In this document: one piece after another, positions 1 through 64,000 of the stretch
Layout: each line of letters starts with the position of its first letter
How positions within the stretch are numbered: the first letter of the stretch is position 1
Assembly: GCA_944377145.1 (NCBI GenBank)
Contig: CALWEH010000007.1
Span: 91,099 to 155,098 of the forward strand
Reading direction: 5' to 3'
Length of the DNA: 64,000 nt
From: an uncultured Clostridia bacterium
GTDB taxonomy: Bacteria; Bacillota; Clostridia; Christensenellales; UBA1242
The notes under the pieces: model-generated
The model's database searches: none
What the model was told of the DNA's origin: nothing
What the model saw: the letters and a program-made list of their open reading frames with translations, nothing else
Made by a program: the position numbers and the translations under genes

Positions 1-471
1 TTAATTAATATGCTAGCAAACAATAAAAAAATGGCAAAAACATCTTCAACTCCAGGCAGAACAAGGCTTGTGAATTATTTTGAGATTGATAAAAAACTAT
101 ATTTAGTTGATTTGCCAGGATATGGATTTGCTTTGGCAAGTAAAGAGATTAAAAAGAAGTGGGATAAAGTTCTTGATGATTATTTTAATAATACACATAA
201 TTTAAAACTTGTATTAATGCTAATAGATAGTAGGCATCTTCCTAGTGAGCTTGATATTATGATGTTAAATTATTTAATAGAATTAAATATTCCATATCAA
301 ATTGTTCTTACAAAAATTGACAAACTTTCTAAAAGTCAATTAAATAAAAATATTGAGCAAATATCTAATTATATTAGACATAATAAAAATATGTTTGTAG
401 CTACTAGTGCAGATAAAAAAATAGGGGTAGATAAATTAGAAGAAGTAATTTCAAATGCTATCAATAATTGA
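1..471 (+). CDS. engB: Ribosome-biogenesis GTPase EngB/YsxC, C-terminal part (5' end outside window)
   Basis: The frame is open from nt 1 (..LINMLANNKKMAKTSSTPGRT..). TSSTPGRT, DLPGYG and LTKIDK motifs occur in EngB order. A hairpin terminator follows. Confidence 0.85.
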   Translation, partial: LINMLANNKKMAKTSSTPGRTRLVNYFEIDKKLYLVDLPGYGFALASKEIKKKWDKVLDDYFNNTHNLKLVLMLIDSRHLPSELDIMMLNYLIELNIPYQIVLTKIDKLSKSQLNKNIEQISNYIRHNKNMFVATSADKKIGVDKLEEVISNAINN

Positions 472-508
472 AAAAAAGAGCATATTAAACTTAATATGCT
501 CTTTATTT
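471..508. terminator. Bidirectional intrinsic terminator between convergent engB and the 223-aa gene
   Basis: Inverted repeat AGAGCATATTA / TAATATGCTCT (477-502), flanked by an A-run on the left and a T-run on the right. Confidence 0.7.
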
Positions 509-1180
509 TTACCTGTTGTTATTAGGATTTGAACTTTGAGGTGCTACTGCTGTAGGGAATAATGGCATCTCAAATACTCCTGGACAAACTTCATCTCCTG
601 TAAATGGTGTGCATGGAGGAATTGGAGTGTATCCATAAGATGGAATAATTACATCTACTTCAGCAACTACTTTTAAAATTAAGGTTAAACATAATGTGAT
701 GCTAAAAGTATTATCTCCAACAAAATTTCCTAAAGTGGAAGAAGCGTTTGCAAAAGCTACAACATTTATAGGTGTTATAGCTGGTTGAGGAACATATAAA
801 ATTACGTCTTGGCTTATTGTAACTGTTCCTGTAGCACTTCCAGCTACATTATTGGCATCTGTGTATGTAACTATTACAGGTATGTTCACATCTGCTTGCA
901 CACGTGCAAAATTTGGTCTATCATCAAATCGAGTTATAACTAAATTTGTAACCTGTGCTGGAGCATTTGTGCTATATGTACTTATGTAGTTTAATGGAAA
1001 AGTTGGGTTAGCTGGATTAAAATTTGATACAGTTAATTGATAGTTTTCCAACTGAGCCTGATACATACATGCGTCAAATACTTTTGTTGCTTGAATAGAA
1101 ATTCTTTCACACAAACCATTTAAAGGATTATTTGTTTGGCCAGGGAAAATCCCAGGTCGTGAATCAGTATAAAAAGACAT
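509..1180 (-). CDS. Hypothetical protein, 223 aa, Asn/Pro/Thr/Val-rich with 5 Cys; possible structural (spore or surface?) protein
   Basis: Full ORF with a strong RBS (AGGAGGTAAATAATG on the minus strand) and a terminator directly after the stop. I recognise no enzymatic motif. The function guess is weak. Confidence 0.6.
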   Translation of the reverse strand: MSFYTDSRPGIFPGQTNNPLNGLCERISIQATKVFDACMYQAQLENYQLTVSNFNPANPTFPLNYISTYSTNAPAQVTNLVITRFDDRPNFARVQADVNIPVIVTYTDANNVAGSATGTVTISQDVILYVPQPAITPINVVAFANASSTLGNFVGDNTFSITLCLTLILKVVAEVDVIIPSYGYTPIPPCTPFTGDEVCPGVFEMPLFPTAVAPQSSNPNNNR

Positions 1181-1327
1181 TATTTACCTCCTAATTATAA
1201 TACATACTATGTAAAACTAATTTTTTTTGTGATGCTTCATTTTCTTTTTAGTTAAAGATATTAAAATAGTTGCGTAAATACTTTTAGTTTGATATAATTC
1301 CAATATATGAAAATAAAGGGAATTTAA

Positions 1328-2023
1328 ATGAAGATTTATTCTATATCAGACTTACATCTTGATATTAACAATACTAAACCTATGAGTATATTTGGCCCTG
1401 TTTGGCATAACTATTTGGAAGCTATAGTTGAAGATTGGAATAGTAGAGTTAAAGATGAAGATGTTGTAATATTAGCAGGAGATTTTAGTTGGGCGATGAA
1501 GCTAGAAGAAGTGGTGGCGGATTTAAAATGGCTTGACACTTTGAAAGGCATTAAAATTTTAATTAGAGGAAATCATGATTATTGGTGGAAAAGCCCTAAA
1601 TCAATTAGAGAAATTCTTCCTAAAAATACATATATATTGCAAAATGATGCTTTAAAAATTGGCGAATATATTTTTTGTGGAAATAGAGGTTGGCAGTTGC
1701 CAGAAGGGCAGTATAATAATGAAGAAAATAAAAAAATATATGAGAGGGAAATTATTCGTTTACAATTATCATTAGAAAGTGCAAAAAAGTTGCAAACAAA
1801 CAATGAGAAAATTATATTTATAACTCATTATCCTCCATTTAATTTTAAACGAGAACCAAATAAATTTACTGCAATTTTAGAGGAATATCAAGTATATAAA
1901 GTAGTATTTGGTCATTTACATGGATATATAAATCCTAAAATGTTTTACACTGAAATAAATGGTATAAAATATTATTTAACAAGCTGTGATACAGTTAAAA
2001 ATAGATTGGTAGAAATAGAGTAA
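1328..2023 (+). CDS. Metallophosphoesterase (calcineurin-like phosphoesterase family)
   Basis: SDLHLD, AGDFS, GNHDYW and GHLHG metal-binding motifs in canonical order. Confidence 0.8.
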   Translation: MKIYSISDLHLDINNTKPMSIFGPVWHNYLEAIVEDWNSRVKDEDVVILAGDFSWAMKLEEVVADLKWLDTLKGIKILIRGNHDYWWKSPKSIREILPKNTYILQNDALKIGEYIFCGNRGWQLPEGQYNNEENKKIYEREIIRLQLSLESAKKLQTNNEKIIFITHYPPFNFKREPNKFTAILEEYQVYKVVFGHLHGYINPKMFYTEINGIKYYLTSCDTVKNRLVEIE

Positions 2024-2108
2024 AAGGTGTTTTAAATATTTAAACACTTTTTTTTAAATCGTTATTGACATTTGTAACATTTATGATATAATTGCCATAG
2101 GAAAGAGT

Positions 2109-2600
2109 ATGGCAGATTATATTGTAAATTTATTTCAAGGAATGAGTATATTAACAATCGCATTGTTAAGTGCGGGAGTTTTATTATGTATAGCTGAAAT
2201 ATTCTTGCCTAAAATAGGGATTTCAGGTATATTAGGCATAATACTTATAGTTTCAGGCTTGAGTTCATATTATATAGATGGATATAGCATTAGTCAAATA
2301 ATATGTTTAATTTCCTTTATAGCTCTTTTGCTGGTAATATTTATATGCTTTGAATTGATTTTAGAAGCCAAGGGGGTTATTAAAAATCCAAATAGATATA
2401 AATTTCGTACATATTTAAACAATCCTTTGGAAGATATGGTAGGGAATGTTGGAAAAGCTATTACAAATATAGATTTAGGTGGAACAATAGAGATTAACGG
2501 CGAATTGTACTATGCTATAAGTAATGAACCTATTGCCATAGGGAAAATAGTGCAAGTAATAGGGGTGCAAAATAATAGTTTGATAGTAAAAGCACAGTAG
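2109..2600 (+). CDS. nfeD: NfeD-family membrane protein (YqeZ-like partner of flotillin)
   Basis: N-terminal TM helices plus a C-terminal OB-like segment (GKAITNIDLGGTIEINGELY). It lies directly upstream of floA, as in B. subtilis yqeZ-yqfA. Confidence 0.75.
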   Translation: MADYIVNLFQGMSILTIALLSAGVLLCIAEIFLPKIGISGILGIILIVSGLSSYYIDGYSISQIICLISFIALLLVIFICFELILEAKGVIKNPNRYKFRTYLNNPLEDMVGNVGKAITNIDLGGTIEINGELYYAISNEPIAIGKIVQVIGVQNNSLIVKAQ

Positions 2601-2608
2601 GAGTTGTT

Positions 2609-3634
2609 ATGAGTTTATTGAGTTTAGCGTTTTATTGGTGGATATTAATTGGTTTAGCTATAGCTTTAATTGTGGCTTTAATTGTTGTTATTATTATATT
2701 AGTGCCTATGCAAACATGGTTTAGAGCATTAGTATCAGGTGCTCATATTGGCATGTTAAGGCTTGTAGGTATGAAGCTTAGAAAAGTGGATTACAAAAAA
2801 ATTGTAAATCAATATATTTTAGCTCGTAAAGCAGGAATAAAAATTTCTGATAATGAGATAGAGACTCATATAATGGCTGGCGGAAATGTTGAAAGAGTAG
2901 TAGAAGCTTTAATAGCCGCACATAGTGCTCAGCTAGACTTAACTATAGAAGAGGCAATGGCTATAGACCTTGCAGGACGAGATGTAGTATTAGCAGTGCA
3001 AACAAGCGTTAAACCAAGAGTAATAAAAACAGATAGAATTTCAGCTATTGCTAAAAATGGAATAGAGGTAAAAGTAATAGCACAAGTTACTATAAAGGCT
3101 CAACTTGATAGAATAATTGGTGGAGCTGATGAAGAGACTATTTTGGCTCGTGTTGGAGAAAGTGTGGTGTCTTCAGTGGGTAGATCAGAAAATCACTATG
3201 CTATTATGGCAAATCCATCTTTAATTTCCAAAAGCATGGATCCAAGAGAAATAGATAAAGGCACAGCTTTTGAGATTATGTCTATAGATATTTGTGATAT
3301 TGATGTGGGAGAAAATATTGGCGCTAAACTTAGAATAGATGAAGCTGATGCGAAAAAGAAAATTTCTCAAGCTGCGGCTGAAGAGCGTAAAGCGCAAGCC
3401 ATAGCTCATGAACAAGAAATGAGAGCTAAAACTCAAGAAATGAAAGCTGTGGTATTGGCAGCTGAGTCAGAAGTGCATAAAGCCATGGCAAATGCTTTAA
3501 AGTCTGGTAAATTAGGCGTTATGGATTATTATAAAATGCAAAATGTTCAGGCTGATACTAACATGAGAAATTCTTTTAGCAATAAAGATAAAGATGGAAG
3601 ACCTCTCGATCGACCGGAACGTAATGGAATATAG
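2609..3634 (+). CDS. floA: Flotillin-like protein FloA (YqfA, UPF0365)
   Basis: Strong similarity along the whole length to B. subtilis FloA as I recall it (..WFRALVSGAHIGMLRLVGMKLRKV.., AGGNVERVVEALIAAH, GTAFEIMSIDI.DIDVG, GVMDYYKMQN). Confidence 0.9.
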   Translation: MSLLSLAFYWWILIGLAIALIVALIVVIIILVPMQTWFRALVSGAHIGMLRLVGMKLRKVDYKKIVNQYILARKAGIKISDNEIETHIMAGGNVERVVEALIAAHSAQLDLTIEEAMAIDLAGRDVVLAVQTSVKPRVIKTDRISAIAKNGIEVKVIAQVTIKAQLDRIIGGADEETILARVGESVVSSVGRSENHYAIMANPSLISKSMDPREIDKGTAFEIMSIDICDIDVGENIGAKLRIDEADAKKKISQAAAEERKAQAIAHEQEMRAKTQEMKAVVLAAESEVHKAMANALKSGKLGVMDYYKMQNVQADTNMRNSFSNKDKDGRPLDRPERNGI

Positions 3635-3637
3635 TGT

Positions 3638-4201
3638 ATGTTTATATTGATTATTGTAACTGCAGTAACTGTATTAATAGCTTTAATTGCTGTAAAAATA
3701 ATTAAAGCTATGTTAAAAGCTGAAAAAGAAAGTAATAAACAACAAACTAATAAGCAAGAGAGTGAAAATAATAATTTAAATACACCAGAATTAGATATTG
3801 ATAAGCCTATAGTAGAAGATTCTAGTTCTAATATAGATACGAGTGTAGATACGAATTCTCCTGAGATTTCAAAAGAAGATTGGGAAGAATTTAATGCAAA
3901 AATGAGAGAGTTCGATTCTTTAATGGCAGATGGCGGATTTACAGATCATGAAGATGAAGAGTTTTTTGATTATAGCAAACATTTAAGAAATAGAAAAAAT
4001 AATGTTAAACCTCCTGTTCAAATGGATTTAGAAGGAGATTTGGCAGATAATTTTGTATATGAGCCTAGTGCTCCAGAATTAAGCTATTTAAATACTCATA
4101 GGCAAAGGAATATTAAGAAATCTACAAAAACATCACTTAATAACTTGCCAGATGAAATTAAAGTGCTTATGATTAGCAATTTATTTGATAAAAAGTTTTA
4201 A
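3638..4201 (+). CDS. Hypothetical membrane-anchored acidic protein (occupies the yqfB position)
   Basis: ORF with one N-terminal TM helix followed by a low-complexity acidic region. It starts 4 nt after the floA stop. Confidence 0.5.
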   Translation: MFILIIVTAVTVLIALIAVKIIKAMLKAEKESNKQQTNKQESENNNLNTPELDIDKPIVEDSSSNIDTSVDTNSPEISKEDWEEFNAKMREFDSLMADGGFTDHEDEEFFDYSKHLRNRKNNVKPPVQMDLEGDLADNFVYEPSAPELSYLNTHRQRNIKKSTKTSLNNLPDEIKVLMISNLFDKKF

Positions 4202-4254
4202 AAGTGCTAAAGGTATTTAGCATTTTTTTTGTTAAATTTAATATATTTATATAT

Positions 4255-4512
4255 ATGTTATTAGATGAATTAGATAATTATGTAACCAAAGAATTGGGTA
4301 TTACACTTAAAGAATATAGATATATAAATATTGGCGGTAAAATGGTGTATTTAGAAGGGCAAAAGGGTATAGTTACTTTAAATAAAGAAGAGGTAAGTTT
4401 TAAATTACATAAAAAAGTGTGTTCTATAAAAGGAGTGGATTTATATATAAAATATTACGATAGTTCAACAGCTTTGGTTTGTGGAAATATAATATCGGTG
4501 GTAGTAATATGA
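4255..4512 (+). CDS. yqfC: Sporulation protein YqfC (YabP family)
   Basis: About 85-aa YabP-like beta-rich sequence (GKMVYLEGQKGIVTLNKEEVSFKL..IKGVDLYIKYY). Synteny is floA-yqfC-yqfD. The start is uncertain: the ORF track uses GTG at 4204, and I prefer ATG at 4255. Confidence 0.65.
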   Translation: MLLDELDNYVTKELGITLKEYRYINIGGKMVYLEGQKGIVTLNKEEVSFKLHKKVCSIKGVDLYIKYYDSSTALVCGNIISVVVI

Positions 4513-5609
4513 AAATTCTTATTCGTTTACATGTAATAGGATATAATTTAGATCAGTTAATAAATAAAATATATTCTTTAAACATTGTGTGTTATAATAT
4601 ATATAAAATAGATAAAAATAAAATTAAATTTAGTATTCATTATAAAGATTTTAAAAAAGTTAAACCATTATTAAAATCTTATGAATATCATATAAATTAT
4701 TTAGGACTAGCTAATTTTAAAAATTGGTTTTTAAAAAATTTAGCAATAATTTTAATTATTCCTATTGCCCTTGGTGCAATTATTTTTTCTACTAAATATA
4801 TATGGGATATTAAAATTTATGGTGGAGATAATGAATTAAATAGTTCAGTTTTTAATATATTAAAAGAAAATAATGTAGAAGTAGGTAAAAGAATAAGTAT
4901 AACTAGCGATGATATAGAAGATATTTTAATAAATCAATTACCAAATATAGCTCAAGTTAGCTGTATTAAAAGGGGTACAACTTTTATAATAAACATTAGT
5001 AAAAAATTAGTATATACTCCTGAAAGTTTTGAGCCAATTAGAGCAAGGTTTGATGGAGTTGTTACTGATTTTTCATTAATTTCTGGAACTATGGCAGTAA
5101 GTGTAGGGGATTTTGTAAAGCAAGGGGATATTTTAGTATATCCATTTATAGCAGATAAAAATGGAGTGCAAACTTCAGTTAATCCTATAGCAGAAGTAAA
5201 TGCTACAGCTTATGTGGTAGGTAGCTCTCAATTAGCTGCTTCAACTGTCGTATTGGCACGAACAGGAAAGCAATACACCACATCTAGTATTATGTTTTTA
5301 AATAAAAATTTATTTTCAAAAAAATCTATAAAACCATTTGCTCTTTATGAAACGAGCGTGTATAATGAAAATATAAGTAGTGTATTGCCTATAGTTAAAT
5401 CAAAAATCACATATTATGAACTTGATTATATTGTAGTTGAAAACGATTTAGCTGAAAATAGGGAAAAAGTAGAGCAGGAAAGTGAAATGAATGCTTATAA
5501 TAATTTACCTGAAAATAGCAAAATCTTAGATAAGCAAACTACAAGCATTATAGTTCAAGATTGCCTATATTCTACCACTACTTTGACTATATCTACAATT
5601 ATTTCATAA
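4509..5609 (+). CDS. yqfD: Sporulation protein YqfD
   Basis: Size, a central TM helix and its position after yqfC match YqfD. ATG 4509 is preceded by GGTGG and overlaps the yqfC stop. Confidence 0.7.
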   Translation: MKILIRLHVIGYNLDQLINKIYSLNIVCYNIYKIDKNKIKFSIHYKDFKKVKPLLKSYEYHINYLGLANFKNWFLKNLAIILIIPIALGAIIFSTKYIWDIKIYGGDNELNSSVFNILKENNVEVGKRISITSDDIEDILINQLPNIAQVSCIKRGTTFIINISKKLVYTPESFEPIRARFDGVVTDFSLISGTMAVSVGDFVKQGDILVYPFIADKNGVQTSVNPIAEVNATAYVVGSSQLAASTVVLARTGKQYTTSSIMFLNKNLFSKKSIKPFALYETSVYNENISSVLPIVKSKITYYELDYIVVENDLAENREKVEQESEMNAYNNLPENSKILDKQTTSIIVQDCLYSTTTLTISTIIS

Positions 5610-5623
5610 CAAAAGGGAAGAGT

Positions 5624-6115
5624 ATGCTAAATGTACAATCTAAAATTCGCACATTTGATTTATCCGTTGTACCAAGTTTAAAAAAGGTATTAAATACTGC
5701 TTTACAAATATTAAATCAACATTGCGAAAATTTAAAATTTAATCTATACATTGTATCTAAAGATTTTATTCACAATTTAAATTTTACTGAGCGTGGAGTA
5801 GATAAAGCTACTGATGTGTTAAGTTTTCCCAATATCAATGTGAAAGCTGGTGAAATAATAGATATTAATAACTATAAACTAGATGTTGATTATGAAGATA
5901 ACAGTTTATTAATAGGTGAAATATTTATATGTAATGATATAGCTAAAAAACAAGCTGTTAAATATGGACATAGTTATACACGAGAAATTTGCTTTTTATT
6001 TCTTCATGGTATACTACATTGTTTAGGATATGACCATATTAAAGATGCTGATAGAATAATTATGGAAAGATTGCAAACAGAAATACTTAATAAATGTGAT
6101 ATAACTAGAGATTAG
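5624..6115 (+). CDS. ybeY: Endoribonuclease YbeY (rRNA maturation)
   Basis: HGILHCLGYDH zinc-binding signature. RBS GGGAAGAG lies before ATG 5624. Confidence 0.9.
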   Translation: MLNVQSKIRTFDLSVVPSLKKVLNTALQILNQHCENLKFNLYIVSKDFIHNLNFTERGVDKATDVLSFPNINVKAGEIIDINNYKLDVDYEDNSLLIGEIFICNDIAKKQAVKYGHSYTREICFLFLHGILHCLGYDHIKDADRIIMERLQTEILNKCDITRD

Positions 6116-6132
6116 GAGTGAGATAAATATAA

Positions 6133-7029
6133 ATGGAATTTAAGTGCGGATATGTAACTATAATAGGAAATACAAATGTTGGGAAAAGTACACTTTTAAA
6201 CAAAATAATTGGAGAAAAAGTGGCAATTATTTCACCTAAAGCACAAACTTCGAGAGATAATACTTTAGGGATATATAATGATGATAATTCTCAAATAATA
6301 TTTATCGACACTCCAGGTTATCATAAGTTGGAACATAAATTAGATTCATATATGCAAGAAAATATTGATACAGCAATAAATGGAGATGTTGATGTACTGT
6401 TATATGTAATAGATGGGAAAAAACCATTAGTAGAACAATATGAAAAGTTGATGAATAAAGGAGATAAGAGAAGTAAAAAGATTTTAGTTATTAATAAAAT
6501 TGATGATACAACCTTTGAAAAATTATATCCTCAGTTAAATGAATTAAATAAAGTATGTAAAACTGATGAAATATTGCCAATATCAGCTCTAACAGGTAAA
6601 AATGTAGATGTATTGATAGAAATGATAAAAAAATATTTACCAACTTATGATTATGAAATGAGATATTATCCTAAAGAACAATTTACAGATAAAAATGTAC
6701 GATATTTGTCAGCAGAGATTATAAGAGAGAAAATTTTATTATTATATAATGAAGAAATTCCTCATGGTGTGGCTGTACAGATAACTCAGTTTGACGAAAC
6801 TAGTGAAATTGTTAAAATTAGTGCAGATATATATTGTGAGAAAGAATCTCATAAAATGATTATAATAGGTAAAAATGGAGAAGCTATAAAAAAATTATCC
6901 ACCATCTCACGCATTGCTATTGAAAAGATGTTAGATGCAAAAGTGTATTTGGATTTGTTCGTTAAGGTTAAACCTAATTGGAGAACTGATAATTTAATTT
7001 TAGAAGAATTTGGTTATACAAACAAATAA
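6133..7029 (+). CDS. era: GTPase Era
   Basis: GNTNVGKST (G1), DTPG (G3), NKID (G4) and a C-terminal KH domain (IIIGKNGEAIKKL). Confidence 0.95.
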   Translation: MEFKCGYVTIIGNTNVGKSTLLNKIIGEKVAIISPKAQTSRDNTLGIYNDDNSQIIFIDTPGYHKLEHKLDSYMQENIDTAINGDVDVLLYVIDGKKPLVEQYEKLMNKGDKRSKKILVINKIDDTTFEKLYPQLNELNKVCKTDEILPISALTGKNVDVLIEMIKKYLPTYDYEMRYYPKEQFTDKNVRYLSAEIIREKILLLYNEEIPHGVAVQITQFDETSEIVKISADIYCEKESHKMIIIGKNGEAIKKLSTISRIAIEKMLDAKVYLDLFVKVKPNWRTDNLILEEFGYTNK

Positions 7030-7042
7030 AAGGAGATAATTT

Positions 7043-7933
7043 ATGTTTTTAGAAAAATTTATATTGCCTACAGCTCAGCAGGAAGAAAATGTTATACATG
7101 GGGCATATAAGAATCCTTTTATAGAAAATGCTTATCCTTTTGGAGTATTTGCAGAAAAACAATTAACAGAACTTGATTTTACAAATATCACTATAATATA
7201 TGGAGGAAATGGCTCTGGAAAAAGTACTTTATTAAATCTAATATCTCAAACATTACATTTAAAGAGAGATGCACCATTTAATAATAGCGAATTATTTGAT
7301 TTGTATGTAAAACAATGTAAATATAGAATGAGTTTTAACGATTTTGGAGAAGTGCAAAATTTGCCTGATGGAAGTTCTTATATTTGTAGTGATGATGTGT
7401 TTGAATATATGCTGTCAGTTAGAGATAATAATGAATTTGTAGAAAATAAAAAACATAATGTTTCACAAGATTGGCTTGAAAAGCGTTATGGTGAAAGTAT
7501 AAGATTTAATAGTATGGAGGATTATGAAGATGTAAAAACTCAGCTTTTAGCAAGAAGAAAAAGCGTTTCATTAAAAAAATATTTAAACAAAGCTGTCGAG
7601 AATAAAATTAGACTAAAAAGCAATGGGGAAACAGCATTAAAATTTTTTAAAACAAAGTTAAAAGATGATACCTTATACTGTTTAGATGAACCAGAAAATA
7701 GCTTATCTCCAAAATTGCAAATGGAGCTAGCTCAAGATATTCAAAATTTGGCAAAATATTGCGGGTGTCAGTTTATAATTGCTACACATTCACCATTTTT
7801 GTTAGCTATAAATAATGCAAAAATATATGATTTAGATAGTAATCCTGTTGAAATTAAAAAATGGTGGGAGTTAGAAAATTGTAGAATTTATTTCGAATTT
7901 TTTGAACAAAATAAAAGATACTTTCAAAGTTAA
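7043..7933 (+). CDS. Stand-alone ABC/RecF-like AAA ATPase
   Basis: Walker A GGNGSGKST, Walker B LYCLDEPENSLSP and H-loop ATHSPFL. There is no TM or nuclease domain and no partner gene. Confidence 0.75.
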   Translation: MFLEKFILPTAQQEENVIHGAYKNPFIENAYPFGVFAEKQLTELDFTNITIIYGGNGSGKSTLLNLISQTLHLKRDAPFNNSELFDLYVKQCKYRMSFNDFGEVQNLPDGSSYICSDDVFEYMLSVRDNNEFVENKKHNVSQDWLEKRYGESIRFNSMEDYEDVKTQLLARRKSVSLKKYLNKAVENKIRLKSNGETALKFFKTKLKDDTLYCLDEPENSLSPKLQMELAQDIQNLAKYCGCQFIIATHSPFLLAINNAKIYDLDSNPVEIKKWWELENCRIYFEFFEQNKRYFQS

Positions 7934-7980
7934 GTTGAATAAATCAATTTTAAAATCATAAAATATATTAAGGAGGATAT

Positions 7981-8184
7981 ATGGAAAATATTGAAAAAGT
8001 TTTAAATGGGGAATATAACAATCCTAAATTGGATAGGTATATGGCTAATTTATTAAATGTTTCTATTCTTTCCTTGGATATGTCCGCTTATATGAATGTT
8101 ATGAAATTGAGAGAAAAAATAATAGAATATGACTACCTTGAAAAACAATTTAATTCTAATAAGGAGAATGATTTAGGACTTTAA
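7981..8184 (+). CDS. Small hypothetical protein (positional equivalent of yqzL upstream of recO)
   Basis: RBS AAGGAGG lies before the ATG. The stop overlaps the recO ATG (TAATG), which suggests translational coupling. Confidence 0.5.
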   Translation: MENIEKVLNGEYNNPKLDRYMANLLNVSILSLDMSAYMNVMKLREKIIEYDYLEKQFNSNKENDLGL

Positions 8185-8840
8185 TGTATACTAAGGTTAA
8201 AGGAGTTGTTTTAAACACTAAAGATTATAAGGAAGCAGATAAAATTGCTTCCATTTTTTCGTATGAATATGGAATAATTAGTGCAAAATTTGTAGGAGTT
8301 AGAAAAGAAAAAGCAAAGTTAAAGTCTTTAGCGCAACCTTTTACATTGGCAGAATTTGAACTTATAAATAAAAAGGATTTTAATATTGTAAAACAAGGTC
8401 TTGTAATGGATAGTTTTCCATTAATAATTAATGATTATAATAAAACAATTTGTGCCTTTATTTTAATAGATATTATAAAAAGTATAGTTCCTATAAACAA
8501 ACCTGAACAGGATTTATTTTTATTAACAGTAAACTCTTTAAAACAAATTGAGCAAGAAGATGGATATCAGGCTTTAATTGAATTTATAATAAACTTTGAA
8601 AAAATTATGGGAGAGAGTTTGAATATATTTACACCAAATCAAAAAGTGTATTTAGATAAAATTGTAGGAGATTTTGTTCCAACACCAAATCATCATACTG
8701 TAGAGATTGATAAAAAAGTATTTAATGCTCTTATAGTTCCTACAACAAATGATTTAACAAAAAAGTCTTGCTTAAAATTGTTAAATACAATTCTTTCTAT
8801 TAAATATGATGTAGATATTAAATCTTTTAGTTTTTTATAA
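8184..8840 (+). CDS. recO: DNA repair protein RecO
   Basis: N-terminal OB-fold pattern (VKGVVLNTKDYKEADKIASIF) and position after era. Confidence 0.8.
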   Translation: MYTKVKGVVLNTKDYKEADKIASIFSYEYGIISAKFVGVRKEKAKLKSLAQPFTLAEFELINKKDFNIVKQGLVMDSFPLIINDYNKTICAFILIDIIKSIVPINKPEQDLFLLTVNSLKQIEQEDGYQALIEFIINFEKIMGESLNIFTPNQKVYLDKIVGDFVPTPNHHTVEIDKKVFNALIVPTTNDLTKKSCLKLLNTILSIKYDVDIKSFSFL

Positions 8841-8944
8841 TTCAATATATTAAATTAAGTTTAATTAAATTTAGCTAACATGCTTAAATTTAGTTGCTTT
8901 TTTTTATAAAGTTTTGTATTATAAAAAGGTTAAAAGGAGAATGT

Positions 8945-11584
8945 ATGAAAAAATTTGTTTACTTGTTTAGTGAGGGTAATGCTCAAATGAGAGAACTTCT
9001 TGGCGGTAAAGGTGCTAATCTTGCTGAAATGACTAAAATTGGTTTGCCAGTTCCTCAAGGCTTTACAATCTCTACTGAAGCGTGTACACAATACTATGAA
9101 GATGGCAGACAAATTAATCCTGAAATTCAAGCTGAAATTTTAGCTAATATTGAAAAAATGGAAGCTATAACAGGTAAAAAATTTGGCGATAAAGAAAATC
9201 CTCTTCTAGTTTCTGTTCGTTCAGGTGCTCGTGCTTCAATGCCTGGTATGATGGATACTATTCTAAATTTAGGTTTAAATGAAGATGTAGTAGAAGTTAT
9301 AGCTAAAAAATCTGGAAATCCAAGATGGGCATGGGATTGTTATAGAAGATTTATCCAAATGTTTAGTGATGTTGTAATGGAAGTTGGTAAGAAGTATTTT
9401 GAAAAACTTATCGACCAAATGAAAGAGAAAAAGGGAGTAGAGTTTGATACTGAATTGACAGCAGATGATTTGAAAGAACTTGCTCGTCAGTTTAAAGCTG
9501 AATATAAAAATCAACTTGGAAAAGATTTCCCTTCTGACCCTAAGGAACAATTATTTGAAGCTATTAAAGCTGTATTCCGTTCATGGGATAACCCAAGAGC
9601 AAATATTTATCGTATGGATCATGATATACCATACAGTTGGGGAACAGCAGTTAATGTTCAAATGATGGCTTTTGGAAATATGGGAGATACATCTGGAACA
9701 GGAGTGGCTTTCACTCGTAATCCTGCTACAGGAGAAAAAGGTTTAATGGGAGAATTCTTAATGAATGCCCAGGGTGAAGACGTTGTTGCTGGAGTGCGTA
9801 CTCCAATGCCTATTCAAAAAATGGCTGAAATTATGCCAGAAGTTTACACTCAATTCCAAGATATTTGTAATACACTTGAAACTCATTACAGAGATATGCA
9901 AGATATGGAATTTACTATTGAAAATAAAAAGTTGTATATGTTGCAAACTCGTAATGGAAAGCGTACTGCAGCTGCCGCAATTAGAATTGCTTGCGATTTG
10001 ATTGATGAAGGAATGATAACTGAAGAAGAAGCTTTAATGCAAATTGATGCTAAAACTTTAGATATGTTGTTGCACCCTCAATTTGATGCAGAAAATTTAA
10101 AAATTGCTAATAAGAATAACTTGATAGGTAAAGGTATAGCTGCCAGCCCTGGAGCTGCTGCAGGAACTATAGTATTTACAGCTGAAGATGCAGTAATTCA
10201 TGGAAAAAGAGGAGAAAAAGTAGTTCTTGTTCGTTTGGAAACTAGCCCAGAAGATATTGAAGGAATGAAATATGCTCAAGGTATTTTAACTGTTCGTGGA
10301 GGTCAAACTTCTCATGCTGCAGTAGTAGCTCGTGGAATGGGAACTTGCTGTGTATCAGGTTGTGGCGATATTAAAATGAATGAAGAAAATAAATGCTTTA
10401 CTCTTGCAGGAAAAACATATCATGAGGGAGATGCTATTTCTCTTGATGGATCTACAGGAAATATTTATGATGGTTTAATAAAAACTGTTCCAGCTGATCC
10501 TAATAGTGGATATTTTGGAAGAATTATGAAGCTAGCTGATAAATATCGTAAATTGGAAGTTAGAACTAATGCAGATACTCCAGTTGATGCAAAGCGTGCT
10601 GTTGAGCTAGGTGCTCAAGGAATTGGCTTATGCAGAACTGAACACATGTTCTTTGATCCAGATAGAATTGGAGCATTCCGTGAGATGATTTGCTCAGATT
10701 CAGTTGAAGAACGTCAAACAGCTCTTGCTAAAATTGAACCAATGCAACAAGCTGATTTTGAAGGTTTAATGGAAGCTTTGCAAGGAAATCCTGTTACAAT
10801 TCGTTTCTTGGATCCACCTTTGCATGAATTTGTTCCTACTGAAGAAGCGGATATAGAGGCTTTAGCTAAGGCTAAAAATAAGTCTGTAGCTCAAATTAAG
10901 CAATATATTACAGATTTACACGAATCTAATCCTATGATGGGTCATAGAGGTTGCCGTTTAGCTGTTACATATCCTGAAATTGCTGTTATGCAAACTAGAG
11001 CAGTAATTAAAGCTGCAATTAATGTTCAAAAACGTCACCCTGATTGGAAAGTTGTTCCTGAAATAATGATTCCTTTAGTAGGGGAAGTGAAAGAACTTGC
11101 TTTTGTTAAAAAGATTGTGGTTGAAACTGCTGACGAATTAATTAAATCTAGTGGAATTGACTTACATTATGAAGTTGGAACAATGATTGAAATTCCTCGT
11201 GCAGCACTTACTGCAGATGAAATAGCAAAAGAAGCAGAATTCTTCTGTTTTGGAACAAATGATTTAACTCAAATGACATTTGGATTTAGCCGTGACGATG
11301 CTGGAAAATTCTTGCCATCATATTATACAAATAAAATTTATGAGAGTGATCCTTTTGCTCGTTTGGATACTACAGGTGTAGGAAAACTTATGGAAATGGC
11401 TGTTAAATTAGGAAGAACTACTAGACCTAATATTCATTGCGGAATTTGTGGAGAGCATGGAGGAGACCCTTCAAGTATAGAATTTTGCCATAAAATTGGG
11501 CTTAATTATGTATCTTGCTCACCATTCCGTGTGCCAATAGCAAGACTTGCAGCTGCTCAAGCGGCAATTAAAGATAAAAAATAA
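8945..11584 (+). CDS. ppdK: Pyruvate, phosphate dikinase
   Basis: GGKGANLAEM, the phospho-His region GGQTSHAAVVARGMG, and GICGEHGGDP. ATG 8945 has RBS AAAGGAGA; the ORF-track start at 8894 was rejected. Confidence 0.95.
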   Translation: MKKFVYLFSEGNAQMRELLGGKGANLAEMTKIGLPVPQGFTISTEACTQYYEDGRQINPEIQAEILANIEKMEAITGKKFGDKENPLLVSVRSGARASMPGMMDTILNLGLNEDVVEVIAKKSGNPRWAWDCYRRFIQMFSDVVMEVGKKYFEKLIDQMKEKKGVEFDTELTADDLKELARQFKAEYKNQLGKDFPSDPKEQLFEAIKAVFRSWDNPRANIYRMDHDIPYSWGTAVNVQMMAFGNMGDTSGTGVAFTRNPATGEKGLMGEFLMNAQGEDVVAGVRTPMPIQKMAEIMPEVYTQFQDICNTLETHYRDMQDMEFTIENKKLYMLQTRNGKRTAAAAIRIACDLIDEGMITEEEALMQIDAKTLDMLLHPQFDAENLKIANKNNLIGKGIAASPGAAAGTIVFTAEDAVIHGKRGEKVVLVRLETSPEDIEGMKYAQGILTVRGGQTSHAAVVARGMGTCCVSGCGDIKMNEENKCFTLAGKTYHEGDAISLDGSTGNIYDGLIKTVPADPNSGYFGRIMKLADKYRKLEVRTNADTPVDAKRAVELGAQGIGLCRTEHMFFDPDRIGAFREMICSDSVEERQTALAKIEPMQQADFEGLMEALQGNPVTIRFLDPPLHEFVPTEEADIEALAKAKNKSVAQIKQYITDLHESNPMMGHRGCRLAVTYPEIAVMQTRAVIKAAINVQKRHPDWKVVPEIMIPLVGEVKELAFVKKIVVETADELIKSSGIDLHYEVGTMIEIPRAALTADEIAKEAEFFCFGTNDLTQMTFGFSRDDAGKFLPSYYTNKIYESDPFARLDTTGVGKLMEMAVKLGRTTRPNIHCGICGEHGGDPSSIEFCHKIGLNYVSCSPFRVPIARLAAAQAAIKDKK

Positions 11585-11727
11585 TTTATATAATTTTAAA
11601 TTTTATACATATTAATTTAAAGGCTTATTATAATTTGTAGTTCGCTTAGAATTATATATAAGTAACATCAAACTGCAAAACAGATTTGATTTCAAAGTTG
11701 TAGTTCGCTTAGACTTTGATAAAAAAG

Positions 11728-11752
11728 CTCTGATTTTAATCAGAGTTTTTTT
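11728..11752 (+). terminator. Intrinsic terminator downstream of ppdK
   Basis: CTCTGAT-TTTA-ATCAGAG hairpin followed by T7. Confidence 0.75.
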
Positions 11753-11817
11753 AAATATATTTTTAATTTGTTGAAATTAAAATAAAGCTGTGCTATACTT
11801 TAATAGTTGAAATATAT

Positions 11818-12360
11818 ATGAGAGTTATATCAGGAAAATATAGAGGAAAAGTATTAAAAGAATTTTCTTTGGCTTCTACAAAACCCACATTAGATAGGGT
11901 AAAAGAAGCTGTGTTTTCTTCAATTCAATTTGATATAATTGGTGCTAAAGTTTTAGATTTGTTTTCTGGAACAGGGGCTTTAGGTATTGAATGTATATCA
12001 AGAGGGGCTGAAAAGGTGGATTTTGTAGATAATAATATACAAGCTATTAAATTAATACATAAAAATTTGGAAGGAATTGAAGGGAATTTTACTGTTAACA
12101 ATATAGATTTTTTAGAATTTTTAAAAAATGCAAAAAGAGATAATATAAAGTACAATATAATATTTATAGATGCCCCCTTTGCTACAAATTATGCTAAAAT
12201 TGCTATAGATTATATTATATCAAATGATTTAGTTGAGTCAAAAGGAATTATAATATATGAAAAAGCTTACAACACTGCATTTCAATTTAGCTTTGAAGAT
12301 TATAGTTGTATTCAAAAAAAATATGGTAGTGTAGAAATTGTTAAAATTATAAAAAATTAA
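11818..12360 (+). CDS. rsmD: 16S rRNA (guanine966-N2)-methyltransferase RsmD
   Basis: MRVISGKYRGK start, SAM motif DLFSGTGALGIE, and FIDAPF. Confidence 0.85.
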   Translation: MRVISGKYRGKVLKEFSLASTKPTLDRVKEAVFSSIQFDIIGAKVLDLFSGTGALGIECISRGAEKVDFVDNNIQAIKLIHKNLEGIEGNFTVNNIDFLEFLKNAKRDNIKYNIIFIDAPFATNYAKIAIDYIISNDLVESKGIIIYEKAYNTAFQFSFEDYSCIQKKYGSVEIVKIIKN

Positions 12361-12376
12361 TAAAAATGAGGGATAT

Positions 12377-13204
12377 ATGGATTTTGTAAAACTAAAAGAT
12401 AGAATAGTTATTGAAGATTTATCTCAATTTAATATCCAACAGATTTTAGATTGTGGTCAAATATTTAGATATAATATTACAGACAATATTGCAGAAGTTA
12501 TATCTAAAGATAAATATGCAAAAATTATTAGTCATGATAAATATGTTGAAATTTTTAGCAATAATTTAGATTATTTTGAGAATTTTTTTGATTTAAATAA
12601 TGATTATAATAAAATAAAAAATGTTTTAAGTAAAGATGAGTTTTTGGCTAAATGTGTACAATATGGATATGGCATTAGAATACTTAATCAAGATTTGTTT
12701 GAAATGATAGTTAGCTTTATTATTTCTGCCAACAATAATATAAAGAGAATAAAAAATTCATTAAATCATTTAAGTGAAAAATTTGGAGATAATAAAGGGA
12801 GTTACTACGCTTTTCCCACATTGCAACAATTAAAAAAAGCCACAGTTCAGGATTATATTGATGCTGGATTGGGATATAGAGCCGAGTATATGTATGATAC
12901 AATTAGTAAATTGACTGATAAAGATTTAACAGAATTTAAATATAAATCAAAAGAGGAAAGGTTAAAATTTTTATTAAATTTAAAAGGAGTGGGGGAAAAA
13001 GTAGCTTATTGTATATTATTATTTGCTTTACATGAAACAAGTGTATTCCCTGTTGATACTTGGATTAATAAGGTATATAATGATTTAACTAAAACAACCT
13101 CTACTAATAGGAAAGCTATAAGTAAGGATTTAATTAATAGATATAAAGATTTGTCTGGATATGCTCAACAATATTTCTTTTATTATTATAGATCTAAAAA
13201 GTAA
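12377..13204 (+). CDS. ogg: 8-oxoguanine DNA glycosylase / DNA lyase (Ogg, HhH-GPD family)
   Basis: HhH-GPD region LKGVGEKVAYCILLFALHETSVFPVDTW. Size matches clostridial Ogg. Confidence 0.8.
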   Translation: MDFVKLKDRIVIEDLSQFNIQQILDCGQIFRYNITDNIAEVISKDKYAKIISHDKYVEIFSNNLDYFENFFDLNNDYNKIKNVLSKDEFLAKCVQYGYGIRILNQDLFEMIVSFIISANNNIKRIKNSLNHLSEKFGDNKGSYYAFPTLQQLKKATVQDYIDAGLGYRAEYMYDTISKLTDKDLTEFKYKSKEERLKFLLNLKGVGEKVAYCILLFALHETSVFPVDTWINKVYNDLTKTTSTNRKAISKDLINRYKDLSGYAQQYFFYYYRSKK

Positions 13205-13213
13205 AGAGTGATG

Positions 13214-13246
13214 AAAAAAAATCTACCTATTAAAAGGTAGATTTTT
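13214..13246. terminator. Bidirectional terminator between ogg and the convergent membrane-protein gene
   Basis: A8-ATCTACCT-loop-AGGTAGAT-T5. Confidence 0.75.
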
Positions 13247-13274
13247 GTATGTAAAAGATTTTTATTTATAAACC

Positions 13275-13859
13275 TTAAGCTTCTTTACGATTTAAGAATG
13301 TTACTACACTTGTAGCAATAAAGGCTATAATACTAATAATTAACATAACTATTTGATAAGCGCCAACTTTAATGCTTAAGTTAATATAATCCATTGGAGC
13401 GCCTGATAATGTTAACATGTCTAACATAAAATCATGCATAGATCCAGCATAAACAGATGATGAAATCATTAATCCAATAGTAATTACTAAGAATAAAGCT
13501 ATTAAAACTATGGTAATAATATCAAACACTTTGTCAGAAGCATGGATTACATTTAAATTCTTTAACAATAAAACAATAGAGTAAAGAATTAAAATTATTG
13601 AAATAACTAATATAGCTATAGCAAATATTTTCATCCATACAAACTCAGTTTTAAGCCCTAATTCTTTAGCTTGAGTGTATAAGTCGCCATCAGTAATTAT
13701 TTTAAACGCTTTAGTTGTTTCATTTGCATTTTCAGCGGCAACACCAGGTACATTCATTTTCATAGACATAACCATACCAGGACAAGCAGATAAAGCTAAT
13801 CCACAAACGCCAGAAATGAAACTAACAATACATCCAAGCCATTTCTTAATAAAGTTCAT
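13275..13859 (-). CDS. Hypothetical integral membrane protein (about 5 TM)
   Basis: ORF with RBS (AGGAGG on the minus strand at 13866-13871) and repeated hydrophobic segments. Confidence 0.6.
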   Translation of the reverse strand: MNFIKKWLGCIVSFISGVCGLALSACPGMVMSMKMNVPGVAAENANETTKAFKIITDGDLYTQAKELGLKTEFVWMKIFAIAILVISIILILYSIVLLLKNLNVIHASDKVFDIITIVLIALFLVITIGLMISSSVYAGSMHDFMLDMLTLSGAPMDYINLSIKVGAYQIVMLIISIIAFIATSVVTFLNRKEA

Positions 13860-14103
13860 ATTTTACCTCCTTTCTGCAATCATTATATAATATATATTAT
13901 AACTAGTCAACCAAAATTAGACATTTGTCTACAAATTATTTTAATTTAAATAAAAAATAATAAAAAATAAATATATTAAAATTAAATTAATTTTTAATAT
14001 TTTTATATTTAAAATGAATTATTTTTATTTTTTTACAATATTTAAATTTTATTTGACAAATATTTTTTTTAGATATATTATTTAAATGGGAGAGTTTTAA
14101 TTA

Positions 14104-15030
14104 ATGCAATTTAATCACATATCTGTTTTAAAAGAGGAAAGCATTTTAGGGTTGAATATAAATCCTGAAGGTATTTATGTGGATTGCACTTTAGGTGGAG
14201 GAGGACATTCATTAGAGATTGTAAAAAAATTAACTAGTGGAAGATTGTTTTGTTTTGATAAAGATTTAGATGCTATTAATTATGCAAAAACTGTATTGGA
14301 TAAATATTTAGATAAGATTACAATAATTCATGATAATTTTAAAAATATTAAGAAAAGATTACAAGAGTTTGGAATAACTAAAGTTGATGGTATTTTATGT
14401 GATTTGGGGGTATCTTCCTATCAATTAGATACAGCAGAGAGAGGGTTTAGTTATAGATATGATGCGAAATTAGATATGCGTATGGATAATACTAGTGGTA
14501 TTAGTGCGTATGAAGTAATTAACAATTATACTAGTGAGCAGTTAGAAAAAATCTTATTTAAATATGGTGAAGAAAAAAATACATTTGCTATTGTAAAGAA
14601 AATTATTCATGATAGAAAAATAAAACCTATTCAAACTACCTTTGAGTTAAAAGATATAGTTGTATCATGTTATCCGCCAAAACTTAGAAACAAGCCAGCA
14701 TTGGCGAATAAGGTTTTTCAAGCAATTAGAATTGAAGTTAACGGAGAGTTAGATGATTTAAATAGTTTGGAAGATATGATAGACATTTTAAATGAGAAAG
14801 GAAGATTATGCGTAATAACTTTTCATCCACTTGAAGATAGAATTGTAAAAAATACATTTAAATTGCATAGTACAGATTGTTTGTGTCCTCCACATATTCC
14901 TAAATGTGTGTGTGGTCATGTTAGTGATGTTATATTGATTAACAAAAAACCAATTATACCTAGTGAAAATGAAATGTTAAAAAATTCTCGTTCTGCTAGT
15001 GCTAAGTTAAGAATTATTGAAAAAAAATAA
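14104..15030 (+). CDS. rsmH: 16S rRNA (cytosine1402-N4)-methyltransferase RsmH/MraW
   Basis: HISVLKEE, DCTLGGGGHS, DLGVSSYQLD. It is the first gene of the dcw cluster. Confidence 0.95.
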   Translation: MQFNHISVLKEESILGLNINPEGIYVDCTLGGGGHSLEIVKKLTSGRLFCFDKDLDAINYAKTVLDKYLDKITIIHDNFKNIKKRLQEFGITKVDGILCDLGVSSYQLDTAERGFSYRYDAKLDMRMDNTSGISAYEVINNYTSEQLEKILFKYGEEKNTFAIVKKIIHDRKIKPIQTTFELKDIVVSCYPPKLRNKPALANKVFQAIRIEVNGELDDLNSLEDMIDILNEKGRLCVITFHPLEDRIVKNTFKLHSTDCLCPPHIPKCVCGHVSDVILINKKPIIPSENEMLKNSRSASAKLRIIEKK

Positions 15031-15095
15031 TTAATTTGTAAAAATGTATAACAATTATATAAAAATATGTTATTCTATATATAAGGAGGGGAAGT

Positions 15096-15644
15096 ATGAA
15101 TGAATTGGAAAGAGAGACTTTAACTAGTACTAAAATAGATTCTGAAGTAAAAGAAAATGAATTTTCTTTAGAAAATCAAGAAATAAAACTTGATAATTTA
15201 CCAAGATATGAAGATTTAATTGCCCCTCAAATAAATACTAAATTAGATAATATGCAAGAGGTAGAAAATTTACCTTTGTTTGAACCTCGAAAAGAAGAAA
15301 AAGCTAAAAAACCTGCAGAAATTATTCAGCAAAAAAGGTTTAAAATTGCTGTAAGTACATTTGCTATTATTGGAGTTTTGCTTTTTGCTTGTGTTTTAAT
15401 AAACGGTGTGTCGCTTGCTATGTTGGCAAGAGATGTAGATGACAATAAAAATGATATAAATGCACTAACAGAAGAAGTTGAATCTCTTGAAAACCAAGGT
15501 TTTGACATAGATAGTGGGCTAATACAGGGTGGAGCTGAAAATATGAGTTATAAACTTGCACTTCCTAGGAATTATCCTGATAATACAGCAGATCTTACAT
15601 GGTTTGATAAACTTAGTATATTTTTAATGAAACTATTTGGTTAA
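15096..15644 (+). CDS. FtsL-like cell-division membrane protein
   Basis: Single TM helix followed by a coiled-coil segment. Located between rsmH and the PBP gene. Confidence 0.5.
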   Translation: MNELERETLTSTKIDSEVKENEFSLENQEIKLDNLPRYEDLIAPQINTKLDNMQEVENLPLFEPRKEEKAKKPAEIIQQKRFKIAVSTFAIIGVLLFACVLINGVSLAMLARDVDDNKNDINALTEEVESLENQGFDIDSGLIQGGAENMSYKLALPRNYPDNTADLTWFDKLSIFLMKLFG

Positions 15645-15681
15645 ATAGCATAAATAATGGGATTGTAAAATACAATTAAGT

Positions 15682-17598
15682 ATGAGTAAACTTAAAAGAT
15701 TTTACAATCTTTTTTCATTTCAAAAAAGAATATTTATAATTATAATAGCTTTTTTGTTAATTTTTTTCACTATTTTTTGTAGGTTGGGTTATTTAACACT
15801 AATATCAGGTAAAGACATTCAAGTGATGGCGGGAAGCCAATGGTTACGAGATTTACCTCTCTCAGCCAAAAGAGGTGATATATTAGATAAGAATGGTGTT
15901 CTTTTGGCTACAAGCAAAACTACATACGATATATATGTTAGAGCTAGAAGTGTAGATAGTCCAATAGAATTAGCAAAATTATTGAGTGAAAAATTAAATT
16001 TAGATTTTGATAAAACTTATGCAAAAGTTACTAATAAATCTGTATCTGAAACCCTTATTAAATTGCAGGTGGAAGAAAATACAGCTTTGTCTATAGTAGA
16101 AACAGGGGTGAAAGGAGTGTATTTATCTCAAAATGTAGGGAGGGTATATCCATACTCGAATTTACTCACTCAAGTTTTAGGATTTTGTTCAATAGATAAT
16201 GCAGGACAAACAGGATTGGAAAGTTATTATGATAAATATTTAAAGGGTGTTGATGGTAAAAGCTTGGTGCAAACCAATGCGCAAGGCTTAGAAATAGATA
16301 ATTCTTTAGCTTACTATATTCCAAGTATTGCAGGAGCTAATTTAACAACTACTATTGATATTTATTTGCAAATGATATTAGAGAAGTATTTGCAGGAAGC
16401 CTTAATTGAACATAAAGCTAAAAATGTTTCTGGAATAATATTAGATGCTACAAATGGAGATATTCTAGCTATGACTAATCTTCCAGATTTTGATTTAAAT
16501 AATATTCCTAGAGATAATCTAGAGGAGTTATTTGCCTTAAGTAAAAATACATCAGTGGTAGATGTATATGAACCTGGAAGTACTTTTAAAATAATAACTG
16601 TGGCGGCAGCTTTAAACGAAGGCTTAACTGATTTAGATGATTTGTTTTATTGCGGAGGAAGTTGTGTAGTAGATGGAGAAAGAATTAAATGCTGGAAAAC
16701 GCAAGGTCATGGCTCTCAAAATTTAATAGAAGGGTTTAAGAATAGCTGTAACTGTGTATTTGTGGAACTTGCTATGAGGCTTGGAGTAGATCGACTATAT
16801 AAATATATGGAAATGTTTGGTATAGGGTCTAAAACAGGAGTAGATATAGCTTCAGAAAGCTCTGGAATAGTTATGGCGAAAAATAGCGTGAAAAATGTTG
16901 ATCTAGCTCGCATAGGGTTTGGGCAATCAGTAGCTGTAACTGCACTACAATTAGCATCTGCATTTGGCTATATAACTACAGGCAAATTTGTAACACCACA
17001 TTTAATAAGTAATATATATACAAATTCTTCTACATTGTATAATTATACTCAAACTTTCAAAGATTTAGATTTAAAAGATGAAACGATTTCAGCTATAAAT
17101 AACATGTTGGCAAACAATATTAATACAGAAGGAAATTTTACCTTTGTTCCAGGTTATGATGTTGGAGGTAAAACAGGAACTGCTCAAAAGTTTGAAAATG
17201 GAGCCTTGGCAGTAGGAAAATATGTATCAAGTTTTATTGGAGTATATCCTACAAATAAGCCTAAATACATAGTATTTATAAGCGTGAATGAACCTTCAAA
17301 TGGAGCATATTATGGAGGAGTGGTAGCAAAACCTATTGGACAGAAAGTTTTTCAAGAAATGTTTACTGTAAAAAATATTCCGCCAGATGATGCTAGTCAG
17401 CTTGACAATCAACCTAATATTGAAATGCCAAATGTTGTAGGAAAAACAGTGGCAGACGCCTGTGCAGAATTGAAAGTTTTAGGATTGAATGTGAATGTAG
17501 ATGGTCTTGGAGGATATGTAATTAGTCAGTTACCTTTACAAGGTGTGAAAATATATGCTGGTGAAGAAGTTTTGATTAAAAGTAATGAAGTGAGTTAA
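15682..17598 (+). CDS. Class B penicillin-binding protein (FtsI/SpoVD type) with C-terminal PASTA domain
   Basis: STFK, SCN and KTGT active-site motifs, an N-terminal TM helix, and a PASTA-like tail (MPNVVGKTVADACAELKVLGLNV). Confidence 0.9.
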   Translation: MSKLKRFYNLFSFQKRIFIIIIAFLLIFFTIFCRLGYLTLISGKDIQVMAGSQWLRDLPLSAKRGDILDKNGVLLATSKTTYDIYVRARSVDSPIELAKLLSEKLNLDFDKTYAKVTNKSVSETLIKLQVEENTALSIVETGVKGVYLSQNVGRVYPYSNLLTQVLGFCSIDNAGQTGLESYYDKYLKGVDGKSLVQTNAQGLEIDNSLAYYIPSIAGANLTTTIDIYLQMILEKYLQEALIEHKAKNVSGIILDATNGDILAMTNLPDFDLNNIPRDNLEELFALSKNTSVVDVYEPGSTFKIITVAAALNEGLTDLDDLFYCGGSCVVDGERIKCWKTQGHGSQNLIEGFKNSCNCVFVELAMRLGVDRLYKYMEMFGIGSKTGVDIASESSGIVMAKNSVKNVDLARIGFGQSVAVTALQLASAFGYITTGKFVTPHLISNIYTNSSTLYNYTQTFKDLDLKDETISAINNMLANNINTEGNFTFVPGYDVGGKTGTAQKFENGALAVGKYVSSFIGVYPTNKPKYIVFISVNEPSNGAYYGGVVAKPIGQKVFQEMFTVKNIPPDDASQLDNQPNIEMPNVVGKTVADACAELKVLGLNVNVDGLGGYVISQLPLQGVKIYAGEEVLIKSNEVS

Positions 17599-17607
17599 GG
17601 AGGGAAT

Positions 17608-19062
17608 ATGAATTTACATCAACTTATTCAAAATGTTCAATTCAAAGGAATTAAAAATTATAAAGAACTTGAAATAGACAATCTATCTAATACAAGCAAA
17701 GAGAAAAATCCTAATGGAATATATTTTTGCTTAAAAGGAAAACTAGATGGTCATGATTATGCAAATGAAGCTATAGATAATGGTGCTGTATGCTTGGTGG
17801 TAGAAAGATTTTTAGATCTTCCAATTACCCAAATATTGGTTGAAAATGCAAGGCTTGCAATGTCTAGCATAAGTGCAAATTTTTATGAGTTTGATAAGTC
17901 TAAAATTAAATTTATAGGAATAACAGGAACAAATGGAAAAACAACTACTGCTTTTATAATAAAGCATATTTTACAAGGGTTAAATAAATCTGTAGGAATG
18001 ATTGGAACTGAGGGTGTATATATAAATAATTTGGCTCTGCCTGCTCAGTTAACTACTCCAGACCCTATAAAGCTTCATAAAATTATACATGATATGGATT
18101 TAAATAATATTGAATATATAGTTATGGAAGTTTCTGCCCATGCACTTGCATTAAATAAAGTGGATAGTATTATGTATGATGTTGTAGGAATAACAAATAT
18201 TACTCAAGACCATCTTGATTATTTTGCCAATATGAATAATTATGCTAGTGCAAAAGCAAAACTTTTTACATATAACCATGCCAAAAGGGCAATAATAAAT
18301 ATTGACGACAAATATACTAGAGCAATATTAAGACATTCTAATATTGAGAGTAAAACTTTGTCTGTACATTCACCTGCAGATATTATGGTTGAGGAAGATA
18401 ATTTTGACATGACAGGAACTAAAGCAATTATTAATATAAATGATAGAAATTATATGTTAAATACAAATCTTGTGGGAGAATATAATTTAGCTAATACTTT
18501 AATGGCAATAAGTATATGCAATGAATTAGGTTTTGAAGTGGGAGATATTTTAAGCTGTTTAAATAACGCAAAAATTTTTGTTCCTGGAAGATTAAATTTA
18601 ATTCCTCTTGAAAATAGGGCAAGTGCTATAATAGATTTTGCTCATACACCAGATGGAATGTATAAAGTACTTTCTACTTTAAATAAAATGAAAAAAGGCA
18701 AACTTATAGTTGTATTTGGTTGTGGCGGTAATAGAGATAATTCAAAACGACATAAAATGGGAGAGGTAGCAACCAAATTTGCAGATTATGTTATAGTTAC
18801 TAGCGATAATCCTAGATTTGAAAATCCTCAACAAATAATAAGTGATATTTTAAAAGGTGTTAATACTAACAAAACTATTAGTATTGAAAATAGAAAAGAT
18901 GCAATTAAATATGCAGTAACATTGGCAAAAGAAAATGATATAATAGCTATTTTGGGTAAAGGGAATGAGCCATATCAAGAGATAAATGGAGTAAAATATC
19001 CTTATAATGATTATGATGTGATTAAACAAATGTTTACAAAAGAAGCTGACTTAGATATTTAA
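17608..19062 (+). CDS. murE: UDP-MurNAc-L-Ala-D-Glu:meso-DAP ligase MurE
   Basis: GITGTNGKTTT P-loop and the DNPR motif (TSDNPRFE). Confidence 0.9.
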   Translation: MNLHQLIQNVQFKGIKNYKELEIDNLSNTSKEKNPNGIYFCLKGKLDGHDYANEAIDNGAVCLVVERFLDLPITQILVENARLAMSSISANFYEFDKSKIKFIGITGTNGKTTTAFIIKHILQGLNKSVGMIGTEGVYINNLALPAQLTTPDPIKLHKIIHDMDLNNIEYIVMEVSAHALALNKVDSIMYDVVGITNITQDHLDYFANMNNYASAKAKLFTYNHAKRAIINIDDKYTRAILRHSNIESKTLSVHSPADIMVEEDNFDMTGTKAIININDRNYMLNTNLVGEYNLANTLMAISICNELGFEVGDILSCLNNAKIFVPGRLNLIPLENRASAIIDFAHTPDGMYKVLSTLNKMKKGKLIVVFGCGGNRDNSKRHKMGEVATKFADYVIVTSDNPRFENPQQIISDILKGVNTNKTISIENRKDAIKYAVTLAKENDIIAILGKGNEPYQEINGVKYPYNDYDVIKQMFTKEADLDI

Positions 19063-19084
19063 TAAATTTAAAAGGAATATATTT

Positions 19085-20092
19085 ATGATTAAAGTTATTG
19101 TGGGTTTTATATTAAGTTTTTTAATTTCTCTAATTCTTATGCCTTTTATAATAAAATTAATACATAAACTTAGTTGCTCACAAACAATTTTAAAATATGT
19201 TGAAGAACATAAATCAAAACAAGGTACTGCTACTATGGGAGGGGTAGTATTCTTCTTATCTACACTAATTGTGGCGTTAATTATGATAGAATACAATACT
19301 CCTATAGCTGTATGTATTGGAGTTGGATTAGGTTTTTCATTAATAGGATTAATGGACGATTATATAAAGGTTCATTTTAAGCAAAATCAAGGGCTATTGC
19401 CATATCAAAAAATTATAGGACAAGTAGGCATTGCTGTTATTTTTGCTTGTTATATATATTTCTTTTCTCCTAATAAAGGAATAATATATTTACCATTTAC
19501 TTTTAAAGCTATTGATTTAGGAGTATGGGTTATTCCACTTGTTATAATTGTATGTTTAGCTACTACTAATAGTGTAAATTTAACAGATGGTTTAGATGGT
19601 TTGGCTGGTGGTGTGAGTGTATTTTATTCTGGGATAATGATTGCACTTATATCAATATTTGCTACTATAACATACAATTTAGGCTCAAGCGATAGTTTTG
19701 TAGCGATGTATCAAAATTTAGCTATTTTATTAGCTATATTTATGGGTTCAATTATGGCCTTTTTAATATTTAATACTAATAAAGCATCTATATTTATGGG
19801 AGATGTTGGCTCTTTAGGAATTGGAGGATTATTTGCTTCAACTGCCTGCTTAGCTGGATTTGAATTTATTTTGGCTATTATAGGTATTATGTTTGTAATA
19901 TCAGCTCTTTCAGTTATTATTCAAGTGGCATATTTTAAAAAGACAGGTAAAAGAATATTTAAAATGGCTCCTATACATCACCATTTTCAAATGTCTGGAT
20001 ATACAGAAGCTAAAATAGGATATGTTTATCAAATAATTACTCTTATAATAGGACTTCTAACTATATTATTAACTTTATGCTTTGCTTTTTAA
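19085..20092 (+). CDS. mraY: Phospho-N-acetylmuramoyl-pentapeptide transferase MraY
   Basis: NLTDGLDGLA, MGDVGSLGIGG, APIHHHF. Confidence 0.95.
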   Translation: MIKVIVGFILSFLISLILMPFIIKLIHKLSCSQTILKYVEEHKSKQGTATMGGVVFFLSTLIVALIMIEYNTPIAVCIGVGLGFSLIGLMDDYIKVHFKQNQGLLPYQKIIGQVGIAVIFACYIYFFSPNKGIIYLPFTFKAIDLGVWVIPLVIIVCLATTNSVNLTDGLDGLAGGVSVFYSGIMIALISIFATITYNLGSSDSFVAMYQNLAILLAIFMGSIMAFLIFNTNKASIFMGDVGSLGIGGLFASTACLAGFEFILAIIGIMFVISALSVIIQVAYFKKTGKRIFKMAPIHHHFQMSGYTEAKIGYVYQIITLIIGLLTILLTLCFAF

Positions 20093-20151
20093 ATAAATTT
20101 TGTAATTAAGTTATTAAATTTAAATTAAATTAATATATTTAAATATAATAT

Positions 20152-21258
20152 ATGATTAAGTCTTATAAGAATTCAATAATAATTGGTTTGTGTACAATAT
20201 TTTTAGTGATTGTTGGTATTGTAATGGTATATAGTGCCAGCAAATATTCTGCCACTTTAAATTATAACGACCAATTTTTTTATATGAAAAAACAGTTGAT
20301 TGGAGGAATATTAGGATTAGGTGCATTAATTGCAACATCTTTAATAAACCACAAAATATATAAAAAGTTTTATATTGTAGCTTATATAATTGGGGCTGTT
20401 TTATTGGCTTTAGTATTTGTTCCATTTTTATCAAAATCTAGTTATGGAGCTACACGCTGGATTAATATTGGAGGATTTACAATTCAGCCTAGTGAAATTG
20501 CTAAATTTTGTTTGGTTTTATTTTTAAGCGTAGTATTGTCTAAAGGAAAAGATATTAACAAACCAAGCAAATTGTTAACAGTATTATTTGCAGGGTTAAT
20601 TTATTGTGTTCTTATTATGTTAGAACCTAATATGTCTATTACAATTTGTGTTGGTTTAACAATAGTGTTTATGCTTTTTATGGGTGGGTTAAATATTAAA
20701 ACTTTTTTACTAGGTGCTATTCCTATAATATTATTAGGGGTAGGGTTGGTATTGCTTGAACCATATAGATTAAGGCGTATTGTAGCATTTATTAATCCTT
20801 GGGAAAATCCTTTAGAAGAAGGCTATCAACTAATACAATCTCTATATGCCATTTCAAGTGGAGGATTGTTTGGAGTTGGGTTATTTAATAGCCGTCAAGC
20901 ACAATTATTTTTACCTTTTGCTGAAAGTGATTTTATATTTTCTATTATATGTGAAGAATTAGGGTTTATTGGCGGAGGTATAATATTATTAATATATTTA
21001 TTATTAATAATTACTATTATAAAAACAGGAATAAAAGCAAAAAATAAGTTTTCAGCATTTTTATGCCTTGGAATTGCTAGTGTGTTAGGAATACAAACAG
21101 TGCTAAACATTTGCGTTGTATCAGGGCTAATTCCTCCTACAGGATTGCCTTTACCATTTATTTCAGCAGGTAGTACTTCAATAGTTGTATTTATGGCTGC
21201 AATGGGAATAGTTATAAATGTAGATAGGCAAAATAATAAAGTTGAAACTAATTCTTAA
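20152..21258 (+). CDS. ftsW: SEDS protein FtsW/SpoVE (peptidoglycan glycosyltransferase)
   Basis: 10-TM SEDS pattern (QPSEIAKF, ESDFIFSIICEELGFIGG, GLPLPFISAGSTS). Confidence 0.9.
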   Translation: MIKSYKNSIIIGLCTIFLVIVGIVMVYSASKYSATLNYNDQFFYMKKQLIGGILGLGALIATSLINHKIYKKFYIVAYIIGAVLLALVFVPFLSKSSYGATRWINIGGFTIQPSEIAKFCLVLFLSVVLSKGKDINKPSKLLTVLFAGLIYCVLIMLEPNMSITICVGLTIVFMLFMGGLNIKTFLLGAIPIILLGVGLVLLEPYRLRRIVAFINPWENPLEEGYQLIQSLYAISSGGLFGVGLFNSRQAQLFLPFAESDFIFSIICEELGFIGGGIILLIYLLLIITIIKTGIKAKNKFSAFLCLGIASVLGIQTVLNICVVSGLIPPTGLPLPFISAGSTSIVVFMAAMGIVINVDRQNNKVETNS

Positions 21259-21317
21259 TATATTATTAAAATTAACAATATTTTAACCTAAATGTTTTGT
21301 AATTCATATACTGAATT

Positions 21318-22580
21318 ATGAATACATATCAAGATAAGTTTATAATTATAGGTGGCAACAGTTTAAATGGTTGCATTAATGTTCAAACTAGCAAAAATTC
21401 TATATTACCAATATTAGCAGGTTGTGTGTTATGCGATAAACAAGTGGTTATAAAAAAAGTGCCTAAATTGCTGGATATTGATAATATGTTTAAAATTTTA
21501 CAAGGAATAGGGGTAAAGATTGTTGAGGGTGATGATGAATGTATTATAGATTCATCAAATATTTGCTCAAACACTCTTAACCAAGACTTATGCAAAACCC
21601 TTCGCTCTTCTATTTTTTTGTTAGGAGCTTTGCTTGCAAGAACTCGTCAAGCTGTTATTTCATATCCAGGTGGTTGCGATATAGGAAATCGTCCTATAGA
21701 TTTGCATTTAACAGGTTTAGAAGAATTGGGGGTTAAAATATTAAAACGCCATAGTTTAATATATTGCGATGCTAAAGATATGCATAGTGGTACAGTACAA
21801 CTTGATTTTCCAAGTGTTGGTGCCACAGAAAATCTTATGATGGCATCAGTATTTTTAAATGGGGTAACCATATTAAATAATGTTGCAAAAGAACCAGAAA
21901 TAGTTGATTTGCAAAACTTTTTAAATAGTATGGGGTGTAAAATTTCAGGTGCTGGCACTTCCCAAATTACTATAGAAGGTGTGAATAATTTACATAGTAC
22001 ACAATATACGCCAATAAGTGATAGAATAGTAGAGGGTACTTTGATGATTGCTACAGCTATTACAGGCGGAAATGTTGTGCTTAAAAATGCTAATTATAAA
22101 AATAATGAAAGTTTAATTGCAAAACTTTCGTCAGTTGGTTGTCAAATAGATGTTAAAAGTGATATAATAAATATAACTTCAAAAGGCAGACCTCAATCAA
22201 TAGATTTAATTGATACTCAAGTATATCCAGGTTTTCCAACAGATTTGCAAGCTCAAATGATGGCGCTACAATCTGTAAGTGATGGAGTTAGCATTATTTG
22301 TGAAAATGTGTTTGAAAACAGATATAAGCATGCAAAAGAATTGAATAAAATGGGAGCGAATATAATTTTGCGTGATAGAGTGGCTGTAATAAAAGGAGTA
22401 GATGAGTTAACTGGTGCTCCTGTAGATGCGTATGATTTGCGAGGAGGAGCAGGGTTAGTATTGGCTGGATTAAAGGCAAAGGGATATACAACAGTAAATA
22501 ATATATATCACATTGATAGGGGTTATGATCATTTTGAAAATATATTGAGTGAATTGGGTGCAGATATTAAACGAATATGA
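21318..22580 (+). CDS. murA: UDP-N-acetylglucosamine 1-carboxyvinyltransferase MurA
   Basis: Active-site loop PGGCDIGNRPIDLH and the overall EPT fold pattern. Confidence 0.95.
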   Translation: MNTYQDKFIIIGGNSLNGCINVQTSKNSILPILAGCVLCDKQVVIKKVPKLLDIDNMFKILQGIGVKIVEGDDECIIDSSNICSNTLNQDLCKTLRSSIFLLGALLARTRQAVISYPGGCDIGNRPIDLHLTGLEELGVKILKRHSLIYCDAKDMHSGTVQLDFPSVGATENLMMASVFLNGVTILNNVAKEPEIVDLQNFLNSMGCKISGAGTSQITIEGVNNLHSTQYTPISDRIVEGTLMIATAITGGNVVLKNANYKNNESLIAKLSSVGCQIDVKSDIINITSKGRPQSIDLIDTQVYPGFPTDLQAQMMALQSVSDGVSIICENVFENRYKHAKELNKMGANIILRDRVAVIKGVDELTGAPVDAYDLRGGAGLVLAGLKAKGYTTVNNIYHIDRGYDHFENILSELGADIKRI

Positions 22581-23458
22581 CAAAACGTTCAATTATTATA
22601 ACAACTAGTATTATTTTAGGTATATTGGTAGTTATCACCATATTATTTGGTGCTGTTTTTCGTGTGAGAAAAGTAAAAGTTGATTTTACACAAGATTTTT
22701 ATTATAAAGCTCAAATTAACGAAATAATATCAGCAAGTAATATAAAAAAGGGAGAGGGTATTTTTAGTGTAGACACAACTAAAGCAAAGGAAAATATTGA
22801 AAAAGAATTTCCTTATGCTCGTGTTGATGGAGTTAATTTAACTAGTTTTATTAGTGTAACAATATCTCTTTCTACTCGACAGCCTTTATATTATGCTGTA
22901 CAAGAGGGAATATACTATATTTTAGATGAAGATTGTAAAGTTTTAGATATTATTAATGATAGAGAAGAAGCAGAGAAGTATATTTGGCTAGAAAATGCTT
23001 TTGAAATTGGACAAGATGTAGAGGTTGGAGATTTTTTGAATGGAAATAATTCTTCTGCTTGTACAAAATTATATTTAGCTTTATATTCAAATGCTACTTT
23101 AAAGCTAAGAGATGTTGACAATGATGGAATTTTAGATGAGCATTATTTGGAAAGAGAGGATATGCTAAATGTTTTAGATAGTGTAGAATTTGCAACCCCT
23201 GTTGATGATTTAACTTATGGGAAAATTGATAAAATTATATTAACTACATCTTCAAATTATGGTGTAAAAATTGAAATAACAGATACATCAAGGCAACTTG
23301 ATTTAAAAGTAAATATGGCATTTTCAGCTTTGAGGAAATTGATAGAGGAAGATGAAAAAAATGGAACACAGTTAGCAAAAACGGGTAGCATTATAGTAAG
23401 ATATTCGTACGATGAAAATAATGCAATTAGTTTAGCTTGCGAGTATAGGCAAAGTTAG
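22577..23458 (+). CDS. ftsQ: FtsQ/DivIB-like cell-division protein
   Basis: N-terminal TM helix plus a POTRA-like segment. Positioned before ftsA. The start overlaps the murA stop (ATGA). Confidence 0.65.
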   Translation: MTKRSIIITTSIILGILVVITILFGAVFRVRKVKVDFTQDFYYKAQINEIISASNIKKGEGIFSVDTTKAKENIEKEFPYARVDGVNLTSFISVTISLSTRQPLYYAVQEGIYYILDEDCKVLDIINDREEAEKYIWLENAFEIGQDVEVGDFLNGNNSSACTKLYLALYSNATLKLRDVDNDGILDEHYLEREDMLNVLDSVEFATPVDDLTYGKIDKIILTTSSNYGVKIEITDTSRQLDLKVNMAFSALRKLIEEDEKNGTQLAKTGSIIVRYSYDENNAISLACEYRQS

Positions 23459-23625
23459 TTTGAATAAAGCACATAAGGTGCTTTATTTTTAAATAATTAT
23501 TCAAATTTAAATAGTGTAAATATAAAAAAATATATAAAAATATGTCAAAATTGCTCAAAAGTGTTTGACTTGTATATTTTAAATAAATTATAATATAAAT
23601 ATAAATTAGGCATTAAGGTGATTGT

Positions 23626-24732
23626 ATGAAAAATTTGACATACATTTTTGATATTGGGTCCTCTAAAATTAGCCTACTTGCATGCAATATACACAAAGGA
23701 AGGGCGATTATTGTAACTAGTGTTGAAAAGCTGTATGATGGTTTTATGGATGGAGAGTTTTTTTCCACTAATGATTTACCTGACATATTTAACGATATAG
23801 TGCAAAATATGAATGAAAAAATAGGTGGTAAAATTACTAGTGCATATATTGGTGTTCCTAGTGAATTTAGTGCTTGCGTTTGTAAAAGGGTTACACGGAA
23901 TTTCACGCAATCAAAAAAGTTGAATGAAGAAGAGATTGTTAAATTATTTGATGGGGTGAATGATTATTCTAAATATGCTGATTATACTGTAATAAATTAT
24001 AGTGCATTACAATACATCGCAGATGGGGTGCCTAGAAGGTCAATAGTAAATGTTCGCTTGAATGAACTTGTTATGGATTGTTCATATATTTTAGTGAAAA
24101 ATAGTTTTATAGAATTAATGCAAAATTGCTGTAAAAGATGTGGAATTGAGAGCGTAGACTTTGTTTCAACAGCTTTAGCTCAAGCTCAGCTTGTAATGCA
24201 AGATGTTGAAGATGTATTAAAGCCTGTTGCAATAGTTGATGTTGGGCATATTACTACAAGTGTGGCAATAGCTAAAGGAGAGGGATTATTAATGCTTAGT
24301 TCTTTCTCATTAGGAGGAGGGCATATTACTGCAGATTTAATTCAAATAGGTAACCAAAGCTATCAAGATGCAGAATTAATTAAACATAAAGTATCTCTTA
24401 CAATTCAAAGCAAGAAAGATGAAAGATATATTGTGTATAACAAAGGCAAAACAATTAGCACACTTATAAATATAACAAATGATATTGTTACTTCTAGGAT
24501 AGAAAATATAGCTCATGTTATAAATCAAGTATTAAGTGTAGACGATAGCTTTAAAAACATTCCAATTTATTTGACAGGTGATGGATTATGCAACTTTAGA
24601 GGAGTTAAAAATTTATTAGAAGTAGTTACAAATCGAAAAATATATATGTTTACAACGAATTTGGATAATGGAAAAGACAAATACCAAACATCAAAAATAG
24701 GATTAGCCAATTTAATAGGTGATTTAATATAG
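23626..24732 (+). CDS. ftsA: FtsA-like actin-family cell-division protein (short, divergent)
   Basis: Actin-fold phosphate motifs (FDIGSSKISLL, VDVGHITTSVAI, GDGL). Lies immediately upstream of ftsZ. Confidence 0.75.
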   Translation: MKNLTYIFDIGSSKISLLACNIHKGRAIIVTSVEKLYDGFMDGEFFSTNDLPDIFNDIVQNMNEKIGGKITSAYIGVPSEFSACVCKRVTRNFTQSKKLNEEEIVKLFDGVNDYSKYADYTVINYSALQYIADGVPRRSIVNVRLNELVMDCSYILVKNSFIELMQNCCKRCGIESVDFVSTALAQAQLVMQDVEDVLKPVAIVDVGHITTSVAIAKGEGLLMLSSFSLGGGHITADLIQIGNQSYQDAELIKHKVSLTIQSKKDERYIVYNKGKTISTLINITNDIVTSRIENIAHVINQVLSVDDSFKNIPIYLTGDGLCNFRGVKNLLEVVTNRKIYMFTTNLDNGKDKYQTSKIGLANLIGDLI

Positions 24733-24741
24733 GAGGTTATT

Positions 24742-25923
24742 ATGGAAGGTAATTATAACAATATATGTAACATTAAAGTAATAGGCGTTGGAGGAGCTGG
24801 TAATAATGCTGTAAATAGAATGATAGAAGCAGGAATTACAAGTGCTTATTTTGTAGCAGTTAATACAGATCAACAAGTGCTTAATGTGAGTAAGGCTGAT
24901 AAAACTATTACTTTAGGAGCTAAGATTACAAAAGGTTTGGGTGCTGGAGCAAGACCTGAAATTGGTAGAGCGGCAGTAGAAGAAAGCGAACAAGAAATAA
25001 AAGACATGTTAGAAGGTAGTAATCTAGTATTTGTTACATGTGGTTTGGGTGGCGGAACAGGTACAGGCGCTGCGCCAATTATTGCAAAATTATCTAAAGA
25101 AATGGGAATTCTTACAATAGGTGTTGTAACAAAACCTTTTGCTTTTGAAGGCGTAACAAGGCAAAGAAATGCTGAGCAAGGATTAAACGAATTGAGAAAA
25201 TATGTAGATACATTGGTTATTATTCCAAACGAAAAATTATCTAAAATTTTGAAGAAAGGTACTTCTTTGGTAGATGCTTTTAGATATGCGGATGATGTGT
25301 TGCGTCAAGGAATTCAAGGTGTGTCAGAATTGATTGTTAAACCAAGTTTAATAAATCTTGATTTTGCAGATGTATCTACAATTATGAAAAATAAAGGTTT
25401 AGCTCACATGGGCATTGGTAAAGGAAGAGGCGAGTATAAAACTATGGAAGCAGTTCGTCAAGCTGTTACAAGCCAATTATTAGATACATCTATAGAAGGT
25501 GCAACAGGTATTTTAATAAATATAACAGGCGGAAGAGATCTATCTCTTGCAGAAATATATGAGGCGGTAGATTTGGTAAGAGATGTAGTTGATAGTGAGT
25601 GTAATATAATATTTGGAGCTACTATTGATGAAAATATGAATGGAGAAGTTCAGGTTACAGTAATAGCTACAGGTTTTGATATGGATAAAAATGCTCAACA
25701 AGAAGAACAGTTAGCTAATAATTATAACAATATACCTAATATATCCAACAACGAGCAAATACCTCAAGAACAATATCAGGAAAATTTAGAAGAAAATGAA
25801 GAAGATGATTTTACAGATGAAAATCTAGAAGCCCAGGCAAAAATTGAAGACATCTCTTTTGATAGTAAAGTAGATATAGGAGATAGTTCAATTCCTCCAT
25901 TTTTACGCAAATTAAAAAAATAG
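24742..25923 (+). CDS. ftsZ: Cell-division GTPase FtsZ
   Basis: GVGGAGNNAVNRM, the GGGTGTGAAP signature, and the conserved C-terminal peptide IPPFLRK. Confidence 0.98.
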   Translation: MEGNYNNICNIKVIGVGGAGNNAVNRMIEAGITSAYFVAVNTDQQVLNVSKADKTITLGAKITKGLGAGARPEIGRAAVEESEQEIKDMLEGSNLVFVTCGLGGGTGTGAAPIIAKLSKEMGILTIGVVTKPFAFEGVTRQRNAEQGLNELRKYVDTLVIIPNEKLSKILKKGTSLVDAFRYADDVLRQGIQGVSELIVKPSLINLDFADVSTIMKNKGLAHMGIGKGRGEYKTMEAVRQAVTSQLLDTSIEGATGILINITGGRDLSLAEIYEAVDLVRDVVDSECNIIFGATIDENMNGEVQVTVIATGFDMDKNAQQEEQLANNYNNIPNISNNEQIPQEQYQENLEENEEDDFTDENLEAQAKIEDISFDSKVDIGDSSIPPFLRKLKK

Positions 25924-25924
25924 T

Positions 25925-25955
25925 AAAAACAGTTTGGATTTCCCAAACTGTTTTT
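25925..25955. terminator. Intrinsic terminator after ftsZ (bidirectional)
   Basis: A5-CAGTTTGG-loop-CCAAACTG-T5. Confidence 0.8.
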
Positions 25956-25957
25956 AA

Positions 25958-26158
25958 TTATTGACCTCTAGAATGACGAATTATTTTTTCAAGTAAAGCT
26001 ACAGCAAAATACATTCCAGCTGCTAGTGTGCAAAGAATTACAACACTTGTCATAACAAGGTCAAGGTTAAATACTTGCCCTCCATATATTAGCAGATATC
26101 CTATACCAGCTTTACAAGCTAAATATTCACCCATTATAGAGCCAATCCAAGTCAACAC
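25958..26158 (-). pseudogene. 5'-truncated duplicate of the 3' end of the ABC permease gene (last ~63 codons)
   Basis: 25958-26149 aligns without gaps to 28128-28319 (offset 2170). An in-frame TGA lies immediately upstream. No RBS, and the rest of the gene is absent. Confidence 0.9.
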
Positions 26159-26383
26159 TCAATAAGTCGCTTTTCAGAACCACAACATACAGCCATAAAT
26201 CAAACAATTAAAGCACAATATGTAGTATATTGCCACACAAAAGCGACAAATTGATAGGTTGTCATTAAGCCAATTTGACTTTTTATAGTGATGAGTTAGC
26301 GAAAAAGTGGATTTTTTTTAGAGTAAAATTTTCAAGAAAAAAGTATGTTTTTTATATAAAATGATACACTTTTTAAAAATATG

Positions 26384-26392
26384 TGTTATAAT
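26384..26392 (+). promoter_or_regulatory. Candidate extended -10 promoter P1 (TGtTATAAT)
   Basis: TGTTATAAT at 26384-26392 with a weak -35. It would produce an mRNA that includes the AGGAG RBS and the leader ORF. Confidence 0.4.
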
Positions 26393-26428
26393 AATATTGT
26401 CGAAAAATAAAAAAGTAGTTAAAAAGGT

Positions 26429-26457
26429 TTGACAGGGTAATAGGAGTTTGGGATAAT
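26429..26457 (+). promoter_or_regulatory. Near-consensus sigma-A promoter P2 (TTGACA-N17-GATAAT with TGg extension)
   Basis: TTGACA at 26429-26434, a 17-nt spacer ending in TGG, and GATAAT at 26452-26457. The predicted start is about 26463-26465, at the first repeat units. Confidence 0.55.
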
Positions 26458-26581
26458 GTTTACAAACAAACAAACAAACAAACAAACAAACAAACAAACA
26501 AACAAGGCTAATTACGCCTTAAATCTTTTTAACGCAATAAATATAAATTTAACACTAAACAATATGGTTGGACTTGTTTAG
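26456..26581 (+). CDS. Putative 41-aa leader peptide containing the tetranucleotide repeat (MF(TNKQ)3TNK ANYALNLFNAININLTLNNMVGLV)
   Basis: AGGAG at 26442-26446 lies 9 nt before ATG 26456. The ORF runs through the repeat and the terminator's 5' arm and loop, and stops at TAG 26579-26581 inside the 3' arm. It is mutually exclusive with a start from P2. Confidence 0.3.
   Translation: MFTNKQTNKQTNKQTNKANYALNLFNAININLTLNNMVGLV
26462..26505 (+). repeat. Perfect tetranucleotide microsatellite (ACAA)11, equivalently (CAAA)10 plus CAA
   Basis: Counted directly: 44 nt, no interruption, G- and T-free on the + strand. Confidence 0.98.
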
Positions 26582-26590
26582 TGTTTTTTT
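26551..26590 (+). terminator. Strong intrinsic terminator between the repeat unit and the lipoprotein gene
   Basis: Perfect 11-bp stem AACACTAAACA (26551-26561) / TGTTTAGTGTT (26575-26585), a 13-nt loop, followed by a T-run. Confidence 0.8.
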
Positions 26591-26637
26591 GTATTTAAAA
26601 TCAAGATTTAAGATAAAATAAATAAAAGGAGAAAAGA

Positions 26638-28077
26638 ATGAAAAAGAAATTATTAAGTTTTATTTTTGCAATTTGTTTGATTATTCCTGCTATGTTTATG
26701 CTAAGTGCTTGCACAAAAGAAGATGAAAGGTATTTTGAAGTTAAGTATAACTTGAATGGAGGAATTAATAGCGAACAAAATATAACAACTATAAAAGAAG
26801 ATGAAGATTTTATTTTAAGCGAACCAACAAGAGAGGGGTTTGTATTTGATGGTTGGTATGAATCAAAAACATTTGATGGTAATGCAGTAATACAGATTGA
26901 TGATATTGAAACAAATGTTGAATTGTTTGCGAAATGGTCACTTCCACAAAACACTAACAACGAATATATAATTTCAAATGTCGATACTTTGATATATTTG
27001 AAAGACAATAAAGATTTGTGGGATAAAAACTTTTCCCTTTCCAATTCTATTGATTTGGGTGGAATAATATGGGAAGGAATAGGAGATAGTTATTATCAAG
27101 GTTCTATGTATAATAAAGGATTTTCCGGAACATTTAAAGGAAATGGTTACACAATTTCAAATTTTAAATTAGAAATAAAATCATATTCACCATTTGTAAT
27201 GGAACATTATTTAAACAATAGGTGTGGGTTCTTTAATTATATAGACGGGGGAAAGGTTTCAGGCTTAAATCTATTTAATGTTAACATAAAAGGAAATTAT
27301 CAATTTGGTAGATTTAATGATTTCTGGGAAGGTGTTGTTATAATTGGTTGTTTGGCTGGATATTGTGATGGGATTGTAGAAAATTGTGATGTTATTGCTA
27401 GTGAAATTGATTTAAACATATATTCTGATATATATAATAATTTCTCGATAGGTGGTTTAATAGGTGGTGCTACTGTTGAAGGTAACTCAATTAAAAACTG
27501 TAAAGCATATTGTGATATAAATATAGATATTGCATTACCAGGCGGATATTCAACAAGTAATATGGACTGTGCAGGACTAATTGGAGGAACGAATTCTTCT
27601 GATGGTACTATATCCAATTGTTGTTTTGTTGGAGATATTGTTTGTAACCAATATAGTGCATCAAATAATACTGAAATGCATGTTGCAGGATTGGTCGCCA
27701 AATCATGGAGTATAATGTTTGAAAATTGTTTTGCAATATCAAATATTTCAGTAGTGGCAAATAGTTATTCCAAAACATATGTTGGTGGAATAAATGCAAA
27801 CGGAAGCTCTGAAAATAGTGATAGATTAAATAATTGTTTTTCTAAGATGATGGTTGATTATAGAGGGGCTGAGGAGATTTTATATAATCTACAGATTGAA
27901 GAAGAAATAAATGATTATTCGTCAAACTACTATGTAGATGATGATAGTTTATTTATTATAAATGGTGTGGTTTATAAATCAGAGATAGAAGAACTTACAT
28001 CATATACAACAATTAAAAATAATCTTAAAACAATTTGGGAAGAAAGTGGCTGGAACTGGCACGAATATCCATATTAA
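26638..28077 (+). CDS. Surface lipoprotein with a Listeria-Bacteroides (Flg_new) repeat and GLUG-like repeats
   Basis: Signal peptide with lipobox MFMLSAC. YNLNGG..LSEPTREGFVFDGWY..FAKW matches the Listeria-Bacteroides repeat. Reiterated GGLIGG / AGLIGG / AGLVA motifs resemble GLUG. RBS GGAG lies 6 nt before the ATG. Confidence 0.8.
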   Translation: MKKKLLSFIFAICLIIPAMFMLSACTKEDERYFEVKYNLNGGINSEQNITTIKEDEDFILSEPTREGFVFDGWYESKTFDGNAVIQIDDIETNVELFAKWSLPQNTNNEYIISNVDTLIYLKDNKDLWDKNFSLSNSIDLGGIIWEGIGDSYYQGSMYNKGFSGTFKGNGYTISNFKLEIKSYSPFVMEHYLNNRCGFFNYIDGGKVSGLNLFNVNIKGNYQFGRFNDFWEGVVIIGCLAGYCDGIVENCDVIASEIDLNIYSDIYNNFSIGGLIGGATVEGNSIKNCKAYCDINIDIALPGGYSTSNMDCAGLIGGTNSSDGTISNCCFVGDIVCNQYSASNNTEMHVAGLVAKSWSIMFENCFAISNISVVANSYSKTYVGGINANGSSENSDRLNNCFSKMMVDYRGAEEILYNLQIEEEINDYSSNYYVDDDSLFIINGVVYKSEIEELTSYTTIKNNLKTIWEESGWNWHEYPY

Positions 28078-28091
28078 CATTTAAATAAAAT

Positions 28092-28120
28092 AAAAAGAGA
28101 GCTCTAAACTCTCTTTTTTT
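28092..28120. terminator. Bidirectional terminator between the lipoprotein gene and the intact permease gene
   Basis: A-run-AGAGAG-loop-CTCTCT-T7. Confidence 0.7.
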
Positions 28121-28127
28121 GTATATA

Positions 28128-28937
28128 TCATTGACCGCGGGATTTGCGGATGAATTTTTCAAGTAAAGCTACAGCAAAATACATTCCAGCTGCTAGTGTG
28201 CAAAGAATTACAACACTTGTCATAACAAGGTCAAGGTTAAATACTTGCCCACCATAGATTAGCAGATATCCTATACCAGCTTTACAAGCTAAATATTCAC
28301 CCATTATAGAGCCAATCCAGCTTAAACCTACATTAACTTTTAAAGTAGATATTAAATCAGGAATACTTGCAGGTAAAACTACTTTGAAAAATATTTGAAA
28401 ACGATTTGCACCAAGTGATTTTAACAAATTAATAAGATTTTTATCAGTATTTAAAAATGCTGTTAATACATTTAGTGTTGTTACTATCACAACAATTAAT
28501 ATTGCCATGGTTATAATAGCTTTACTTCCAACACCCATCCAAATTATAATAATTGGACCAAGTGCAATTTTAGGCAAGCTATTAAGAGTAACTATAAAAG
28601 GTTCTAAATATTTTCTTAAATATTCGCTTAACCATAATACAATAGCTAAAGCTATTCCTATTCCTGTAGCCAAAGCAAAAGCATATAAAGTTTCTTTTAA
28701 AGTTATAAATGCATGCATAAATAATTCTCCAGTAGAATACAACTGTTTAAGAGTATCCCAAATTCTGCTAGGAGAGGAGAAAAAGAATACATCTATAAAT
28801 CCTGTTTTTGCTCCAACTTCCCATATTACAAAAAATAGAATAAGAGTAATTATCTGTAATATTATTATGCTTGATGTTTTAAGTCTGTTTATAGTTAAGA
28901 ATTTCTTATGTTCTGCAGAATAATTATTTTTTTTCAT
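28128..28937 (-). CDS. ABC transporter permease (NitT/TauT family, BPD_transp_1)
   Basis: Six TM segments and an EAA-like loop region. I prefer the start at MKKNNY (28937), which overlaps the ATPase stop; the ORF-track start at 29000 was rejected. Confidence 0.85.
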   Translation of the reverse strand: MKKNNYSAEHKKFLTINRLKTSSIIILQIITLILFFVIWEVGAKTGFIDVFFFSSPSRIWDTLKQLYSTGELFMHAFITLKETLYAFALATGIGIALAIVLWLSEYLRKYLEPFIVTLNSLPKIALGPIIIIWMGVGSKAIITMAILIVVIVTTLNVLTAFLNTDKNLINLLKSLGANRFQIFFKVVLPASIPDLISTLKVNVGLSWIGSIMGEYLACKAGIGYLLIYGGQVFNLDLVMTSVVILCTLAAGMYFAVALLEKFIRKSRGQ

Positions 28938-29691
28938 TTTGTATTTCTCCCCAAAGTTGATTAAATAAAGTTTCTGCTTCGGGCAAATTTCTTTTTTCAA
29001 AAGGTTTTAAATTTTTATCAAATTTTAATACATATACAGCTTTTAGCTTTGCAGGGCGGGAGGATAATACAAATATTTTATCTGACATGCTTATAGCTTC
29101 TTGTAAATCATGAGTAACTAATATAGCTGTCTTTTTTTCTTGTTTTATAATATTTGCTACATCATCACATACGCTTAAACGAGTTTGATAATCAAGAGCA
29201 GAGAATGGCTCATCTAATAATAAAATAGATGGATTTAAAGCTAAAGTTCTAATAAGTGCTACTCTTTGTCTCATTCCGCCAGACAATTCGTCAGGGCGTT
29301 TTTTCTTAAATTCTCCCAAGCCGTATTTATTTAATAATTTCATTGCTTTTTCACGATTTTCTTTAGTATTTTTGCCTTGAATTTCAAGTCCTAAAAATAT
29401 ATTTTTTTCAATATTGCGCCATGGCAATAAATTGTCTTTTTGAAACATATAGCCACATTGAGGCTTACGAGGATTTGGCGTACTACCATCAATTAAAACA
29501 GTTCCACTGCTAGGTTTTAATAGTCCTGAAATTAAGGATAAAATAGTTGTTTTTCCGCATCCGGAAGGGCCAATTATAGATACAAATTCACCCTTCAAAA
29601 TGTCAAAACTAATATCGTCAATAGCAAGAGTTTCACATTGCATACTATGATAAGTTAAACTTAAATTGCGTATTTCAATAACTTTATCCAT
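28924..29691 (-). CDS. ABC transporter ATP-binding protein (NitT/TauT family)
   Basis: Walker A GPSGCGKTT, signature LSGGMRQR, Walker B LLLDEPFSALD. Confidence 0.92.
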   Translation of the reverse strand: MDKVIEIRNLSLTYHSMQCETLAIDDISFDILKGEFVSIIGPSGCGKTTILSLISGLLKPSSGTVLIDGSTPNPRKPQCGYMFQKDNLLPWRNIEKNIFLGLEIQGKNTKENREKAMKLLNKYGLGEFKKKRPDELSGGMRQRVALIRTLALNPSILLLDEPFSALDYQTRLSVCDDVANIIKQEKKTAILVTHDLQEAISMSDKIFVLSSRPAKLKAVYVLKFDKNLKPFEKRNLPEAETLFNQLWGEIQNEKK

Positions 29692-29704
29692 TGTATGCTA
29701 CCTT

Positions 29705-30718
29705 TTAAACATTGCTTGCAAAAGTAGTGTTTACAGCGTCTGTATAAGCTACACGATTAGTTAACTCACCAGCATGCTCCATAATATCTTGAAGTTTGTT
29801 CCAAGCACTTTCTTGAAGAACAAAATCGCTTGCGTAAGCACCAATTTCAATGTAATTTCTTACAGCAGATACAATCAATTCATCACTAGTTGTGTTAAAA
29901 GATGGTTTTAAAGCAGAAATTAATTGAGAATCTGTTGCAATCATTAAATAGTCATAACCTTTTTGTAAAGCTCGCATAAATTTTTCAATTTTTTCAGGGC
30001 TGTTTTTCAAAAATGAGCTTGTTGCAGTAAATACGGTATAAGGAATGTTAGACACTTCTTCTCCAAACGCCGCCACAATTTTACCTGTGCCATCAAGTTC
30101 ACATTGACTAGCATTAGGTTCAAACATTGAGCAATAATCTCCAGTTCCTCCTACAAAAGTAGGAACAGTTAAGTTAAAGGCAACAGATAGATCTAAAATA
30201 GTATCCACACCTTCTCCTAATTCATCGCCAGTTTTTAATCCATATATTTCTTCTAAAATGTATTGAAGAGTCATGGCTGGCATTCCGCCTCGGCGTCCTG
30301 CAATAATGTGCTTGCCTTTTAAGCTTTCATAACTAAAAGTTCCTGTATTTTCTTCAGGTCTTCCTACTAAGAATGAACCGTCACATGCAGTAAGCTGAGC
30401 AAATATGACTGGAGCATTTTGCATTCCTTGATTACGCACGTATATCATTCCTTCAGGACCAAGTAGACCAATATCAGCACTTTTACTTGTAAGAGCAGTT
30501 GTAACAGTATCACTTCCTCCAGCATTTGTAAGTTCGATTTCAATGCCTTCTTCCTCAAAATAGCCATTGTTCATTGCTATATAAAGTGGGGCGTAGAACA
30601 GACTATGTGTAACTTCACTTACACGAATTACATTTGAGTCTTTATCTTTTCCACAAGCTGTTAACATCACTGAGAACAAGGATATTACTACAACTAATAA
30701 AATTGTAAGTTTTTTCAT
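29705..30718 (-). CDS. ABC transporter substrate-binding lipoprotein (NMT1/THI5-like)
   Basis: Lipobox LTAC, size and pattern typical of NMT1-type binding proteins, and first position in the operon. The substrate is unknown. Confidence 0.75.
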   Translation of the reverse strand: MKKLTILLVVVISLFSVMLTACGKDKDSNVIRVSEVTHSLFYAPLYIAMNNGYFEEEGIEIELTNAGGSDTVTTALTSKSADIGLLGPEGMIYVRNQGMQNAPVIFAQLTACDGSFLVGRPEENTGTFSYESLKGKHIIAGRRGGMPAMTLQYILEEIYGLKTGDELGEGVDTILDLSVAFNLTVPTFVGGTGDYCSMFEPNASQCELDGTGKIVAAFGEEVSNIPYTVFTATSSFLKNSPEKIEKFMRALQKGYDYLMIATDSQLISALKPSFNTTSDELIVSAVRNYIEIGAYASDFVLQESAWNKLQDIMEHAGELTNRVAYTDAVNTTFASNV

Positions 30719-30919
30719 TCAACCTCCTATACAATATAATACATTGTATGAATTATTGAAAAAAAAGTTCAAAGCTAATACTAGTTTGCAATAAAAAATA
30801 AATATTTTAGAATATATTGTAAAATTTGTACTATAAATAAAAAATTTTGTTAAAAAACTAATATTTGCTTGCTAAAATTTTAAATTTAGTATAATATACC
30901 TTTGTAAAGAGGTGTAGGT

Positions 30920-31486
30920 ATGATTAACGATATGCGTTATAAAGGTTTGTTTGCTGTAGAGTTAGCATTACTTCCTTTAATTATTTCTTTTAAACTTATT
31001 ATTGGCACATGGGCAGTTAGTATTCCTTTAATAATGCTAGCTGTATGTAGATGTATTATGATTTTTGTAAAAAATAGAGCAAGTTTATCAGATCACATTA
31101 TTCAGGTAGTAGGAGATACAGTTGTTTTAATGTTTTTAGCTATATATTTTACTTTTTTAGGATATATACCTTTATGGCTTTGTGTTATAGATTGTATTTT
31201 AGTACCATTATATGGGATATCTAATGTATATTTCTTTTCTAAGCCTATGCCAGATGTGGTAGAAGCTCTTGACTTTTGCTTTTTAGCATTTGTATTCACT
31301 TGTATAATATCTTTGAGTTTTGTTATGAAAATTGATGTTGTAGCAAAAGTGTCTTTTATAGCAATTATGTTAACTACCGCAATAGTGTTTATATATAAAC
31401 TATATAGATTTTTAAATTATTACATTATCAATCGAAAAAGCAAGTTTGCTAAAGAACATGAAAAAACAATGAAAGTAAAAAAATAA
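30920..31486 (+). CDS. Hypothetical integral membrane protein (5-6 TM)
   Basis: ORF with RBS AAGAGG and strongly hydrophobic segments. Confidence 0.55.
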   Translation: MINDMRYKGLFAVELALLPLIISFKLIIGTWAVSIPLIMLAVCRCIMIFVKNRASLSDHIIQVVGDTVVLMFLAIYFTFLGYIPLWLCVIDCILVPLYGISNVYFFSKPMPDVVEALDFCFLAFVFTCIISLSFVMKIDVVAKVSFIAIMLTTAIVFIYKLYRFLNYYIINRKSKFAKEHEKTMKVKK

Positions 31487-31568
31487 ATTATTGTAATGTT
31501 ATATTCCTATAAAATCACTATTGACAAACTTTGGACGATATGTTAAAATTAAGTCAAGGAGAGATATT

Positions 31569-31799
31569 ATGTTTATTTTAGGAGTTTCTTTCACAGAATT
31601 TATTCAAAAAACAAATGTTATTATTGGTATTATTCTTGCAATTATTGGTATTGCTTGTTGGTTATTGGCAGAAACTATTGCTAAAACAGTGAGAAAAACT
31701 GATCAAATTAAGTCAAACGATTCAATAGCCGTTGGATTTAAAGTTTGCGGGTTAGTAATATTATTGATAGGAATGGTATTAATTGCTTTACCTTTATAA
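31569..31799 (+). CDS. Small hypothetical membrane protein (76 aa, 2 TM)
   Basis: Promoter TTGACA-N17-TGTTAAAAT at 31521. RBS AAGGAGAG before ATG 31569. A terminator hairpin follows (AAAAGCTTCT..AGAAGCTTTTTTT). Confidence 0.55.
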   Translation: MFILGVSFTEFIQKTNVIIGIILAIIGIACWLLAETIAKTVRKTDQIKSNDSIAVGFKVCGLVILLIGMVLIALPL

Positions 31800-31894
31800 A
31801 AAGCTTCTTAATAGAAGCTTTTTTTATCTAATTTCTTTTGAATATTTAATAATTTATGATATATTATTTCATAATAGATATAAAAGGAGATATA

Positions 31895-32500
31895 ATGCAA
31901 CATTATTTTATTGAAAAAGAGCATAAAAATAGTGATTATTTTGAATTTGAAGATAGTGTGGCAGGGCTTAAATTAAAATTTAAATCTTGTGATAGCATAT
32001 TTAGTAAAAACAAGATAGATGAAGGAACAAGAACTTTATTGGAAACTGTTTTTAATAAATTGCAGTTAAATGGAAATGGGTTGGATTTAGGTTGCGGATA
32101 TGGAGTTGTAGGCATTAGTGTTATAAAAAAACTAGGGGTTGATTGTGATATGGTAGATATTAATCAAACAGCTGTAGAATTAACTATGCATAATCTGCTA
32201 TTAAATGGAATACGCAAAGGGGCAAAAGTGTTTAAATCTAATGGATTTGAAAATATACAAAATAAATATGATTTTATATTAACAAATCCACCAATAAAAA
32301 CAGGAAAAGTTCTATTGTTTGAGCTTATGGAGGGAGCATATAATCATTTAAATAATAATGGAAGCTTAACTCTTGTTATTAGAAAATCACATGGGGAAGA
32401 AAGTTTGAAGAAATATTTATTAGACTTATTTGGAAATTGCGAAATAATAAAAAGAAATAAAGGTTATTATATTTTGCATTGTATTAAACAAAATGTGTAA
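31895..32500 (+). CDS. Class I SAM-dependent methyltransferase (RsmC/YbxB-like small-domain MTase)
   Basis: SAM motif LDLGCGYGVVG and the NPPI motif (ILTNPPIK). RBS AAAGGAGA before ATG 31895. Confidence 0.75.
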   Translation: MQHYFIEKEHKNSDYFEFEDSVAGLKLKFKSCDSIFSKNKIDEGTRTLLETVFNKLQLNGNGLDLGCGYGVVGISVIKKLGVDCDMVDINQTAVELTMHNLLLNGIRKGAKVFKSNGFENIQNKYDFILTNPPIKTGKVLLFELMEGAYNHLNNNGSLTLVIRKSHGEESLKKYLLDLFGNCEIIKRNKGYYILHCIKQNV

Positions 32501-32503
32501 AAT

Positions 32504-32534
32504 AAAAAGCATCTTTAATATTAAAGGTGCTTTT
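32504..32534. terminator. Bidirectional terminator shared by the methyltransferase gene and a convergent small ORF
   Basis: A-run-GCATCTTTAA..TTAAAGGTGC-T4 hairpin. Confidence 0.65.
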
Positions 32535-32540
32535 ATTATT

Positions 32541-32645
32541 TTATATAACATTATTAGGGAAAGTAATAATTTCAATAGGTTGATTTAATCGAGAGATGAC
32601 TGTGCAGTTACAATTACCAATTCTATAAAAAAATCTGTAAATCAT
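32541..32645 (-). CDS. Candidate 34-aa small protein (MIYRFFYRIGNCNCTVISRLNQPIEIITFPNNVI)
   Basis: Not in the ORF track because it is under 60 aa. GGAGG lies 5 nt before ATG 32645 on the minus strand. The stop is 6 nt from the terminator hairpin. Confidence 0.35.
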   Translation of the reverse strand: MIYRFFYRIGNCNCTVISRLNQPIEIITFPNNVI

Positions 32646-32864
32646 ATTGTCCTCCTATGCCATACTATGCACAAAATGGTGATTTGTTAAATATAAACTT
32701 ATAAGAAAATTTAATATTTTTTTGTAAAATACAAAATATGCCAAAGTTTTTATGAGTATTTTCAATATTGTTGCATACGATATAGTAATGAATATTTTAA
32801 TATTTATTAAAAATAAAATTTCATCAAGATATTTTCTTGATTATAGTTATAAAAGGGGAATGTA

Positions 32865-33599
32865 ATGTGGGAATTTTCTCTCGCTTGTAATAATAAAAAT
32901 AGAAGCATAATTAATTATATAAATCAATGTTTTTGTCAAGATTTTCCAGATTGTATGTTAACTAGTTATAGTGATAGTCATTTTACATATTTATTGTTTG
33001 CAGGAGATGATGCTATTGAAAACATTTGTAAAGATAAAATAAAGCAATGTGTTATAACTTATATTATAGATGTATTTAAATACGATTATTTTTCAAAATT
33101 TATTTCAAATAAGCCAGATAGTCTTATTATGAAAGCATATATAAAGGCATTGACACTTTATGATGTAGAAACAGATATAATATTAATTAAACAAAGCATT
33201 AACTTAAATAGAATATTTTATTTAGATAGTTTTTTTAATTTTAGAATTGCAGATATTATACGCATGTGGAAAGAATTGTGTGAACTAATAAAAAGCAACA
33301 TAAATTATCTTAATAATGATATGATGATTGATATTATAAAAAGTTTTATTTCAACTTTTGCCAAAACTTCAGGCACTTTAAAAATTATTATCAAAAAGAA
33401 AAGCTTTGTTTTATATAAATTAAAAGATAATGCTCCTCCAATTAAATTAAAAGACAATATACCGGCTATAGATGTAATAAATTATGCTTTATTATCTAAT
33501 CCTGAACGAATTGAAATTTACGGTAGCAATACAGAGAGTGGTATGATGATAAATTTATTGAAATCTTTGTATAATGAAAAAGTTAAGATTGTTAATTAG
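32865..33599 (+). CDS. Hypothetical protein, possibly YtxC-like (sporulation-associated gene found upstream of thrS in Bacillus)
   Basis: ORF with RBS AAAGGGGAA. The assignment rests on size and neighbourhood to thrS only. Confidence 0.35.
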   Translation: MWEFSLACNNKNRSIINYINQCFCQDFPDCMLTSYSDSHFTYLLFAGDDAIENICKDKIKQCVITYIIDVFKYDYFSKFISNKPDSLIMKAYIKALTLYDVETDIILIKQSINLNRIFYLDSFFNFRIADIIRMWKELCELIKSNINYLNNDMMIDIIKSFISTFAKTSGTLKIIIKKKSFVLYKLKDNAPPIKLKDNIPAIDVINYALLSNPERIEIYGSNTESGMMINLLKSLYNEKVKIVN

Positions 33600-33649
33600 A
33601 TGTTTTACAAAATTTTAGTTGTATGCTACAATATTGACGGAGGATACTT

Positions 33650-34591
33650 ATGAAAAAAATGAAAGCAGCATTAAAGAAAAAACAGCGTGTTGCTGTAAAA
33701 TTTATGGCTGGGTTAACCCTAACTTTAATGGTTGCAACGGGATTGCTTGTTAAAGAAATAAATAATATAAAAGAAAGTGTTAAAGATAATTCTATTGAAA
33801 GTCAACTGATATTAAACAACTTTAATAATGAAAATTTAAATTTATCACAAGACCAAGATTTTAAAAGTTTAGAAGAATTAAGAAAAGTAAAATTACCAAC
33901 ATATACAGATATTGTTAATGGGGTAGAATGTTCTTTTGTTAAAGAAGAGGATTTAATAGAATATAGCAAGCAGATGAGTAAAGCTGTAGAGCAATATTTT
34001 AAATCTTGTGGAGCAACTAATTGGGCAAATGAAGAAAGTGAACAATTTTGGCCTGAAGATATTGAATATTTGGTAGTGGCTATTGCTTTTCAAGAAAGTA
34101 GTTATAGAACAGATTATATAAATGATGAAGGCTGTGGAGGGCTTCTTGGATTAAATAAAAAAGATGTGTTGAATACCATCAATAGTTGGGTTACAAATAA
34201 GGATATATGGGAAGATAAAATGCCTAATATTAACTGCAACTATAATGAAGTGGATTTATTTGATCCAGCTAAAAGTATAGAATATGCTTATTATTTAATG
34301 GGATATAAATTAGCTAATTTTTATAAAAATGATAAGCAATTTTATCACAATGGAGAATATAAAAATCTTTGGGAAAAATCAAAAGCTAATTATAGTGAAG
34401 AACTTCAAGAAGAATGGCTAACAGCAAGTTGGCTATTTGGAGATACAAATGTTATTAATTCTATATATGGAGTGCAACAAGAAGGGCATACTATAAATGA
34501 TTATTTAAATTCAAAATATGTAAAATCTATTAATGAAAAAAAAGAAGAATTAAAAAATATTTACGAAGTTCATGACGAATTGGGATATTAA
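33650..34591 (+). CDS. Membrane-anchored protein with a lytic-transglycosylase-like (SLT) motif
   Basis: N-terminal TM helix. AIAFQESSY..GGLLGL resembles the SLT catalytic Glu-Ser and GLMQ regions. Confidence 0.45.
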   Translation: MKKMKAALKKKQRVAVKFMAGLTLTLMVATGLLVKEINNIKESVKDNSIESQLILNNFNNENLNLSQDQDFKSLEELRKVKLPTYTDIVNGVECSFVKEEDLIEYSKQMSKAVEQYFKSCGATNWANEESEQFWPEDIEYLVVAIAFQESSYRTDYINDEGCGGLLGLNKKDVLNTINSWVTNKDIWEDKMPNINCNYNEVDLFDPAKSIEYAYYLMGYKLANFYKNDKQFYHNGEYKNLWEKSKANYSEELQEEWLTASWLFGDTNVINSIYGVQQEGHTINDYLNSKYVKSINEKKEELKNIYEVHDELGY

Positions 34592-34649
34592 ATATAAAAA
34601 CCATTAAAAAGCAGTTGACTTTTTAATTAAATAGTGTATAATAATATTA

Positions 34650-34875
34650 TCTTAATAAATCTTTGATTATAGACAAGTAGTTTGTTAATCCACTGTTACA
34701 GAGAGTTCCCTGCAGGCTGAGATTGGGGCATAGTATTAATAAATGAAACCACTATATGAGATTTGACTTTAGGCAACATGCCTTGTAAAAGTGAGTTGAA
34801 TTTATATATTCAGCTAAATAAGGTGGAACCGCGGAGTAATTTCGTCCTTATATATGTATAAGGGCGTTTTTTATT
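34650..34875 (+). promoter_or_regulatory. T-box riboswitch leader, threonine specifier (ACC)
   Basis: AGAGA box (ACAGAGAGTT). Specifier-loop GAAACCA with ACC at 34748-34750. T-box sequence AAGGTGGAACCGCGG at 34820-34834. Terminator CGTCCTTATA..TATAAGGGCG-T6 at 34843-34873. Confidence 0.85.
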
Positions 34876-34914
34876 TGATAAGATATAAAATTTAAAATAC
34901 AAAGGAGAAATAAT

Positions 34915-35160
34915 ATGCATTACACATATAACAATAAAGGTACATGTAGCGTTAAAATAGATTTTGATATAATTGACGGGAAAGTGTTTAATGTATCTTT
35001 TTTAGGCGGTTGTAATGGCAATTTAAAAGGAATATCTGCCTTAGTTGAAGGTATGACACCAGAAGAGATTATATCTAAATGCAAAGGAATAAAATGTGGG
35101 TTTAAACCTACTTCTTGCCCAGATCAACTTGCATCAGCATTAATGAAAGCAATAAAATAA
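34915..35160 (+). CDS. TSCPD-domain small Cys-rich protein (TIGR03905-like)
   Basis: 81 aa with GTCS..GGCNGN..CG.K.TSCPDQL motifs. It is the first ORF after the T-box, and thrS starts 18 nt later. Confidence 0.7.
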   Translation: MHYTYNNKGTCSVKIDFDIIDGKVFNVSFLGGCNGNLKGISALVEGMTPEEIISKCKGIKCGFKPTSCPDQLASALMKAIK

Positions 35161-35177
35161 ATTAAAGGAGAAATTTT

Positions 35178-36938
35178 ATGGAAGAAAAAGATTTAGAAAA
35201 ACAACAAATGTTTCGTCATAGTATGAGTCACATACTAGCAAAAGCTATTAAAAGTTTATGGAAAGATGCTCATCTTGCTATAGGTCCAGCTATTGATAAT
35301 GGATTTTATTATGATATAGATATGGAGCATGCAATTACTCCAGAAGATTTTGATAAAATTGAAGATAAAATGCGAGAGATTATAAATAATAATGAAGATT
35401 TTAAACGTGTAGAAATTTCAAAAAGTGAAGCATTAGAAAAATTTAGCAACGAGCCTTATAAAATAGAACTTATAAATGATTTACCAGAAAATGAGTTGAT
35501 TACTATGTATTATACTGGTGATGATTTTTACGATTTATGCCGTGGACCTCATGTTGAAAATACTAAATTTTTAAGAGGATTTTCTTATAAAATTAATCGT
35601 GTAAGTGGAGCGTATTGGAGAGGCAATGAAAAAAATAAAATGCTTCAAAGAATATATGTATATGGATTTTTAGATAAAGCAGATTTAAAAGAATGTTTGC
35701 GTTTAGAAGAAGAAGCTAAAGCTAGAGATCATAGAAAATTAGGTAAAGAATTAGAAATCTTTATGTTTAATGATGTGGTAGGAAAAGGTTTACCTATTTG
35801 GCTTCCTAAGGGATTTATATTGCGTAAAACTTTAATTGATTATATTACAGATAAAGAACTTGCTTTAGGATACAAACATGTTGCAACTCCTTCTTTGGCA
35901 AATGTAAATTTATATAAAATTTCAGGGCATTGGGATCATTATAAAGACAGTATGTTCCCATCAATGAAATTAGACGAAGAAGAATATGTATTGCGTCCTA
36001 TGAATTGCCCTCATCACATGATGATTTTTAAAAATTCTATACATTCATATAGAGATTTGCCATTAAGATTAGCAGAAATTGCAAATGATTTTCGTTTTGA
36101 AATAAGTGGATCTTTATGTGGTATTGAGAGAACTAGAGCTTTTACACAAAATGATAGCCATATATTTTGTCGTCCAGATCAAATAAAAGATGAGATAAAA
36201 GGGGTAATGAACCTTATTCTTGATGTATATAAAGATTTTGGATTTAAAAAATATAAAGTTAGATTATCTTTGAGAGATAAAAATAATACAGAAAAATATT
36301 TTGGTAATGATGATTTATGGGAGAAAAGTGAGCAAGCTTTAAGAGATATTTTAAAACAAAGTGGTGTAGAATATTATGAAGAGGAAGGAGAGGCTGCTTT
36401 TTATGGCCCTAAAATTGATGTTCAGGTAGAGTCTGCTATTGGCCATGATATTACATTATCAACTATTCAACTTGATTATCAACTCCCAGAAAGATTTGAA
36501 TTAGAATATATTAACGAACTAGGCGAGAGAGCTCGTCCAATAGTTATTCATAGAGCAATTTTGGGTTCACTTGATAGATTTATTGCTTTTATAATAGAAG
36601 AAACAAAAGGTTTATTCCCAACTTGGCTTGCTCCTGTACAAGTTAAAGTTATTACTGTAAATGAAAAAAATAATGAATATGCACAAACTATAACAAATAA
36701 ATTGCTTGATTTAAATTTAAGAGTAGAACAAGATTTGGACAATGAAAGTGTTGGCAAAAAAATTCGCTTAGCTGTAATGCAAAAAGTTCCATATATTCTA
36801 ATAATTGGTGATAAGGAAATGGCAGATAATACTATATCTGTAAGAAAACGTGGAAGTCAGGAAACTGTTAACATGACTATTGACAATTTTACAAATGAAA
36901 TACTAAATAATATTTCTACTAAAAGTTTAAATTTATAA
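35178..36938 (+). CDS. thrS: Threonyl-tRNA synthetase (no N-terminal TGS domain)
   Basis: Editing-domain FRHSMSHILA, class II motifs (MNCPHHM, FRFE.SG, HRAILGSLDRF), and an anticodon-binding C-terminus. It starts at the editing domain. Confidence 0.95.
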   Translation: MEEKDLEKQQMFRHSMSHILAKAIKSLWKDAHLAIGPAIDNGFYYDIDMEHAITPEDFDKIEDKMREIINNNEDFKRVEISKSEALEKFSNEPYKIELINDLPENELITMYYTGDDFYDLCRGPHVENTKFLRGFSYKINRVSGAYWRGNEKNKMLQRIYVYGFLDKADLKECLRLEEEAKARDHRKLGKELEIFMFNDVVGKGLPIWLPKGFILRKTLIDYITDKELALGYKHVATPSLANVNLYKISGHWDHYKDSMFPSMKLDEEEYVLRPMNCPHHMMIFKNSIHSYRDLPLRLAEIANDFRFEISGSLCGIERTRAFTQNDSHIFCRPDQIKDEIKGVMNLILDVYKDFGFKKYKVRLSLRDKNNTEKYFGNDDLWEKSEQALRDILKQSGVEYYEEEGEAAFYGPKIDVQVESAIGHDITLSTIQLDYQLPERFELEYINELGERARPIVIHRAILGSLDRFIAFIIEETKGLFPTWLAPVQVKVITVNEKNNEYAQTITNKLLDLNLRVEQDLDNESVGKKIRLAVMQKVPYILIIGDKEMADNTISVRKRGSQETVNMTIDNFTNEILNNISTKSLNL

Positions 36939-36984
36939 TATAAAAAACTATTGCAACTAAATTGCAATAGTTTTATTTTATTAT

Positions 36985-37320
36985 TTACCTATTTTTTAAC
37001 TCATTTATTAATTCTGCAATATCTTCACTAGGGACGGAATTTATAATCGATTTAAGAAGATTAGAAATCTTTTTATTTAAAGAATAATTTTTATAATCTT
37101 CAGCAAAAAATTCTTCCGGACTAATATCTAGTGCGTTTATTATATCTAAAATTACAGACATTGGAGGATTAAAGTTTAAACTTTCTAACTTGTTTATATA
37201 GTTATAACTTTTATCAATATCATAACTTAAATTTCTTGCACTAATATTTTTTAAATTCCTGAAATAATTAATTCTTTCAACAATATCTCTAATATTCATC
37301 ATATTTATATTGTTTATCAT
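36985..37320 (-). CDS. XRE-family helix-turn-helix transcriptional regulator
   Basis: HTH_3 pattern (RINYFRNLKNISARNLSYDIDKSYNYINKLE). The start is uncertain: TTG 37347, ATG 37320 or ATG 37299. Confidence 0.65.
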   Translation of the reverse strand: MINNINMMNIRDIVERINYFRNLKNISARNLSYDIDKSYNYINKLESLNFNPPMSVILDIINALDISPEEFFAEDYKNYSLNKKISNLLKSIINSVPSEDIAELINELKNR

Positions 37321-37439
37321 TTTTTTAATTTTATAAGTGCTTGTCAAGTAAATTTTTTATAATTTTGAATAATATTAAGGAAAATAGTTGACTTAACAGG
37401 GGGTATTGTGTATTATAATGAATAAAAAGGAGGAATAAT

Positions 37440-37763
37440 ATGGTACAAGTTTGTACTATTGGAATTGGCTGTAAAGAAAATAGTTTGGGAAAAACTGTAT
37501 CCCAATTTTGTCATTGTATGGAAAAATGTTTAGCAAATAATATTAAAGTTTTTAATGTTTTTACTACAATAGAGTATGCAGAGATTATCTTATCATTATT
37601 AAAGTTTTATCAGATTAAAAATAATAGCATGATGTTTCGTTTAACTAAAAAATTATCTAAAACAGAAATTAAAGAAAATTTTATTATACTTCATTACTCA
37701 GATACAGAACGTGTAAAAAGTTTATGCGAAGATGTAGACAAGCTTAATTTCAATAATGGTTAG
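37440..37763 (+). CDS. Hypothetical Cys-rich 107-aa protein
   Basis: RBS AAAGGAGGAATAATATG. Divergent from the XRE gene. No recognisable motif. Confidence 0.5.
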   Translation: MVQVCTIGIGCKENSLGKTVSQFCHCMEKCLANNIKVFNVFTTIEYAEIILSLLKFYQIKNNSMMFRLTKKLSKTEIKENFIILHYSDTERVKSLCEDVDKLNFNNG

Positions 37764-37853
37764 ATTTTAATTTGAATAATTTAATAAAAGTTTAAGGTTA
37801 TTTGCCTTGACTTTTTTATTTAATATTAATATAATACCTTTTGGGTAGGAGTT

Positions 37854-38522
37854 ATGGAAGTAAAAACAGTTAGAACAAATTGGGCGGATAGAGAGTTAAA
37901 TCAAAATACTCATATAATAATCATTGGAAATAAATGTATAATAGTAGATGCAGGTGCAAGTCTTGAGGATATAATGCCTATAATAGGAAATAGAGAGGTA
38001 GAGGCAATACTTATCACACATGCTCACTATGACCATATATGGCATATTGAAAGTTATGATACAACTTTTTCTTGCCCTATATACATGCATGAAAAAGCTG
38101 ATATATTTTTAAAAAATCCTGAATATAACTTAAGCAAATATTTTGGAGCAAATAAAACATTTAATTTGAATAATGTTCATTATATTAAAGGCAAGGAGAA
38201 CTTGAATATAGCAGGTGTTAATATTCAACCTATTTACACACCAGGGCATAGTGAAGACAGTATGTGCTATTTGTTTGAAGATGGAACATTATTTTCAGGA
38301 GATACAATTTTTGCTAGAGCTGTTGGTAGAACAGATTTAATAACAGGAAATCCTAATAGATTGATTGCTAGTTTAGGGCTATTAATGAAATTAGATTTTA
38401 ATGAAATATATACAGGGCATTTACGCTCTACAAACAAACAAGAACAGGAAAAAAATGTTTCAGTTTGGATAAGGTATATTAAAGCAAATTTATTAAAAAA
38501 ACATTTTGATTATAATAAATAA
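37854..38522 (+). CDS. MBL-fold metallo-hydrolase
   Basis: The HAHYDH motif, plus downstream His/Asp ligands (PGHSEDS, SGDTIF). Confidence 0.85.
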   Translation: MEVKTVRTNWADRELNQNTHIIIIGNKCIIVDAGASLEDIMPIIGNREVEAILITHAHYDHIWHIESYDTTFSCPIYMHEKADIFLKNPEYNLSKYFGANKTFNLNNVHYIKGKENLNIAGVNIQPIYTPGHSEDSMCYLFEDGTLFSGDTIFARAVGRTDLITGNPNRLIASLGLLMKLDFNEIYTGHLRSTNKQEQEKNVSVWIRYIKANLLKKHFDYNK

Positions 38523-38579
38523 TAAAAAAAATTAAAAAAAATAATTGACATACATGTAAGTTTGTGATATATTATAAGT

Positions 38580-38694
38580 ATTAAGTAGGAGGTCCACTTC
38601 TCACCCTGAAGCCAATAATGCGACAGAGGTATTAAAAATTTTAAATAATTTTTATTGAGGTGTGGGTTCTTTTATGTAAAGAAGCCATTTTTTA
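38580..38694 (+). promoter_or_regulatory. L20-type leader/attenuator upstream of infC-rpmI-rplT
   Basis: Promoter TTGACA-N17-TATATT at 38546, a structured GC-richer leader, and a terminator-like hairpin GGTTCTTT..AAAGAAGCC-T6 at about 38666-38695. Position matches Firmicutes L20 leaders. Confidence 0.55.
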
Positions 38695-39221
38695 TGGCAC
38701 GGAGGTTTATTATAAAAGAGTTACAAAGAAACGAGCAAATCGTTGAAAATCAAGTTCGCTTAATTGGCCCTGAAGGAGAGCAATTAGGCATAGTTAGTAG
38801 TGCTGAAGCTAATATTAAAGCTAGGCAATATGGTTTAGATCTTGTAATGATTTCACCAGATGCAAAGCCAGCTGTATGTAAAATTATGGATTATGGCAAG
38901 CATAGATTTGATCAAATGAAAAAGATGAAAGATCAAAAGAAAAATCAAAAATTAGCTAAATTAAAAGAAATGTCTTTATCTATGACTATTGGTGACCATG
39001 ATTTACAAACTAAAGCTAATCAAGTTAGCAAGTTTTTGCAAGATGGAAGTAAGGTTAAAGTTAACATACGAATGTCTGGCAGAATGATGTCTCGTCCTCA
39101 ACAGGGAATTGATGTTATGAATAAATTTGCTGACATGTTGAAAGATTTGGGCTCAGTAGACAAACAGCCAGAAGTGTCAGGAAGAAATATCTTTATGTAT
39201 ATAGTACCTATAAAAAAATAA
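38694..39221 (+). CDS. infC: Translation initiation factor IF-3
   Basis: ..NEQIVENQVRLIGPEGEQLGIV.., KPAVCKIMDYGK. The start is uncertain because infC often uses AUU/AUA (candidates at about 38709-38714). Confidence 0.9.
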   Translation: MARRFIIKELQRNEQIVENQVRLIGPEGEQLGIVSSAEANIKARQYGLDLVMISPDAKPAVCKIMDYGKHRFDQMKKMKDQKKNQKLAKLKEMSLSMTIGDHDLQTKANQVSKFLQDGSKVKVNIRMSGRMMSRPQQGIDVMNKFADMLKDLGSVDKQPEVSGRNIFMYIVPIKK

Positions 39222-39235
39222 AAAGGAGAATATTT

Positions 39236-39433
39236 ATGCCAAAAATTAAAACAAGAAAAGCAGCTGCAAAGCGTTTTACAGTTAATTCAAATGGAACTAT
39301 TAAACATGCTCACTGCAATAAAAATCACATCTTAGCTAAGAAAACTAGAAAAAGAAAAAGATATTTGCGTTCTACAGGATATGTACATCAATCAGATGCA
39401 AAAAATGTAAAAGCAATGTTGGGACAAAAGTAG
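39236..39433 (+). CDS. rpmI: 50S ribosomal protein L35
   Basis: MPKIKTRKAAAKRF signature. Confidence 0.95.
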   Translation: MPKIKTRKAAAKRFTVNSNGTIKHAHCNKNHILAKKTRKRKRYLRSTGYVHQSDAKNVKAMLGQK

Positions 39434-39443
39434 GAGGTAAGAT

Positions 39444-39791
39444 ATGAGAATTAAAAGAAGTGTAAATGCTCTAAAGAAAAGAAGAGCAATTTTAAAACAA
39501 GCAAAGGGTTATCGTGGTGCTAAGAGCAAGCTTTATAGAGTAGCTCGTCAGGCAGTTATGAAATCAGGTCAATATGCTTATGTTGGAAGAAAGTTAAGAA
39601 AAAGAGATATGAGAAGACTTTGGATTTCTCGTATTAACGCAGCTTGTCGTACAAATGGTTTGACTTACAGCGTATTTATTAACGGACTTAAAACAAATAA
39701 TATCAACTTAAATCGTAAAGTTTTAGCTGATATGGCTGTAAATGATGTCGCAAGTTTTAATAAACTTTGTGATACAATTAAATCAAAATAA
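39444..39791 (+). CDS. rplT: 50S ribosomal protein L20
   Basis: KGYRGAKSKLYRVA..YAYVGRKLRKRDMRRLWI.RINAA. Confidence 0.95.
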   Translation: MRIKRSVNALKKRRAILKQAKGYRGAKSKLYRVARQAVMKSGQYAYVGRKLRKRDMRRLWISRINAACRTNGLTYSVFINGLKTNNINLNRKVLADMAVNDVASFNKLCDTIKSK

Positions 39792-39969
39792 GTGTTTAGA
39801 CATATTTCTTAAAAAAATACCATAATTCTTTGTAATTTGTGGTATTTTTTTACTCTTTATCATATATTGAAATGTATAATAAAAATTGCCGATTATTTTT
39901 ATAATATATTCGGCTTATTTTAATTATTTGATATATTAAATATCTTAATTAATAAAAGGAGGGATTGAA

Positions 39970-40185
39970 ATGAAAGATGTTGTATTTAATGGAAATATTG
40001 CGTATGCTAAAATTGATAGCTCTAATACATTAATTAAACAATTAATTAAAAAATATGAATATCCTGCATATTCTTTTGATATTATTTTTAATGATATAGA
40101 TGAGAAAGCTGAAGATGTCCATGACAATAGCTTTTGGCAACGTGTTCCAGAATTAGATAAAACTGAAGACAATGTAGAAAAGTAA
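39970..40185 (+). CDS. Hypothetical 71-aa acidic protein
   Basis: RBS AAAGGAGGG. A terminator GTCGGGGCTAACCCGAT-T6 follows directly after the stop. Confidence 0.5.
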   Translation: MKDVVFNGNIAYAKIDSSNTLIKQLIKKYEYPAYSFDIIFNDIDEKAEDVHDNSFWQRVPELDKTEDNVEK

Positions 40186-40426
40186 TAGTCGGGGCTAACC
40201 CGATTTTTTATTTGAATTAATATAATTTGTAAAGGAAACAATTAGATTTAAATTTGTAAAAAATTACATAAATCGACAAAATTATATTAATTTATAAAAA
40301 GAATAAAAAATATAAATTTATTTTGTAATTCCAATTTTATTATACTCAATAATGTAAAAATAGTAAATTATATCTATTTGCTTTACAATTTAGTGTATTT
40401 ATGATAATATTTATTTGAGGTAATTT

Positions 40427-40834
40427 ATGAAGGCAATGGGGATTGATTATGGAGAGGCAAGAATAGGTATTGCTTTATCTGATTTACTTAAAATGCTAGC
40501 TTCGCCCTATGATACTTATTTTGTAAAACATTCCAAAGAAGATATTGAATACTTTGTTAATTTAATAAAGCGTGAAAATGTAGATACTTTAGTGGTTGGT
40601 TTACCTTATAATACAAAGGGAGAGGAACAAGAAATTGCAAAAAAAGCTAGAACGTTTGCAAACGAACTATCAGCTGCAAGTAAATGTAAACTTGTGTTTG
40701 TAGATGAAAGAATGTCCTCTGTAGTGGCGGAAGATATTTTAAAACAAAAATATAAAGATTGGCGAGAAAGAAAAAAGAATTTAGATAAAGTGTCTGCAAT
40801 GGTAATATTGCAAGATTATCTGGATACATTATAA
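40427..40834 (+). CDS. ruvX: Putative pre-16S rRNA nuclease / Holliday-junction-resolvase-like RuvX (YqgF)
   Basis: MGIDYGEARIGIALSD N-terminus and DERMSS. Confidence 0.9.
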   Translation: MKAMGIDYGEARIGIALSDLLKMLASPYDTYFVKHSKEDIEYFVNLIKRENVDTLVVGLPYNTKGEEQEIAKKARTFANELSAASKCKLVFVDERMSSVVAEDILKQKYKDWRERKKNLDKVSAMVILQDYLDTL

Positions 40835-40850
40835 AAATAAGGAGTAAAAA

Positions 40851-41177
40851 ATGAAAGAAAATAAAGAGTTAAATCCAATTAAGCAAATTTTGGACGAAAA
40901 TAATGTAGATAATATAACATTGTATAATGAAGCTAATGAACCTTTTGAATTTGAACAAATAGCTATAATTCCTTTAGGAGAGGGAGATGAACAAAAATTG
41001 TATGCAATATTACTTCCTGTTACTCCTTTAGCTGGAATTGAAGAAGATGAAGCTGTGGTTTTTGAGGTTAATGAAGATGAAAATAGCATCAAAAATTGTG
41101 AAGATGAAACAATTATTGATAAAGTGTTAGTTGAATATGAAAAGCTTTTAGCTGAAAATGATAAAAGTGGAGAATAA
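40851..41177 (+). CDS. DUF1292 family protein (YrzB-like)
   Basis: An acidic protein of about 100 aa directly after ruvX, as in Bacillus yrrK-yrzB. Contains the pattern ITLYNEANEPFEFE. Confidence 0.7.
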   Translation: MKENKELNPIKQILDENNVDNITLYNEANEPFEFEQIAIIPLGEGDEQKLYAILLPVTPLAGIEEDEAVVFEVNEDENSIKNCEDETIIDKVLVEYEKLLAENDKSGE

Positions 41178-41429
41178 TAAATTTATCAATTTTAATAGTT
41201 AATGTACATTTTAATTGCTTTTTGTAAATTTATTATATATAAACTATTGACATAAAATTAATTATTTGATATATTAAATATGTGTAATAGCCTGTTTTTT
41301 TAATGGCAAATTACCTGTTTCAAAAATAAGCACTTGTAAATATTTTTTATCTGTTGCCTAGAATTTATTATAGGTGGATAAAAGAGATGACTTTACAAGG
41401 AAGACTAAAAACAAGGAGGAAAATATAAA

Positions 41430-42242
41430 ATGTCTGTTATTTCAATGAAACAATTACTTGAAGCTGGAGTCCATTTTGGACATCAAACAAAAAAATGGAA
41501 TCCAAAAATGAGAAAATATATCTTTACAGATAGAAATGGTATTCATATTATTAATTTAGAGGATACTGCAAAGCAAATAGATAAAGCTTATTTGTTTATC
41601 AAGGAAAAAGTTGCTCAAGGAGCTAGCGTGTTGTTTGTAGGAACAAAAAAGCAAGCAAGTGAAACTATTATGCAAGAAGCTGAACGAGCAGGAATGTTTT
41701 ATGTAAACAATCGTTGGTTGGGCGGAACTCTTACTAATTTTAGCACTATTCGTACTCGTATTGAACGTATGAATAAATTAAATAGTATGGAACAAATGGG
41801 TGATTTTGATTTATTGCCAAAGAAAGAAGTTATTAAACTTAAAGCTGAACGTGATAAATTGCAAAACAATTTGTTAGGAATTAAAGATATGTCTACTCTT
41901 CCAGGATTAATTATTTTAGTTGATCCTAAGAATGAACATATTTGTGTTAAAGAAGCTAAACGTTTGGGAATTCCTGTTGTGGGAATTGTAGATACAAACT
42001 GCGATCCTGATGATGTTGATGTATGTATTCCAGCAAATGATGATGCTATTAGATCTGTAAAATTAATCCTTAATGCTTTAGCTGATGCTGTTATTGAGGG
42101 TAGAGATGGCGTTGTTCTTCGTGATATGAATGCAAGTGATGATGATGTTTCTATGGACGCTGTAGTAAAATCTACAGTTACAAATAAAGTTGCTGATGAA
42201 AAAGAAGAAACTGCTGATGAAAAAGTAGAAGAAGATAAATAA
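41430..42242 (+). CDS. rpsB: 30S ribosomal protein S2
   Basis: [19 protein letters not shown] and DTNCDPD. Confidence 0.97.
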
Positions 42243-42256
42243 TTGGGGGATATTGT

Positions 42257-42928
42257 ATGGAAATTACTGCAAAAATGGTTGCTGAACTTCGTCAAATGAC
42301 AGGTGTAGGCATGATGGAATGTAAAAAAGCTTTAACTGAAGCTAATGGAGATATGGATAAAGCTGTAAAGATTCTTAGCGAGCAGGGTAAGGCTAAAGTG
42401 GCTAAAAAAGCTGGTCGTATTGCTGCAGAAGGTGTAATAGGGTATTATGATCACATGAATGCTCATCAAAAGTTCGCTATGGTTGAACTTAACTGTGAAA
42501 CAGATTTTGCTGCTAAAAATCCTCAACTTTTTACTACTGCTAAAGATTTAGCTATGCAAACAGTGGCTACTAATCCTATGGCTATTAGACCTGAAGATTT
42601 GCCTGCTAGTTATATAGAAGAGCAAAAAGCTTTATTTATGGCCCAACTTAAAAATGATGCTAAAAATGCTAATAAACCTGAAGCTGTATTAGAAAAAATT
42701 ATAGAAGGTAAATTAAATAAGCATTTTGAAGAAGTATGTTTATTAAATCAGCCTTTTATTAAAGATCCAGATAAAAAAGTTCAAGATGTGATTAATGATT
42801 TAACTCTTGTTACTGGAGAAAAAATTACAGTGCGTAGATTCGTTCGTTGGGAAGTTGGCGAAGGATTAGAAAAACGTTCAGATGATTTTGCGGCTGAAGT
42901 AGCAGCTCAAGTTAATGGAAATATATAA
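42257..42928 (+). CDS. tsf: Elongation factor Ts (short form)
   Basis: [27 protein letters not shown]-like N-terminus. Follows rpsB. Confidence 0.93.
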
Positions 42929-42961
42929 TATAAAAAAAACAAGCATAAAATTGCTTGTTTT

Positions 42962-43735
42962 TTATGTCATTTCAATATGCATTTGCTTTGCACAAGCTAT
43001 TGCTAATGGAATCATGTGATGCCTTATAGCTAATTCATAATCTCTTAAATGACGAGGATCCCAATAATCACTATCAAGATTATCTGCTGAATAAAAAAGT
43101 TGACCAAAGTTTACTTTTCTAAACTTAGCTACAGCTATCATGGCTGAACACTCCATATCTACAACTCTGCACCCCATTTCTTTACGGCGTTTAACTTTTG
43201 ATTTTGTTTCTCTATAAAAAGCATCATTAGTCCAGGTTTTAGCTTTAATAAAAGATTGTTCACGCTGTTTTAATACTTTTTCTAATATTTTTACAACTCT
43301 AGCATTCATTCTAAGTTCATCATTTTTAGGATAATAATGATAGCTTGTTCCTTCATCTCTAACAGCTTCATGAGGTATTATAATTGAAAATTCTTCAATA
43401 GATTTGTCTAAGCAACCACAAGAACCTATTAATATTAGATTTTTCACTCCTAAAGCAATCATTTCTTCAAATTGCAGAGCACATGCTGGAGCACCAATCA
43501 TTGATTGATAAACTGCAATACTTATTCCATCTTCAGTAATTTTATAAATAGGCCAACTGCCAGAACTATGCGATAATTCTGCAATTTTTTTAGGATTATA
43601 AAGTTCAACAAATTTTTCCATCAAAGCTTTTGAAAAAAAAGATACTGCACAGCAAGGAAAATCTTTTATATATCCTATAGAATTTTTTGGATTAATAACT
43701 GAAATAACTTCATTATCAAATTCATCTAAAATCAT
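42962..43735 (-). CDS. Nucleoside phosphorylase (PNP/UDP family)
   Basis: PNP_UDP_1-like pattern (LILIGSCGCL, VVDMECSAM). Confidence 0.75.
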   Translation of the reverse strand: MILDEFDNEVISVINPKNSIGYIKDFPCCAVSFFSKALMEKFVELYNPKKIAELSHSSGSWPIYKITEDGISIAVYQSMIGAPACALQFEEMIALGVKNLILIGSCGCLDKSIEEFSIIIPHEAVRDEGTSYHYYPKNDELRMNARVVKILEKVLKQREQSFIKAKTWTNDAFYRETKSKVKRRKEMGCRVVDMECSAMIAVAKFRKVNFGQLFYSADNLDSDYWDPRHLRDYELAIRHHMIPLAIACAKQMHIEMT

Positions 43736-43870
43736 ATTAATTTCCTAAATTTTACATAATATTATATTTATTATACGTAAAATATTGTGAAATAGCAATT
43801 ATTTTCACCATTTTTATCAAACTGTTTGACAAAGATATAATTATTAGTGTAATATAATTATAAGTTATAA

Positions 43871-44410
43871 ATGGGGAGATTTGGGGTGGAAGAATATACA
43901 TATAATGCAGGTCATTTAAACTTGCTTAAAAAATCTGGAGTTTTAAAATTAATTTTTTCATTTATTTTTTGCCTAATAATAATATTACAAGCTTTAGCAT
44001 GGTTGATAGTATGGAGTAAAGATATGTCCTTTACTACTACAGATACTGTATTTGTGGCTATTACAATATTAGGTTGTTTAGCTATGCTTGTATCGCAAAT
44101 ATATTTTTATAGACATAATCAAACAATAACTGAACATGTAAAAATTGAGGGAAGTTATACTACAAAACGTTTAAAATTTAAATTCTCTCAAAAATCTTCT
44201 TGGAGTTGGGGATATTTAGTTTTAACTAATATTATTACAATAGTTTTTGTAATTTTATTAGGAATAATGGTTGTAAATTTTATTCAAAATTATGTAAATT
44301 GGGGTAGAATAATACTAAAGATGCCTTTAATGTTATTTTTAGCTGTAGCATCTTTACAAGTATCAGCAAACCTTAGATATGAATCGTTATTGGAAAAATC
44401 AAAATTATAA
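43871..44410 (+). CDS. Hypothetical membrane protein (4 TM)
   Basis: ORF with hydrophobic segments, followed by the terminator AAGGGTGTAACCCTT-T6. Confidence 0.5.
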   Translation: MGRFGVEEYTYNAGHLNLLKKSGVLKLIFSFIFCLIIILQALAWLIVWSKDMSFTTTDTVFVAITILGCLAMLVSQIYFYRHNQTITEHVKIEGSYTTKRLKFKFSQKSSWSWGYLVLTNIITIVFVILLGIMVVNFIQNYVNWGRIILKMPLMLFLAVASLQVSANLRYESLLEKSKL

Positions 44411-44491
44411 AAAAATAAGGGTGTAACCCTTATTTTTTATTAGTATAATATTTTTTAAGATTTAAAAATTAAATTTTTAACAAAGCAAATA

Positions 44492-45028
44492 CTAATCTTC
44501 AATTATTTTAGCATAAACATGTTCAAATATACTTGGAGCTAATTCTCGCCACTTTTTGCATGCAACAATAGCATTATGTCTAGTATCTGTTTTTATAGAT
44601 ATATCAAAAATTGAATCTGTAGTAAGAGGTTCTAGAATTCTAAGGTCTACAGTATATGAACCATCAATATTTTTATAGTATTTTCCAATATATTCTTGAT
44701 TTCTTTTAAAATGCAACTTGTTTTCTGAGGCAAATTTAGAGATTGAGTTACGCAAACTTGCTGGAATTTTAGTAAAAAATTGTGATAAACATTCTCTTCC
44801 AGCAACAGTAATATTATACCTACTTTCATTATTGCTGGTATTTGGTTTGTAAATAAACTTGGCATTTAATAATTGGTATAATAAATCTTTACAATCCATA
44901 TAATTTATCCAATTATTTTGACTAGAGCATATTTCTAGTATAGAAATTTCTGTAAGAGGAATTTCCATCTTATCAAGAACAAATAATAATATCAATTTAT
45001 TCACGGTATTGTCTGCTACGAAATCCAT
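44492..45028 (-). CDS. DUF4364 family putative transcriptional regulator
   Basis: N-terminus NKLILLFVLDKMEIPLTEISILE is typical of clostridial DUF4364 proteins. I prefer the start at MDFVADN. Confidence 0.6.
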   Translation of the reverse strand: MDFVADNTVNKLILLFVLDKMEIPLTEISILEICSSQNNWINYMDCKDLLYQLLNAKFIYKPNTSNNESRYNITVAGRECLSQFFTKIPASLRNSISKFASENKLHFKRNQEYIGKYYKNIDGSYTVDLRILEPLTTDSIFDISIKTDTRHNAIVACKKWRELAPSIFEHVYAKIIED

Positions 45029-45208
45029 AATAACCTCATATTTATAAAATATGATACCAAAAATACAGTGTTTTGACAAGAGTTTTTAACTATTTTAATC
45101 AAATTAATAAAAATATATTAATTTAGAATAATAAAAATTTACATTATTTGATTGATTTTTATAATTTTGTTTTGCTATACTAAAAATATCTAAGGAAAGG
45201 GGAATGGT

Positions 45209-45889
45209 ATGCAAAATAATGATTTAAAACAATTTAATAATGCCTGTAATGATTTTTTATCAGGAAAATACATATTAGCAAATATTAAATTGAAAGCTAT
45301 ATTACAATCAATTAATGAAAATGAAAAATTAACAGATATTGTATCTGATTGCATTGATAGCTTTAATTTTGATGATAAATTTAGAGAAAGTATTATATCA
45401 GGAAGAATTATCTTGCCTGCAACAGATAAAGATATTATAGCATATTGTTTTAATATTTTATATAATTTAGATATTGGAACAGTTGGATTGATGGATTTTA
45501 TTAATAAATATTTTACAAGTGATGAGTTGAGTGGAGGAGAAGAATTTAAATTATTTACAAATACAATAATTAAACCTTTCAATGAAGCTATAAACAGATT
45601 ATATACTCAAACATATTTACTTAGTGATAGCATAGATTATCAATCTAACATTTATCACAAATTAATGAATATTTCAAAGGTAAATATAGATAATATTGAA
45701 AAATTTAAATTAAAAGAGATTGAAAGCGAAGAGCTAACTTTATTGCTTACAGCATTAAGTGATGCTTGTGAAAAAAGTAACAAAAAATTGGTGTATGCCC
45801 TTATGGTTGGGGTAGAATATTTTGTTAAAATAAATAAGAGGGCAAAAGAGGTCTATTTACAATTAAAAGATTGTTTTGCTAGAAATTAA
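45209..45889 (+). CDS. Hypothetical protein (226 aa, predicted helical)
   Basis: ORF with RBS GGAAAGGGGAATGGTATG. No recognisable motif. Confidence 0.5.
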   Translation: MQNNDLKQFNNACNDFLSGKYILANIKLKAILQSINENEKLTDIVSDCIDSFNFDDKFRESIISGRIILPATDKDIIAYCFNILYNLDIGTVGLMDFINKYFTSDELSGGEEFKLFTNTIIKPFNEAINRLYTQTYLLSDSIDYQSNIYHKLMNISKVNIDNIEKFKLKEIESEELTLLLTALSDACEKSNKKLVYALMVGVEYFVKINKRAKEVYLQLKDCFARN

Positions 45890-45936
45890 AATCAATATAT
45901 GTGGTAATCTTTAATATTAATACCATATATATTGTG

Positions 45937-46890
45937 TTATAGGGTTATAAATACAATTAGAGTTGTAACAAGTGTGGTGAAAATAGCTTGAGTTATTTTT
46001 TGTTTCAACATTGTACTTTTTTTTATGCCAATTTTATTTAAAAATGCAGTACTTTGCAACATAATGCATATTCCTGAAAAAGCTATTATTGCTGAAGAAA
46101 TTATAACTTTAATATTTAAATTTATATTTGTGGAGCCTAGTAAAATTAAACCATTTGTAATTTCAATTATACCACACAATATAGCATAAACAGCATCATA
46201 ATTAAAACAAGGTATAATACAAATAGTTTCAGCTATAAAAGGTAAAATGTTAGATAATTTTAATAATTCAATTATAACTGATGCAAATATAATATATCCT
46301 CCTACTAAAAGAATAGATATAATGCTATCATAAACAGTGTCATTTAAACTATTAGTGTTGGGCGGACTAGATGTTTGAATATCAATATTTAGATTTTTAC
46401 CTCTATATAATAATCCATTTAAAAAACTTCCTATTATATGACCTATTAATAAGATATATCCTATTTTAGTACTATTAAAAACAGCTATTCCAACAGTTCC
46501 TATTATAAACATTGGTCCAGAAGTAGAACAAAAACTAAACATTTTAATAGCTGTAGACTTATTAATACTTCCAGCATCATAATAATTACTAATCATTTTA
46601 GCTCCTACAGGATAACCTGATAGTAAACTTAAAGCATATATAAGTCCTGAATTTTTAGTATGAAAAAATTTGTAAGTAAATCTATCAAGTGCAGGAATAG
46701 AGTTTTGATTAAGAGAAGTTATTATTCTAGTAAATATAAAAAAGGGGAATAGTGCAGGCACAACATTTACAAGCCAAATATGTAACCCATTGCTAGTAGC
46801 TTGCATACATATAGAAGGTTTAATTATAAATAATATAATTGCACATAATATTAATAAGGTTAATAATATTTTTGATTTTAACTTTGTCAT
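45937..46890 (-). CDS. YlbJ-like nucleoside-recognition (Gate) domain membrane protein (sporulation integral membrane protein family)
   Basis: GLHIWLVNVVPALFPFFIF motif and a multi-TM architecture. Confidence 0.6.
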   Translation of the reverse strand: MTKLKSKILLTLLILCAIILFIIKPSICMQATSNGLHIWLVNVVPALFPFFIFTRIITSLNQNSIPALDRFTYKFFHTKNSGLIYALSLLSGYPVGAKMISNYYDAGSINKSTAIKMFSFCSTSGPMFIIGTVGIAVFNSTKIGYILLIGHIIGSFLNGLLYRGKNLNIDIQTSSPPNTNSLNDTVYDSIISILLVGGYIIFASVIIELLKLSNILPFIAETICIIPCFNYDAVYAILCGIIEITNGLILLGSTNINLNIKVIISSAIIAFSGICIMLQSTAFLNKIGIKKSTMLKQKITQAIFTTLVTTLIVFITL

Positions 46891-46993
46891 ATATTAAATT
46901 ATAAAAATTTATTGTTTTTTATGCTAAATATTAAAGATATTATTTTGAAAATAATAATATATGTGTTAAAATAAATAAATGTTAGGAGATAAA

Positions 46994-47788
46994 ATGAAAA
47001 AGCTTACTTTAGTTTTGGGTGGCGGAGCTGCCAAAGGATATGCTCATATTGGTGTTATTAAAATTTTAGAAGAAAATGGTATAAAACCAGATTTAATAAT
47101 TGGAACAAGCATGGGTGCTGTAGTGGGGTGTGCTTATGCTAGCGGTAAAAATGCAGATGATTTAATTAAATTAAGCAAAACTCTAAATAGCAAACAATTT
47201 ATTGATTTTAATATTTTTCATGCTATTTTTCATAATAGCATTTTACAAGGAAAACGCTTGAAAAAAGTTTTAATAAAAGAAATTGGTGATATATCTCATA
47301 ATGAGTTAAAAATACCTTTTATAGCTATAGCCACTAATTTATTAGAAGGAGAAATTGAAATTTTAAGCGAAGGAAGGGTTGTTGATAATGTATTGGCAAG
47401 TTCAGCTATTCCAGGAGTATATCCCGCTATTAAACAAGATGATAAAATTTTATGTGATGGAGGAATTTTAGATAACGTTCCAGATGACATAGCTAAAAAA
47501 TGGTGTAAAAATAATGTAATATTATCAGTAGATGTTATAGGTGATTTTAACAGACAAATTGAAACTTCTAAATTTAAAATAATGAGTTTAACTATAAATG
47601 CGTTAACACTTATGCAAACTAAAATTACTAAATATAAAGGAAATAACAGTGATTTAAGAATAAAAATTACTCAGCCAGATGTTCCTCAAATGAATTTTAC
47701 AAAAGAAAATGCTGAAAAATCAATTGATTATGGTAAAAAAGCTATGAAGAGAAATTTAGCAAAATTAAAAAAAATGTTGGAAGATTGA
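46994..47788 (+). CDS. Patatin-like phospholipase
   Basis: GGGAAKG oxyanion motif, GTSMG nucleophile elbow, and DGG catalytic Asp motif. Confidence 0.88.
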   Translation: MKKLTLVLGGGAAKGYAHIGVIKILEENGIKPDLIIGTSMGAVVGCAYASGKNADDLIKLSKTLNSKQFIDFNIFHAIFHNSILQGKRLKKVLIKEIGDISHNELKIPFIAIATNLLEGEIEILSEGRVVDNVLASSAIPGVYPAIKQDDKILCDGGILDNVPDDIAKKWCKNNVILSVDVIGDFNRQIETSKFKIMSLTINALTLMQTKITKYKGNNSDLRIKITQPDVPQMNFTKENAEKSIDYGKKAMKRNLAKLKKMLED

Positions 47789-47841
47789 ATTTTATGTTTG
47801 TTTTGCTTTACAAAATTTTTAAGAAGGATTAATATAGGTAT

Positions 47842-48819
47842 ATGAACATTATTGAAAGATTGTATGATCGTGCAAGAGAAAGATCAGGTAAAATTTTATT
47901 TCCAGAAGCACTAATGGATGAGCGAGTGATGGAAGCTTGCAAACAGTTAATTGAAAAAAATATTTGCGAAATAGTTGTTTTAGGAGGCAGAGAACAATTC
48001 CCTGTTGAATTTAAATCAAATCCATTGGTAACAATTATTAATCCCAAAATATATCCTCGAAAGAAAGAAATGGTTAAACTATTTATGCTAAAGCGTAAAA
48101 AGAAAAAGATTGACCATGATACAGCACTAAATATGTTAGAAGATCCTAGATATTTTGCTACTATGCTGGTAGAGATGAGAGAGGCTGATGCCATGGTAAT
48201 AGGAGCATATTATACTTCTGCAGATGCTTTAAGGCCAGCTTTACAAATTATAAAAGGGAAAGATAATGAAAGAGTTACAGGAGCTATGCTAATGTATAGA
48301 CAAGATTTTAACTTCCCTCAGCTATTTTTAGACATATCTTTAAATGAAAATCCTAATGCTGAAGAATTGGCACAAATAGGTATAGCTGGAGCTAAATTTT
48401 ATGAAAACACTTTTCATAAAACGGCTAAAGTTGCATTTTTATCTTATTCAACATTTGGAAGTGCAGATGGTGAAATGGTTATGAAAGTAAGAAATGCTAC
48501 AAATATAGCTAAAGAAAGAAGCAACTTTACTATAGAAGGAGAATTGCAGTATGATGCGGCTACTATTCCAGAAGTGGCTAAAACTAAATGTCCATCATCT
48601 TATATTAAAGGCAAAGCAAATGTTTTAGTATTTCCAGATTTAAATAGTGGAAATATAGGTTATAAAATTGCTCAGCGTTTAGGAGGTTGCCAAGCTATTG
48701 GACCTATTATGCTTAATTTTAAATATCCTGTTAATGATTTATCAAGAGGCTGTTCAGTTCAAGATATTTTTGATACTGCTGTCATAACAAAATTACAAAT
48801 TGAAGGAGAAAATGTATGA
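47842..48819 (+). CDS. pta: Phosphate acetyltransferase
   Basis: PTA_PTB family pattern (ILFPEA.DERV, FPDLNSGNIGYKI). Overlaps the ackA start. Confidence 0.9.
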   Translation: MNIIERLYDRARERSGKILFPEALMDERVMEACKQLIEKNICEIVVLGGREQFPVEFKSNPLVTIINPKIYPRKKEMVKLFMLKRKKKKIDHDTALNMLEDPRYFATMLVEMREADAMVIGAYYTSADALRPALQIIKGKDNERVTGAMLMYRQDFNFPQLFLDISLNENPNAEELAQIGIAGAKFYENTFHKTAKVAFLSYSTFGSADGEMVMKVRNATNIAKERSNFTIEGELQYDAATIPEVAKTKCPSSYIKGKANVLVFPDLNSGNIGYKIAQRLGGCQAIGPIMLNFKYPVNDLSRGCSVQDIFDTAVITKLQIEGENV

Positions 48820-50009
48820 AAATTTTAGTTATTAATGCGGGAAGTTCTTCCCTAAAAGCACAACTTATTGATAGTCAGTCGTCAAAAGTTTATGCTAAAT
48901 GTACTTGTGAGAGAATTGGACTTGAAGGTTCATTTATTAAATTTGAAACTGATAAAGGGTCAATTAAAAAAGAATATCCTATGTCACAACATACTGATGC
49001 AATTAAAGGTTTAATTGAATTTTTATTAAGTGAAGAATATGGCTGTATTTCAAATATGAGTGAGATAGATGCTATTGGTCATAGAATGGTTCACGGTGGA
49101 GAAAAATTTACGAAATCTGTAGTTGTAGATGAACATTTAATGAAAGTATTGGAAGATATGATTCCTTTAGCACCTCTTCACAATCCAGCAAATATTGTAG
49201 GAATTAGAGCATGTATGGAAGCTATTCCTAACAAGAAAAATGTAGTAGTTTTTGATACAGCTTTTCATGCTACAATGCCTAAAAAGGCTTATATGTATGC
49301 AATACCTTACGATATGTATACAAATCACCAAATTCGCCGTTATGGATTCCATGGAAGCTCTCATAGATATGTAACTGAAAAATTAGGAGAAATTTTAGGT
49401 GGATTGCAAGGTAAGAAAGTAATTTCATGTCATTTAGGAAATGGTAGTAGTATTACAGCTGTAAAAGATGGTAAAAGTATAGATACTTCTATGGGCTACA
49501 CTCCTCTTGCAGGTGTAGTAATGGGAACAAGGTCTGGAGATATAGATCCAGCAATTATTCAGCAGATTATGAAAATTAAAGGTTTAGATATAGATGGAGC
49601 TATCCAATATTTAAATAAACAAAGCGGATTATTGGGCATAAATGGTGAGAGTAGCGATATGCGTGATATTGATGCTAAATGCGATACAGATCCTAGATTT
49701 AAATTAAGTTTTGACATGTTGTGTTATAGCATTAAAAAATATATAGGAGCTTATACAGCTGTAATGGGCGGTGTAGATGCCATAATATTTACAGGCGGTA
49801 TAGGAGAAAATGATGAAAAAGTTCGAGCTGAAGTAATGAAGAATATGGAATATCTTGGGTTAGATTTTGATTTTGAGAAAAATGAAAGTATACCTCGTGG
49901 TACTATTGAATGTATATCAAAACCATCTTCTAAGGTAAAAGTATATAGAATTCCTACTGATGAAGAATTTATTATAGCTAGAGATACAGAAACTTTGGTA
50001 AAAGAATAA
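48816..50009 (+). CDS. ackA: Acetate kinase
   Basis: MKILVINAGSSSLK, HRMVHGG, RRYGFHGSSH, FTGGIGEN. Confidence 0.97.
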   Translation: MKILVINAGSSSLKAQLIDSQSSKVYAKCTCERIGLEGSFIKFETDKGSIKKEYPMSQHTDAIKGLIEFLLSEEYGCISNMSEIDAIGHRMVHGGEKFTKSVVVDEHLMKVLEDMIPLAPLHNPANIVGIRACMEAIPNKKNVVVFDTAFHATMPKKAYMYAIPYDMYTNHQIRRYGFHGSSHRYVTEKLGEILGGLQGKKVISCHLGNGSSITAVKDGKSIDTSMGYTPLAGVVMGTRSGDIDPAIIQQIMKIKGLDIDGAIQYLNKQSGLLGINGESSDMRDIDAKCDTDPRFKLSFDMLCYSIKKYIGAYTAVMGGVDAIIFTGGIGENDEKVRAEVMKNMEYLGLDFDFEKNESIPRGTIECISKPSSKVKVYRIPTDEEFIIARDTETLVKE

Positions 50010-50209
50010 TTTTATAAATATAAATTTTAAAATAAAAACTGCATAAATTTTTATGTGGTTTTTTCTTTAATATAACATTAAAATTTGGAGGTTTATAAAG
50101 ATTGGAATTAATTTTTTAAAAATAGTTGACAAATTTCAATTTTTAAGGTAATATATATCCGTATTTTAGAATCTGTTTTAAAATAACAGAAATATGTTAG
50201 GAGGAGAAA

Positions 50210-50404
50210 ATGGCTGTTCCAAAAAGAAAAGTTTCAAAGTCTAGACGTGATAAAAGAAAAGCAAATTGGAAAATATCAACTCCATCAATAGTTGATTGCC
50301 CTCATTGCCATGAAAAGAAAATTGCTCACCAAGTATGTAAAAATTGCGGATACTATGATGGTCAAGAAAGAATTGTGATAGACAAAGAGAAGAAAAGTAA
50401 GTAA
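50210..50404 (+). CDS. rpmF: 50S ribosomal protein L32
   Basis: MAVPKRKVSKSRRDKR and CxxC..CxxC zinc-ribbon motifs. Confidence 0.93.
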   Translation: MAVPKRKVSKSRRDKRKANWKISTPSIVDCPHCHEKKIAHQVCKNCGYYDGQERIVIDKEKKSK

Positions 50405-50498
50405 AAAATTGAGGATTAACCTCAGTTTTTTTATAATTTAAATGTATTTAATTTACATTTTTATAGTTTTATTATATAATTTTTAACAGAGGTATATT

Positions 50499-51503
50499 AT
50501 GAAAATAGTGGTAGATGCATTTGGTGGAGATTATGCACCAAAAGAAATAGTATTGGGGTGTATACAAGCTTTACAAAAAAATCCAGAGCTTCAAATAGTG
50601 CTAGCAGGAGATAAAGATCAATTAGAAAAAGAGTTCTTGCATGACATGTATGTAAGTGAACAAATTGAAATAATACATGCTCCAGATATAATTACAAATA
50701 ACGATTCCCCAGCTTTGGCTATTAGGCAAAAACCTAGCTCTTCTATAGTTGTAGCTTACGATTATTTACGCACAAATGAAGATGCAATAGGTCTAATTTC
50801 TGCAGGAAGTACAGGAGCTACTCTTACAGGAGCTATTTTAAAACTAGGCAGAATAAAGAATGTGTCACGTCCAGCATTGGCACCAATATTGCCAACTCTT
50901 ACAGGAGGGCAAGTATTATTAGTAGATTGTGGAGCTAATATGGACTGCAAACCTATAAATTTATTACACTTTGCTCTTATGGGAGATGCTTATATGAAAG
51001 CTCAAGGGATTGAAAATCCTAAAATAGCTCTTTTAAATGTAGGCACAGAGGACGAAAAGGGTGATGAATTAAGCAAGGAAACTTTTGAATTATTAAAAAA
51101 TAATACAAAAATTAATTTTATTGGAAATATTGAAGCTAGAGATGTATTAAAAGGGAATGTAGAAGTAGTAGTTTGTGATGGTTTTGCTGGAAATGTATGC
51201 TTAAAATCTATAGAAGGAACAGTAGAATTATTGCTTGGAACAATAAAAAAAGAAGTTAAAGCTAGTTTTTGGGCAAGCTTAGGATATGTTTGCTGTATGA
51301 AAGGTGCTTTTAAAAAGGTGAAAAATAAGCTAGATTACAAAAAATTTGGAGGTGCCCCATTATTGGGAACTGCTAAAATTGTTGTGAAATGTCATGGAAA
51401 TAGTAAGGCTAATTCTATTGCAAATGCTATTGAACAGATAATTAATTTGCATCGAAATGGAATGATTGAAAATATTTCCCAGGCGGTTGGAGATGAAAAG
51501 TAA
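50499..51503 (+). CDS. plsX: Phosphate acyltransferase PlsX
   Basis: MKIVVDAFGGDYAP, VCDGFAGNV, PLLG. Confidence 0.95.
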   Translation: MKIVVDAFGGDYAPKEIVLGCIQALQKNPELQIVLAGDKDQLEKEFLHDMYVSEQIEIIHAPDIITNNDSPALAIRQKPSSSIVVAYDYLRTNEDAIGLISAGSTGATLTGAILKLGRIKNVSRPALAPILPTLTGGQVLLVDCGANMDCKPINLLHFALMGDAYMKAQGIENPKIALLNVGTEDEKGDELSKETFELLKNNTKINFIGNIEARDVLKGNVEVVVCDGFAGNVCLKSIEGTVELLLGTIKKEVKASFWASLGYVCCMKGAFKKVKNKLDYKKFGGAPLLGTAKIVVKCHGNSKANSIANAIEQIINLHRNGMIENISQAVGDEK

Positions 51504-52155
51504 TTTTTTAGAGATATTTAATTCTTGTGATGAGAATTTAAAAACCACAGCTTTTACTCATTCGAGTTATGCAAATGAACATCATGTTTTAAGTAATGAA
51601 CGCTTAGAGTATTTAGGTGATAGTGTGCTAGGTCTTGTAGTTGGAGATTATTTATATAATAATTATCCAGCGAATGAAGGAAAACTTAGCAAAATAAGAA
51701 GTAATTTTGTGTGTACTCAAAATTTAAGCCAAATAGCTAAAGATTTAAATATTAAAAATAAAATAAGAGTAGGGCATAGCTTAAAAGCTAGTGCAATTTC
51801 TGATGCTATATTGGAAGATACGATTGAAAGTATGATAGCTGTGGTATATTTAAGTAAAGGCTTTAAAATAGCATATAAAGCCGTTGTAAACTTATTAAAA
51901 TTAAAAGAAAATTTGGCTAAAGGTGTAAAATCTACAGACTATAAAAGTGTTTTAACAGAATATGCTAGTAAAAATAAATTAAAAATAGAATTTGTTTCAT
52001 CTACATATATTACAAAAGGCGGGCAAACAAACTTTAAAAGTGGAGTGAGATTAAATTCAAAATTTTACAAATATGGAACAGGAAGTACTAAGCGTGAGGC
52101 AGAACAAAATGCTTCAAGACTTACACTTAAAATGCTTCAAAAAGAGGGTAAATGA
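51493..52155 (+). CDS. rnc: Ribonuclease III
   Basis: ERLEYLGDSVL signature and a C-terminal dsRBD (GSTKREAEQNAS). The start overlaps the plsX end. Confidence 0.93.
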   Translation: MKSNFLEIFNSCDENLKTTAFTHSSYANEHHVLSNERLEYLGDSVLGLVVGDYLYNNYPANEGKLSKIRSNFVCTQNLSQIAKDLNIKNKIRVGHSLKASAISDAILEDTIESMIAVVYLSKGFKIAYKAVVNLLKLKENLAKGVKSTDYKSVLTEYASKNKLKIEFVSSTYITKGGQTNFKSGVRLNSKFYKYGTGSTKREAEQNASRLTLKMLQKEGK

Positions 52156-52658
52156 TTATACAAGATGATTATTTGGGAAAAATTCATGCTAAGTTTTTTA
52201 AAGAAACTGTATGTTTAATAAATATTGTAAAAACTGAAAGTGAGTTAGGAATTGTATGTTATAATTTTCCAAATTCAAATGTTTGGCAACCATTTTTCTA
52301 TTCATTTGCAAATCAAAAAGTTAAAATTAATGCTAAATATGAAGATTTAAATAAATATTTACCCAATATAGATAAAAATAATGTGTTGGAAGCAAAAAGT
52401 AAATTTTATACCACTTTTGATACTCCAATAGAAGTTCAAGACTCTCCTATAAAATCTTTTATTATATATGATAAAAAAAATAAGCTTATAGAAAGGAAAA
52501 CATATTATTTAATAATAGATGTTCAAGAATTAGAGCGTAGTTTTAATTCAAATATTTTGCCTTGTATAATTATAGATTTAAATAAAATAAATGAACAATA
52601 TAAAAATTTAACTGTTGATGAAAGCGTAAAACTTTTATTAAATATTAATAACAATTAA
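52152..52658 (+). CDS. Hypothetical protein (168 aa)
   Basis: ATGA overlap with the rnc stop suggests translational coupling. No recognisable motif. Confidence 0.5.
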   Translation: MIIQDDYLGKIHAKFFKETVCLINIVKTESELGIVCYNFPNSNVWQPFFYSFANQKVKINAKYEDLNKYLPNIDKNNVLEAKSKFYTTFDTPIEVQDSPIKSFIIYDKKNKLIERKTYYLIIDVQELERSFNSNILPCIIIDLNKINEQYKNLTVDESVKLLLNINNN

Positions 52659-52767
52659 AATTTTGTATAAAACATTGTACTTTTGATAAAAATTAAAATA
52701 AATTTTAAATTTACTTTACAGTAAAATAAAATTGTGCTAATATATCGATGAAAAGGAGGAATTTATT

Positions 52768-52965
52768 ATGTTATTTGAGCCACCTATTGATGAAATTGCA
52801 AAAAGAATAGGTAATGTGTACACAGCAACAATTATTATAGGAGCTAGGGCAAAAGAATTAGAGAGTAAAATTCCTGCTTTGCTTCAAGGTTCTTCAAATC
52901 TTGCTATTGAATATGCCGCTAAAGAAGTATTTTCTGGCAAAGTGATAGCTGTGAAAGCAAAATAA
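52768..52965 (+). CDS. rpoZ: RNA polymerase omega subunit
   Basis: PPIDEI...RY..T.I...RA.EL-type pattern (NVYTATIIIGARAKELE). Lies upstream of priA. Confidence 0.8.
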   Translation: MLFEPPIDEIAKRIGNVYTATIIIGARAKELESKIPALLQGSSNLAIEYAAKEVFSGKVIAVKAK

Positions 52966-55142
52966 TGATTGCAGAAGTTGTTGTAGATATATCAAACGAC
53001 TCAGTAGACAGAGTCTATGATTATTTCGCATTGCCCACAACAAAGGTAGGAATGCGTGTGCGTGTACCATTTGCTAATAGACTTGTGTTGGGATATGTAC
53101 TTAAATTAAAGGAAAGTTCGCAGTTAGATAAATCTAAATTAAAAAGTATTAAAGAAAATCTTGATGATATTCCTTTAATTAAACCAGAGTTGGTAGAATT
53201 AACCGATTTTATGTCTAGTCGGTTTTTTTTGCGTAAAGCAGATATATTTAAGTTGATTTTACCTTCTAGCATTAGAAATGATAGTGTTAGAGATAAAACT
53301 TATGAATTAATTAAATTTACAGGTAATTTAGATGAAATTTTGCCTTTATTGAAGAAAAATGCTAAATCACAAATTTTGGCATTAAATTATTTAAACGAAA
53401 AAGGGGAAGAGGTAAGGTCTAAATTAAGTGAAAAATTTGGTTCAGGAGCAGTGAAAGCTCTTATAGATAAGGGTTTAGTGCAGTTGACTGTAGTAAAACT
53501 TAATCGTACTCCTAATGTAGATATAACAGAAGATAAACGAGTAAAATTAAATAAAGGTCAGCAACATGCTGTAGACACTATTTTAAGTTCAGCAGACACT
53601 TTTTTATTAAAGGGAGTAACTGGTAGCGGAAAAACAGAAGTGTATATGAATGTTATCGAAGCTCAATTAAAATTAAATAAAACAGCCATAATGTTAGTTC
53701 CAGAAATATCTCTTACTCCTCAAATGTTAAATCGATTTACATCACGCTTTCCAAATATTGTGGCAGTGCTTCATAGTGGGCTTAGTGATGGAGAGAAATT
53801 TGATGAATGGAGGAGAATATTTAATGGTGAAGCAAAGGTGGTTTTAGGTGCAAGGTCTGCTATTTTTGCTCCTGTTAACAATGTAGGGGTGATAATTATA
53901 GATGAGGAGCATGATAATTCTTATGTAAGCGAAAGCAATCCAAGATATGTAACTGAAGATGTTGCAATTTGGAGAAGTAGATATAATTCATGCCCACTTA
54001 TTTTAGGTAGTGCTACACCAAAAATAGAATCATATCAAAAAGCTTTGAAAGGTGAATTTAAATTAATTGAATTGAATGAAAGAGTAAATAATTTGCAAAT
54101 GCCTGTAATTCAAGTAGTAGATATGCTTACTGAAGTTATGGACGGCAACACCTCACCTTATAGTAGATTGTTAATATCAAAATTAAAAGAATGTATAGAT
54201 AATGGAAAACAGGCTATTTTGTTTATTAATCGTAGAGGATATGCATCTTTTATGATGTGTCGAGAATGTGGCTATATTGCTAAATGTGAAGATTGTGCTG
54301 TTTCATTAGTGTATCATAGCGAAGAAAATGAGTTAAAATGTCATTTTTGTGGCAAGCGTTATAGAGCACTTAAAAATTGCCCTAATTGTCAATCTAAGTC
54401 TATAAAGTATGGAGCATTGGGAACTGAAAGGGTTGTAAATGATTTGAGGGAAATGTTTGAAAACATTCCAATTTTTAGAATGGATAATGATACAACACGC
54501 CAAAAAGATGGACATAAGAAAATATTAGCAGAATTTGCAGTTACTAGCCCTAGTATATTGGTTGGAACTCAAATGATAGCAAAGGGGCATGATTATCCAA
54601 ATGTTGCTTTTGTAGGTATATTAGATGCAGACGTTAGCTTATATACAAGCGATTATAGGTCTACAGAACGCACTTTTCAACTTGTTACTCAGGTGGCGGG
54701 CAGAACAGGAAGAAAAAATAATGATGGGTTTGTAGTATTGCAAACTTACGCTCCAAGACATTATGTATACAGGTTTGCAAGTCAATATGATTATATAGGA
54801 TTTTATGAGAAAGAAATTAACTTGCGAGAAACCACAGCTTTCCCTCCATTTTCTCATATTATTCGTATTTTAGTATCAAGTGAAAATGAACAAAAATGTA
54901 TTCAAGTTACTAAAAAAATTTATGACAAGGCATTGCAATTAAAGGAAAAATATGATAAATTATTTATATTCTTGCAAGCTATGCCTTCTCCTGTTAAACG
55001 CATAAAAAGGAAGTATAGATATCAAATTCTTGCTAGAATACGGTTAAACGATGAATTGTTGTCTTGCTTATATAGCATTGCAGATATTATAGAAAAAGAT
55101 GTGTCAATATTTATTGAACATAATCCAAATAACTTAAGATAG
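52965..55142 (+). CDS. priA: Primosomal replication-restart helicase PriA
   Basis: Walker A GVTGSGKTEVY, DEEH box, and a zinc-binding CxxC cluster (CRECG..CEDC..CHFCG..CPNC). Confidence 0.95.
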   Translation: MIAEVVVDISNDSVDRVYDYFALPTTKVGMRVRVPFANRLVLGYVLKLKESSQLDKSKLKSIKENLDDIPLIKPELVELTDFMSSRFFLRKADIFKLILPSSIRNDSVRDKTYELIKFTGNLDEILPLLKKNAKSQILALNYLNEKGEEVRSKLSEKFGSGAVKALIDKGLVQLTVVKLNRTPNVDITEDKRVKLNKGQQHAVDTILSSADTFLLKGVTGSGKTEVYMNVIEAQLKLNKTAIMLVPEISLTPQMLNRFTSRFPNIVAVLHSGLSDGEKFDEWRRIFNGEAKVVLGARSAIFAPVNNVGVIIIDEEHDNSYVSESNPRYVTEDVAIWRSRYNSCPLILGSATPKIESYQKALKGEFKLIELNERVNNLQMPVIQVVDMLTEVMDGNTSPYSRLLISKLKECIDNGKQAILFINRRGYASFMMCRECGYIAKCEDCAVSLVYHSEENELKCHFCGKRYRALKNCPNCQSKSIKYGALGTERVVNDLREMFENIPIFRMDNDTTRQKDGHKKILAEFAVTSPSILVGTQMIAKGHDYPNVAFVGILDADVSLYTSDYRSTERTFQLVTQVAGRTGRKNNDGFVVLQTYAPRHYVYRFASQYDYIGFYEKEINLRETTAFPPFSHIIRILVSSENEQKCIQVTKKIYDKALQLKEKYDKLFIFLQAMPSPVKRIKRKYRYQILARIRLNDELLSCLYSIADIIEKDVSIFIEHNPNNLR

Positions 55143-55152
55143 AGGTAAAATT

Positions 55153-55614
55153 ATGGCTATAAGAGAAATTGTAAAACATACTGATTCTTTTATTAGAAAA
55201 AAATCTAAAGAAGTAAAAGTAATTGATGAGAAAACTATTGAATTGTTAGACGATATGAAAGAAACTGTTTTAAATGCAAATGGCTCAGGACTTTCTGCTG
55301 TACAAGTAGGAGTGTTGAAAAGAATTTTTGTTATAAATATTAATGGTTGCTACATTGAATTTATTAATCCAGAAATTATAAAGCAATCTGGAGAACAGTA
55401 TAATATAGAAGGTTGTTTAAGTGTAGATATGCCGTATGGATATGTTAAACGCCCAATGAATGTAACAGTTAAAGCTTTAGATAGGAATGGGAATAAATTT
55501 ACTTTTAGTGCAACTGATTATACTGCTATTGCTATTTGCCATGAAAATGATCATCTTGATGGAATTTTATATATTGATAAATGTAAAAAATTTGTAACAA
55601 AGGATGATGAATAG
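55153..55614 (+). CDS. def: Peptide deformylase
   Basis: GLSAVQVG, EGCLS, HENDHLDG. Confidence 0.95.
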   Translation: MAIREIVKHTDSFIRKKSKEVKVIDEKTIELLDDMKETVLNANGSGLSAVQVGVLKRIFVININGCYIEFINPEIIKQSGEQYNIEGCLSVDMPYGYVKRPMNVTVKALDRNGNKFTFSATDYTAIAICHENDHLDGILYIDKCKKFVTKDDE

Positions 55615-56537
55615 TGAATATTGTATTTTTTGGAACAGGTGAGTTTAGTAGGGAAGTTGCTAAAGCTATAATACAAAGTTCTCATAATATTTTAGCAATA
55701 GTTACTCAACCAGATAAAGTAAATCAACGTGGGAAAAAAATTAAATATAACGCTTTAAAGCAATTTGCAATTAATAACAACATTCCTGTGTATCAATTTG
55801 AAAAACTTAATATTGAGGGTGAACAAGTATTAAAACAGTTTAATGCTGATTTTTTTGTAACAGCTTCTTATGGGCAAATTATAAAACAAAACATATTAGA
55901 TATTCCAAAATATTCTATTATAAATGTACATGCCTCTTTGCTTCCTAAATATAGAGGCCCGGCTCCAATTCAATGGGCAATAATAAATGGAGAAACTGTT
56001 ACAGGAGTTACCATTATGAAAACAGAGCTGGGGTTAGATTGCGGTGAAATGTATTTGAAAAAGAAAATAGATATTTTACCTCAAGACACTAGTGATAGTG
56101 TATTTCAAAAGTTATCTACACTAGGTGGAGTAGCCATAGTGGAATTTTTAGATAACCCAGAATATTATATTTCAAAAGCAGAAAAGCAAGATGAAAAAGA
56201 AGCTTCATACTATCCTATGCTAACAAAAGAAATGTCTAAGATAGATTTTAATATAGCTAGTGTTAAGCTTATTAATTTGATTAGAGGGCAATATAGTTGT
56301 AATACAATGTATTTTATGCATAATAAGTTAAGATATAAAGTTGCCTTGGCGTGTTTAGCGGAAGAAAAAGGAATTCCTGGAGAAGTATTAAAAGCTAATT
56401 CAAATGATGGATTAATAATTGCAACTGCTGATAAATCTATACAAATAATTACTATTCAACCAGAAGGTAAAAATGAGATGAGTGCAAAGGCGTTTGTTAA
56501 TAGCGGAAAAATCCGTGTGGGAGATATTTTAAATTAA
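55614..56537 (+). CDS. fmt: Methionyl-tRNA formyltransferase
   Basis: INVHASLLPKYRGPAPIQWAI. Confidence 0.95.
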   Translation: MNIVFFGTGEFSREVAKAIIQSSHNILAIVTQPDKVNQRGKKIKYNALKQFAINNNIPVYQFEKLNIEGEQVLKQFNADFFVTASYGQIIKQNILDIPKYSIINVHASLLPKYRGPAPIQWAIINGETVTGVTIMKTELGLDCGEMYLKKKIDILPQDTSDSVFQKLSTLGGVAIVEFLDNPEYYISKAEKQDEKEASYYPMLTKEMSKIDFNIASVKLINLIRGQYSCNTMYFMHNKLRYKVALACLAEEKGIPGEVLKANSNDGLIIATADKSIQIITIQPEGKNEMSAKAFVNSGKIRVGDILN

Positions 56538-56539
56538 TT

Positions 56540-57562
56540 ATGAAAATATTAGCTGATTATAGTTTAGAAGAATTACAATTTCTTGATTTACCAAAATTTA
56601 GAATCAAGCAAATTTTTGATGCTATTTTGCAGAGTAAGGACTATAATCAAACTACAATTCCTAAAAAAATATATGAGCCATTAACTAAAGAATATATTTT
56701 ACACCCTGTAGATATTTTTGAAATATATAAATCAAGTGATGGCACAAAAAAATATTTGTTAAAATTATGGGATAATAATATAATTGAATGTGTATTTTTA
56801 ATTCAAAATTATGGCAATACTATTTGCATGTCTACACAAGTAGGATGCAGAATGGGGTGCAAGTTTTGTGCTTCTACAACAGGAGGGTTGATAAGAAATT
56901 TAACTGCAGGAGAAATGCTTGCCTGTATTGCTTGTGTAAATGCAGATAATGGCAAGTGTAACGAAAGAAATTTTACTAATATTGTTCTTATGGGAAGCGG
57001 TGAACCTTTTGATAATTATGACAATGTAGTTAAATTTTTACGCCTTGTAACTAGTAAAGAGGGCTTTAATGTAAGTGAAAGAAATATTTCAGTTTCCACT
57101 TGTGGTATTGTAGACAAAATTTATGATTTTATGAAAGAAAATCTAAATGTTACACTTTGTGTATCTTTACATGCTAGCACTGATTCTATACGAAAAAATA
57201 TAATGCCAATAGCTAATGCTTTTTCTATAAATGAGATTGTTAAAGCTTTAAAAATATATAGTGAGACAACTAAAAGGCGTGTTGTGCTTGAATATTGCTT
57301 AATAAAAGGCGTAAATGATAGCTTTGAAGATTGTAAACGCTTGAGTGAATTATTTAAAGGAATTAATTGCCATTTTAATATTATATGTCTAAATCCTAAA
57401 GATAATTTATTACAAGCTACAACAAAAAAAGAAGCCTATGCCTTTATAAATAAACTTCAAAGCCTTGGAATAAGTGCAAGCTTAAGAAGAAGTCAAGGAG
57501 CTGATATACAAGGTGCTTGTGGGCAGTTAAGAGCAAAAAGATTAAAAGAACAAAATAATTGA
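56540..57562 (+). CDS. rlmN: 23S rRNA/tRNA (adenine-C2)-methyltransferase RlmN (radical SAM)
   Basis: GCRMGCKFCAS radical-SAM cluster, GSGEP, and C-terminal GACGQL. Confidence 0.93.
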   Translation: MKILADYSLEELQFLDLPKFRIKQIFDAILQSKDYNQTTIPKKIYEPLTKEYILHPVDIFEIYKSSDGTKKYLLKLWDNNIIECVFLIQNYGNTICMSTQVGCRMGCKFCASTTGGLIRNLTAGEMLACIACVNADNGKCNERNFTNIVLMGSGEPFDNYDNVVKFLRLVTSKEGFNVSERNISVSTCGIVDKIYDFMKENLNVTLCVSLHASTDSIRKNIMPIANAFSINEIVKALKIYSETTKRRVVLEYCLIKGVNDSFEDCKRLSELFKGINCHFNIICLNPKDNLLQATTKKEAYAFINKLQSLGISASLRRSQGADIQGACGQLRAKRLKEQNN

Positions 57563-57697
57563 AGTTAATGTTTAAAATTATAGACATTAACTTTTTTATG
57601 TGGTATACTATTTGTAAGTAAAATTAACTAAATTTAAAAACTTAATTCTTAACTTTTAGTTTAGGTAATATATTTATATTATATATAGAGGTGAATT

Positions 57698-58354
57698 ATG
57701 ACGAAAGTTGTGGTAGGGGCGTCTTCCTTGCCAGCTGGAAGAAATATGTCTAGCCAGCTAGATTATATAAAAAAAATGCAGAATTTTGGTGCAGATATGT
57801 ATCATCTAGATGTTATGGATGGGTTATTTGTAAAAAATCAAACTGTAGATTATACTTATTTGGAACAATTAAAAATGTCGTCAATATTGCTTTTTGACGT
57901 TCATCTAATGGTGCAAAATCCTACTAAGGTTATATCTAAGTATGCTAAAGCGGGTGCAAATATTTTAACAATTCATTATGAAGCTTTTGATGATGATAAA
58001 AAATTTATTAAAGCTCTTAAAAAAATTCGCAAATTAGGAATGATGGCGGGTATAGCTTTAGATCTTGACACTAGCGTTGAAAGTATAGAGCCTTTTTTAA
58101 AATATTGTGATCTAGTTTTAATAATGAGTGTAAAAGCAGGGAAAGGCGGTCAACAATTTAGTGAAAGTGCGATAAAAAAAATTAAGGCATTAAGAAAACT
58201 TGATAGCAAGATTTTAATAGAAGTAGATGGAGGAATAGATAATATATCATCACAAAAAGCAGTGAAAGCTGGTGCTGATATTGTAGTAAGTGGCTCATAT
58301 ATCTATAATAACGAAGCTTATGAAGCTATACAAAGTTTGAAAGGGCGTAATTAA
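57698..58354 (+). CDS. rpe: Ribulose-phosphate 3-epimerase
   Basis: HLDVMDG, DVHLMV, VDGGI. Confidence 0.9.
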   Translation: MTKVVVGASSLPAGRNMSSQLDYIKKMQNFGADMYHLDVMDGLFVKNQTVDYTYLEQLKMSSILLFDVHLMVQNPTKVISKYAKAGANILTIHYEAFDDDKKFIKALKKIRKLGMMAGIALDLDTSVESIEPFLKYCDLVLIMSVKAGKGGQQFSESAIKKIKALRKLDSKILIEVDGGIDNISSQKAVKAGADIVVSGSYIYNNEAYEAIQSLKGRN

Positions 58355-59067
58355 TGGACAATAGATATTATTTTGAAAAACTATCAAATGTAATTGAATT
58401 GGATAAAACAGAAACTCAACATTTGTCAAAAGTAAGGCGTGCAAAAGTTGGAGATGTTATAATAGGGTTTTGCGGAGATGGCTTTGATTATAAATTAAAA
58501 ATTGAAGAAATTAATAAAACGGCAAAATGTAGAGTTATTGATAAAACTAAAAATAAAGCTACAGATATTACTCCTATAACAGTATTTTTATCTACATTAA
58601 AAAACGAAGCCTTAAGTGAATGTATAGATAATTTAACTCAATTAAATGTAAAAACTATTGTAATATTCGACACTAAATATAGTGTAGCTAGTATTGATAA
58701 TAATAAGCTTGAGAAGTTAAAAAATAGAAGTATACAAGCTTGTAAACAATGTGAAAGAGCAGATAAACCAGATATTTTTGCTGCAAATTATAATGAAGTA
58801 TTAAATATGCTGTTTAAATACGATTTAACCTTATTTGCTTATGAAAATTCTTCTAGGTCATTTATTAATGATTTAAAAAACTACAAAGGCAAAAAAATAG
58901 CATTGATTGTTGGTTGTGAAGGAGGATTTTCTTCTAAAGAAGTTGAAGAGTTGGGCAAATATTCTAGAATGGTTAGTTTGGGTAAAACTATATTGCGAGC
59001 TCCTGTAGCTGCTACTTCATTTGCTGCTTGTGTTTTGAGCGGATTGGGAGAATGGAATGAAATTTAG
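58354..59067 (+). CDS. rsmE: 16S rRNA (uracil1498-N3)-methyltransferase RsmE
   Basis: HLSKVRR PUA-like N-terminus and the VGCEGGFS..E SPOUT motif. Confidence 0.85.
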   Translation: MDNRYYFEKLSNVIELDKTETQHLSKVRRAKVGDVIIGFCGDGFDYKLKIEEINKTAKCRVIDKTKNKATDITPITVFLSTLKNEALSECIDNLTQLNVKTIVIFDTKYSVASIDNNKLEKLKNRSIQACKQCERADKPDIFAANYNEVLNMLFKYDLTLFAYENSSRSFINDLKNYKGKKIALIVGCEGGFSSKEVEELGKYSRMVSLGKTILRAPVAATSFAACVLSGLGEWNEI

Positions 59068-60289
59068 TATAATAACTTTAGGTTGCAAGGTAAATGAATA
59101 TGAAAGTCAAAGTATGCTAACTCAGCTAGAAAATAATGGATATCAGGTGGCGGAAGGATTGGTGTTTGCTGATTATTATATTATAAATACCTGTGCAGTT
59201 ACTAATATGGCAGAAAGAAAATCAAGGCAAGTTATTGCAAAAATCAAAAAAATAAATCCTAATGCAAAAATATTGGTTTGTGGCTGTGCTAGTCAATTTA
59301 ATATAGAGCAATTTAAAAAATATCCTCAAGTGATAGCTATTATTGGAACTTATGGTAAACATGATATAGTAAAATATCTAAATTATGTTGGAGTATTGCC
59401 TATTGCAAGTCAGTATTGTAATACTGCTTATGCTAAAAACACACATACTAGACAATATATTAAAGTTCAAGATGGTTGTAATAATTTTTGTACCTATTGC
59501 GTTATACCTTATACAAGAGGGCGTAGTAGAAGTAGAGATTTACAAGATATATTAGAAGAAATTAAGCATTCTCAAGCGTTAGAAATTGTAATTACAGGAA
59601 TAGATGTTAGTGATTATAAAATTAATGGAGAAAAAGCTCTTATAAATTTATTAGAAGAAGTAAATAAATTAGGAAAAAGATTTAGAATATCTTCTATAGA
59701 GTGTAATATTTTAACTCAAGAATTTTTAGATAGATTAGTAAAACTTGAAAACTTTTGCCCATTTTTTCATATAAGCATGCAGTCAGCATGTAATGCTACA
59801 TTAAAACGCATGAATAGAAAATATAGTATAGAACAATATATTGAAGTGTGTAATAATGTAAAAAAAGTTTTTCCTACATCTTGTGTATCTACAGATGTTA
59901 TAGTGGGATTTAAACAAGAAACAGAGGAAGAATTTAATCAAACTTTAGAAAATATACAAAAAATTCCATTTTCTTTTTTACATATATTTCCATATAGTGA
60001 GCGAAAAGGCACAATGGCTGAAAAATTTACAGGAGATGTAGATGGAACTGTTGTAAAATATCGTGAACAAAAATTAAATGAAATAAATAAAAAAATATAT
60101 ACAGAATTTTTAAATGAAAATATAGGGAAAAGACATAAAGTATTAATAGAGCAAATAAAAGATGGCGGAAGTCAAGGCTATACTGAAAATTATATATATA
60201 CTTATATTGATGAAAAGTTGCCAAATGGAATATATGAAATAGAAACTTATGAGATATTTAAAGATGGAATGAAAGGTAGATTAATATAA
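59057..60289 (+). CDS. mtaB: tRNA t6A37 methylthiotransferase MtaB (radical SAM, MiaB-like)
   Basis: LGCKVNEYES UPF0004 domain and the CNNFCTYC cluster. Follows rsmE, as in Bacillus yqeU-yqeV. Confidence 0.85.
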   Translation: MKFSIITLGCKVNEYESQSMLTQLENNGYQVAEGLVFADYYIINTCAVTNMAERKSRQVIAKIKKINPNAKILVCGCASQFNIEQFKKYPQVIAIIGTYGKHDIVKYLNYVGVLPIASQYCNTAYAKNTHTRQYIKVQDGCNNFCTYCVIPYTRGRSRSRDLQDILEEIKHSQALEIVITGIDVSDYKINGEKALINLLEEVNKLGKRFRISSIECNILTQEFLDRLVKLENFCPFFHISMQSACNATLKRMNRKYSIEQYIEVCNNVKKVFPTSCVSTDVIVGFKQETEEEFNQTLENIQKIPFSFLHIFPYSERKGTMAEKFTGDVDGTVVKYREQKLNEINKKIYTEFLNENIGKRHKVLIEQIKDGGSQGYTENYIYTYIDEKLPNGIYEIETYEIFKDGMKGRLI

Positions 60290-60368
60290 ATAAGTTATAA
60301 ATTTAGTTGAATGTTGATTATAAGTGTGATATACTATAAACATAATAAAATTGAAAAAGAGGTTAATA

Positions 60369-60704
60369 ATGGAAGATTGTATTTTTTGTAAAATTAAATT
60401 AGGTGAATTATCTAGCACTAAATTATATGAAGATGGTGATTTTATGATTATCAAAGATATAAATCCTGTGGCAAAAATTCATTTAATAGCAATTCCAAAT
60501 GAGCATTATTCTGGCCTAGACATGCAAACAGAAGAGGGTGCTATTGTATTAGGGAAAATATTACATAAAATAGGAACCTTAAGTGATGAATTAGGCTTAT
60601 CTAATGGATATAGATTGGTAATTAATCAAGGAAAAGATGCTGGTCAAACAGTTCAACATCTCCATATTCATATTATAGGTGGAGAACAGCTTCATAATTT
60701 GTAA
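60369..60704 (+). CDS. HIT-family nucleotide-binding protein
   Basis: CIFCKI and the HLHIHIIGG histidine triad. Confidence 0.92.
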   Translation: MEDCIFCKIKLGELSSTKLYEDGDFMIIKDINPVAKIHLIAIPNEHYSGLDMQTEEGAIVLGKILHKIGTLSDELGLSNGYRLVINQGKDAGQTVQHLHIHIIGGEQLHNL

Positions 60705-60856
60705 TAAAAATTAGCAATTAAGCTAATTTTTTTATCATAAACTAAAAAACTCATATAAAAAACATGCTTTTTTAAAAATTTAATTGAAAATCTATTGACA
60801 AAAAGTTTAACTATGTGTAAAATAAAAAAGAATTTGAAGTCAAGGTGGTGAAATTA

Positions 60857-61045
60857 GTGAGTACGGTTAGAGTTGGAGAAAACGAATCTGTTGAAAGTGC
60901 TTTAAAACGCTTTAAACGTAAATGTCAAAAAGATGGCATTATTGGCGATTTAAGAAAACGTGAACAATATGAAAAACCAAGTGTAAGAAAAAAGAAAAAG
61001 AGTGAAGCTGCTAGAAAGCGTGCTATGAAAAAAAATAAATATTAA
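60857..61045 (+). CDS. rpsU: 30S ribosomal protein S21
   Basis: [28 protein letters not shown] prefer GTG 60857 (RBS AAGGTGG 8 nt upstream) over GTG 60845. Confidence 0.9.
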
Positions 61046-61166
61046 AATTTAGGTGCAATTTAGCACCTTTTTTTATTTTTACCTAATTTTAAATAAGCTT
61101 TTATTTATCCATTTCATTTGTTAAAATTAAAAAGTTGTGATATAATGAAATTTAATTGGAGAAAAT

Positions 61167-63443
61167 ATGGATTATTCTACATTATTAAATCAAGAACAAT
61201 TAAAAGCAGTGTTGCAAACTGAAGGGCCTGTATTAGTATCTGCAGGAGCGGGGAGCGGAAAAACTAGAGTGCTTACTTACCGCATTGCCTATCTATTAAC
61301 AGAATTACATGTAGACCCTTACAGAATATTGGCTATAACATTTACAAATAAAGCAACTAATGAGATGAAAGAGCGTGTGTGTAAAATTCGAGAGGACGCT
61401 TGTAATGTTCTTGTAGCGACATTTCATAGTTTTTGTGTAAGAATGTTGAGAAAATATCAATCTGTATTAACAGACTATCAACCTAATTTTAGCATATATA
61501 CAGATAGTGATCAAGCTAAAGTATATAAGCAAGTATTTGCAGATTTGGGTATAAGTGATGAGGATACTAAGTCTAAAGTTAAACATGCTATAAGCGTAAT
61601 TAAGTGTGACAATATAAGTATAGACCAATATTGTGAAATTAATAAACATTCTAAATGTATAGACATAATAAAAAGAGGTTATTTTGCTTATCAACATGAG
61701 TTAAGAAAAAATAATGCTATGGATTTTGATGATATTTTAATTAATTTTTATAAGCTTATTGTATCAAACCAAGATGTAAGGGAAAGCTTGCAGGAAAGAT
61801 TTCAATATATTCATATAGATGAATTTCAAGATACAAATAGATTGCAATATGATATTGTTAAAATATTAGCTGGTAAATATCAAAATATATTTATAGTTGG
61901 AGATGAAGATCAATCTATATATAGTTGGAGAGGAGCTAACATTGGGAATATTTTTCAATTTTCAAAAGATTTTAAAAATGTGAAAATATTTAAATTAGAA
62001 CAAAATTATAGAAGCACAAAATCCATATTAGATAAAGCAAATAAGTTAATTGAGAATAATAAGAATAGATTGTCTAAAAAATTATATACCACAAATGAAC
62101 AAGGAAGTGAGGTTACATATTTTTGTGCTAGAGATGAACAAGATGAAGCAGATTATGTAGTTAGACATATTTTAATGCAAAAAAATGCAGGTGTGGATCT
62201 TAATGATATAGCAATTTTATTACGATTAAATGCTTTAACTCGTCCGTTTGAAGAAAAATTATTAGCATATAATATCCCACACAAGATTTATAATGGTGTT
62301 AAATTCTATGAGCGTGCAGAGATTAAAAATACTTTAGCCTATCTAATAGCAATAGTAAATCCTAATGATAACAATAGTTTTACAAGGATAATTAACTTTC
62401 CTAAAAGAGGAATTGGTGAAACCAGCATTTCTCATTTGAAAACATTGGCTGATGCTCGTAAATGTTCTATTAAAGAAATTATATATAATTGTGATACAGA
62501 AGATTTAAAACCAGCTTTAAAGGCTAAATTATATCCTTTAAAAGATTTATTAAAAAATATTGACAAATGTGCTGAAACTAGTGATTTATATAATCTTATA
62601 TCATACATAGTAGATGAAGCAAAAATATTACAAAGCTTCAATCAACAAGATGAAACAGAGCTGGATAGATATATGAATGTTACATCATTAATTAAATCAA
62701 TAAAAGACTATCAAGAAAATAATCCTTCAGCAACTTTAAATGATTATCTTGAAAGCGTTACTTTAATAAGTGATATAGATACGGAAAGCAATAAAAATGG
62801 AGTAGTGATAGCTACTGTGCATAGTGCAAAAGGATTGGAATTTGATACTGTATTTATATCAGGATTAGAAGAAAAAATTTTCCCTGTTTCACGTGTAGAT
62901 ATAGAAGATCAAGAAGAAGAGAGAAGATTAATGTATGTAGCAATTACTAGAGCCAGAAAAACCTTATATTTAACTAGTAGCAGTTCTCGTTTTATGTATG
63001 GCAAACGAGATGCTACTGTTAAAAGCAGATTTTTACGAGAAATAGATATGGTTAAAGATCAGGCTTTTGGATATGGCGGTTATTATGGAGATGAATATAA
63101 TATGTATAATTATCCTAAAGCAAAGAAAGAATTTGGGAATATAAATAGTGATTATACATATTATAGCGATAATATTAAATCTAATAAAACTAATGAGGCT
63201 TCTATAGTTAGAGAAGATAAATTAAATATATCAGGACTTAGTAAAGGGTTAAATGCTTTAAAGCAAACTGTAGATGAGAAAAAAGTAAAAGTTGGAGCTA
63301 GAGTAAAACATATTAAATTTGGAGAAGGCGTGATAGTAAATACATCTACATATTCTTCTAACAAATGTGTTGATATAGATTTTGGCATATTAGGTAAAAA
63401 ATCATTATCACTAGATTATGCCCCAATTAGTTTTATAGATTAA
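61167..63443 (+). CDS. pcrA: ATP-dependent DNA helicase PcrA (UvrD family)
   Basis: GAGSGKTRVL, DEFQDTN, VGDEDQSIYSWRGA, TVHSAKGLEF, and a C-terminal Tudor-like tail. Confidence 0.95.
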   Translation: MDYSTLLNQEQLKAVLQTEGPVLVSAGAGSGKTRVLTYRIAYLLTELHVDPYRILAITFTNKATNEMKERVCKIREDACNVLVATFHSFCVRMLRKYQSVLTDYQPNFSIYTDSDQAKVYKQVFADLGISDEDTKSKVKHAISVIKCDNISIDQYCEINKHSKCIDIIKRGYFAYQHELRKNNAMDFDDILINFYKLIVSNQDVRESLQERFQYIHIDEFQDTNRLQYDIVKILAGKYQNIFIVGDEDQSIYSWRGANIGNIFQFSKDFKNVKIFKLEQNYRSTKSILDKANKLIENNKNRLSKKLYTTNEQGSEVTYFCARDEQDEADYVVRHILMQKNAGVDLNDIAILLRLNALTRPFEEKLLAYNIPHKIYNGVKFYERAEIKNTLAYLIAIVNPNDNNSFTRIINFPKRGIGETSISHLKTLADARKCSIKEIIYNCDTEDLKPALKAKLYPLKDLLKNIDKCAETSDLYNLISYIVDEAKILQSFNQQDETELDRYMNVTSLIKSIKDYQENNPSATLNDYLESVTLISDIDTESNKNGVVIATVHSAKGLEFDTVFISGLEEKIFPVSRVDIEDQEEERRLMYVAITRARKTLYLTSSSSRFMYGKRDATVKSRFLREIDMVKDQAFGYGGYYGDEYNMYNYPKAKKEFGNINSDYTYYSDNIKSNKTNEASIVREDKLNISGLSKGLNALKQTVDEKKVKVGARVKHIKFGEGVIVNTSTYSSNKCVDIDFGILGKKSLSLDYAPISFID

Positions 63444-63480
63444 TAAAAACAAGATATTTAGTTTTATTAAAAGGATTTGT

Positions 63481-64000
63481 ATGGATATTAAAGCAAGAAT
63501 ACAAGAATTGGTAGATTTAATTAATAAATATAATTATGAATATTACATATTAGATAAACCTACTATATCAGATGTAGAATATGATAAATTGTTAGATGAA
63601 TTATTTGATTTAGAAAAACAAACAGGTATTGTTTTAGAAAATTCTCCTACTCATAAAGTGGGAAGTGAACCTATATCTAAATTTAAAAAAGTAAGGCATA
63701 AGAATAGATTATATAGTTTAGAAAAAAGTCAAAGCGTAGAAGAAATAAAAGATTGGATAGCTAGAAATCAAAAATTAGCTAATTTTACTCCAGAATATAC
63801 ATGTGAATACAAGTTTGATGGATTAACTATAGTAGTTAGTTATAACAATGGGAAATATGTGCAAGCTGTTACCAGAGGAAATGGTATTGTGGGGGAAGAT
63901 GTTACAGAGCAGGTAAGAACTTTTAAATCAGTTCCATTAACTATTGATTTTAAAGGATATTTAGAGGTGCAAGGTGAAGCTATTATTCGTTTGTCTGTGT
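63481..64000 (+). CDS. ligA: NAD-dependent DNA ligase LigA, N-terminal part (3' end outside window)
   Basis: Open frame from ATG 63481 to the window edge. Contains IQELVDLINKYNYEYYILDKPTISDVEYDKL and the adenylation motif CEYKFDG. Follows pcrA, as in many Firmicutes. Confidence 0.9.
   Translation, partial: MDIKARIQELVDLINKYNYEYYILDKPTISDVEYDKLLDELFDLEKQTGIVLENSPTHKVGSEPISKFKKVRHKNRLYSLEKSQSVEEIKDWIARNQKLANFTPEYTCEYKFDGLTIVVSYNNGKYVQAVTRGNGIVGEDVTEQVRTFKSVPLTIDFKGYLEVQGEAIIRLSV

Follow-up and report, generated by a model that had tools for sequence, protein, structure and literature searches.

A strain-variable gene cassette inserted in the 3' end of an ABC-transporter permease gene of an uncultured Clostridia bacterium

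Gene content of the locus and its repeat pair

The window, that is, the whole stretch of 64,000 nucleotides analysed here (GCA_944377145.1 CALWEH010000007.1:91099-155098), contains a 2.17-kb segment that lies between ftsZ and the operon of an ABC transporter and is bordered by two copies of the 3' end of the permease gene of that operon. The features of the locus are as follows.

24742-25923, + strand: ftsZ, which ends the dcw cluster and forms the fixed left flank (Pfam Tubulin/FtsZ_C)
25924-25956, no strand: bidirectional terminator hairpin between ftsZ and the permease (terminator scan)
25958-26149, - strand: left repeat copy, an orphan stub comprising the last 63 codons and stop of the permease, with the native type A end (...KIIRHSRGQ and stop)
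26150-26176, no strand: junction motif directly after the stub, reading AGTCAACACTCAATAAGTCGCTTTTCA in the window
26150-26400, + strand: conserved cassette leader with an extended -10 promoter, TGTTATAAT (26384-26392, read from the sequence)
26401-26618, + strand: block additional to the leader of sister species L046, with promoter, repeat and terminator
26429-26457: near-consensus promoter in the additional block
26462-26505: (ACAA)11 repeat in the additional block
26504-26520: small hairpin in the additional block
26552-26584: terminator hairpin with U tract in the additional block
26456-26581: possible 41-codon ORF across the ACAA repeat, with its stop within the 3' stem of that terminator
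26638-28077, + strand: cargo gene encoding a 479-aa lipoprotein (lipobox signal peptide; Pfam PF09479)
28092-28118, no strand: bidirectional cassette terminator, AAAAAGAGAG-loop-CTCTCTTTTT
28128-28154, - strand: foreign type B end (...KFIRKSRGQ and stop), forming the last 8 codons and stop of the working permease
28155-28319, - strand: inner 165 nt of the right repeat copy, of resident type apart from 2 SNPs
28128-28937, - strand: intact permease gene of the ABC transporter (BPD_transp_1, 269 aa), its 3' end supplied by the right repeat copy
28924-30718, - strand: rest of the transporter operon, fixed right flank
28924-29691, - strand: transporter ATPase
29705-30718, - strand: NMT1-type substrate-binding lipoprotein

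Regarding the flanks, ftsZ is identical or ~99% identical across all conspecific contigs, and the transporter operon is conserved in all strains and sister species. The leader shares 79-83% identity with the leaders of L037 and of unit 1 of L046, and in the window it lacks 32 nt at ~26321 that O2 strains and L046 carry; the ACAA repeat has 11 units in O1 assemblies and 14 in O2. The cargo lipoprotein, which has one Flg_new (List_Bact_rpt) domain (PF09479) and a GLUG-like repeat region, is nearly an orphan, as its best matches outside the species reach at most 37% identity over 21% of the protein; it also matches GLUG-motif proteins at 28% identity. The DNA encoding its signal peptide is 84-89% identical to the signal-peptide DNA of different cargo genes in the sister species L046 and L041, and the stem of the cassette terminator was also found in L040, L042/L044, and L046.

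A repeat search of the window returned a single pair of direct repeats (25957-26149 and 28127-28319; spacing 2170; 94% identity). Base-by-base comparison over 25958-26149 located two mismatches in the inner 165 nt (26081 and 26087) and ten in the terminal 27 nt (25959, 25967, 25969, 25970, 25973, 25975, 25976, 25979, 25982, and 25984), one of the ten being accounted for by the stop codon, TAA versus TGA. A first-pass annotation, made from the sequence alone, had given the same offset and the same number of inner mismatches but had counted 11 in the terminal part. Homology ends abruptly at 26149/26150 and in the terminator-side flank, and the translations end in ...LLEKIIRHSRGQ in the left and ...LLEKFIRKSRGQ in the right copy, each before its stop. 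The remaining statements of that annotation on the two copies were borne out: in the left copy an in-frame TGA precedes ...VLTWIGS by two codons, and the right copy completes an intact permease gene followed by the cassette terminator.

A 165-nt stretch at 99% identity cannot have arisen by chance. Assembly error, which had been named at the outset as a reason to discard the duplication, has next to no probability: although the data are metagenome assemblies and the 165-nt repeat is longer than common k-mer sizes, the same duplicated arrangement was recovered from at least four other samples, each time within one long contig (L001, L002, L003, and L005, of up to 185 kb), a diverged version occurs in two more, and the copies have different unique flanks as well as different terminal 27 nt. 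De Bruijn (Logan) contigs of the same strain (L004, L006, and L010) do not collapse the repeat and end ~56 nt inside each of its copies, which is expected at a true repeat. The duplication is confirmed as real and an assembly artefact is excluded.

Variation among strains and sister species

An empty site was found in at least 13 conspecific contigs that come from other samples: ftsZ is followed by a 34-nt spacer, the one filled by the ftsZ/permease terminator in the window (L022-L036), and then by an intact permease gene with the left-copy (type A) end; three further short contigs of the empty type extend as far as the terminator. The empty-site contigs share ~99% identity with the window in both flanks, and their majority permease allele has a 3' end that matches the left stub at 100%. 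A single left-type permease 3' end beside the ftsZ terminator is what had been proposed as the empty site to look for, and the contrary case, in which all relatives would carry the duplication, does not hold. The 2.17-kb segment is a strain-variable gene cassette inserted in the permease 3' end, consisting of a leader with promoter, a surface-lipoprotein gene, a terminator and a cassette-borne duplicate of the final 192 nt of the permease gene, and the left stub is the permease end displaced by the insertion.

Other strains have the same cassette with a 107-nt foreign tract (O2), a different cargo gene or a different breakpoint, and, in flanks that are ~99% identical, the interval from ftsZ to the permease is either empty or holds the Flg_new lipoprotein or a BspA/LRR-like cargo. 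In the variant L039 a second breakpoint has left a 230-nt stub fused to unrelated DNA. The contig L045 has the order lipoprotein 3' end, terminator, type B end, repeat and cassette left end, and thus carries the circle-or-tandem junction that had been predicted; at 704 nt and 2.8x coverage it fits a tandem array and a mis-join through the 165-nt repeat equally well. A counterpart of the precise deletion, likewise predicted, was also found, as the empty-site allele L025 equals the O4 permease (L042) except in the final 27 nt and looks like the product of such a deletion.

The architecture extends to the sister species L046 (permease 83% identical at the amino acid level) and L041 (an NCBI MAG), each of which has an additional permease stub cut at the same nucleotide as in the window and followed by AGAGGGCWCTCAATAAGYC, the form in which the junction motif is also present in O2 strains. 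The motif is common to the three species over ~20-25 nt, and motif and truncation nucleotide are the same in L037/L038, L045, L046, and L041. L046 also has the ~250-nt leader and promoter of the window cassette, while L041 has kept the motif with a different remainder of the leader. The cargo differs (an LRR_5 lipoprotein in L046, a VCA0040-like protein in L041), and the left-hand context of the stub is in each species the context of that species' own permease end, namely the ftsZ terminator in the window, the terminator of a second cargo in L046, where two cassette units lie in tandem, and a 172-aa lipoprotein by OGG in L041. Since the same junction occurs with different cargo and different left context, it belongs to the cassette and travels with it, and the junction motif is the cassette's own left boundary. 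On these comparisons the window cassette is one member of a recurrent architecture common to at least two sister species and not the outcome of a one-off event.

Regarding the two permease ends, the type A end diverges from sister species by ~29%, the same as the gene body (234/810 differences, evenly spread), with a dN/dS of ~0.1, and the left copy is therefore the native functional end. The type B end differs from type A at 10 of its 27 nt and from the allele of sister species L046 at only two; in O2, whose foreign tract in the right copy is 107 nt long, positions 27-107 of that copy differ from sister species L040 at 3/80 sites, compared with 189/618 in the gene body. The cassette terminator likewise matches the terminator 3' of the permease in sister species. 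These data support the earlier suggestion that the incoming 3' end, that of the right copy, is a foreign, laterally acquired allele. The two SNPs of the right copy (28251 A and 28257 G) have the states of sister species L041 and are also present in the empty-site strain L025. Comparison across species gives 3-10 differences in 80 sites for cassette-type arms and 15-19 for native alleles.

The boundary between foreign and resident sequence lies at 27 nt in O1 and O4, at 107 nt in O2 and at <27 nt in L046, and variation of this kind between strains and species fits homologous exchange and not a fixed core site. The foreign part is absent from the left stub in O1 as well as in O2, where the stub is 100% resident. 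Had a single crossover involved a wholly foreign arm, the left stub should contain foreign bases in its inner part, which is not the case in O2; the O2 stub needs either a chimeric arm from a conspecific donor or later gene conversion that erased the foreign bases. The longest perfect match between the native type A tail and sister-type arms is 12-26 nt, which is marginal for RecA-type exchange, and direct integration across species would therefore be rare. The repeat pair of the window is a mosaic altered by later recombination and not a pristine single-crossover product.

Probable integration by homologous recombination and its alternatives

No integrase, transposase or recombinase domain was detected in the ORFs of at least 150 aa of the 64-kb window, the cassette included. 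The cassette has no terminal inverted repeats, the longest inverted match between its first and last 80 nt being 6 nt, no second copy in the window, no match in phage, plasmid and viral-contig collections and no attC-like imperfect palindrome at its ends, and neither its other end nor the empty site has a second copy of the junction motif, direct or inverted. The first-pass annotation had likewise seen no recombinase, transposase or terminal inverted repeats.

The reading preferred here, with a probability of about 0.6, is that homologous recombination lets a cassette with a 192-nt arm homologous to the permease tail integrate, excise and stack. The permease-tail copy on the cassette would act as the arm, and its recombination with the chromosomal permease tail would insert the whole unit and duplicate 192 nt; the native tail would become a dead stub next to the ftsZ terminator, and the permease would be re-completed by the cassette-borne tail and terminator, so that the transporter would stay functional. 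Because the unit is flanked by direct repeats, recombination between them could delete it and restore the empty site, and the same recombination could free it as a circle, stack a second unit alongside the first or move the unit to another genome with a conserved permease tail. The earlier reading of a single crossover between the resident gene and a circular DNA carrying a foreign 3' fragment plus cargo is supported; we infer the circular intermediate, the sufficiency of homologous recombination alone, its RecA dependence and the route of the DNA between cells. In E. coli, DNA with one-sided homology mostly integrated in circularised form by a single crossover, with duplication of 109-950 bp of the homologous end (PMC3240628), and the same two-step circle model has been proposed for Rhs tip displacement (PMC2935791).

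It is unlikely that the arrangement instead goes back to a single ancient duplication, inherited vertically, in which cargo was swapped by double crossovers in the flanks, as in a minimal mobile element, and empty sites arose by deletion between the repeats only, with no integration of circles. The presence of the same junction in three species, the different cargo between the same flanks and the difference of ~1% between the cassettes of O1 and O2 are all compatible with such a history, as is the structure of the flanks within the species, that of a star-like, recombining population where the two occupied types, O1 and O2, are no more similar to one another than either is to the empty strains; however, the left context of the stub is species-specific, which fits separate integrations into pre-existing gene ends, and the stub derives from a full gene at that position, which means that an empty-like state came first here. 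The type A end is furthermore under purifying selection and has body-like divergence, unlike a decaying pseudogene, and cassette-type arms are more alike across species than native alleles are. Improbable, too, is the action of a site-specific recombinase encoded elsewhere on an integrase-less satellite, comparable to a cis-mobilisable or Xer-exploiting element, for which the junction motif and the permease position would be the recognition site and the long repeat the permease tail within an attachment site. A stub truncation at one identical nucleotide position in three species would be explained, and the ~20-25-nt motif that persists in L041 despite a differing leader could mark the recognition site; the targeting of gene 3' ends together with the carriage of a replacement end is moreover typical of integrase-mediated integration. 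Yet the varying foreign/resident boundaries (27, 107, and <27 nt) define no single core, the motif lacks a second copy at the other cassette end or the empty site, the second breakpoint, at 230 nt in L039, is fused to unrelated DNA and no recombinase gene lies within the 64-kb window, while a conserved junction is equally expected from one founding cassette spreading by homologous recombination.

An origin of the 26149/26150 junction in this lineage by one-off illegitimate end-joining, either as homology-facilitated illegitimate recombination or as interchromatid integration, is very unlikely. A linear foreign fragment would in this case have recombined through one end homologous to the permease tail, its other end being joined illegitimately to the sister chromosome or a broken end. 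Such an event predicts the wholly resident left stub seen in O1 and O2, transformation-driven interchromatid exchange yielding duplications is documented (PMC3784515), and L039, with its 230-nt stub and unrelated DNA, shows that new junctions do form at the permease gene; but two other species, whose cargo differs, have the same junction nucleotide and downstream sequence, which puts the origin of the junction outside this lineage and largely refutes the explanation for this cassette. End-joining is plausible as the origin of the first cassette and of the L039 type.

Returning to integration by homologous recombination through the 192-nt arm, a wider proposition, held tentatively and at somewhat below even odds, is that of a natural recombinase-independent cassette system, in which units made up of a conserved leader with promoter, a conserved lipoprotein signal peptide, cargo that varies, a terminator and the fixed 192-nt arm are mobilised by host homologous recombination only and the target is always repaired. 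If this is true, units would integrate, excise as circles, form arrays and cross species boundaries, the arm would be directed at that part of a housekeeping permease gene which is most conserved, and the system would functionally resemble an integron for surface-protein genes, without an integrase.

Comparison with known systems

Several classes of element were considered and rejected for the cassette. A transposon, IS or MITE does not agree with the lack of a transposase, terminal inverted repeats or another copy in the window, nor an integron gene cassette with own promoters and the lack of an integrase and of attC-like palindromes at the ends. An element with a self-encoded integrase is rejected in view of the single lipoprotein gene, without a recombinase domain, and of crossovers without a fixed core. 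Integrase islands and prophages at gene 3' ends resemble the cassette in their replacement 3' end, flanking direct repeats and coexisting empty and occupied sites; they differ in that the cassette, at only 2.17 kb, and its surrounding 64 kb are without an integrase and that its repeats of 165-192 nt have variable mosaic boundaries in place of a short identical core.

In Neisseria, minimal mobile elements (Saunders and Snyder, 2002, as presented in PMC3787668) are sites at which close relatives have alternative whole-gene cassettes or none between conserved flanking genes; they contain no mobility genes, exchange being attributed to homologous recombination in the flanks (PMC3787668). The cassette locus similarly has alternative content between the same flanks without mobility genes, whereas minimal mobile elements neither duplicate the end of a flanking gene nor leave an orphan stub; the 192-nt duplication and the stub contradict the double crossover without flank duplication of a minimal mobile element proper. 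Replacement in those elements needs both flanks, while the cassette could integrate with a single arm. Campbell-type insertion-duplication is similar in that the insert lies between direct repeats of the target homology, of which one is truncated at the end of the incoming fragment, and in that no site-specific recombinase is needed, experimental duplications measuring 109-950 bp (PMC3240628). Those are, however, laboratory events with engineered DNA (PMC3240628; insertion-duplication mutagenesis), in contrast to a natural, polymorphic and apparently reusable cassette that keeps its target gene intact, forms arrays by stacking and has spread to different strains and species.

Regarding Rhs C-terminal displacement (Jackson et al., 2009, PMC2935791), the displacing unit has a piece of the conserved core, a new 3' end and accompanying genes, and a single homologous crossover of a circular intermediate, without a dedicated recombinase, has been proposed; the old 3' end is kept and shunted downstream as a silent dissociated tip, and repeated events lead to arrays (PMC2935791). 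The cassette also leaves behind an old 3' tip with a fragment of the conserved gene (the type A stub, and the stubs in L046 and L041), and its new permease tip is laterally acquired too. Differences concern the tip, which in Rhs brings a new toxin domain and an immunity gene, whereas the permease tips are functionally equivalent, with two amino acid changes in the last nine residues; the payload, which in the cassette is a surface-protein gene distinct from the target gene and transcribed convergently from its own promoter; and the homologous fragment, as Rhs core fragments vary in length and the cassette has one fixed 192-nt arm and one fixed junction in three species. The target is likewise different, being a BPD_transp_1 ABC permease in Gram-positive-type Clostridia and not an rhs/YD-repeat gene in enterobacteria. 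Judged by this comparison, the cassette appears to work like Rhs displacement, outside the Rhs family.

An insertion polymorphism at the ftsZ-permease junction

The window lies in the core chromosome of an uncultured lineage of Clostridia; its FtsZ shares 74-79% identity with that of named MAGs and relates it to Candidatus Onthoplasma. To the left of the 2.17-kb cassette, which comprises a leader, a lipoprotein gene, a terminator and a 192-nt permease-tail arm, lies the dcw cluster with ftsA and ftsZ as its last genes, and to the right, on the opposite strand, an ABC transporter operon of the NMT1 type that encodes a substrate-binding protein, an ATPase and the permease. A repeat search of the window returned a single long family, 25957-26149 and 28127-28319, with a spacing of 2170 nt, as the first-pass annotation had described. 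Base-by-base comparison placed the two mismatches claimed for the inner 165 nt at 26081 and 26087 and corrected the count for the terminal 27 nt from 11 to 10; the differences in these 27 nt are mainly synonymous, one of the ten alters the stop codon, and the homology breaks off sharply at 26149/26150. The left copy is indeed a truncated permease end (last 63 codons, ...KIIRHSRGQ and stop, hereafter type A) with an in-frame TGA immediately upstream, and the gene made whole by the right copy encodes a BPD_transp_1 permease of 269 aa with the C-terminus ...KFIRKSRGQ and stop (type B). That the duplication arose through assembly error is a negligible prospect, since the identical structure lies inside long contigs of several other samples and contigs of the k-mer graph end within the repeat without collapsing its copies.

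Regarding mobility functions, no recombinase, integrase or transposase domain was detected in any ORF of >=150 aa in the 64-kb window and no terminal inverted repeats were found at the cassette ends, in line with the earlier reading. A second copy of the cassette or of the lipoprotein gene was not present within the window, and a composition scan found no GC or skew break across the cassette, so that composition is uninformative on foreign origin. The cassette had no match in phage and plasmid collections, scans of IMG/VR viral contigs for the cassette leader and junction returned nothing, and neither did scans of JGI metagenomes for the ftsZ-terminator/type-A junction and the conserved cassette junction; the organism occurs solely in ENA and Logan data. 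Rfam returned nothing above gathering thresholds for the window, a weak match to rli61, on the wrong strand and with 20.9 bits (E = 0.29) where the threshold is 50, being rejected, and the short leader repeat AAGTCGCTTTT does not occur elsewhere in the window beyond chance.

The first-pass annotation had proposed a comparison of empty and occupied sites in related genomes, and both exist within one species. The permease variants of one 90% cluster led to 16 contigs of separate samples, and 13 of these show ftsZ and a full-length permease converging over the same 34-nt terminator spacer with nothing in between, the single permease end being type A, as in the left copy. Both flanks of these strains match the window at ~99% identity. 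Pairwise flank distances are star-like, the window's clone (O1) and the second cassette-bearing group (O2, L037/L038) being no closer to each other than either is to the empty strains, and the O1 and O2 cassettes have diverged by ~1%, so that the insertion is an old presence/absence polymorphism of a recombining species and not a recent private event. Because the stub can be derived solely from a complete gene at that spot, the empty-type arrangement must be the older of the two. Genomes of sister species, with ftsZ as the anchor (FtsZ 74-79% identical), were rejected as a source of empty sites, as synteny stops directly after ftsZ.

Further occupied arrangements were detected in the same species. 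A third group (O4) shares its type-B end and terminator stem with the window, yet its convergent cargo gene is another one; when the L042 cargo fragment was used to look for a longer contig by homology, the result was just one 77-aa fragment. Another haplotype (L043) has the type-B end without the inner SNPs. In L039 a resident stub is joined to unrelated DNA starting with the hairpin AAAAATCCACGGGTTATACCCGTGGATTTTT, which is most readily taken as an independent insertion with a different breakpoint in the same gene tail. The order in L045 (704 nt, 2.8x coverage) is lipoprotein 3' end, terminator, type-B end, repeat and cassette left end, making this junction a candidate for an excised circle or two stacked cassettes, or else a mis-join in a contig of this length and coverage. 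At 672-704 of L045 (the first 33 nt of its reverse complement) the lipoprotein gene no longer matches that of the window upstream of 27730, which suggests a recombinant lipoprotein variant or a contig-end error.

Alternative occupied arrangements in conspecific contigs
L042 3030-3425 and L044 968-1343: O4 cargo, convergent to the permease, C-terminus ...CYWHYDTDGVTPVIWEIGE and stop, BspA/LRR-like
L039 1-596: equivalent to window 25706-26149, then 28320-28357; 230-nt resident permease stub beside ftsZ

Native and foreign permease ends and a junction common to several species

The type-A allele differs from that of the sister species L040 at 234/810 positions, evenly distributed over the gene, and has a dN/dS of ~0.1 over the last 108 nt; divergence equal to that of the gene body together with this ratio indicates that type A is the species' own functional end. 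The 27 nt of the window's type-B end differ at 2 positions from the allele of another sister species, L046. The right copy of O2 carries a 107-nt tract ~25% diverged from type A, which between positions 27 and 107, counted from the permease 3' end, has 3/80 differences from L040, against 189/618 in the gene body. The stem of the terminator that separates the lipoprotein gene from the permease is identical to that of the sister-species terminator behind the permease. The claim of a foreign 3' fragment and a cassette-owned terminator is thus borne out by sister-like tails and a sister-like stem: the cassette brought in both.

The right copies are mosaic, the boundary between foreign and resident sequence lying at 27 nt in O1 and O4 and at 107 nt in O2. 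The inner SNPs 28251 A and 28257 G are the states of the sister species L041 and also occur in the empty-site strain L025, the permease of which equals that of O4 except for the last 27 nt; the L025 allele is a candidate for a precise deletion between the repeats, or for an L025-like strain as insertion recipient, both of which would give the same picture. The varied boundaries, the SNP distribution and the L043 haplotype show repeated homologous exchange within the 192 nt. At 28135-28149 the type-B end folds into a GC-rich hairpin, CCGCGGGATTTGCGG, with a T-rich run behind it on the + strand. The hairpin, absent from the native type-A end, may provide the lipoprotein gene with an additional terminator-like signal on its downstream side, inside the last codons of the permease.

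Two sister species also carry permease stubs, L046 with a permease 83% identical at the amino acid level and L041 in an NCBI MAG.

Gene orders and shared cargo starts in the sister species
L046: ftsZ, LRR_5 cargo-2, terminator, permease stub, leader, LRR_5 cargo-1, terminator, permease
L041: OGG, 172-aa lipoprotein, terminator, permease stub, VCA0040-like gene, permease
Window 26621-26715; L046 9717-9805 and 8298-8360; L041 10747-10797: shared RBS/signal-peptide DNA

Both stubs are cut at the exact nucleotide of the window (...GAGCCWATCCA, then the cut) and are directly followed by the junction motif AGAGGGCWCTCAATAAGYC, a version also present in the O2 strains. L046 and the window have ~250 nt more of the leader in common, the TGTTATAAT promoter included. 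The stub in each species retains that species' own downstream context, and cassette-type arms differ across species at 3-10 positions per 80 nt, compared with 15-19 per 80 nt for native alleles. The same cut and motif, the species-own contexts and the closer arms imply that the junction belongs to the mobile unit, and the cassette junction has entered pre-existing permease ends at least three times. The cross-species junction turns what might be a one-off scar into a system.

The RBS and lipoprotein signal-peptide DNA (MKKKLLSFIFAICLIIP...) is 84-89% identical among otherwise unrelated cargo genes of three species and could be a second internal recombination point for swaps of cargo bodies. 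Regarding the leader, O1 and O2 have diverged far more in its first ~180 nt than in the lipoprotein gene, and between 26321 and 26322 the window has lost a 32-nt segment, GGGATAGTTACATTCAACAAAAGTCGCTTTTT, present in the O2 strains and L046. An RsmD-like/OGG gene pair (window 11818-13204; L041 10948-12460) adjoins the lipoprotein/permease-stub region in L041. In the window, an ORF of 194 aa and the entire dcw cluster (14104-25923) stand between this pair and the permease, and other sister species have the transporter nowhere near ftsZ. These differing neighbourhoods across the genus mark the DNA past the permease 3' end as a rearrangement boundary.

Cargo control region

Compared with the L046 leader, the window has an extra block of ~218 nt (26401-26618) directly upstream of the lipoprotein gene, which had no match in Rfam.

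Features of the control block
26429-26457: near-consensus promoter
26456-26581: small ORF with ribosome-binding site, spanning the (ACAA)n repeat
26462-26505: (ACAA)11
26552-26584: terminator hairpin

Unit number differs between the groups, at 11 in O1 assemblies and 14 in O2. With 8, 11 or 14 units the small ORF ends inside the 3' stem of the terminator, and with other counts its stop lies 40-60 nt earlier, which suggests a frame-dependent, translation-coupled read-through switch for lipoprotein expression, an idea that is unproven because the small ORF starts at a codon that shares bases with the -10 box of the best promoter. Unit number has no effect on how stable the downstream terminator is predicted to be, and a purely RNA-structural rheostat was therefore not supported.

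Proposed mechanism and comparison with known systems

The single-crossover model of the first-pass annotation stands as the simplest account of all observations. A unit with a 192-nt homology arm would recombine with the chromosomal permease tail, duplicating the arm, displacing the native tail as a stub and re-completing the permease gene; the resulting direct repeats would allow deletion, release of a circle, stacking and transfer. In E. coli, DNA with one-sided homology was mostly circularised and integrated by a single crossover with duplication of 109-950 bp (PMC3240628), and a two-step circle model has likewise been proposed for Rhs tip displacement (PMC2935791). The data show the polymorphism, the native and the foreign end, a junction conserved across species, mosaic repeat copies and a window free of mobility genes, whereas the parts of the model that we infer are the circular intermediate, the sufficiency of RecA-type recombination by itself and the route of the DNA between cells. 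After a simple crossover with an arm that is foreign throughout, some foreign bases would be expected in the O2 left stub, but it has none, and the native tail matches sister-type arms perfectly over 12-26 nt only.

A site-specific enzyme acting in trans could account for the junction motif being kept in L041 though the remaining leader differs, but crossover boundaries vary, a second copy of the motif is absent and the 230-nt variant of L039 exists, which makes such an enzyme unlikely. An ancient, vertically inherited duplication in which only the cargo turns over is judged similarly improbable, given the species-specific left contexts, the signature of selection on type A and the similarity of the arms across species. 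A de novo illegitimate junction in the window's own lineage is contradicted by the junction common to other species and has very little likelihood, illegitimate joining being plausible as the origin of the first cassette and of the L039 arrangement.

Where genes are gained and mobility genes are absent, the gain is commonly ascribed to vague "recombination in the flanks", and to our knowledge the circular-intermediate model of tip displacement has remained hypothetical since its proposal for rhs. A single species offers empty sites, two diverged cassette versions, more than one cargo, a candidate for the circle or array junction and an allele that could be a precise deletion, and sister species have the same junction beside other cargo, all of which makes the locus an unusually clean natural test case. 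If the crossover model is true, any short copy of a conserved gene end would make adjacent DNA a self-targeting, reusable cassette that leaves its target unharmed, a simple means by which variable surface proteins could spread among uncultured gut Clostridia, and an added category of mobile DNA that integrase- and transposase-based searches miss.

The defining features of integrons, transposons and integrase-bearing islands were tested for, and all three assignments were rejected. The cassette is not a member of the rhs system, since its target is a permease, its alternative tips are equivalent and its payload is a separate gene. It has one property in common with the minimal mobile elements of Neisseria (PMC3787668), and in the way it works it resembles both Rhs C-terminal displacement and laboratory insertion-duplication.

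Follow-up and report, generated by a model that had tools for sequence, protein, structure and literature searches.

In the attenuators of the Escherichia coli pyrBI operon and of the Tn916 tet(M) leader, a leader ORF overlaps a terminator, and a ribosome that follows close behind RNA polymerase blocks formation of the hairpin. The signal in these systems is physiological (UTP-dependent pausing or the supply of charged tRNA), with no heritable change of frame through a repeat. Attenuation by a leader peptide that is itself gated by a repeat has been proven for the pil1 and pil3 operons of Streptococcus gallolyticus, where the leader peptide contains a GCAGA repeat and the ribosome opens a premature terminator (Danne, Dubrac, Trieu-Cuot and Dramsi, 2014; PMC3894217). 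For pil1, expression is low when the leader stop codon lies at least 28 nt before the terminator and high when it lies at the hairpin or within it. The system was established by genetics, RT-qPCR and chloramphenicol uncoupling, with ATG/RBS, terminator and stop codon mutants all behaving as predicted, and the same logic functions in Lactococcus (PMC3894217). In the literature that we searched, a switch built from leader peptide, repeat and terminator is described only for these two pilus operons of a single Streptococcus species. Graded control has been ascribed to the AGAT(n) repeat upstream of the uspA2 ORF of Moraxella catarrhalis, with mRNA levels differing by up to 3.4-fold, as PMC7302503 summarises it, citing Attia and Hansen (2006).

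The locus described here lies within a 64-kb stretch of DNA (hereafter the window) from an uncultured Christensenellales gut bacterium. Reading 5′ to 3′ on the plus strand, a Shine-Dalgarno (SD) sequence, AGGAG (26442–26446), lies 9 nt 5′ of an ATG at 26456 that opens a 41-codon ORF (26456–26581; MFTNKQTNKQTNKQTNKANYALNLFNAININLTLNNMVGLV*), codons 3–17 of which are a perfect (ACAA)11 tract (26462–26505). The ORF runs into an intrinsic terminator-like hairpin, its stop codon (TAG, 26579–26581) falling in the 3′ arm, and beyond this lies a gene for a 479-aa lipoprotein that, together with its own SD sequence (AAGGAG), occupies 26627–28077, with its ATG at 26638, 47 nt past the T-run. This arrangement had been described in an earlier note on this DNA, and the positions given there were confirmed on the sequence; the elements and their geometry are direct observations, as is the difference in repeat length between strains. 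The same note had put forward the locus as a repeat-gated, phase-variable attenuator and had stated that its author knew of no described example of phase variation combined with leader attenuation. One does exist, proven in PMC3894217, and the idea is therefore not categorically new. Rather, because its layout matches the on/off switch of the S. gallolyticus pili, the locus is a plausible further example of an already known type of switch.

To define the frame geometry, the leader was rebuilt in silico with 7 to 17 repeat units and the stop codon of each frame was read. With a number of units equal to 2 modulo 3 (8, 11, 14 or 17) the leader stop lies at 26579, inside the hairpin. When the number is 0 modulo 3 the stop is a TAA at 26509–26511, which ends 40 nt before the stem, and when it is 1 modulo 3 it is a TAA at 26520–26522, which ends 29 nt before the stem, so that both out-of-frame stops are at least 29 nt from the hairpin, as had been proposed. 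Both stops are borne on a small hairpin (26504–26522, plus strand; 5 bp, AAGGC/GCCUU, with a 7-nt loop). The leader is therefore a short SD-preceded ORF carrying a simple sequence repeat (SSR) with a unit of four nucleotides, not a multiple of three, and with stops at least 28 nt before the hairpin and inside it according to frame, as for pil1. All three frames end 57–129 nt 5′ of the lipoprotein ATG, and therefore any effect of the repeat on the lipoprotein must be indirect; classical translational phase variation within an ORF was rejected, as the lipoprotein ORF begins 132 nt past the tract.

The leader SD and ATG are positioned two codons ahead of the tract. The window contains 37 copies of the pattern AGGAG-N5–10-ATG where about 8 would be expected, most of these copies are at real gene starts, and the probability of a chance copy within 20 nt of the repeat is ~1e-3. 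Gene callers also predicted the leader ORF on 10 public contigs. An open frame that reaches from repeat to hairpin is by itself not unusual (estimated at ~0.25 per frame by chance in DNA of 28% GC). No further copies of the leader region were present in the window and a homologue search with the leader peptide gave no matches; an exact look-up of ten modelled leader-peptide lengths was uninformative, the collection containing no such short peptides, not even the known 41-aa one. A minus-strand ORF (26318–26497) was set aside as spurious, having a TTG start inside the repeat and no SD sequence. The whole window was without an Rfam match at the gathering score, and a permissive Rfam scan of 26100–26700 gave noise alone (top match E = 0.29, on the wrong strand).

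The hairpin that separates the repeat from the gene (26551–26596, plus strand) comprises a 12-bp stem (26551–26562/26574–26585) and an 11-nt loop, followed by UUUUUGUAUUU. The earlier description of a perfect stem holds, with 100% complementarity; its length had been given as 11 bp and is 12 bp. The predicted energy is −11.5 kcal/mol (z = −2.8), and with an extra 10-bp lower stem of A/U pairs the region 26500–26598 reaches −23.5 kcal/mol (z = −4.4; none of 200 shuffles was as stable). An A-rich stretch at 26538–26547 is able to pair with the U-tract. With its A/U-rich stem and unusually large loop the hairpin is predicted to be a weak terminator. A consensus scan of 26591–26637, the interval from the terminator to the start codon of the lipoprotein gene, detected no promoter-like site, in agreement with the earlier note, and thus the order of repeat, predicted terminator and gene without a later promoter is that of pil1.

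The lipoprotein has a signal peptide, the lipobox LSAC and, at residues 33–99, a Listeria–Bacteroides repeat domain (Flg_new); the remainder shows distant similarity to GLUG-motif proteins. It is thus predicted to be a surface target that carries an adhesin-type repeat domain, and it is encoded on a strain-specific cassette. The inserted cassette (26150–28126) lies between 193-nt duplications, the left border being a duplicate of the 3′ end of an ABC permease gene (25957–26149, minus strand) and the right its partner (28127–28319), and a bidirectional terminator closes it at 28092–28118. It is absent from related genomes: at the FtsZ-anchored loci of 8 related Onthoplasma-like MAGs there was neither a cassette nor an SSR. 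The lipoprotein is an orphan, its homologues consisting of one 99% identical variant and every other match being at domain level. In JGI metagenomes a DNA-pattern search gave 0 matches and a protein search distant domain-level matches alone, IMG/VR, plasmid and phage searches gave 0 matches, and none of the collections searched contained an orthologous locus.

The repeat tract has 11 units in all 10 assemblies of the clone and 14 units in a second strain, strain B. It is perfect in both, and it differs in length although the flanks are ~98.5% identical between the two strains. Two Logan contigs (L004 and L006) end within the tract at 30 nt (k−1); they are therefore uninformative on copy number. 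We conclude that (ACAA)n is not a chance feature, because it is perfect and differs in length between strains. The two strains show no difference 3′ of the repeat, and 26506–26660 is 100% identical in both; this identity is not significant, since background divergence is just 1–1.5%. The 11-unit and 14-unit alleles are in the same, read-through frame (p ~1/3 by chance), and no out-of-frame allele was found among the 10 clone assemblies and strain B. Such uniform alleles would fit either a switch that is kept ON or a tract that is stable, and do not demonstrate switching. Of the proposed phase-variable attenuator, then, the anatomy and the fit to the pil1 stop rule stand, while the stochastic variation was not seen.

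Two candidate promoters precede the tract. P1 (26363–26392, plus strand; GATACA-18-TGtTATAAT), which was read from the sequence, has an extended −10 and a poor −35 element, and falls under the threshold of the consensus scan because its −35 matches just 3 of 6 bases. It is unchanged in strain B, its predicted start is at ~26398–26400, and it is the sole candidate whose RNA would include the leader SD and ATG. P2 (26429–26457, plus strand; TTGACA-17-(TGg)GATAAT) is a near-consensus sigma-A promoter with 11 of 12 bases plus the TG, and is statistically better than P1 and among the strongest promoter matches of the window. Sites with at least 11 of 12 bases occur 23 times in the window against 6.2 expected (~4-fold), mostly directly 5′ of ORFs, and those that also have the TG occur 7 times against 0.2 expected (~35-fold). 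P2 overlaps the leader start, with the SD sequence in its spacer and the ATG in its −10 hexamer. Its predicted start (~26464) falls in the first ACAA bases, and an RNA from it would begin too late to include the SD and ATG of the leader, leaving no SD-preceded start codon 5′ of the lipoprotein ATG. The repeat would accordingly be transcribed but untranslated in the predicted P2 RNA, which does not hold for P1 RNA. P2 as the sole start is a live risk to the attenuator reading, and if P2 dominates, repeat gating could alter expression just slightly.

Our favoured, though tentative, explanation is that the locus is a phase switch driven by slipped-strand changes in the tract, of the kind known from S. 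gallolyticus pil1, and that its target is the surface lipoprotein. We infer that P1 is used, that the leader is translated, that the hairpin terminates transcription and that the tract switches. RNA from P1 would carry the SD sequence, the ATG and the leader ORF with (ACAA)n. With 11 units, or 14 in strain B, ribosomes would cross the 5′ arm and the loop and stop in the 3′ arm; a ribosome on the terminator would block the hairpin, and RNA polymerase would continue into the lipoprotein gene (ON). One unit more or fewer would move the stop to 26509 or 26520, the terminator would fold, and only leak-through would remain (OFF or low). P2 probably fires as well and, since its RNA is without the leader start, would add repeat-independent expression or a short terminated RNA. 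Arguing for this switch are a leader start with a signature enriched at real gene starts, the frame geometry, a putative terminator 47 nt before the ATG with no later promoter, the apparent mutability of the tract between otherwise very similar strains, the predicted adhesin-type target on its strain-specific cassette, and the proven precedent in another member of the Bacillota (PMC3894217). Arguing against it are the stronger P2, which would exclude the leader SD and ATG from its predicted RNA, the invariant 11 units of the clone with no out-of-frame allele, the ordinary odds of both the open frame (about 1 in 4) and the shared frame, the A/U-rich stem with its 11-nt loop, and the lack of an orthologous locus in the collections searched and of any other SSR in the 64 kb.

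A less likely but possible explanation is that the repeat is not translated at all. Transcription would start at P2, a 174-nt 5′ UTR would open with (ACAA)n as its first 44 nt, and the SD sequence and ATG would be by-products of the promoter sequence; the hairpin would then terminate part of the transcription constitutively, or attenuate it in response to some other factor, and repeat length would either have a graded effect on mRNA level or stability, as for uspA2, or set the length of a short RNA running from P2 to the terminator. The strength of P2, with its extended −10 element, favours this possibility, as do its retention in strain B, where the spacer is 18 nt long and carries three changes, the tract being predicted to be unpaired in every minimum-energy fold, and the graded precedent summarised in PMC7302503. 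However, such a model does not account for an SD and ATG two codons before the tract, nor for the terminator between tract and gene, nor for a frame geometry that obeys the pil1 rule. Furthermore, copy number alters neither the first transcribed bases nor the predicted pairing, and P2 RNA would have no SD-preceded start codon before that of the lipoprotein.

That the tract has no role at all we regard as unlikely. It would then be a microsatellite, or what remains of the 5′ end of a gene that was formerly phase-variable, imported with the horizontally acquired cassette; the short ORF and its relation to the hairpin would be accidental, and the lipoprotein would depend on leak-through or on a promoter that escaped recognition. 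The constant copy number in the 10 assemblies and the statistically ordinary open frame would fit. The tract is also the sole perfect microsatellite that TRF detected in the 64-kb window, and therefore the genome shows no general contingency-locus strategy. In addition, the region 26152–26337 is ~11% diverged between strains, with a 34-nt indel, and since the cassette lies between duplications and is missing from relatives, the upstream region may be scrambled. Against this, perfect tetranucleotide tracts of such length are uncommon in bacteria and usually decay when they are not used, and this one is perfect in both strains even though they are 3 units apart. It also lies directly between promoters and a surface-protein gene, in the company of an SD and ATG and a terminator and with no promoter-like site downstream.

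More improbable still, in our estimation, is a functional role for the overlap between P2 and the start of the leader, such that the same 30 bp would serve as a strong sigma-A promoter and as the start of the gating ORF. Two classes of RNA would result: P1 RNA, with read-through set heritably by the repeat frame, and P2 RNA beginning with (ACAA)n, mostly ending at the terminator at ~125–130 nt in the 11-unit strain, and having an unstructured 5′ tail that varies by slippage and may act alone or set a basal level. Three further candidates were rejected: SSR variation of a promoter spacer, as the tract begins 5 nt 3′ of the P2 −10 and 70 nt 3′ of the P1 −10 and lies neither between a −35 and −10 nor upstream of a promoter; an invertible promoter, as the sole notable upstream inverted repeat (26159–26174/26239–26254) flanks 64 nt without a strong promoter; and (ACAA)n as an antiterminator or as a pairing partner of the 5′ coding region of the lipoprotein, as it has only 6–14 nt A/U-rich matches and stays unpaired in all minimum-energy folds.

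If the pil1-type reading is true, the locus would be a second, unrelated instance of the design, differing in repeat unit, gene class and taxon, and the design would have arisen more than once and would probably have been overlooked in gut Firmicutes. It would also provide a search recipe (an SD and ATG followed in order by an SSR with a unit that is not a multiple of three, a terminator and a gene whose product is secreted or on the surface) for phase-variable surface proteins in metagenomes that ordinary scans for SSRs within ORFs miss. No new principle is opened by it, the mechanism being known already from pil1 and pil3.

Compared with the described systems, the locus shares with pyrBI and tet(M) a leader ORF overlapping an intrinsic terminator, and differs in the proposed control by repeat frame. 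As in Haemophilus influenzae lic1A and mod and in Neisseria opa, a repeat with a unit that is not a multiple of three begins only a few codons after an ATG, and the frame would decide the outcome; here, however, the repeat lies outside the lipoprotein ORF. With uspA2 it has in common a tetranucleotide repeat of strain-variable copy number that separates the promoter region of a surface-protein gene from its start codon, but the uspA2 effect, as summarised in PMC7302503, is graded and comes about without a leader ORF or a terminator, and the comparison with uspA2 would be apt only if transcription at this locus runs from P2. In sequence the locus is unrelated to pil1 and pil3: the repeat is ACAA × 11–14 rather than GCAGA × 13–26, the hairpin is weaker (−11.5 vs −18.7 and −28.2 kcal/mol), and the target is a single lipoprotein gene instead of a sortase-pilus operon. 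One of three frames would be ON, against two of three in pil1, and a stronger second promoter overlaps the leader start; the latter is not reported for pil1, where the transcription start was mapped 5′ of the leader, and no two-layer arrangement of the P1/P2 kind is described there. The order of parts is nevertheless that of pil1 and pil3: a promoter (here the candidate P1), an SD and ATG, a short leader ORF made up mostly of repeat with a unit that is not a multiple of three, an intrinsic terminator (here a predicted one) and a gene for a surface structure that has no apparent promoter of its own. In both cases repeat number fixes the frame and thereby where the leader stops with respect to the hairpin; a stop at least 28 nt upstream means termination in the pilus system and one at the hairpin or within it means read-through, and the same would be expected here from the sequence. 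Both hosts are gut members of the Bacillota.

The perfect (ACAA)11 tract at 26462-26505, the sole perfect microsatellite within the 64-kb window (28% GC), lies in a leader ORF ahead of a lipoprotein gene. This ORF begins at ATG 26456, 9 nt 3' of an AGGAG motif (26442-46), and runs for 41 codons to TAG 26579-81. When the leader was rebuilt in silico with 7 to 17 repeat units to locate its stops, copy numbers of 2 mod 3 led to the stop at 26579, those of 0 mod 3 to TAA 26509 and those of 1 mod 3 to TAA 26520. The earlier note had described the repeat, SD, ATG, 41-codon ORF and three frame-dependent stops, and all of these were borne out, coordinates included. The leader SD-ATG looks real, because AGGAG-N5-10-ATG is enriched in the window (37 found against ~8 expected), with the majority of the 37 being real gene starts, and because the probability of a chance copy directly at the repeat is ~1e-3.

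Between the repeat and the lipoprotein ATG is an intrinsic-terminator-like hairpin with an 11-nt loop (-11.5 kcal/mol), followed by UUUUUGUAUUU. The note had correctly placed a hairpin here, although its stem (26551-62 / 26574-85) has 12 bp and not 11. An A-rich stretch 5' of the hairpin is able to lengthen the stem, and the folding energy of 26500-26598 is then -23.5 kcal/mol (z = -4.4). The two upstream leader stops are 29 and 40 nt short of the stem, and the remaining frame stops inside the 3' arm. A sequence scan of the interval from the hairpin to the lipoprotein ATG found no promoter-like site, in agreement with the note, which had seen no convincing promoter after the T-run.

Overlapping the leader start is P2 (26429-26457), a near-perfect sigma-A promoter with TTGACA (26429), a 17-nt spacer and TGgGATAAT (26452-57), which shares its 30 bp with the leader SD and ATG. 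P2 is very probably a working promoter, because sites matching at least 11/12 bases are enriched in the window (23 against 6.2 ± 2.1 expected), as are those among them with an extended -10 TG (7 against 0.2 expected), and most of these sites sit directly 5' of ORFs. Its predicted start, ~26464, falls on the first repeat bases; the leader ATG is within the P2 -10 hexamer and therefore P2 RNA would be unable to encode the leader. A second candidate promoter, P1 (GATACA-18-TGtTATAAT, 26363-26392), combines a poor -35 with an extended -10, and RNA from it is predicted to carry the leader start. Only in P1 RNA do we find a 13-nt pair, 26418-26430 / 26521-26533, that is 92% complementary; the predicted minimum-energy fold has this pair closing a long helix that encloses the leader SD, ATG, repeat and a small hairpin, and this helix might limit translation of the leader. 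Elsewhere in the window, near-consensus promoters at 31521-31549, 34615-34642 and 60795-60823 lie 300-540 nt 5' of the next long ORF; after two of the three, AGGAG-ATG sites open 76- and 81-codon ORFs, and no Rfam family matches the long leaders.

The attenuator interpretation put forward in the note hinges on an RNA start upstream of 26442. It is plausible but unproven. Our preferred reading, held tentatively and at a little under even confidence, is a phase-variable leader attenuator like that of the pil1 operon of S. gallolyticus, with P2 probably adding repeat-independent transcription. A less likely account, to which the position of P2 lends weight and the apparently genuine leader SD-ATG does not, is that the repeat sits in an untranslated P2 leader and has a graded effect or none. 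That the repeat has no regulatory role is improbable.

Repeat length was compared between strains. Ten public contigs carry an exact match to the lipoprotein, and ten an exact match to the 41-aa leader; the public contigs among the matches listed come from at least five samples and two projects. All fetched contigs match the window at 100% identity across lengths of up to 13 kb and always have 11 units; they represent one clone. A second strain, strain B (~1.5% diverged), has 14 units; it keeps both P1 and P2, the P2 spacer there having three changes and 18 nt. The 11- and 14-unit alleles are both 2 mod 3, the read-through frame (p ~1/3 for two alleles). No out-of-frame consensus allele was seen among the assembled contigs, and assemblies hide within-sample heterogeneity. 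No difference between the strains occurs in the stretch from the tract up to the lipoprotein ATG, which is uninformative at a background divergence of 1-1.5%.

The source is an uncultured gut bacterium whose FtsZ has 75-79% identity to that of MAGs named Candidatus Onthoplasma (Christensenellales, Clostridia). The ftsZ gene (24742-25923) and its terminator are followed by D1L (25957-26149), a 193-nt copy of an ABC permease gene 3' end, and a non-coding stretch of 490 nt separates it from the lipoprotein gene (26638-28077; 479 aa, lipobox LSAC, Flg_new (Listeria-Bacteroides repeat) domain). A bidirectional terminator follows, before the intact permease gene, the end of which is the second 193-nt copy, D1R (28127-28319). 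It can be seen that the lipoprotein gene and its entire upstream region (cassette 26150-28126) are flanked by direct copies, 94% identical, as would be expected from single-crossover (Campbell-type) integration. The cassette was not found downstream of ftsZ in 8 related MAGs, and neither it nor any SSR was seen at this position in related MAGs. One public contig (ENA ERZ28614461, scaffold_88172, 1612 nt; 11 ACAA units) links the lipoprotein 3' end, by way of a complete D1R, to the cassette 5' start, the junction expected of a D1L x D1R excision circle or of a cassette tandem duplication; a mis-join made by the assembler over the shared 62-165 nt would explain it just as well. In strain B, D1R and D1L are only 85% identical. 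In the window strain their identity is 94%, rising to 98.8% in the final 165 nt, and the permease C-terminus of this strain was probably rewritten by gene conversion between the copies (region 28140-28257). Just within the cassette border, 26152-26337 is an interstrain divergence hot spot (~20 differences/186 nt and a 34-nt indel, against the 1-1.5% background); it carries a 16-nt inverted repeat (26159-74 / 26239-54) with arms 64 nt apart, and its motif AAGTCGCTTTT recurs once within the additional 34 nt present in strain B.

In homologue searches the lipoprotein was an orphan, with only distant resemblance to GLUG-motif proteins outside its Flg_new domain. The DNA pattern had no match in JGI metagenomes, where the protein search gave distant domain-level matches only, and no match to the locus was found in the IMG/VR, plasmid and phage collections or in Rfam.

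The note knew of no described example of slipped-strand phase variation combined with leader-peptide attenuation; however, the S. gallolyticus pil1 and pil3 operons combine the two (Danne et al. 2014, PLoS Pathog 10:e1003860, PMC3894217). Theirs is a leader ORF equipped with RBS and ATG and built mostly of GCAGA repeats, after which comes a premature terminator; pilus expression is low when the leader stop lies at least 28 nt before the hairpin, and high when it lies 4 bp before, within or past it. ATG/RBS, terminator and stop-codon mutants and chloramphenicol treatment all match this model, and the system is functional in Lactococcus too (PMC3894217). The ACAA locus, as known from sequence, matches this layout part for part, order included, and obeys the distance rule, with stops falling 29 and 40 nt short of the stem or in the 3' arm. 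It differs in its repeat unit, of unrelated sequence, in having one predicted ON frame in three rather than two, a weaker hairpin and a single lipoprotein gene as target instead of a pil operon, and in its second strong promoter, P2. If P2 is the sole working promoter, a better analogy would be M. catarrhalis uspA2, in which an upstream AGAT tract alters mRNA level in a graded manner (PMC7302503). No new principle can be claimed here, and we regard the ACAA locus as a candidate further instance of the already known pil1-type switch (PMC3894217).

Follow-up and report, generated by a model that had tools for sequence, protein, structure and literature searches.

Organization of the leader region

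Within the window (the whole 64,000-nt stretch of DNA that we analysed, from an uncultured Clostridia bacterium), a lipoprotein gene is preceded on the same strand by a compact region in which two promoter-like elements, a short open reading frame (ORF), a perfect tetranucleotide repeat and an intrinsic terminator are found. The features are listed below by position in the window.

25957-26149 and 28127-28319 (no strand assigned): left and right copies of a 193-nt direct repeat, 94% identity
26384-26392 (+): P1, candidate extended −10 element TGtTATAAT, read from the sequence; predicted start near 26399
26429-26457 (+): P2, TTGACA (26429-26434), 17-nt spacer, GATAAT (26452-26457), with TG at 26449-26450; 11/12 match
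26443-26447 (+): Shine-Dalgarno (SD) sequence AGGAG of the leader ORF, 8 nt before ATG 26456
26456-26581 (+): predicted leader ORF, 41 codons at n = 11, MFTNKQ(TNKQ)n..NYALNLFNAI..MVGLV*; its TAG (26579-26581) lies in the terminator 3′ arm
26462-26505 (+): (ACAA)11, perfect tetranucleotide repeat (TRF, period 4, 100% matches)
26504-26537 (+): conserved box AAGGCTAATTACGCCTTAAATCTTTTTAACGCAA, about five variable sites across five lineages
26504-26520 (+): small hairpin AAGGC/GCCTT, 5 bp, inside the conserved box
26509-26511 and 26520-26522 (+): off-frame stops, both TAA, inside the conserved box
26551-26590 (+): intrinsic terminator (predicted attenuator), 12-bp stem (26551-26562/26574-26585), 11-nt loop, U7
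26624-28077 (+): putative regulated gene, 479-aa lipoprotein, with SD AAAAGGAG (26624-26631), ATG at 26638 and lipobox LSAC

The lipoprotein contains a Listeria-Bacteroides repeat and GLUG-like repeats, and its known relatives are either variants that are 99-100% identical or distant GLUG-domain proteins at 27-28% identity. The promoter scan found no promoter-like site from the end of P2 to the lipoprotein ATG (26458-26637). The two copies of the 193-nt repeat, of which the right one is the 3′ end of an ABC permease gene, flank a 2-kb cassette in which the proposed switch and the lipoprotein gene lie. Because ftsZ is followed directly by the convergent permease gene in three relatives (G002, G335 and G010), we regard the 2-kb cassette as an insertion.

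The initial annotation had read the region as a discrete RNA with its own promoter, a G-free (CAAA)n tail, a small hairpin and an 11-bp terminator followed by a U-tract. The terminator and its U7 are present, but the stem is 12 bp long. The hairpin has a predicted free energy of −11.5 kcal/mol here and of −14.8 to −17.9 kcal/mol in the relatives. The base of its stem (ACACTAAA/TTTAGTGT) is invariant and its apical helix carries two compensatory pairs; 97.8% of the cells in this helix pair, compared with 22-44% when the partners are slid. The small hairpin was also correctly located at 26504-26520, but it is perfect in this species only and carries a mismatch in the other four of the five lineages, which counts against the small-RNA reading. 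The conserved box includes a U-run that may serve as a site of RNA polymerase pausing.

Two candidate promoters and the leader ORF

P2 was correctly singled out by the initial annotation as the best-looking promoter of the locus: with its TG and its match at 11 of 12 positions, it ranks first among the 19 promoter-like sites between 25700 and 28300, a region in which the total number of such sites is not above that in shuffled sequences. The TTGACA is invariant in this species, G022, G002 and G335 and is TTAACA in L081, and the TGn-NNNAAT portion is kept. The predicted start of P2, at about 26462-26464, falls within the repeat. The −10 element of P2 overlaps ATG 26456, and in the G002, G335 and L081 lineages the ATG of the ORF lies within the P2 spacer. 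Because of the overlap, RNA made from P2 cannot encode the leader ORF, which therefore needs the upstream extended −10 promoter, P1. TGnTATAMT is found at the equivalent place in G022, G002 and G335, and L081 has the −10-like sequences TATAGT/TATATA. P1 is without a good −35 element and for that reason is absent from the list produced by the promoter scan. By its position, P1 would be the only candidate promoter able to transcribe both the SD and the ATG of the leader ORF. A conflict thus remains for any model in which the ORF controls the terminator, since the best and conserved promoter cannot serve the ORF and the one that could serve it lacks a good −35.

The initial annotation stated that the RNA has no AUG with a ribosome-binding site. 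This holds for an RNA that starts at about 26464, but AGGAG followed by ATG 26456 opens an ORF of 41 codons that runs over the whole of the proposed RNA. The ORF has been annotated as a gene in public assemblies, with 41 aa on 10 contigs and 45 aa on three. In both forms, which have 11 and 14 repeat units, AGGAG-N8-ATG (26443-26458) opens the same frame. In G022, GGGGGTGA precedes the ATG, and G002, G335 and L081 have AAAGGA about 10 nt before an earlier ATG.

One frame is open from the repeat through the terminator hairpin in all six sequences (n = 11, n = 14, G022, G002, G335 and L081), and it always ends at the TAG of TT-TAG-TGT in the 3′ arm, with 4-7 nt of the hairpin still to come. It holds no stop among 82 distinct codons, compared with 19 among 157 in the other frames, which have two to five stops each. 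The corresponding probability is about 2.5e-5, or about 8e-5 after correction for three frames, values that are optimistic because they assume the two lineage groups to be independent; an estimate by hand over 60 codons gave about 1e-3. The two lineage groups differ in length by 12 nt, that is, in frame. Both strains of this species (n = 11 and n = 14), G335 and L081 have an SD and an ATG in the conserved frame; L081 is a contig of 1.16x coverage, and its frame is uncertain. In G002 and G022 the ATG is in a frame that stops at the base of the hairpin (−2 nt) or 8 nt before it. A frame with its stop 37-43 nt ahead of the hairpin is used in none of the six sequences. Such a shared open frame, with its end inside the terminator in every case, speaks for translation of the ORF. 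The differences between the sequences have no third-position bias, and we see no constraint at the amino-acid level. The lack of bias fits a regulatory ORF in which openness alone would be selected.

Alternatively, the 41-aa product might function in its own right as a small protein that is subject to classical phase variation, the hairpin being simply its terminator. The open frame with its SD and ATG, the calling of the ORF as a gene in public assemblies and the motif N-Y/F-A/T-F/L-N-L-F-x-A, common to all lineages, agree with this possibility. We consider it extremely unlikely, given that the conserved motif coincides with the box conserved at the nucleotide level, that there is no third-position excess (synonymous codon changes amount to 2/12, 4/11 and 2/6) and that the downstream gene would be left with no promoter. 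Among 1.8 billion representative proteins there is no homologue outside the module. The 41-aa peptide had no match among 5.8 billion proteins, no record was found for the G335 leader peptide, and a protein profile of the leader peptide gave no further copies across the genus. We also considered as coding the frame of the G022/G002 ATG, RLI(I/T)PLIF, and rejected it: the frame has a stop in this species, its ATG is missing in G335 and its substitutions are all non-synonymous.

Length variation of the repeat

The (CAAA)n tract lies where the initial annotation had placed it and is the perfect (ACAA)11; a 16-nt (CAAA)4 probe gave eight overlapping matches, compared with 0.04 expected from shuffled sequences. 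It is the sole tetranucleotide array of at least five units in the 1,001,544-bp assembly, in which the only other simple repeats above the thresholds are a C11 run and an (AT)8 run. The predicted variability of its length was borne out. Eleven units are present on 10 public contigs and 14 on three contigs of a conspecific strain that is 98.4% identical, and the four relatives have 3 (one imperfect), 3, 4 (one imperfect) and 6 (one imperfect) units. From P1 downstream to the start codon, the other differences between the n = 11 and n = 14 leaders are confined to the P2 spacer. The proto-repeat ACAAACAA, at +1 to +10, is kept across all lineages. As judged by comparison of the lineages, the long C/A tract is a lineage-specific expansion of a proto-repeat of two to three units and not a conserved RNA part, which is at odds with the earlier view of the G-free tail as the defining element of the RNA.

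The number of units sets the point at which translation from ATG 26456 would end. When n leaves a remainder of 2 on division by 3, the frame runs to the TAG in the 3′ arm; the other two frames end earlier, at a TAA, and at n = 10 or n = 12 translation is predicted to end 28 or 39 nt before the hairpin. We propose that (ACAA)n is a slipped-strand switch, in which the gain or loss of one unit would shift the leader frame by one. The two known strains share a frame and differ in length only, and the 13 assemblies show no heterogeneity of frame; what has been observed is therefore a length difference and not switching. G022 and G002, with just three to four units, would hardly be able to switch, which counts against the proposal.

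It could be argued that the microsatellite is a neutral, recent expansion of the proto-repeat within an attenuator that is constitutively leaky or regulated otherwise, and that the number of units is inconsequential. The relatives manage with three to four units, the consensus length is stable within each strain (10 and three assemblies), and the shared frame of the two strains is expected by chance one time in three. We give this reading little chance. It would have the only long microsatellite of a 1-Mb genome arise exactly between a start codon and a frame that enters a terminator, upstream of a surface protein, and stay perfect, although neutral tracts usually build up interruptions.

A second alternative takes P2 as the working promoter and the ORF as untranslated. 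The repeat would then be an unstructured, C/A-rich 5′ tail of the lipoprotein mRNA, and its length would give graded expression by affecting mRNA stability, the standby loading of ribosomes or the loading of an antitermination factor, in the manner of uspA2 (see Discussion). This reading draws on the near-consensus, conserved P2 with its predicted start in the repeat, on the retention of the proto-repeat at +1 to +10 in all lineages and on two precedents: the AGAT repeat of uspA2, as it is described in PMC4679880, and CA-repeat 5′ tails in E. coli, which boost the translation of structured ribosome-binding sites in a length-dependent manner (PMC5934652). We think that it is unlikely. It leaves unexplained both the frame open through the hairpin in six sequences and the SD and ATG ahead of the tract, and it places the tail about 160 nt from the lipoprotein SD with the terminator in between. 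Nor is there an apparent way for the RNA by itself to prevent termination. Pairing of the terminator 3′ arm with the box or with the C/A tail reaches just −6.7 to −8.8 kcal/mol, compared with −11.5 to −17.9 kcal/mol for the hairpin, and we rejected such an antiterminator; a segment complementary to the terminator 5′ arm was not found upstream. Some predicted folds have the U-rich box sequester the lipoprotein SD, but in a register that differs per lineage, and we ascribe this pairing to A/U-richness.

Distribution of the module

A search of related genomes found a module of about 250 nt in this species and in four other Candidatus Onthoplasma lineages (G022, G002, G335 and L081). A sequence-only model of the leader, applied to 64 genomes of the genus, gave four real matches (89, 83, 69 and 51 bits), the next score being 15.7 bits; the fifth lineage, L081, was retrieved by a profile search of 1.8 billion proteins. 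There was no match to the module in 286 genomes from 57 other genera of the family. A scan of 301 family genomes with the pattern of the conserved box matched only the window's own genome, and among the 26 stretches that the pattern retrieved from genome and metagenome contigs only two, both from relatives already known, are real.

In four of the lineages (this species, G022, G002 and G335) a surface-protein gene follows the module on the same strand, its SD 29-47 nt further downstream, and G002 and G335 leave no room for a promoter between the two. The downstream genes are not homologous: a GLUG lipoprotein here and collagen-like proteins in the other three. The unit from promoter to terminator described by the initial annotation thus exists and is conserved in four other lineages, and the wording that it had offered as an alternative, a 5′ leader, was right as to placement.

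The same evidence bears on the main proposal of the initial annotation, a discrete, trans-acting or sponge-like RNA (about 127 nt from P2 to the terminator) whose working part would be the G-free (CAAA)n tail. Both the predicted promoter and the predicted terminator of such an RNA are conserved, and the RNA folds at −16.9 kcal/mol (z = −2.4 relative to shuffled sequences). A short terminated RNA from P2 is expected under any model. We nevertheless hold this proposal to be very unlikely. The unit is linked in cis to a surface-protein gene in four lineages, with no promoter between them here; the tail ranges from 3 to 14 units among lineages, which argues against a conserved functional part, and the small hairpin lacks conservation. 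The suggestion that the tail titrates an RNA-binding protein finds no support: in the 95%-complete genome tblastn detected neither Hfq nor CsrA nor Rho, an extended (UUGU)n target is absent, and 12-mers complementary to the tail occur at chance level. The statement that the RNA matches no known family stands. No Rfam family reached its gathering score in the window or in the loci of the four relatives, and the hits at the E-value threshold are noise, the top one (rli61) being on the wrong strand with 20.9 bits against a gathering score of 50. A stand-alone small RNA is the weaker reading; the tract is most likely a slippery repeat in a very short upstream ORF that runs into the terminator.

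Discussion

The anatomy of the leader, the conservation of the module before surface-protein genes, the conserved frame, the length polymorphism and the frame arithmetic together lead us to favor, with somewhat better than even confidence, the interpretation that the lipoprotein gene (26638-28077) has this region as its 5′ regulatory leader, working as a phase-variable leader-ORF attenuator. On this analysis, the number of repeat units probably switches the surface lipoprotein gene on and off. We infer for this purpose the use of P1, translation of the ORF, ribosome-mediated antitermination and switching within populations; translation-dependent read-through is predicted, with indirect support from the frame kept open in six sequences. 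The transcript from P1 would contain AGGAG, ATG 26456, (ACAA)n, the conserved box and the intrinsic terminator. At n = 11, and likewise at 8, 14 and so on, a ribosome would translate through both arms of the hairpin (41 codons at n = 11) to the TAG at 26579-26581; its presence would block the hairpin, and RNA polymerase would proceed into the downstream lipoprotein gene (ON). If slipped-strand mispairing added or removed one unit, the stop would move to TAA 26520-26522 or TAA 26509-26511, 28 and 39 nt before the hairpin, and the terminator would form (a low or OFF state). The P2-to-terminator RNA of about 127 nt may well be made, but as a basal transcript or a by-product of termination and not as the functional unit.

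Transcription and translation are largely uncoupled in Bacillus subtilis. Ribosome-mediated antitermination in a Clostridia relative would therefore need a pause, for which we look to the hairpin and the U-run of the conserved box. A precedent for such an arrangement is E. coli pyrBI, whose leader ORF runs on across the attenuator hairpin; there a ribosome that follows closely keeps the terminator from forming, and an upstream U-rich sequence serves for pausing. The leader ORF described here likewise extends through its attenuator hairpin. The two differ in that pyrBI senses UTP by way of pausing and has no hypermutable repeat, and in that the pausing role of the U-run is here a supposition. 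The repeat itself recalls contingency genes of the Haemophilus influenzae lic1A type, which have tetranucleotide repeats just after the ATG. As in lic1A, a tetranucleotide repeat directly after the start codon would shift the frame by slipped-strand mispairing; the lic1A repeat, however, is inside the structural gene, whereas here it is in a separate leader ORF and its effect on the structural gene would be transcriptional.

A further scenario, which we put forward tentatively and regard as doubtful, is that the unit of about 250 nt (the two promoters, the leader ORF with its slippery C/A tract, the putative pause box and the terminator) is a portable switch cassette that has been re-attached to non-homologous surface-protein genes within the genus, whose members are gut bacteria with reduced genomes, and that arrived here with the 2-kb insertion. 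P2 would then provide a constitutive, untranslated and terminated RNA or basal read-through, and P1 the phase-variable high state gated by translation. The frame open through the terminator, the range of 3 to 14 units and the presence of the same leader before unrelated surface proteins suggest that leader-peptide attenuation with repeat slippage is a general means for gut commensals to vary their surface antigens. There is also a consequence for annotation: promoter-to-terminator units of this kind resemble small RNA genes, and calling them correctly will require that the upstream ORF be weighed together with the downstream gene.

The combination of leader-peptide attenuation with repeat slippage has so far been demonstrated experimentally only for the pili of Streptococcus gallolyticus, and the leader described here would be a well-resolved natural example, predicted from sequence, in an uncultured lineage of gut Clostridia with a 1-Mb genome. 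At the pil1 locus, GCAGA repeats in a leader-peptide gene place the stop either 39 bp upstream of a terminator (low expression) or within or past it (high expression), a mechanism proven with mutants of the ATG, the stop and the terminator (Danne et al. 2014, PMC3894217). The layout here is that of pil1. In pil1 (and pil3), as here, the repeat lies in a short leader ORF with an SD, an intrinsic terminator follows, and a gene for a surface structure comes next; the repeat number puts the leader stop well before the hairpin (39 bp in pil1, 28 or 39 nt here) or inside it, and it varies among strains of a gut-associated Firmicute. The differences are that pil1 has a pentanucleotide, GCAGA, in about 22 units and the present leader a tetranucleotide, ACAA, in 11-14; that pil1 controls a sortase pilus operon, and the leader here a lipoprotein (collagen-like proteins in the relatives); and that here, unlike in pil1, the start codon of the leader falls within a second, near-consensus promoter. 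The two leaders have no sequence similarity. The assembled state here, known from the sequence alone, is the long-peptide frame, that is, the predicted ON state.

In Moraxella catarrhalis, the 5′ UTR of uspA2 contains 6-23 AGAT units, and expression is highest at 18 (Attia and Hansen 2006, as cited in PMC4679880). Both loci have a tetranucleotide whose copy number depends on the strain between a promoter and the start codon of a surface protein; the uspA2 repeat is untranslated and tunes the level of expression, whereas here an ORF spans the repeat and a terminator comes after it. The placement seen in uspA2, with the repeat untranslated, applies here to transcripts from P2, and in transcripts from P1 the repeat is within the ORF.

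Organization of the repeat/terminator unit

The unit lies in a 714-nt gap between ftsZ and a lipoprotein gene, and the repeat, promoter, hairpin and terminator listed in the initial annotation were all found in the sequence. The features are as follows.

24742-25923, ftsZ, with a terminator at 25924-25956
26384-26392, P1, an extended -10 promoter element
26429-26457, P2, TTGACA-N17-GATAAT with TG (11/12), the top promoter-like site of the locus
26443-26447, AGGAG, 8 nt before the ATG at 26456
26456-26581, leader ORF of 41 codons, ending in TAG (26579-26581)
26462-26505, (ACAA)11, with no imperfect unit
26504-26520, small hairpin of 5 bp
26551-26590, terminator, a 12-bp stem and U7
26638-28077, lipoprotein gene, 479 aa, with lipobox LSAC and a Listeria-Bacteroides repeat

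The (ACAA)11 tract stands well over chance (8 overlapping 16-mer matches vs 0.04 expected) and is the sole long microsatellite genome-wide. Besides it, the thresholds are exceeded only by C11 and (AT)8. These two, at C1:27611-27621 on another contig, outside the window, and at C7:77631 on the contig of this locus, are the genome's only other candidate slippery tracts. The predicted fold of a 127-nt RNA from the unit has an energy of -16.9 kcal/mol (z = -2.4). The proposal that the unit has no AUG with an RBS holds for an RNA starting downstream of the ATG at 26456 but not otherwise, given that AGGAG and this ATG open the 41-codon ORF.

The window corresponds to C7:91099-155098 of the host assembly (1.0 Mb in 20 contigs, G+C about 27%, completeness 95%). 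The standard bacterial code is used, and the genes are not longer under table 4. The public records of the closest relatives are Candidatus Onthoplasma sp. and "Clostridia bacterium" from sheep rectum, and NCBI assigns the genus to Christensenellales.

Conservation of the leader

Among 40 related genomes searched at the DNA level, G022 and G002 carried this leader. When a sequence-only covariance model of the leader was applied to 64 genomes of the genus, four real matches were obtained, G022 (89 bits), G002 (83), the genome itself (69) and G335 (51), the best score below these being 15.7 bits. One further lineage, represented by contig L081 (753 nt, 1.16x coverage), was recovered when 1.8 billion representative proteins were searched with a profile built from the translated frame; its copy is a called gene of 45 aa. 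Upstream of that copy, L081 430-520 is a G+C-rich stretch (GGCAGCTGCGCCCTGTCAGATTTTCAGGGTC...), unlike its A/T-rich surroundings, with no Rfam match at gathering score.

The module consists, in order, of an extended -10 (TGnTATAMT), AAAAGG-TTGACA, TGn-NNNAAT and a ACAAACAA proto-repeat, followed by a 34-nt box, AAGRCTAATTWYRCCTTNAATCTTTTTNACGCAA, a variable stretch, a hairpin whose base (ACACTAAA/TTTAGTGT) is invariant across the copies, a T-run, AAAAGGAG and the start codon. The box pattern had no match in 286 genomes from 57 other genera of the family and, apart from G002 and G022, gave chance sites only in genome and metagenome contig collections; Rfam contained no family matching this locus or those of the relatives. 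Overall leader identity (80% to G022, 64-67% to G002 and G335) is close to that of the ftsZ coding sequence in the corresponding genomes (76% and 69%), and it is high for intergenic DNA.

Lineages differ in the gene downstream. Here it encodes a GLUG-type lipoprotein and in G022 a collagen-like protein exceeding 1,700 aa; in G002 the product is an 833-aa collagen-like lipoprotein, an orthologue of which lies downstream of the leader in G335. There is no promoter-like site between the terminator hairpin and the lipoprotein gene at this locus, and the T-run is separated from the SD by only about 20 nt in G002 and G335, which argues that the unit acts in cis as a leader and is no gene of its own. 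This linkage to the downstream gene, the variable length of the tail, a tblastn search that returned no Hfq, CsrA or Rho, and the lack of extended targets speak against a trans-acting or sponge RNA. The stand-alone sRNA of the initial annotation is partly supported, as a transcript that may exist but not as the function of the unit. The proteins behind the leader in G022 (L015 1875-7025) and G002 (L012 614-3115, minus strand) are very large collagen-like (G-x-y repeat) surface proteins in which "..HIQWRYEGD..W.NL" modules recur; that of G002 is a lipoprotein (..LMLTGC).

In the G002/G335/L081 alignment of the terminator hairpin, 97.8% of cells pair, vs 22-44% with the 3' partners slid, and two apical pairs carry changes on both sides. 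Between this species and G022, CAA/TTG is replaced by CATT/AATG and one C-G pair by U-G. The comparative evidence points to a real RNA structure. Only this species has a perfect form of the small hairpin (26504-26520), the other four lineages carrying a mismatch in it.

Repeat number and the open frame

The leader has 3 repeat units in G002, 3 in G335, 4 in G022 and 6 in L081 (one imperfect in each of the last three), and 11 here. The identical lipoprotein occurs on 10 public contigs, as does the 41-aa ORF, and the three assemblies spanning the tract have n = 11 (n, number of ACAA units), with 100% identity across 2.1-2.5 kb. A second strain (98.4% identical, lipoprotein 99%), whose 45-aa ORF is on 3 contigs, has n = 14, which bears out the earlier expectation of a variable tract; from P1 downstream to the start codon, the P2 spacer is the only other difference between the two leaders. 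Each strain shows a single tract length in assemblies and both are in one frame, with no switch in repeat frame seen. The long tail has arisen by expansion of a short proto-repeat at the species level, and the tract is not a conserved part of the RNA.

In 6/6 sequences one frame is free of stops from the repeat end through the box and both hairpin arms to a shared TAG that lies within the 3' arm, 4-7 nt short of the hairpin end, while each of the other two frames has 2-5 stops. An open frame of this length arises in 10-18% of dinucleotide shuffles per sequence. Counted over distinct codons, stops number 0/82 in the open frame vs 19/157 in the other two (P about 2.5e-5, or about 8e-5 corrected for three frames, values that are optimistic since lineage groups share the box); a hand estimate with 60 codons gave P of about 1e-3. 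The 12-nt length gap between the two lineage groups is in frame. Differences are evenly distributed among codon positions and mostly non-synonymous; it is an open frame that is preserved, rather than the sequence of the peptide, in line with a regulatory role of the leader ORF.

Each lineage has start signals. The open frame itself is used in both strains of this species (AGGAG-N8-ATG) and in G335 and L081 (AAAGGA-N10-ATG). The ATG of G002 and G022 uses the second frame, which stops at the hairpin base (-2 nt) or 8 nt before the hairpin; the third, which always stops at C-TAA-TT, 37-43 nt short of the hairpin, is used in none of the sequences. In this species the ORF runs into the hairpin at n = 11 or 14; its stop is TAA 26520-26522, 28 nt upstream of the hairpin, at n = 10 or 13, and TAA 26509-26511, 39 nt upstream, at n = 9 or 12.

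A candidate phase-variable attenuator

The likeliest function, which we consider somewhat probable, is that of a phase-variable leader-ORF attenuator of the lipoprotein gene. In S. gallolyticus pil1, 22 GCAGA repeats lie inside a 38-codon leader ORF whose stop, 39 bp upstream of a terminator, gives low expression; out-of-frame repeat changes yield longer peptides, with stops within or past the hairpin, and high expression, and the effect requires translation and the terminator (PMC3894217). That system, the only experimentally established case that we found, has the same anatomy as the present locus, and for this reason we read the locus as a repeat-switched attenuator. Repeat number would then switch attenuation of the lipoprotein gene, and the current frame is predicted to be ON. 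One could alternatively envision an effect of the C/A tract as an untranslated 5' tail, the ORF playing no part, for which length-dependent CA tails (PMC5934652) and uspA2 (PMC4679880) are precedents; this leaves the open frame unexplained. A search of the leader for an RNA-only antiterminator and for a conserved SD-sequestering helix found neither.

Within the attenuator reading, the conserved box, in which a U-run begins 3 nt after an imperfect hairpin, could be a pause site giving the ribosome time to close in on RNA polymerase, as in E. coli pyrBI.

All lineages retain P2, but its RNA cannot include the leader start codon: here the -10 and the ATG overlap, and the ATG of the G002 group falls inside the P2 spacer. 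From this layout the leader ORF would need P1 for transcription, which is conserved, yet amounts to no more than an extended -10. Should both promoters be active, P2 would yield a terminated RNA of about 127 nt that is not translated, matching the transcript proposed in the initial annotation; it would be either a by-product or a basal transcript.

The cassette between ftsZ and the permease

A 193-nt direct repeat (25957-26149 and 28127-28319, 94% identical), corresponding to the 3' end of an ABC permease gene, flanks a 2-kb segment with the putative switch and the lipoprotein gene. Because ftsZ directly adjoins the convergent permease in G002, G335 and G010, a further genome of the genus, this cassette is an insertion. 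Both strains of the species carry it, and it contains no recombinase gene. The closest relative, G022 (L068), has 1.5 kb behind ftsZ without the permease and without this lipoprotein; insertions may have recurred at the ftsZ-permease junction. An inverted repeat lies in the left arm of the cassette, TCAATAAGTCGCTTTT / AAAAGCGACAAATTGA (26159-26174 / 26239-26254), which may be a recombination or binding site. In this arm, the n = 14 strain (L062 about 2660-2700) has a 32-nt insertion with a further copy of AAAGTCGCTTTT.

Follow-up and report, generated by a model that had tools for sequence, protein, structure and literature searches.

Genomic setting of the locus

The stretch of DNA analysed here, 64 kb long and referred to below as the window, has a GC content of ~28% and a strongly positive GC skew, and its FtsZ is 75–79% identical to that of MAGs named Candidatus Onthoplasma (Clostridia, Christensenellales), its nearest relatives. 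A first-pass annotation made from the letters alone had spoken of a Clostridia-like genome and of repeat-poor housekeeping surroundings, and both descriptions were borne out: genes for a MurA-like protein, FtsQ, FtsA and FtsZ lie upstream of the locus, as does a bidirectional terminator, and an ABC transporter (permease, ATPase and NMT1-type binding protein) lies downstream on the opposite strand. Between ftsZ and the transporter sits a lineage-specific segment of ~2 kb, which carries a short leader and a lipoprotein gene and is bracketed by two copies of a direct repeat (Table 1) that are 94% identical overall and 98.8% identical across a 165-nt core. The repeated fragment translates as the permease C-terminus. 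Transporter and lipoprotein are both absent after ftsZ in the Onthoplasma relatives, and neither microsatellites nor a comparable insert were found at ten Onthoplasma-related ftsZ loci. A mobile-element origin of the 2 kb segment was considered and set aside, as it gave no plasmid or phage match.

The gene carried by this segment encodes a protein with the signal peptide MKKKLLSFIFAICLIIPAMFMLSAC and the lipobox LSAC, is preceded by a Shine-Dalgarno (SD) sequence, AAGGAG, at 26626–26631, and contains a List_Bact_rpt domain (Pfam) at residues 33–99. The earlier claim that the repeat tract described below stands beside a surface-protein gene is upheld by the lipobox signal peptide and this domain. 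Only two variants of the lipoprotein occur among ~15 billion proteins, the other matches being distant ones of the GLUG family. An AlphaFold model of the protein (pLDDT 66) has a GLUG-type right-handed beta-helix core; its best match in the PDB is 3n6z, a Bacteroides "putative IgA1 protease" (E = 1.9e-6), followed by the beta-helix region of streptococcal IgA1 proteases. Both lineages in which the gene was found carry it intact, with a pN/pS of ~0.2 between them (6 synonymous and 5 non-synonymous changes), and the sequences thus indicate a lineage-specific surface protein under purifying selection. This orphan beta-helix lipoprotein is probably a host- or phage-exposed antigen of the lineage.

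Table 1 Positions of the genes, repeats and candidate regulatory features at the locus, in window coordinates
Feature	Position	Strand	Basis
Direct repeat (193 nt), left copy; duplicated 3' fragment of ABC-permease gene	25957–26149	-	
P1, candidate upstream promoter; perfect extended -10 TGTTATAAT, weak -35	26384–26392	+	motif match
P2, best promoter match; TTGACA, 17 nt, (TG)gGATAAT	26429–26457	+	11/12, extended -10 TG
Shine-Dalgarno-like AGGAG, 9 nt ahead of leader ATG	26442–26446	+	
Leader ORF, 41 codons, tract included	26456–26581	+	gene callers in all assemblies
(ACAA)11 perfect tetranucleotide tract, proposed mutable element	26462–26505	+	sequence read, Tandem Repeats Finder
Alternative stop TAA, unit number 0 mod 3, 39 nt before hairpin	26509–26511	+	
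Alternative stop TAA, unit number 1 mod 3, 28 nt before hairpin	26520–26522	+	
Putative intrinsic terminator/attenuator; 12-bp stem, 11-nt loop, T7 run	26551–26590	+	folding
Putatively controlled gene, 479-aa orphan surface lipoprotein	26638–28077	+	lipobox, Pfam, AlphaFold model
Terminator closing the lipoprotein transcription unit	28092–28118	+	
Direct repeat (193 nt), right copy	28127–28319		

A perfect ACAA tract upstream of the lipoprotein gene

The first-pass annotation had singled out a 44-nt uninterrupted (ACAA)11 tract with nothing comparable elsewhere in the window, and both statements hold. Direct reading and Tandem Repeats Finder agree on the tract, the latter returning a period of 4, 11.0 copies and 100% matches with a score of 88, the maximum of the window. 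When the repeat 16-mer was searched for with up to two mismatches, eight overlapping matches were obtained, all of them inside the tract, against 0.22 expected in the window, and a count of eight was reached by 0 of 100 shuffles. There is no other microsatellite of at least 16 nt and no long homopolymer in the 64 kb, and perfect tetranucleotide tracts of 11–14 units are absent from the remainder of the ~170 kb made up of the window and ~110 kb of related genomes. In metagenomes, a generic survey for (ACAA)8 returned mostly eukaryote-like DNA and no recurrent link to a lipoprotein gene.

An assembly artefact, which the annotation had allowed for, was ruled out by independent assemblies: five distinct ENA contigs (L001/L002/L003/L006, L025) from two studies show this tract on direct reading, and the exact 41-aa product of the leader ORF, which needs 11 units, is present on 10 contigs. 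The locus occurs in the runs ERR4096322, ERR4096307, ERR4096357 and ERR4096387 and in those underlying the assemblies ERZ24773278/307/321 and ERZ28614461/478/507. In Logan contigs the sequence breaks off 30 nt into the repeat, as is expected of a k=31 assembler meeting a 44-nt repeat.

The 3' end of the tract lies 132 nt upstream of the lipoprotein ATG, with stops in all frames and a terminator between the two, so the tract is outside the lipoprotein ORF. It is likewise outside the -35/-10 spacer, since it starts 5 nt past the -10 hexamer of P2 and 70 nt past that of P1. On the minus strand, the only ORF overlapping the tract has 59 codons and a TTG start (26318–26497), and the nearest coding sequence is a 66-codon permease fragment (25958–26158). 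The tract resembles the contingency loci of Haemophilus and Neisseria (lic1, mod, hgp) in its pure tetranucleotide composition, in the surface location of the product and in its length polymorphism between strains, and differs from them in lying in neither the structural ORF nor the promoter spacer, with any frame effect falling on a leader peptide. Frameshifting of the structural ORF or variation of the -35/-10 spacing, the classical mechanisms of such loci, in whose favour it can be said only that tetranucleotide tracts are in general associated with surface-protein genes, are therefore refuted by the anatomy of the locus. Taken together with an assembly artefact, against which the agreement of two studies speaks, this explanation is so improbable that it hardly counts.

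Leader reading frames and the terminator

The elements around the tract follow one another in the order AGGAG, 9 nt, ATG, 3 nt, tract, terminator, 47 nt, and the SD and ATG of the lipoprotein gene. The GGAG-bearing genes of the window mostly have a spacing of 5–7 nt, compared with which the 9 nt of the leader are usable but atypical. The ORF that begins at this ATG encodes MF(TNKQ)3TNKANYALNLFNAININLTLNNMVGLV*, and its stop codon (TAG, 26579–26581) falls in the 3' arm of the terminator. By rough estimate, an open stretch of 24 codons after the tract, as seen here, has a ~10% chance of arising per frame at 28% GC. A homologous leader was found in no other species, either at the nearest lipoprotein homologues, P0003 and P0004, or at the Onthoplasma ftsZ loci.

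To locate the stop codons in each frame, the leader was rebuilt in silico with 6–16 units. Unit numbers equal to 2 mod 3 (8, 11, 14) give an ORF of 37–45 codons that ends at the same TAG in the terminator 3' arm, and the other two classes of unit number end at one of two TAA codons well before the hairpin (Table 1). The 41-codon leader is the only frame that the tract can shift; the earlier expectation that each change of one unit would shift an overlapping frame thus stands for the leader ORF and does not extend to the lipoprotein ORF, outside which the tract lies.

The terminator stem pairs 26551–26562 with 26574–26585, and the T7 run occupies 26584–26590. Its folding energy is -11.5 kcal/mol (z = -3.7; z = -4.0 for the leader fold), which compares with -9.8 kcal/mol for the hairpin that ends the lipoprotein gene, and the leader hairpin therefore matches a genuine terminator of the same genome in strength. 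A second, weak hairpin of 5 bp at 26504–26520 spans the region of the alternative stops (-5.4 kcal/mol, z = -2.4), and the tract itself is predicted to be fully unpaired. There is no promoter-like site on the plus strand from the tract to the lipoprotein ATG (26458–26637); with none between hairpin and gene, the lipoprotein gene would depend on read-through of the terminator.

An RNA switch at equilibrium, set by the number of repeats, was considered and rejected, the predicted probability of the terminator being 0.999 at 0–20 units with either transcript start. A long-range interaction between the tract and a UUGU-rich site at 27618 in the lipoprotein ORF was rejected as chance (20/28 against a background of 19/28).

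Candidate promoters and the fate of the tract in RNA

P2 is the best sigma-A-type match within 3 kb. Sites scoring at least 11/12 number 17 on the coding strand of the window and 7 on the other, and lie mostly just upstream of genes. The predicted start of P2, at ~26462–26466, is within the first repeat unit and the leader ATG sits in its -10 box, so P2 transcripts would lack both the leader ATG and its SD sequence. P1 has its predicted start at ~26399, upstream of the leader ORF; its motif occurs 15 times on the plus strand of the window, often within genes, which makes P1 plausible as a promoter and not specific. Transcription from either promoter is predicted to cover the tract, and whether the tract is untranslated would depend on the start site used.

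If P2 is the start that matters, the tract may form an untranslated (ACAA)n 5' leader that tunes expression in a graded manner, the small ORF being fortuitous. Unit number would then act through mRNA level, stability, Rho loading or recruitment of ribosomes or S1 by ACA motifs, and there would be no on/off switching. This reading draws on the rank of P2 as the best regional promoter match, on its extended -10, on the enrichment of such matches on the coding strand upstream of genes, and on the conservation of the P2 hexamers in a diverged lineage despite three changes in the spacer (see below); the (ACAA)n sequence is moreover free of G and unstructured, as its predicted lack of pairing indicates. 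It also has precedents. In Moraxella catarrhalis, the AGAT(n) repeat of uspA2 lies 132 bp upstream of the ORF and has 3-fold graded effects (Attia & Hansen 2006, as described in PMC7302503); like the present tract it is a tetranucleotide repeat (13–18 units) with a strain-variable count, in a transcribed region 132 bp from a surface-protein ORF. The uspA2 effect, as far as that account goes, is a graded one at the transcript level in a Gram-negative host, described there without the leader ORF and terminator logic proposed here. ACA motifs and ACAA repeats are, in addition, described as translation-enhancing, S1-binding elements (PMC3879156, and Tzareva et al. 1994 cited there), and the tract shares with them an ACA-rich unstructured leader sequence. 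These enhancers, however, are described as acting within ~45 nt of the SD, whereas 132 nt and two hairpins separate the tract from the lipoprotein SD, a long way for an enhancer to act. An untranslated leader would further leave as coincidences the AGGAG and the ATG 6 nt ahead of the tract, the stop in the terminator arm and a three-unit gap between alleles, and unit number has no effect on predicted folding over 0–20 units. We regard this explanation as unlikely, yet as a serious contender.

The same start could instead define a stand-alone small RNA of ~125 nt, running from P2 to the terminator, whose (ACAA)n tail binds S1, Rho, a KH-domain protein or UUGU-rich targets, with the lipoprotein expressed by leak-through. 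A strong promoter and a terminator ~125 nt apart, with an unstructured repeat at the 5' end of the RNA between them, would suit such a molecule. No Rfam family was found in the window at gathering thresholds, however, the matches around the tract being at chance level; the best UUGU-rich complement in the window is that at the background level noted above; there is no conservation outside the species; and the lipoprotein gene lacks a promoter of its own, so that the RNA is more simply understood as its leader. A small RNA of this kind is quite improbable.

Two alleles and their lineages

Two alleles were found in the public data searched: one of 11 units, belonging to a single clone, and one of 14 units, belonging to a diverged lineage. 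These allele counts rest on assemblies, in which variation within a sample stays hidden. The 10 contigs that carry 11 units all match the window at 100% identity over up to 11 kb; they represent a single clone recovered from many samples, and the constancy of their unit number therefore says little. The sole diverged lineage (lineage B) is 98.7% identical, carries the lipoprotein variant P0001 and has 14 perfect units, which extends its leader ORF to 45 codons; two further ENA contigs were grouped with lineage B by the same 45-aa neighbour. The locus is absent from JGI metagenomes, and exact searches for 10 leader peptides predicted at other unit numbers gave no match in a cluster collection that omits peptides of this size. 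Unit counts, whose comparison across strains had been proposed at the outset, are thus not invariant, the two lineages having 11 and 14. The difference is exactly 12 nt, or three units, and both alleles keep the read-through frame; the neutral chance of such a frame-preserving difference is 1 in 3, and an off-frame allele was not seen among the two known.

In lineage B the promoter spacer bears three changes and is lengthened from 17 to 18 nt. TTGACA, AGGAG and GATAAT/ATG are unchanged, as is everything from the tract to the gene, and the two lineages do not differ over 26340–26428. Divergence at the locus is fastest in 26150–26335; a structured RNA in this 180-nt upstream region was considered and is unsupported (z = -0.7).

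These patterns bear on the null reading, in which the tract is a neutral microsatellite that arose by slippage in a weakly constrained intergenic part of a recently rearranged segment, its geometry being accidental. The rapid divergence of the flanking 26150–26335, the existence of two alleles only, the constant 11 units in 10 clonal contigs and the restriction of the tract to this lineage, with no counterpart in related genomes or upstream of the closest homologues of the gene, all speak for neutrality. Set against these are the absence of such perfect tracts from the rest of the ~170 kb of own and related genomes, the purity of the tract in both lineages, and its position exactly between start signals and a terminator before a surface-protein gene, which is the geometry of a proven switch (see below). 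The neutral reading is doubtful in our judgement and ranks behind that of an untranslated leader.

Comparison with translation-coupled attenuators

Slipped-strand phase variation at repeats is well documented in a few mucosal pathogens, and the known switches of gut Firmicutes are mostly invertible promoters. In E. coli pyrBI, a leader ORF runs through the terminator and transcription attenuation is mediated by the ribosome. The present locus is like pyrBI and trp-type attenuation in that translation of the leader into the terminator hairpin would prevent termination, and unlike them in that a heritable repeat number would take the place of metabolite sensing by polymerase pausing or ribosome stalling. 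Trp-type leaders are among those discussed in connection with the Pil1 system of Streptococcus gallolyticus (PMC3894217), the closest parallel to the arrangement described here.

The S. gallolyticus pil1 leader, with 22 GCAGA repeats in an ORF of 38 codons, precedes a stem-loop terminator, behind which lie the pilus genes (Danne et al. 2014, PMC3894217). Expression is low when the leader ORF ends 28 nt or more upstream of the hairpin (39/49 nt in UCN34) and high when it ends within or next to the hairpin, as the ribosome prevents the hairpin from forming; proof came from start-codon, triple-stop and terminator-deletion mutants and from chloramphenicol, and the mechanism also works in Lactococcus (PMC3894217). 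The present locus shares with pil1 and pil3 a leader ORF with RBS and ATG (38 codons there, 41 here), a tandem unit whose length is not divisible by 3, a reading frame that places the leader stop either at least 28 nt before the hairpin or inside it, an intrinsic terminator and, behind it, one or more surface-structure genes; both hosts are Firmicutes. The two differ in the repeat (ACAA x 11–14 here, GCAGA x 13–26 there), in the target (a single lipoprotein gene against a sortase-pilus operon), in the strength of the hairpin, which is weaker here (-11.5 against -18.7/-28.2 kcal/mol), and in the distance from hairpin to gene (47 nt against ~130 nt). The assembled alleles of the present locus have the frame predicted to be ON, whereas wild-type UCN34 has the low one. 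The two systems are not homologous in sequence, and at the present locus the best match to a promoter overlaps with the start codon of the leader. Every sequence-level feature of the Pil1 design thus appears to be reproduced with unrelated sequence, the upstream start being a candidate. Beyond the S. gallolyticus pili, no other organism using a switch made of a repeat in a leader peptide and a terminator was reported in the literature searched.

A putative phase-variable leader attenuator

We tentatively favour the interpretation that the tract is a slippage-prone repeat within a phase-variable leader-peptide attenuator of the Pil1 type, controlling the surface lipoprotein, and place its probability a little short of even. 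In a transcript starting upstream of 26442, the AGGAG would be followed after 9 nt by the leader AUG and, after a further 3 nt, by (ACAA)n. With n equal to 2 mod 3, the ribosome would translate 37–45 codons to the UAG in the 3' arm of the hairpin (26551–26585, U7), and, trailing the polymerase, would cover the 5' arm and loop, so that no hairpin forms and transcription continues into the lipoprotein gene (ON). After the gain or loss of one unit, translation of the leader would instead end at 26509 or 26520, leaving 39 or 28 nt to the hairpin; with the ribosome gone early, the terminator would form, and basal read-through alone would remain (OFF or low). Repeat number would in this way set terminator read-through heritably and reversibly, provided that the slippage rate is high.

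Several observations argue for such an attenuator. Each of its parts is there, correctly ordered and suitably spaced. The strength of the hairpin and the lack of a promoter-like site between it and the gene point the same way, as does the absence of any other such repeat from the sequences scanned. The two natural alleles, of 11 and 14 units, share the read-through frame, the length of the unit cannot be divided by 3, and the tract is pure in both lineages. The target is an intact lineage-specific surface lipoprotein, the usual kind for switches of this sort, and the mechanism works in Firmicutes, being native to Streptococcus and transferable to Lactococcus. Other observations argue against it. 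The strongest promoter, P2, contains the leader ATG and its transcripts would lack this codon, so that the model needs the weaker upstream start at P1, whose motif is a common one. The SD spacing of 9 nt is atypical, and other species have no homologous leader. The allelic evidence comes from two alleles only, whose shared frame has a 1-in-3 neutral chance, with no OFF-frame allele and with clonal 11-unit contigs.

The proposal of a contingency locus in the first-pass annotation survives in part: with a tract that stands beside a surface-protein gene and has 11 units in one lineage and 14 in the other, the locus is probably of contingency type, as the annotation held, but its mechanism differs from the one that was implied. 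On the sequence evidence we would call it a probable contingency-type leader switch, non-homologous with the known case. The annotation had also pointed to tracts upstream of other surface-protein genes in related genomes as something to look for, and there are no repeats upstream of the nearest lipoprotein homologues, P0003 and P0004. If the attenuator is real, the occurrence of the same logic at a non-homologous locus in an uncultured Christensenellales-like commensal would suggest convergent evolution of a compact design, and the combination of a repeat, a short ORF, a terminator and a surface-protein gene would offer a search template for contingency loci in MAGs.

By rough estimate, the P2 match at this position and the ORF/terminator geometry each have a chance of ~1e-3 or less; as each is so improbable by chance, both may be real, which would imply two classes of transcript. 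In such a two-layered arrangement, P1 would feed the Pil1-type switch, and P2 would give rise to untranslatable, terminated (ACAA)n RNAs of ~125 nt or would serve as a sigma-dependent pause that synchronises ribosome and polymerase. We give this combined scheme a slim chance. Were it true, it would constitute an SSR-tuned riboregulator in a gut Clostridia lineage of reduced genome, a combination not described before, and the repeat would set both the frame of the leader and the valency of an A/C-rich 5' RNA tail.

ACAA tracts in other contigs

Two further contigs carried ACAA tracts close to start codons. In L066, an unrelated prokaryote-like metagenome contig, a promoter-like TTGACA-17-TACAAT is followed by ATG codons 19 and 10 nt ahead of (ACAA)15. 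With 14 units both ATGs would be in frame with a downstream 184-codon ORF, giving 213-216 codons in total, while in the 15-unit form that was assembled the ORF ends after 32-35 codons. The L066 tract is thus of the classical contingency type, with the ACAA repeat inside the ORF, and apparently stands in the OFF frame as assembled. The (ACAA)14 tract of L131 lies directly 3' of a start codon, downstream of a 514-codon gene, and the contig terminates at the tract, which may represent another in-ORF ACAA repeat.

Sequence at and upstream of the leader ORF start

The -10 element GATAAT of the strongest promoter match (window 26429-26458) shares bases with the start codon of the 41-codon leader ORF that contains the (ACAA)11 tract (GATAATG). 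We speculate that RNA polymerase arriving from upstream could also undergo sigma-dependent pausing at this promoter-like element. The greatest divergence between the two lineages was found at window 26150-26335 (3470-3700 in L011, the contig compared with the window), where it reached ~8% relative to 1.3% overall. Within this stretch a 32-nt indel provides L011 with one extra copy of the motif AAAGTCGCTTTT, of which an inverted copy is also present in the window. Evaluated as a structured RNA, window 26150-26335 was not significant (z = -0.7).

Features of the leader region and of ACAA-bearing contigs
Feature	Position	Strand	Remarks
Motif AAAGTCGCTTTT	window 26165-26176		additional copy in L011
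Inverted copy of motif, AAAAGCGAC	window 26240-26248		
193-nt direct repeat, two copies	window 25957-26149 and 28127-28319		duplicate of ABC-permease gene 3' end
(ACAA)15 tract	L066 oriented 3780-3839	reverse	unrelated prokaryote-like metagenome contig, 45% GC
ATGAATACTCTTA(ACAA)14	L131 10112-10167		forms contig end; contig 33% GC

A repeat-bracketed lipoprotein segment

The leader and the lipoprotein gene (26638-28077) occupy a ~2 kb segment flanked by both copies of the 193-nt repeat, the left of which constitutes a 66-codon gene fragment immediately past the ftsZ terminator. This layout resembles the outcome of a Campbell-type insertion by single crossover or of an old duplication, and the entire region was absent from related genomes. 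In the structural model, the core of the lipoprotein forms a right-handed beta-helix of the GLUG type, similar to the beta-helix that makes up a non-catalytic part of IgA1 proteases (3n6z, 7uvk, 6xja). As the 479-aa lipoprotein lacks a protease domain, it is possibly an adhesin or decoy-like surface protein.

Genome setting

The top FtsZ matches among GTDB species representatives (L014-L022), which comprise Candidatus Onthoplasma and MAGs labelled 'Clostridia bacterium' that derive from faecal samples of chicken, roe deer and human type, displayed only 75-79% identity; therefore, the window's species may be missing from the representatives covered by the scan. Across the whole 64 kb no Rfam family, be it tRNA, rRNA, riboswitch or any other, reached its gathering score. 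Nearly all long ORFs in the window lie on the + strand and GC skew is positive throughout, in keeping with a position of the window on the leading strand of a small genome rich in AT.
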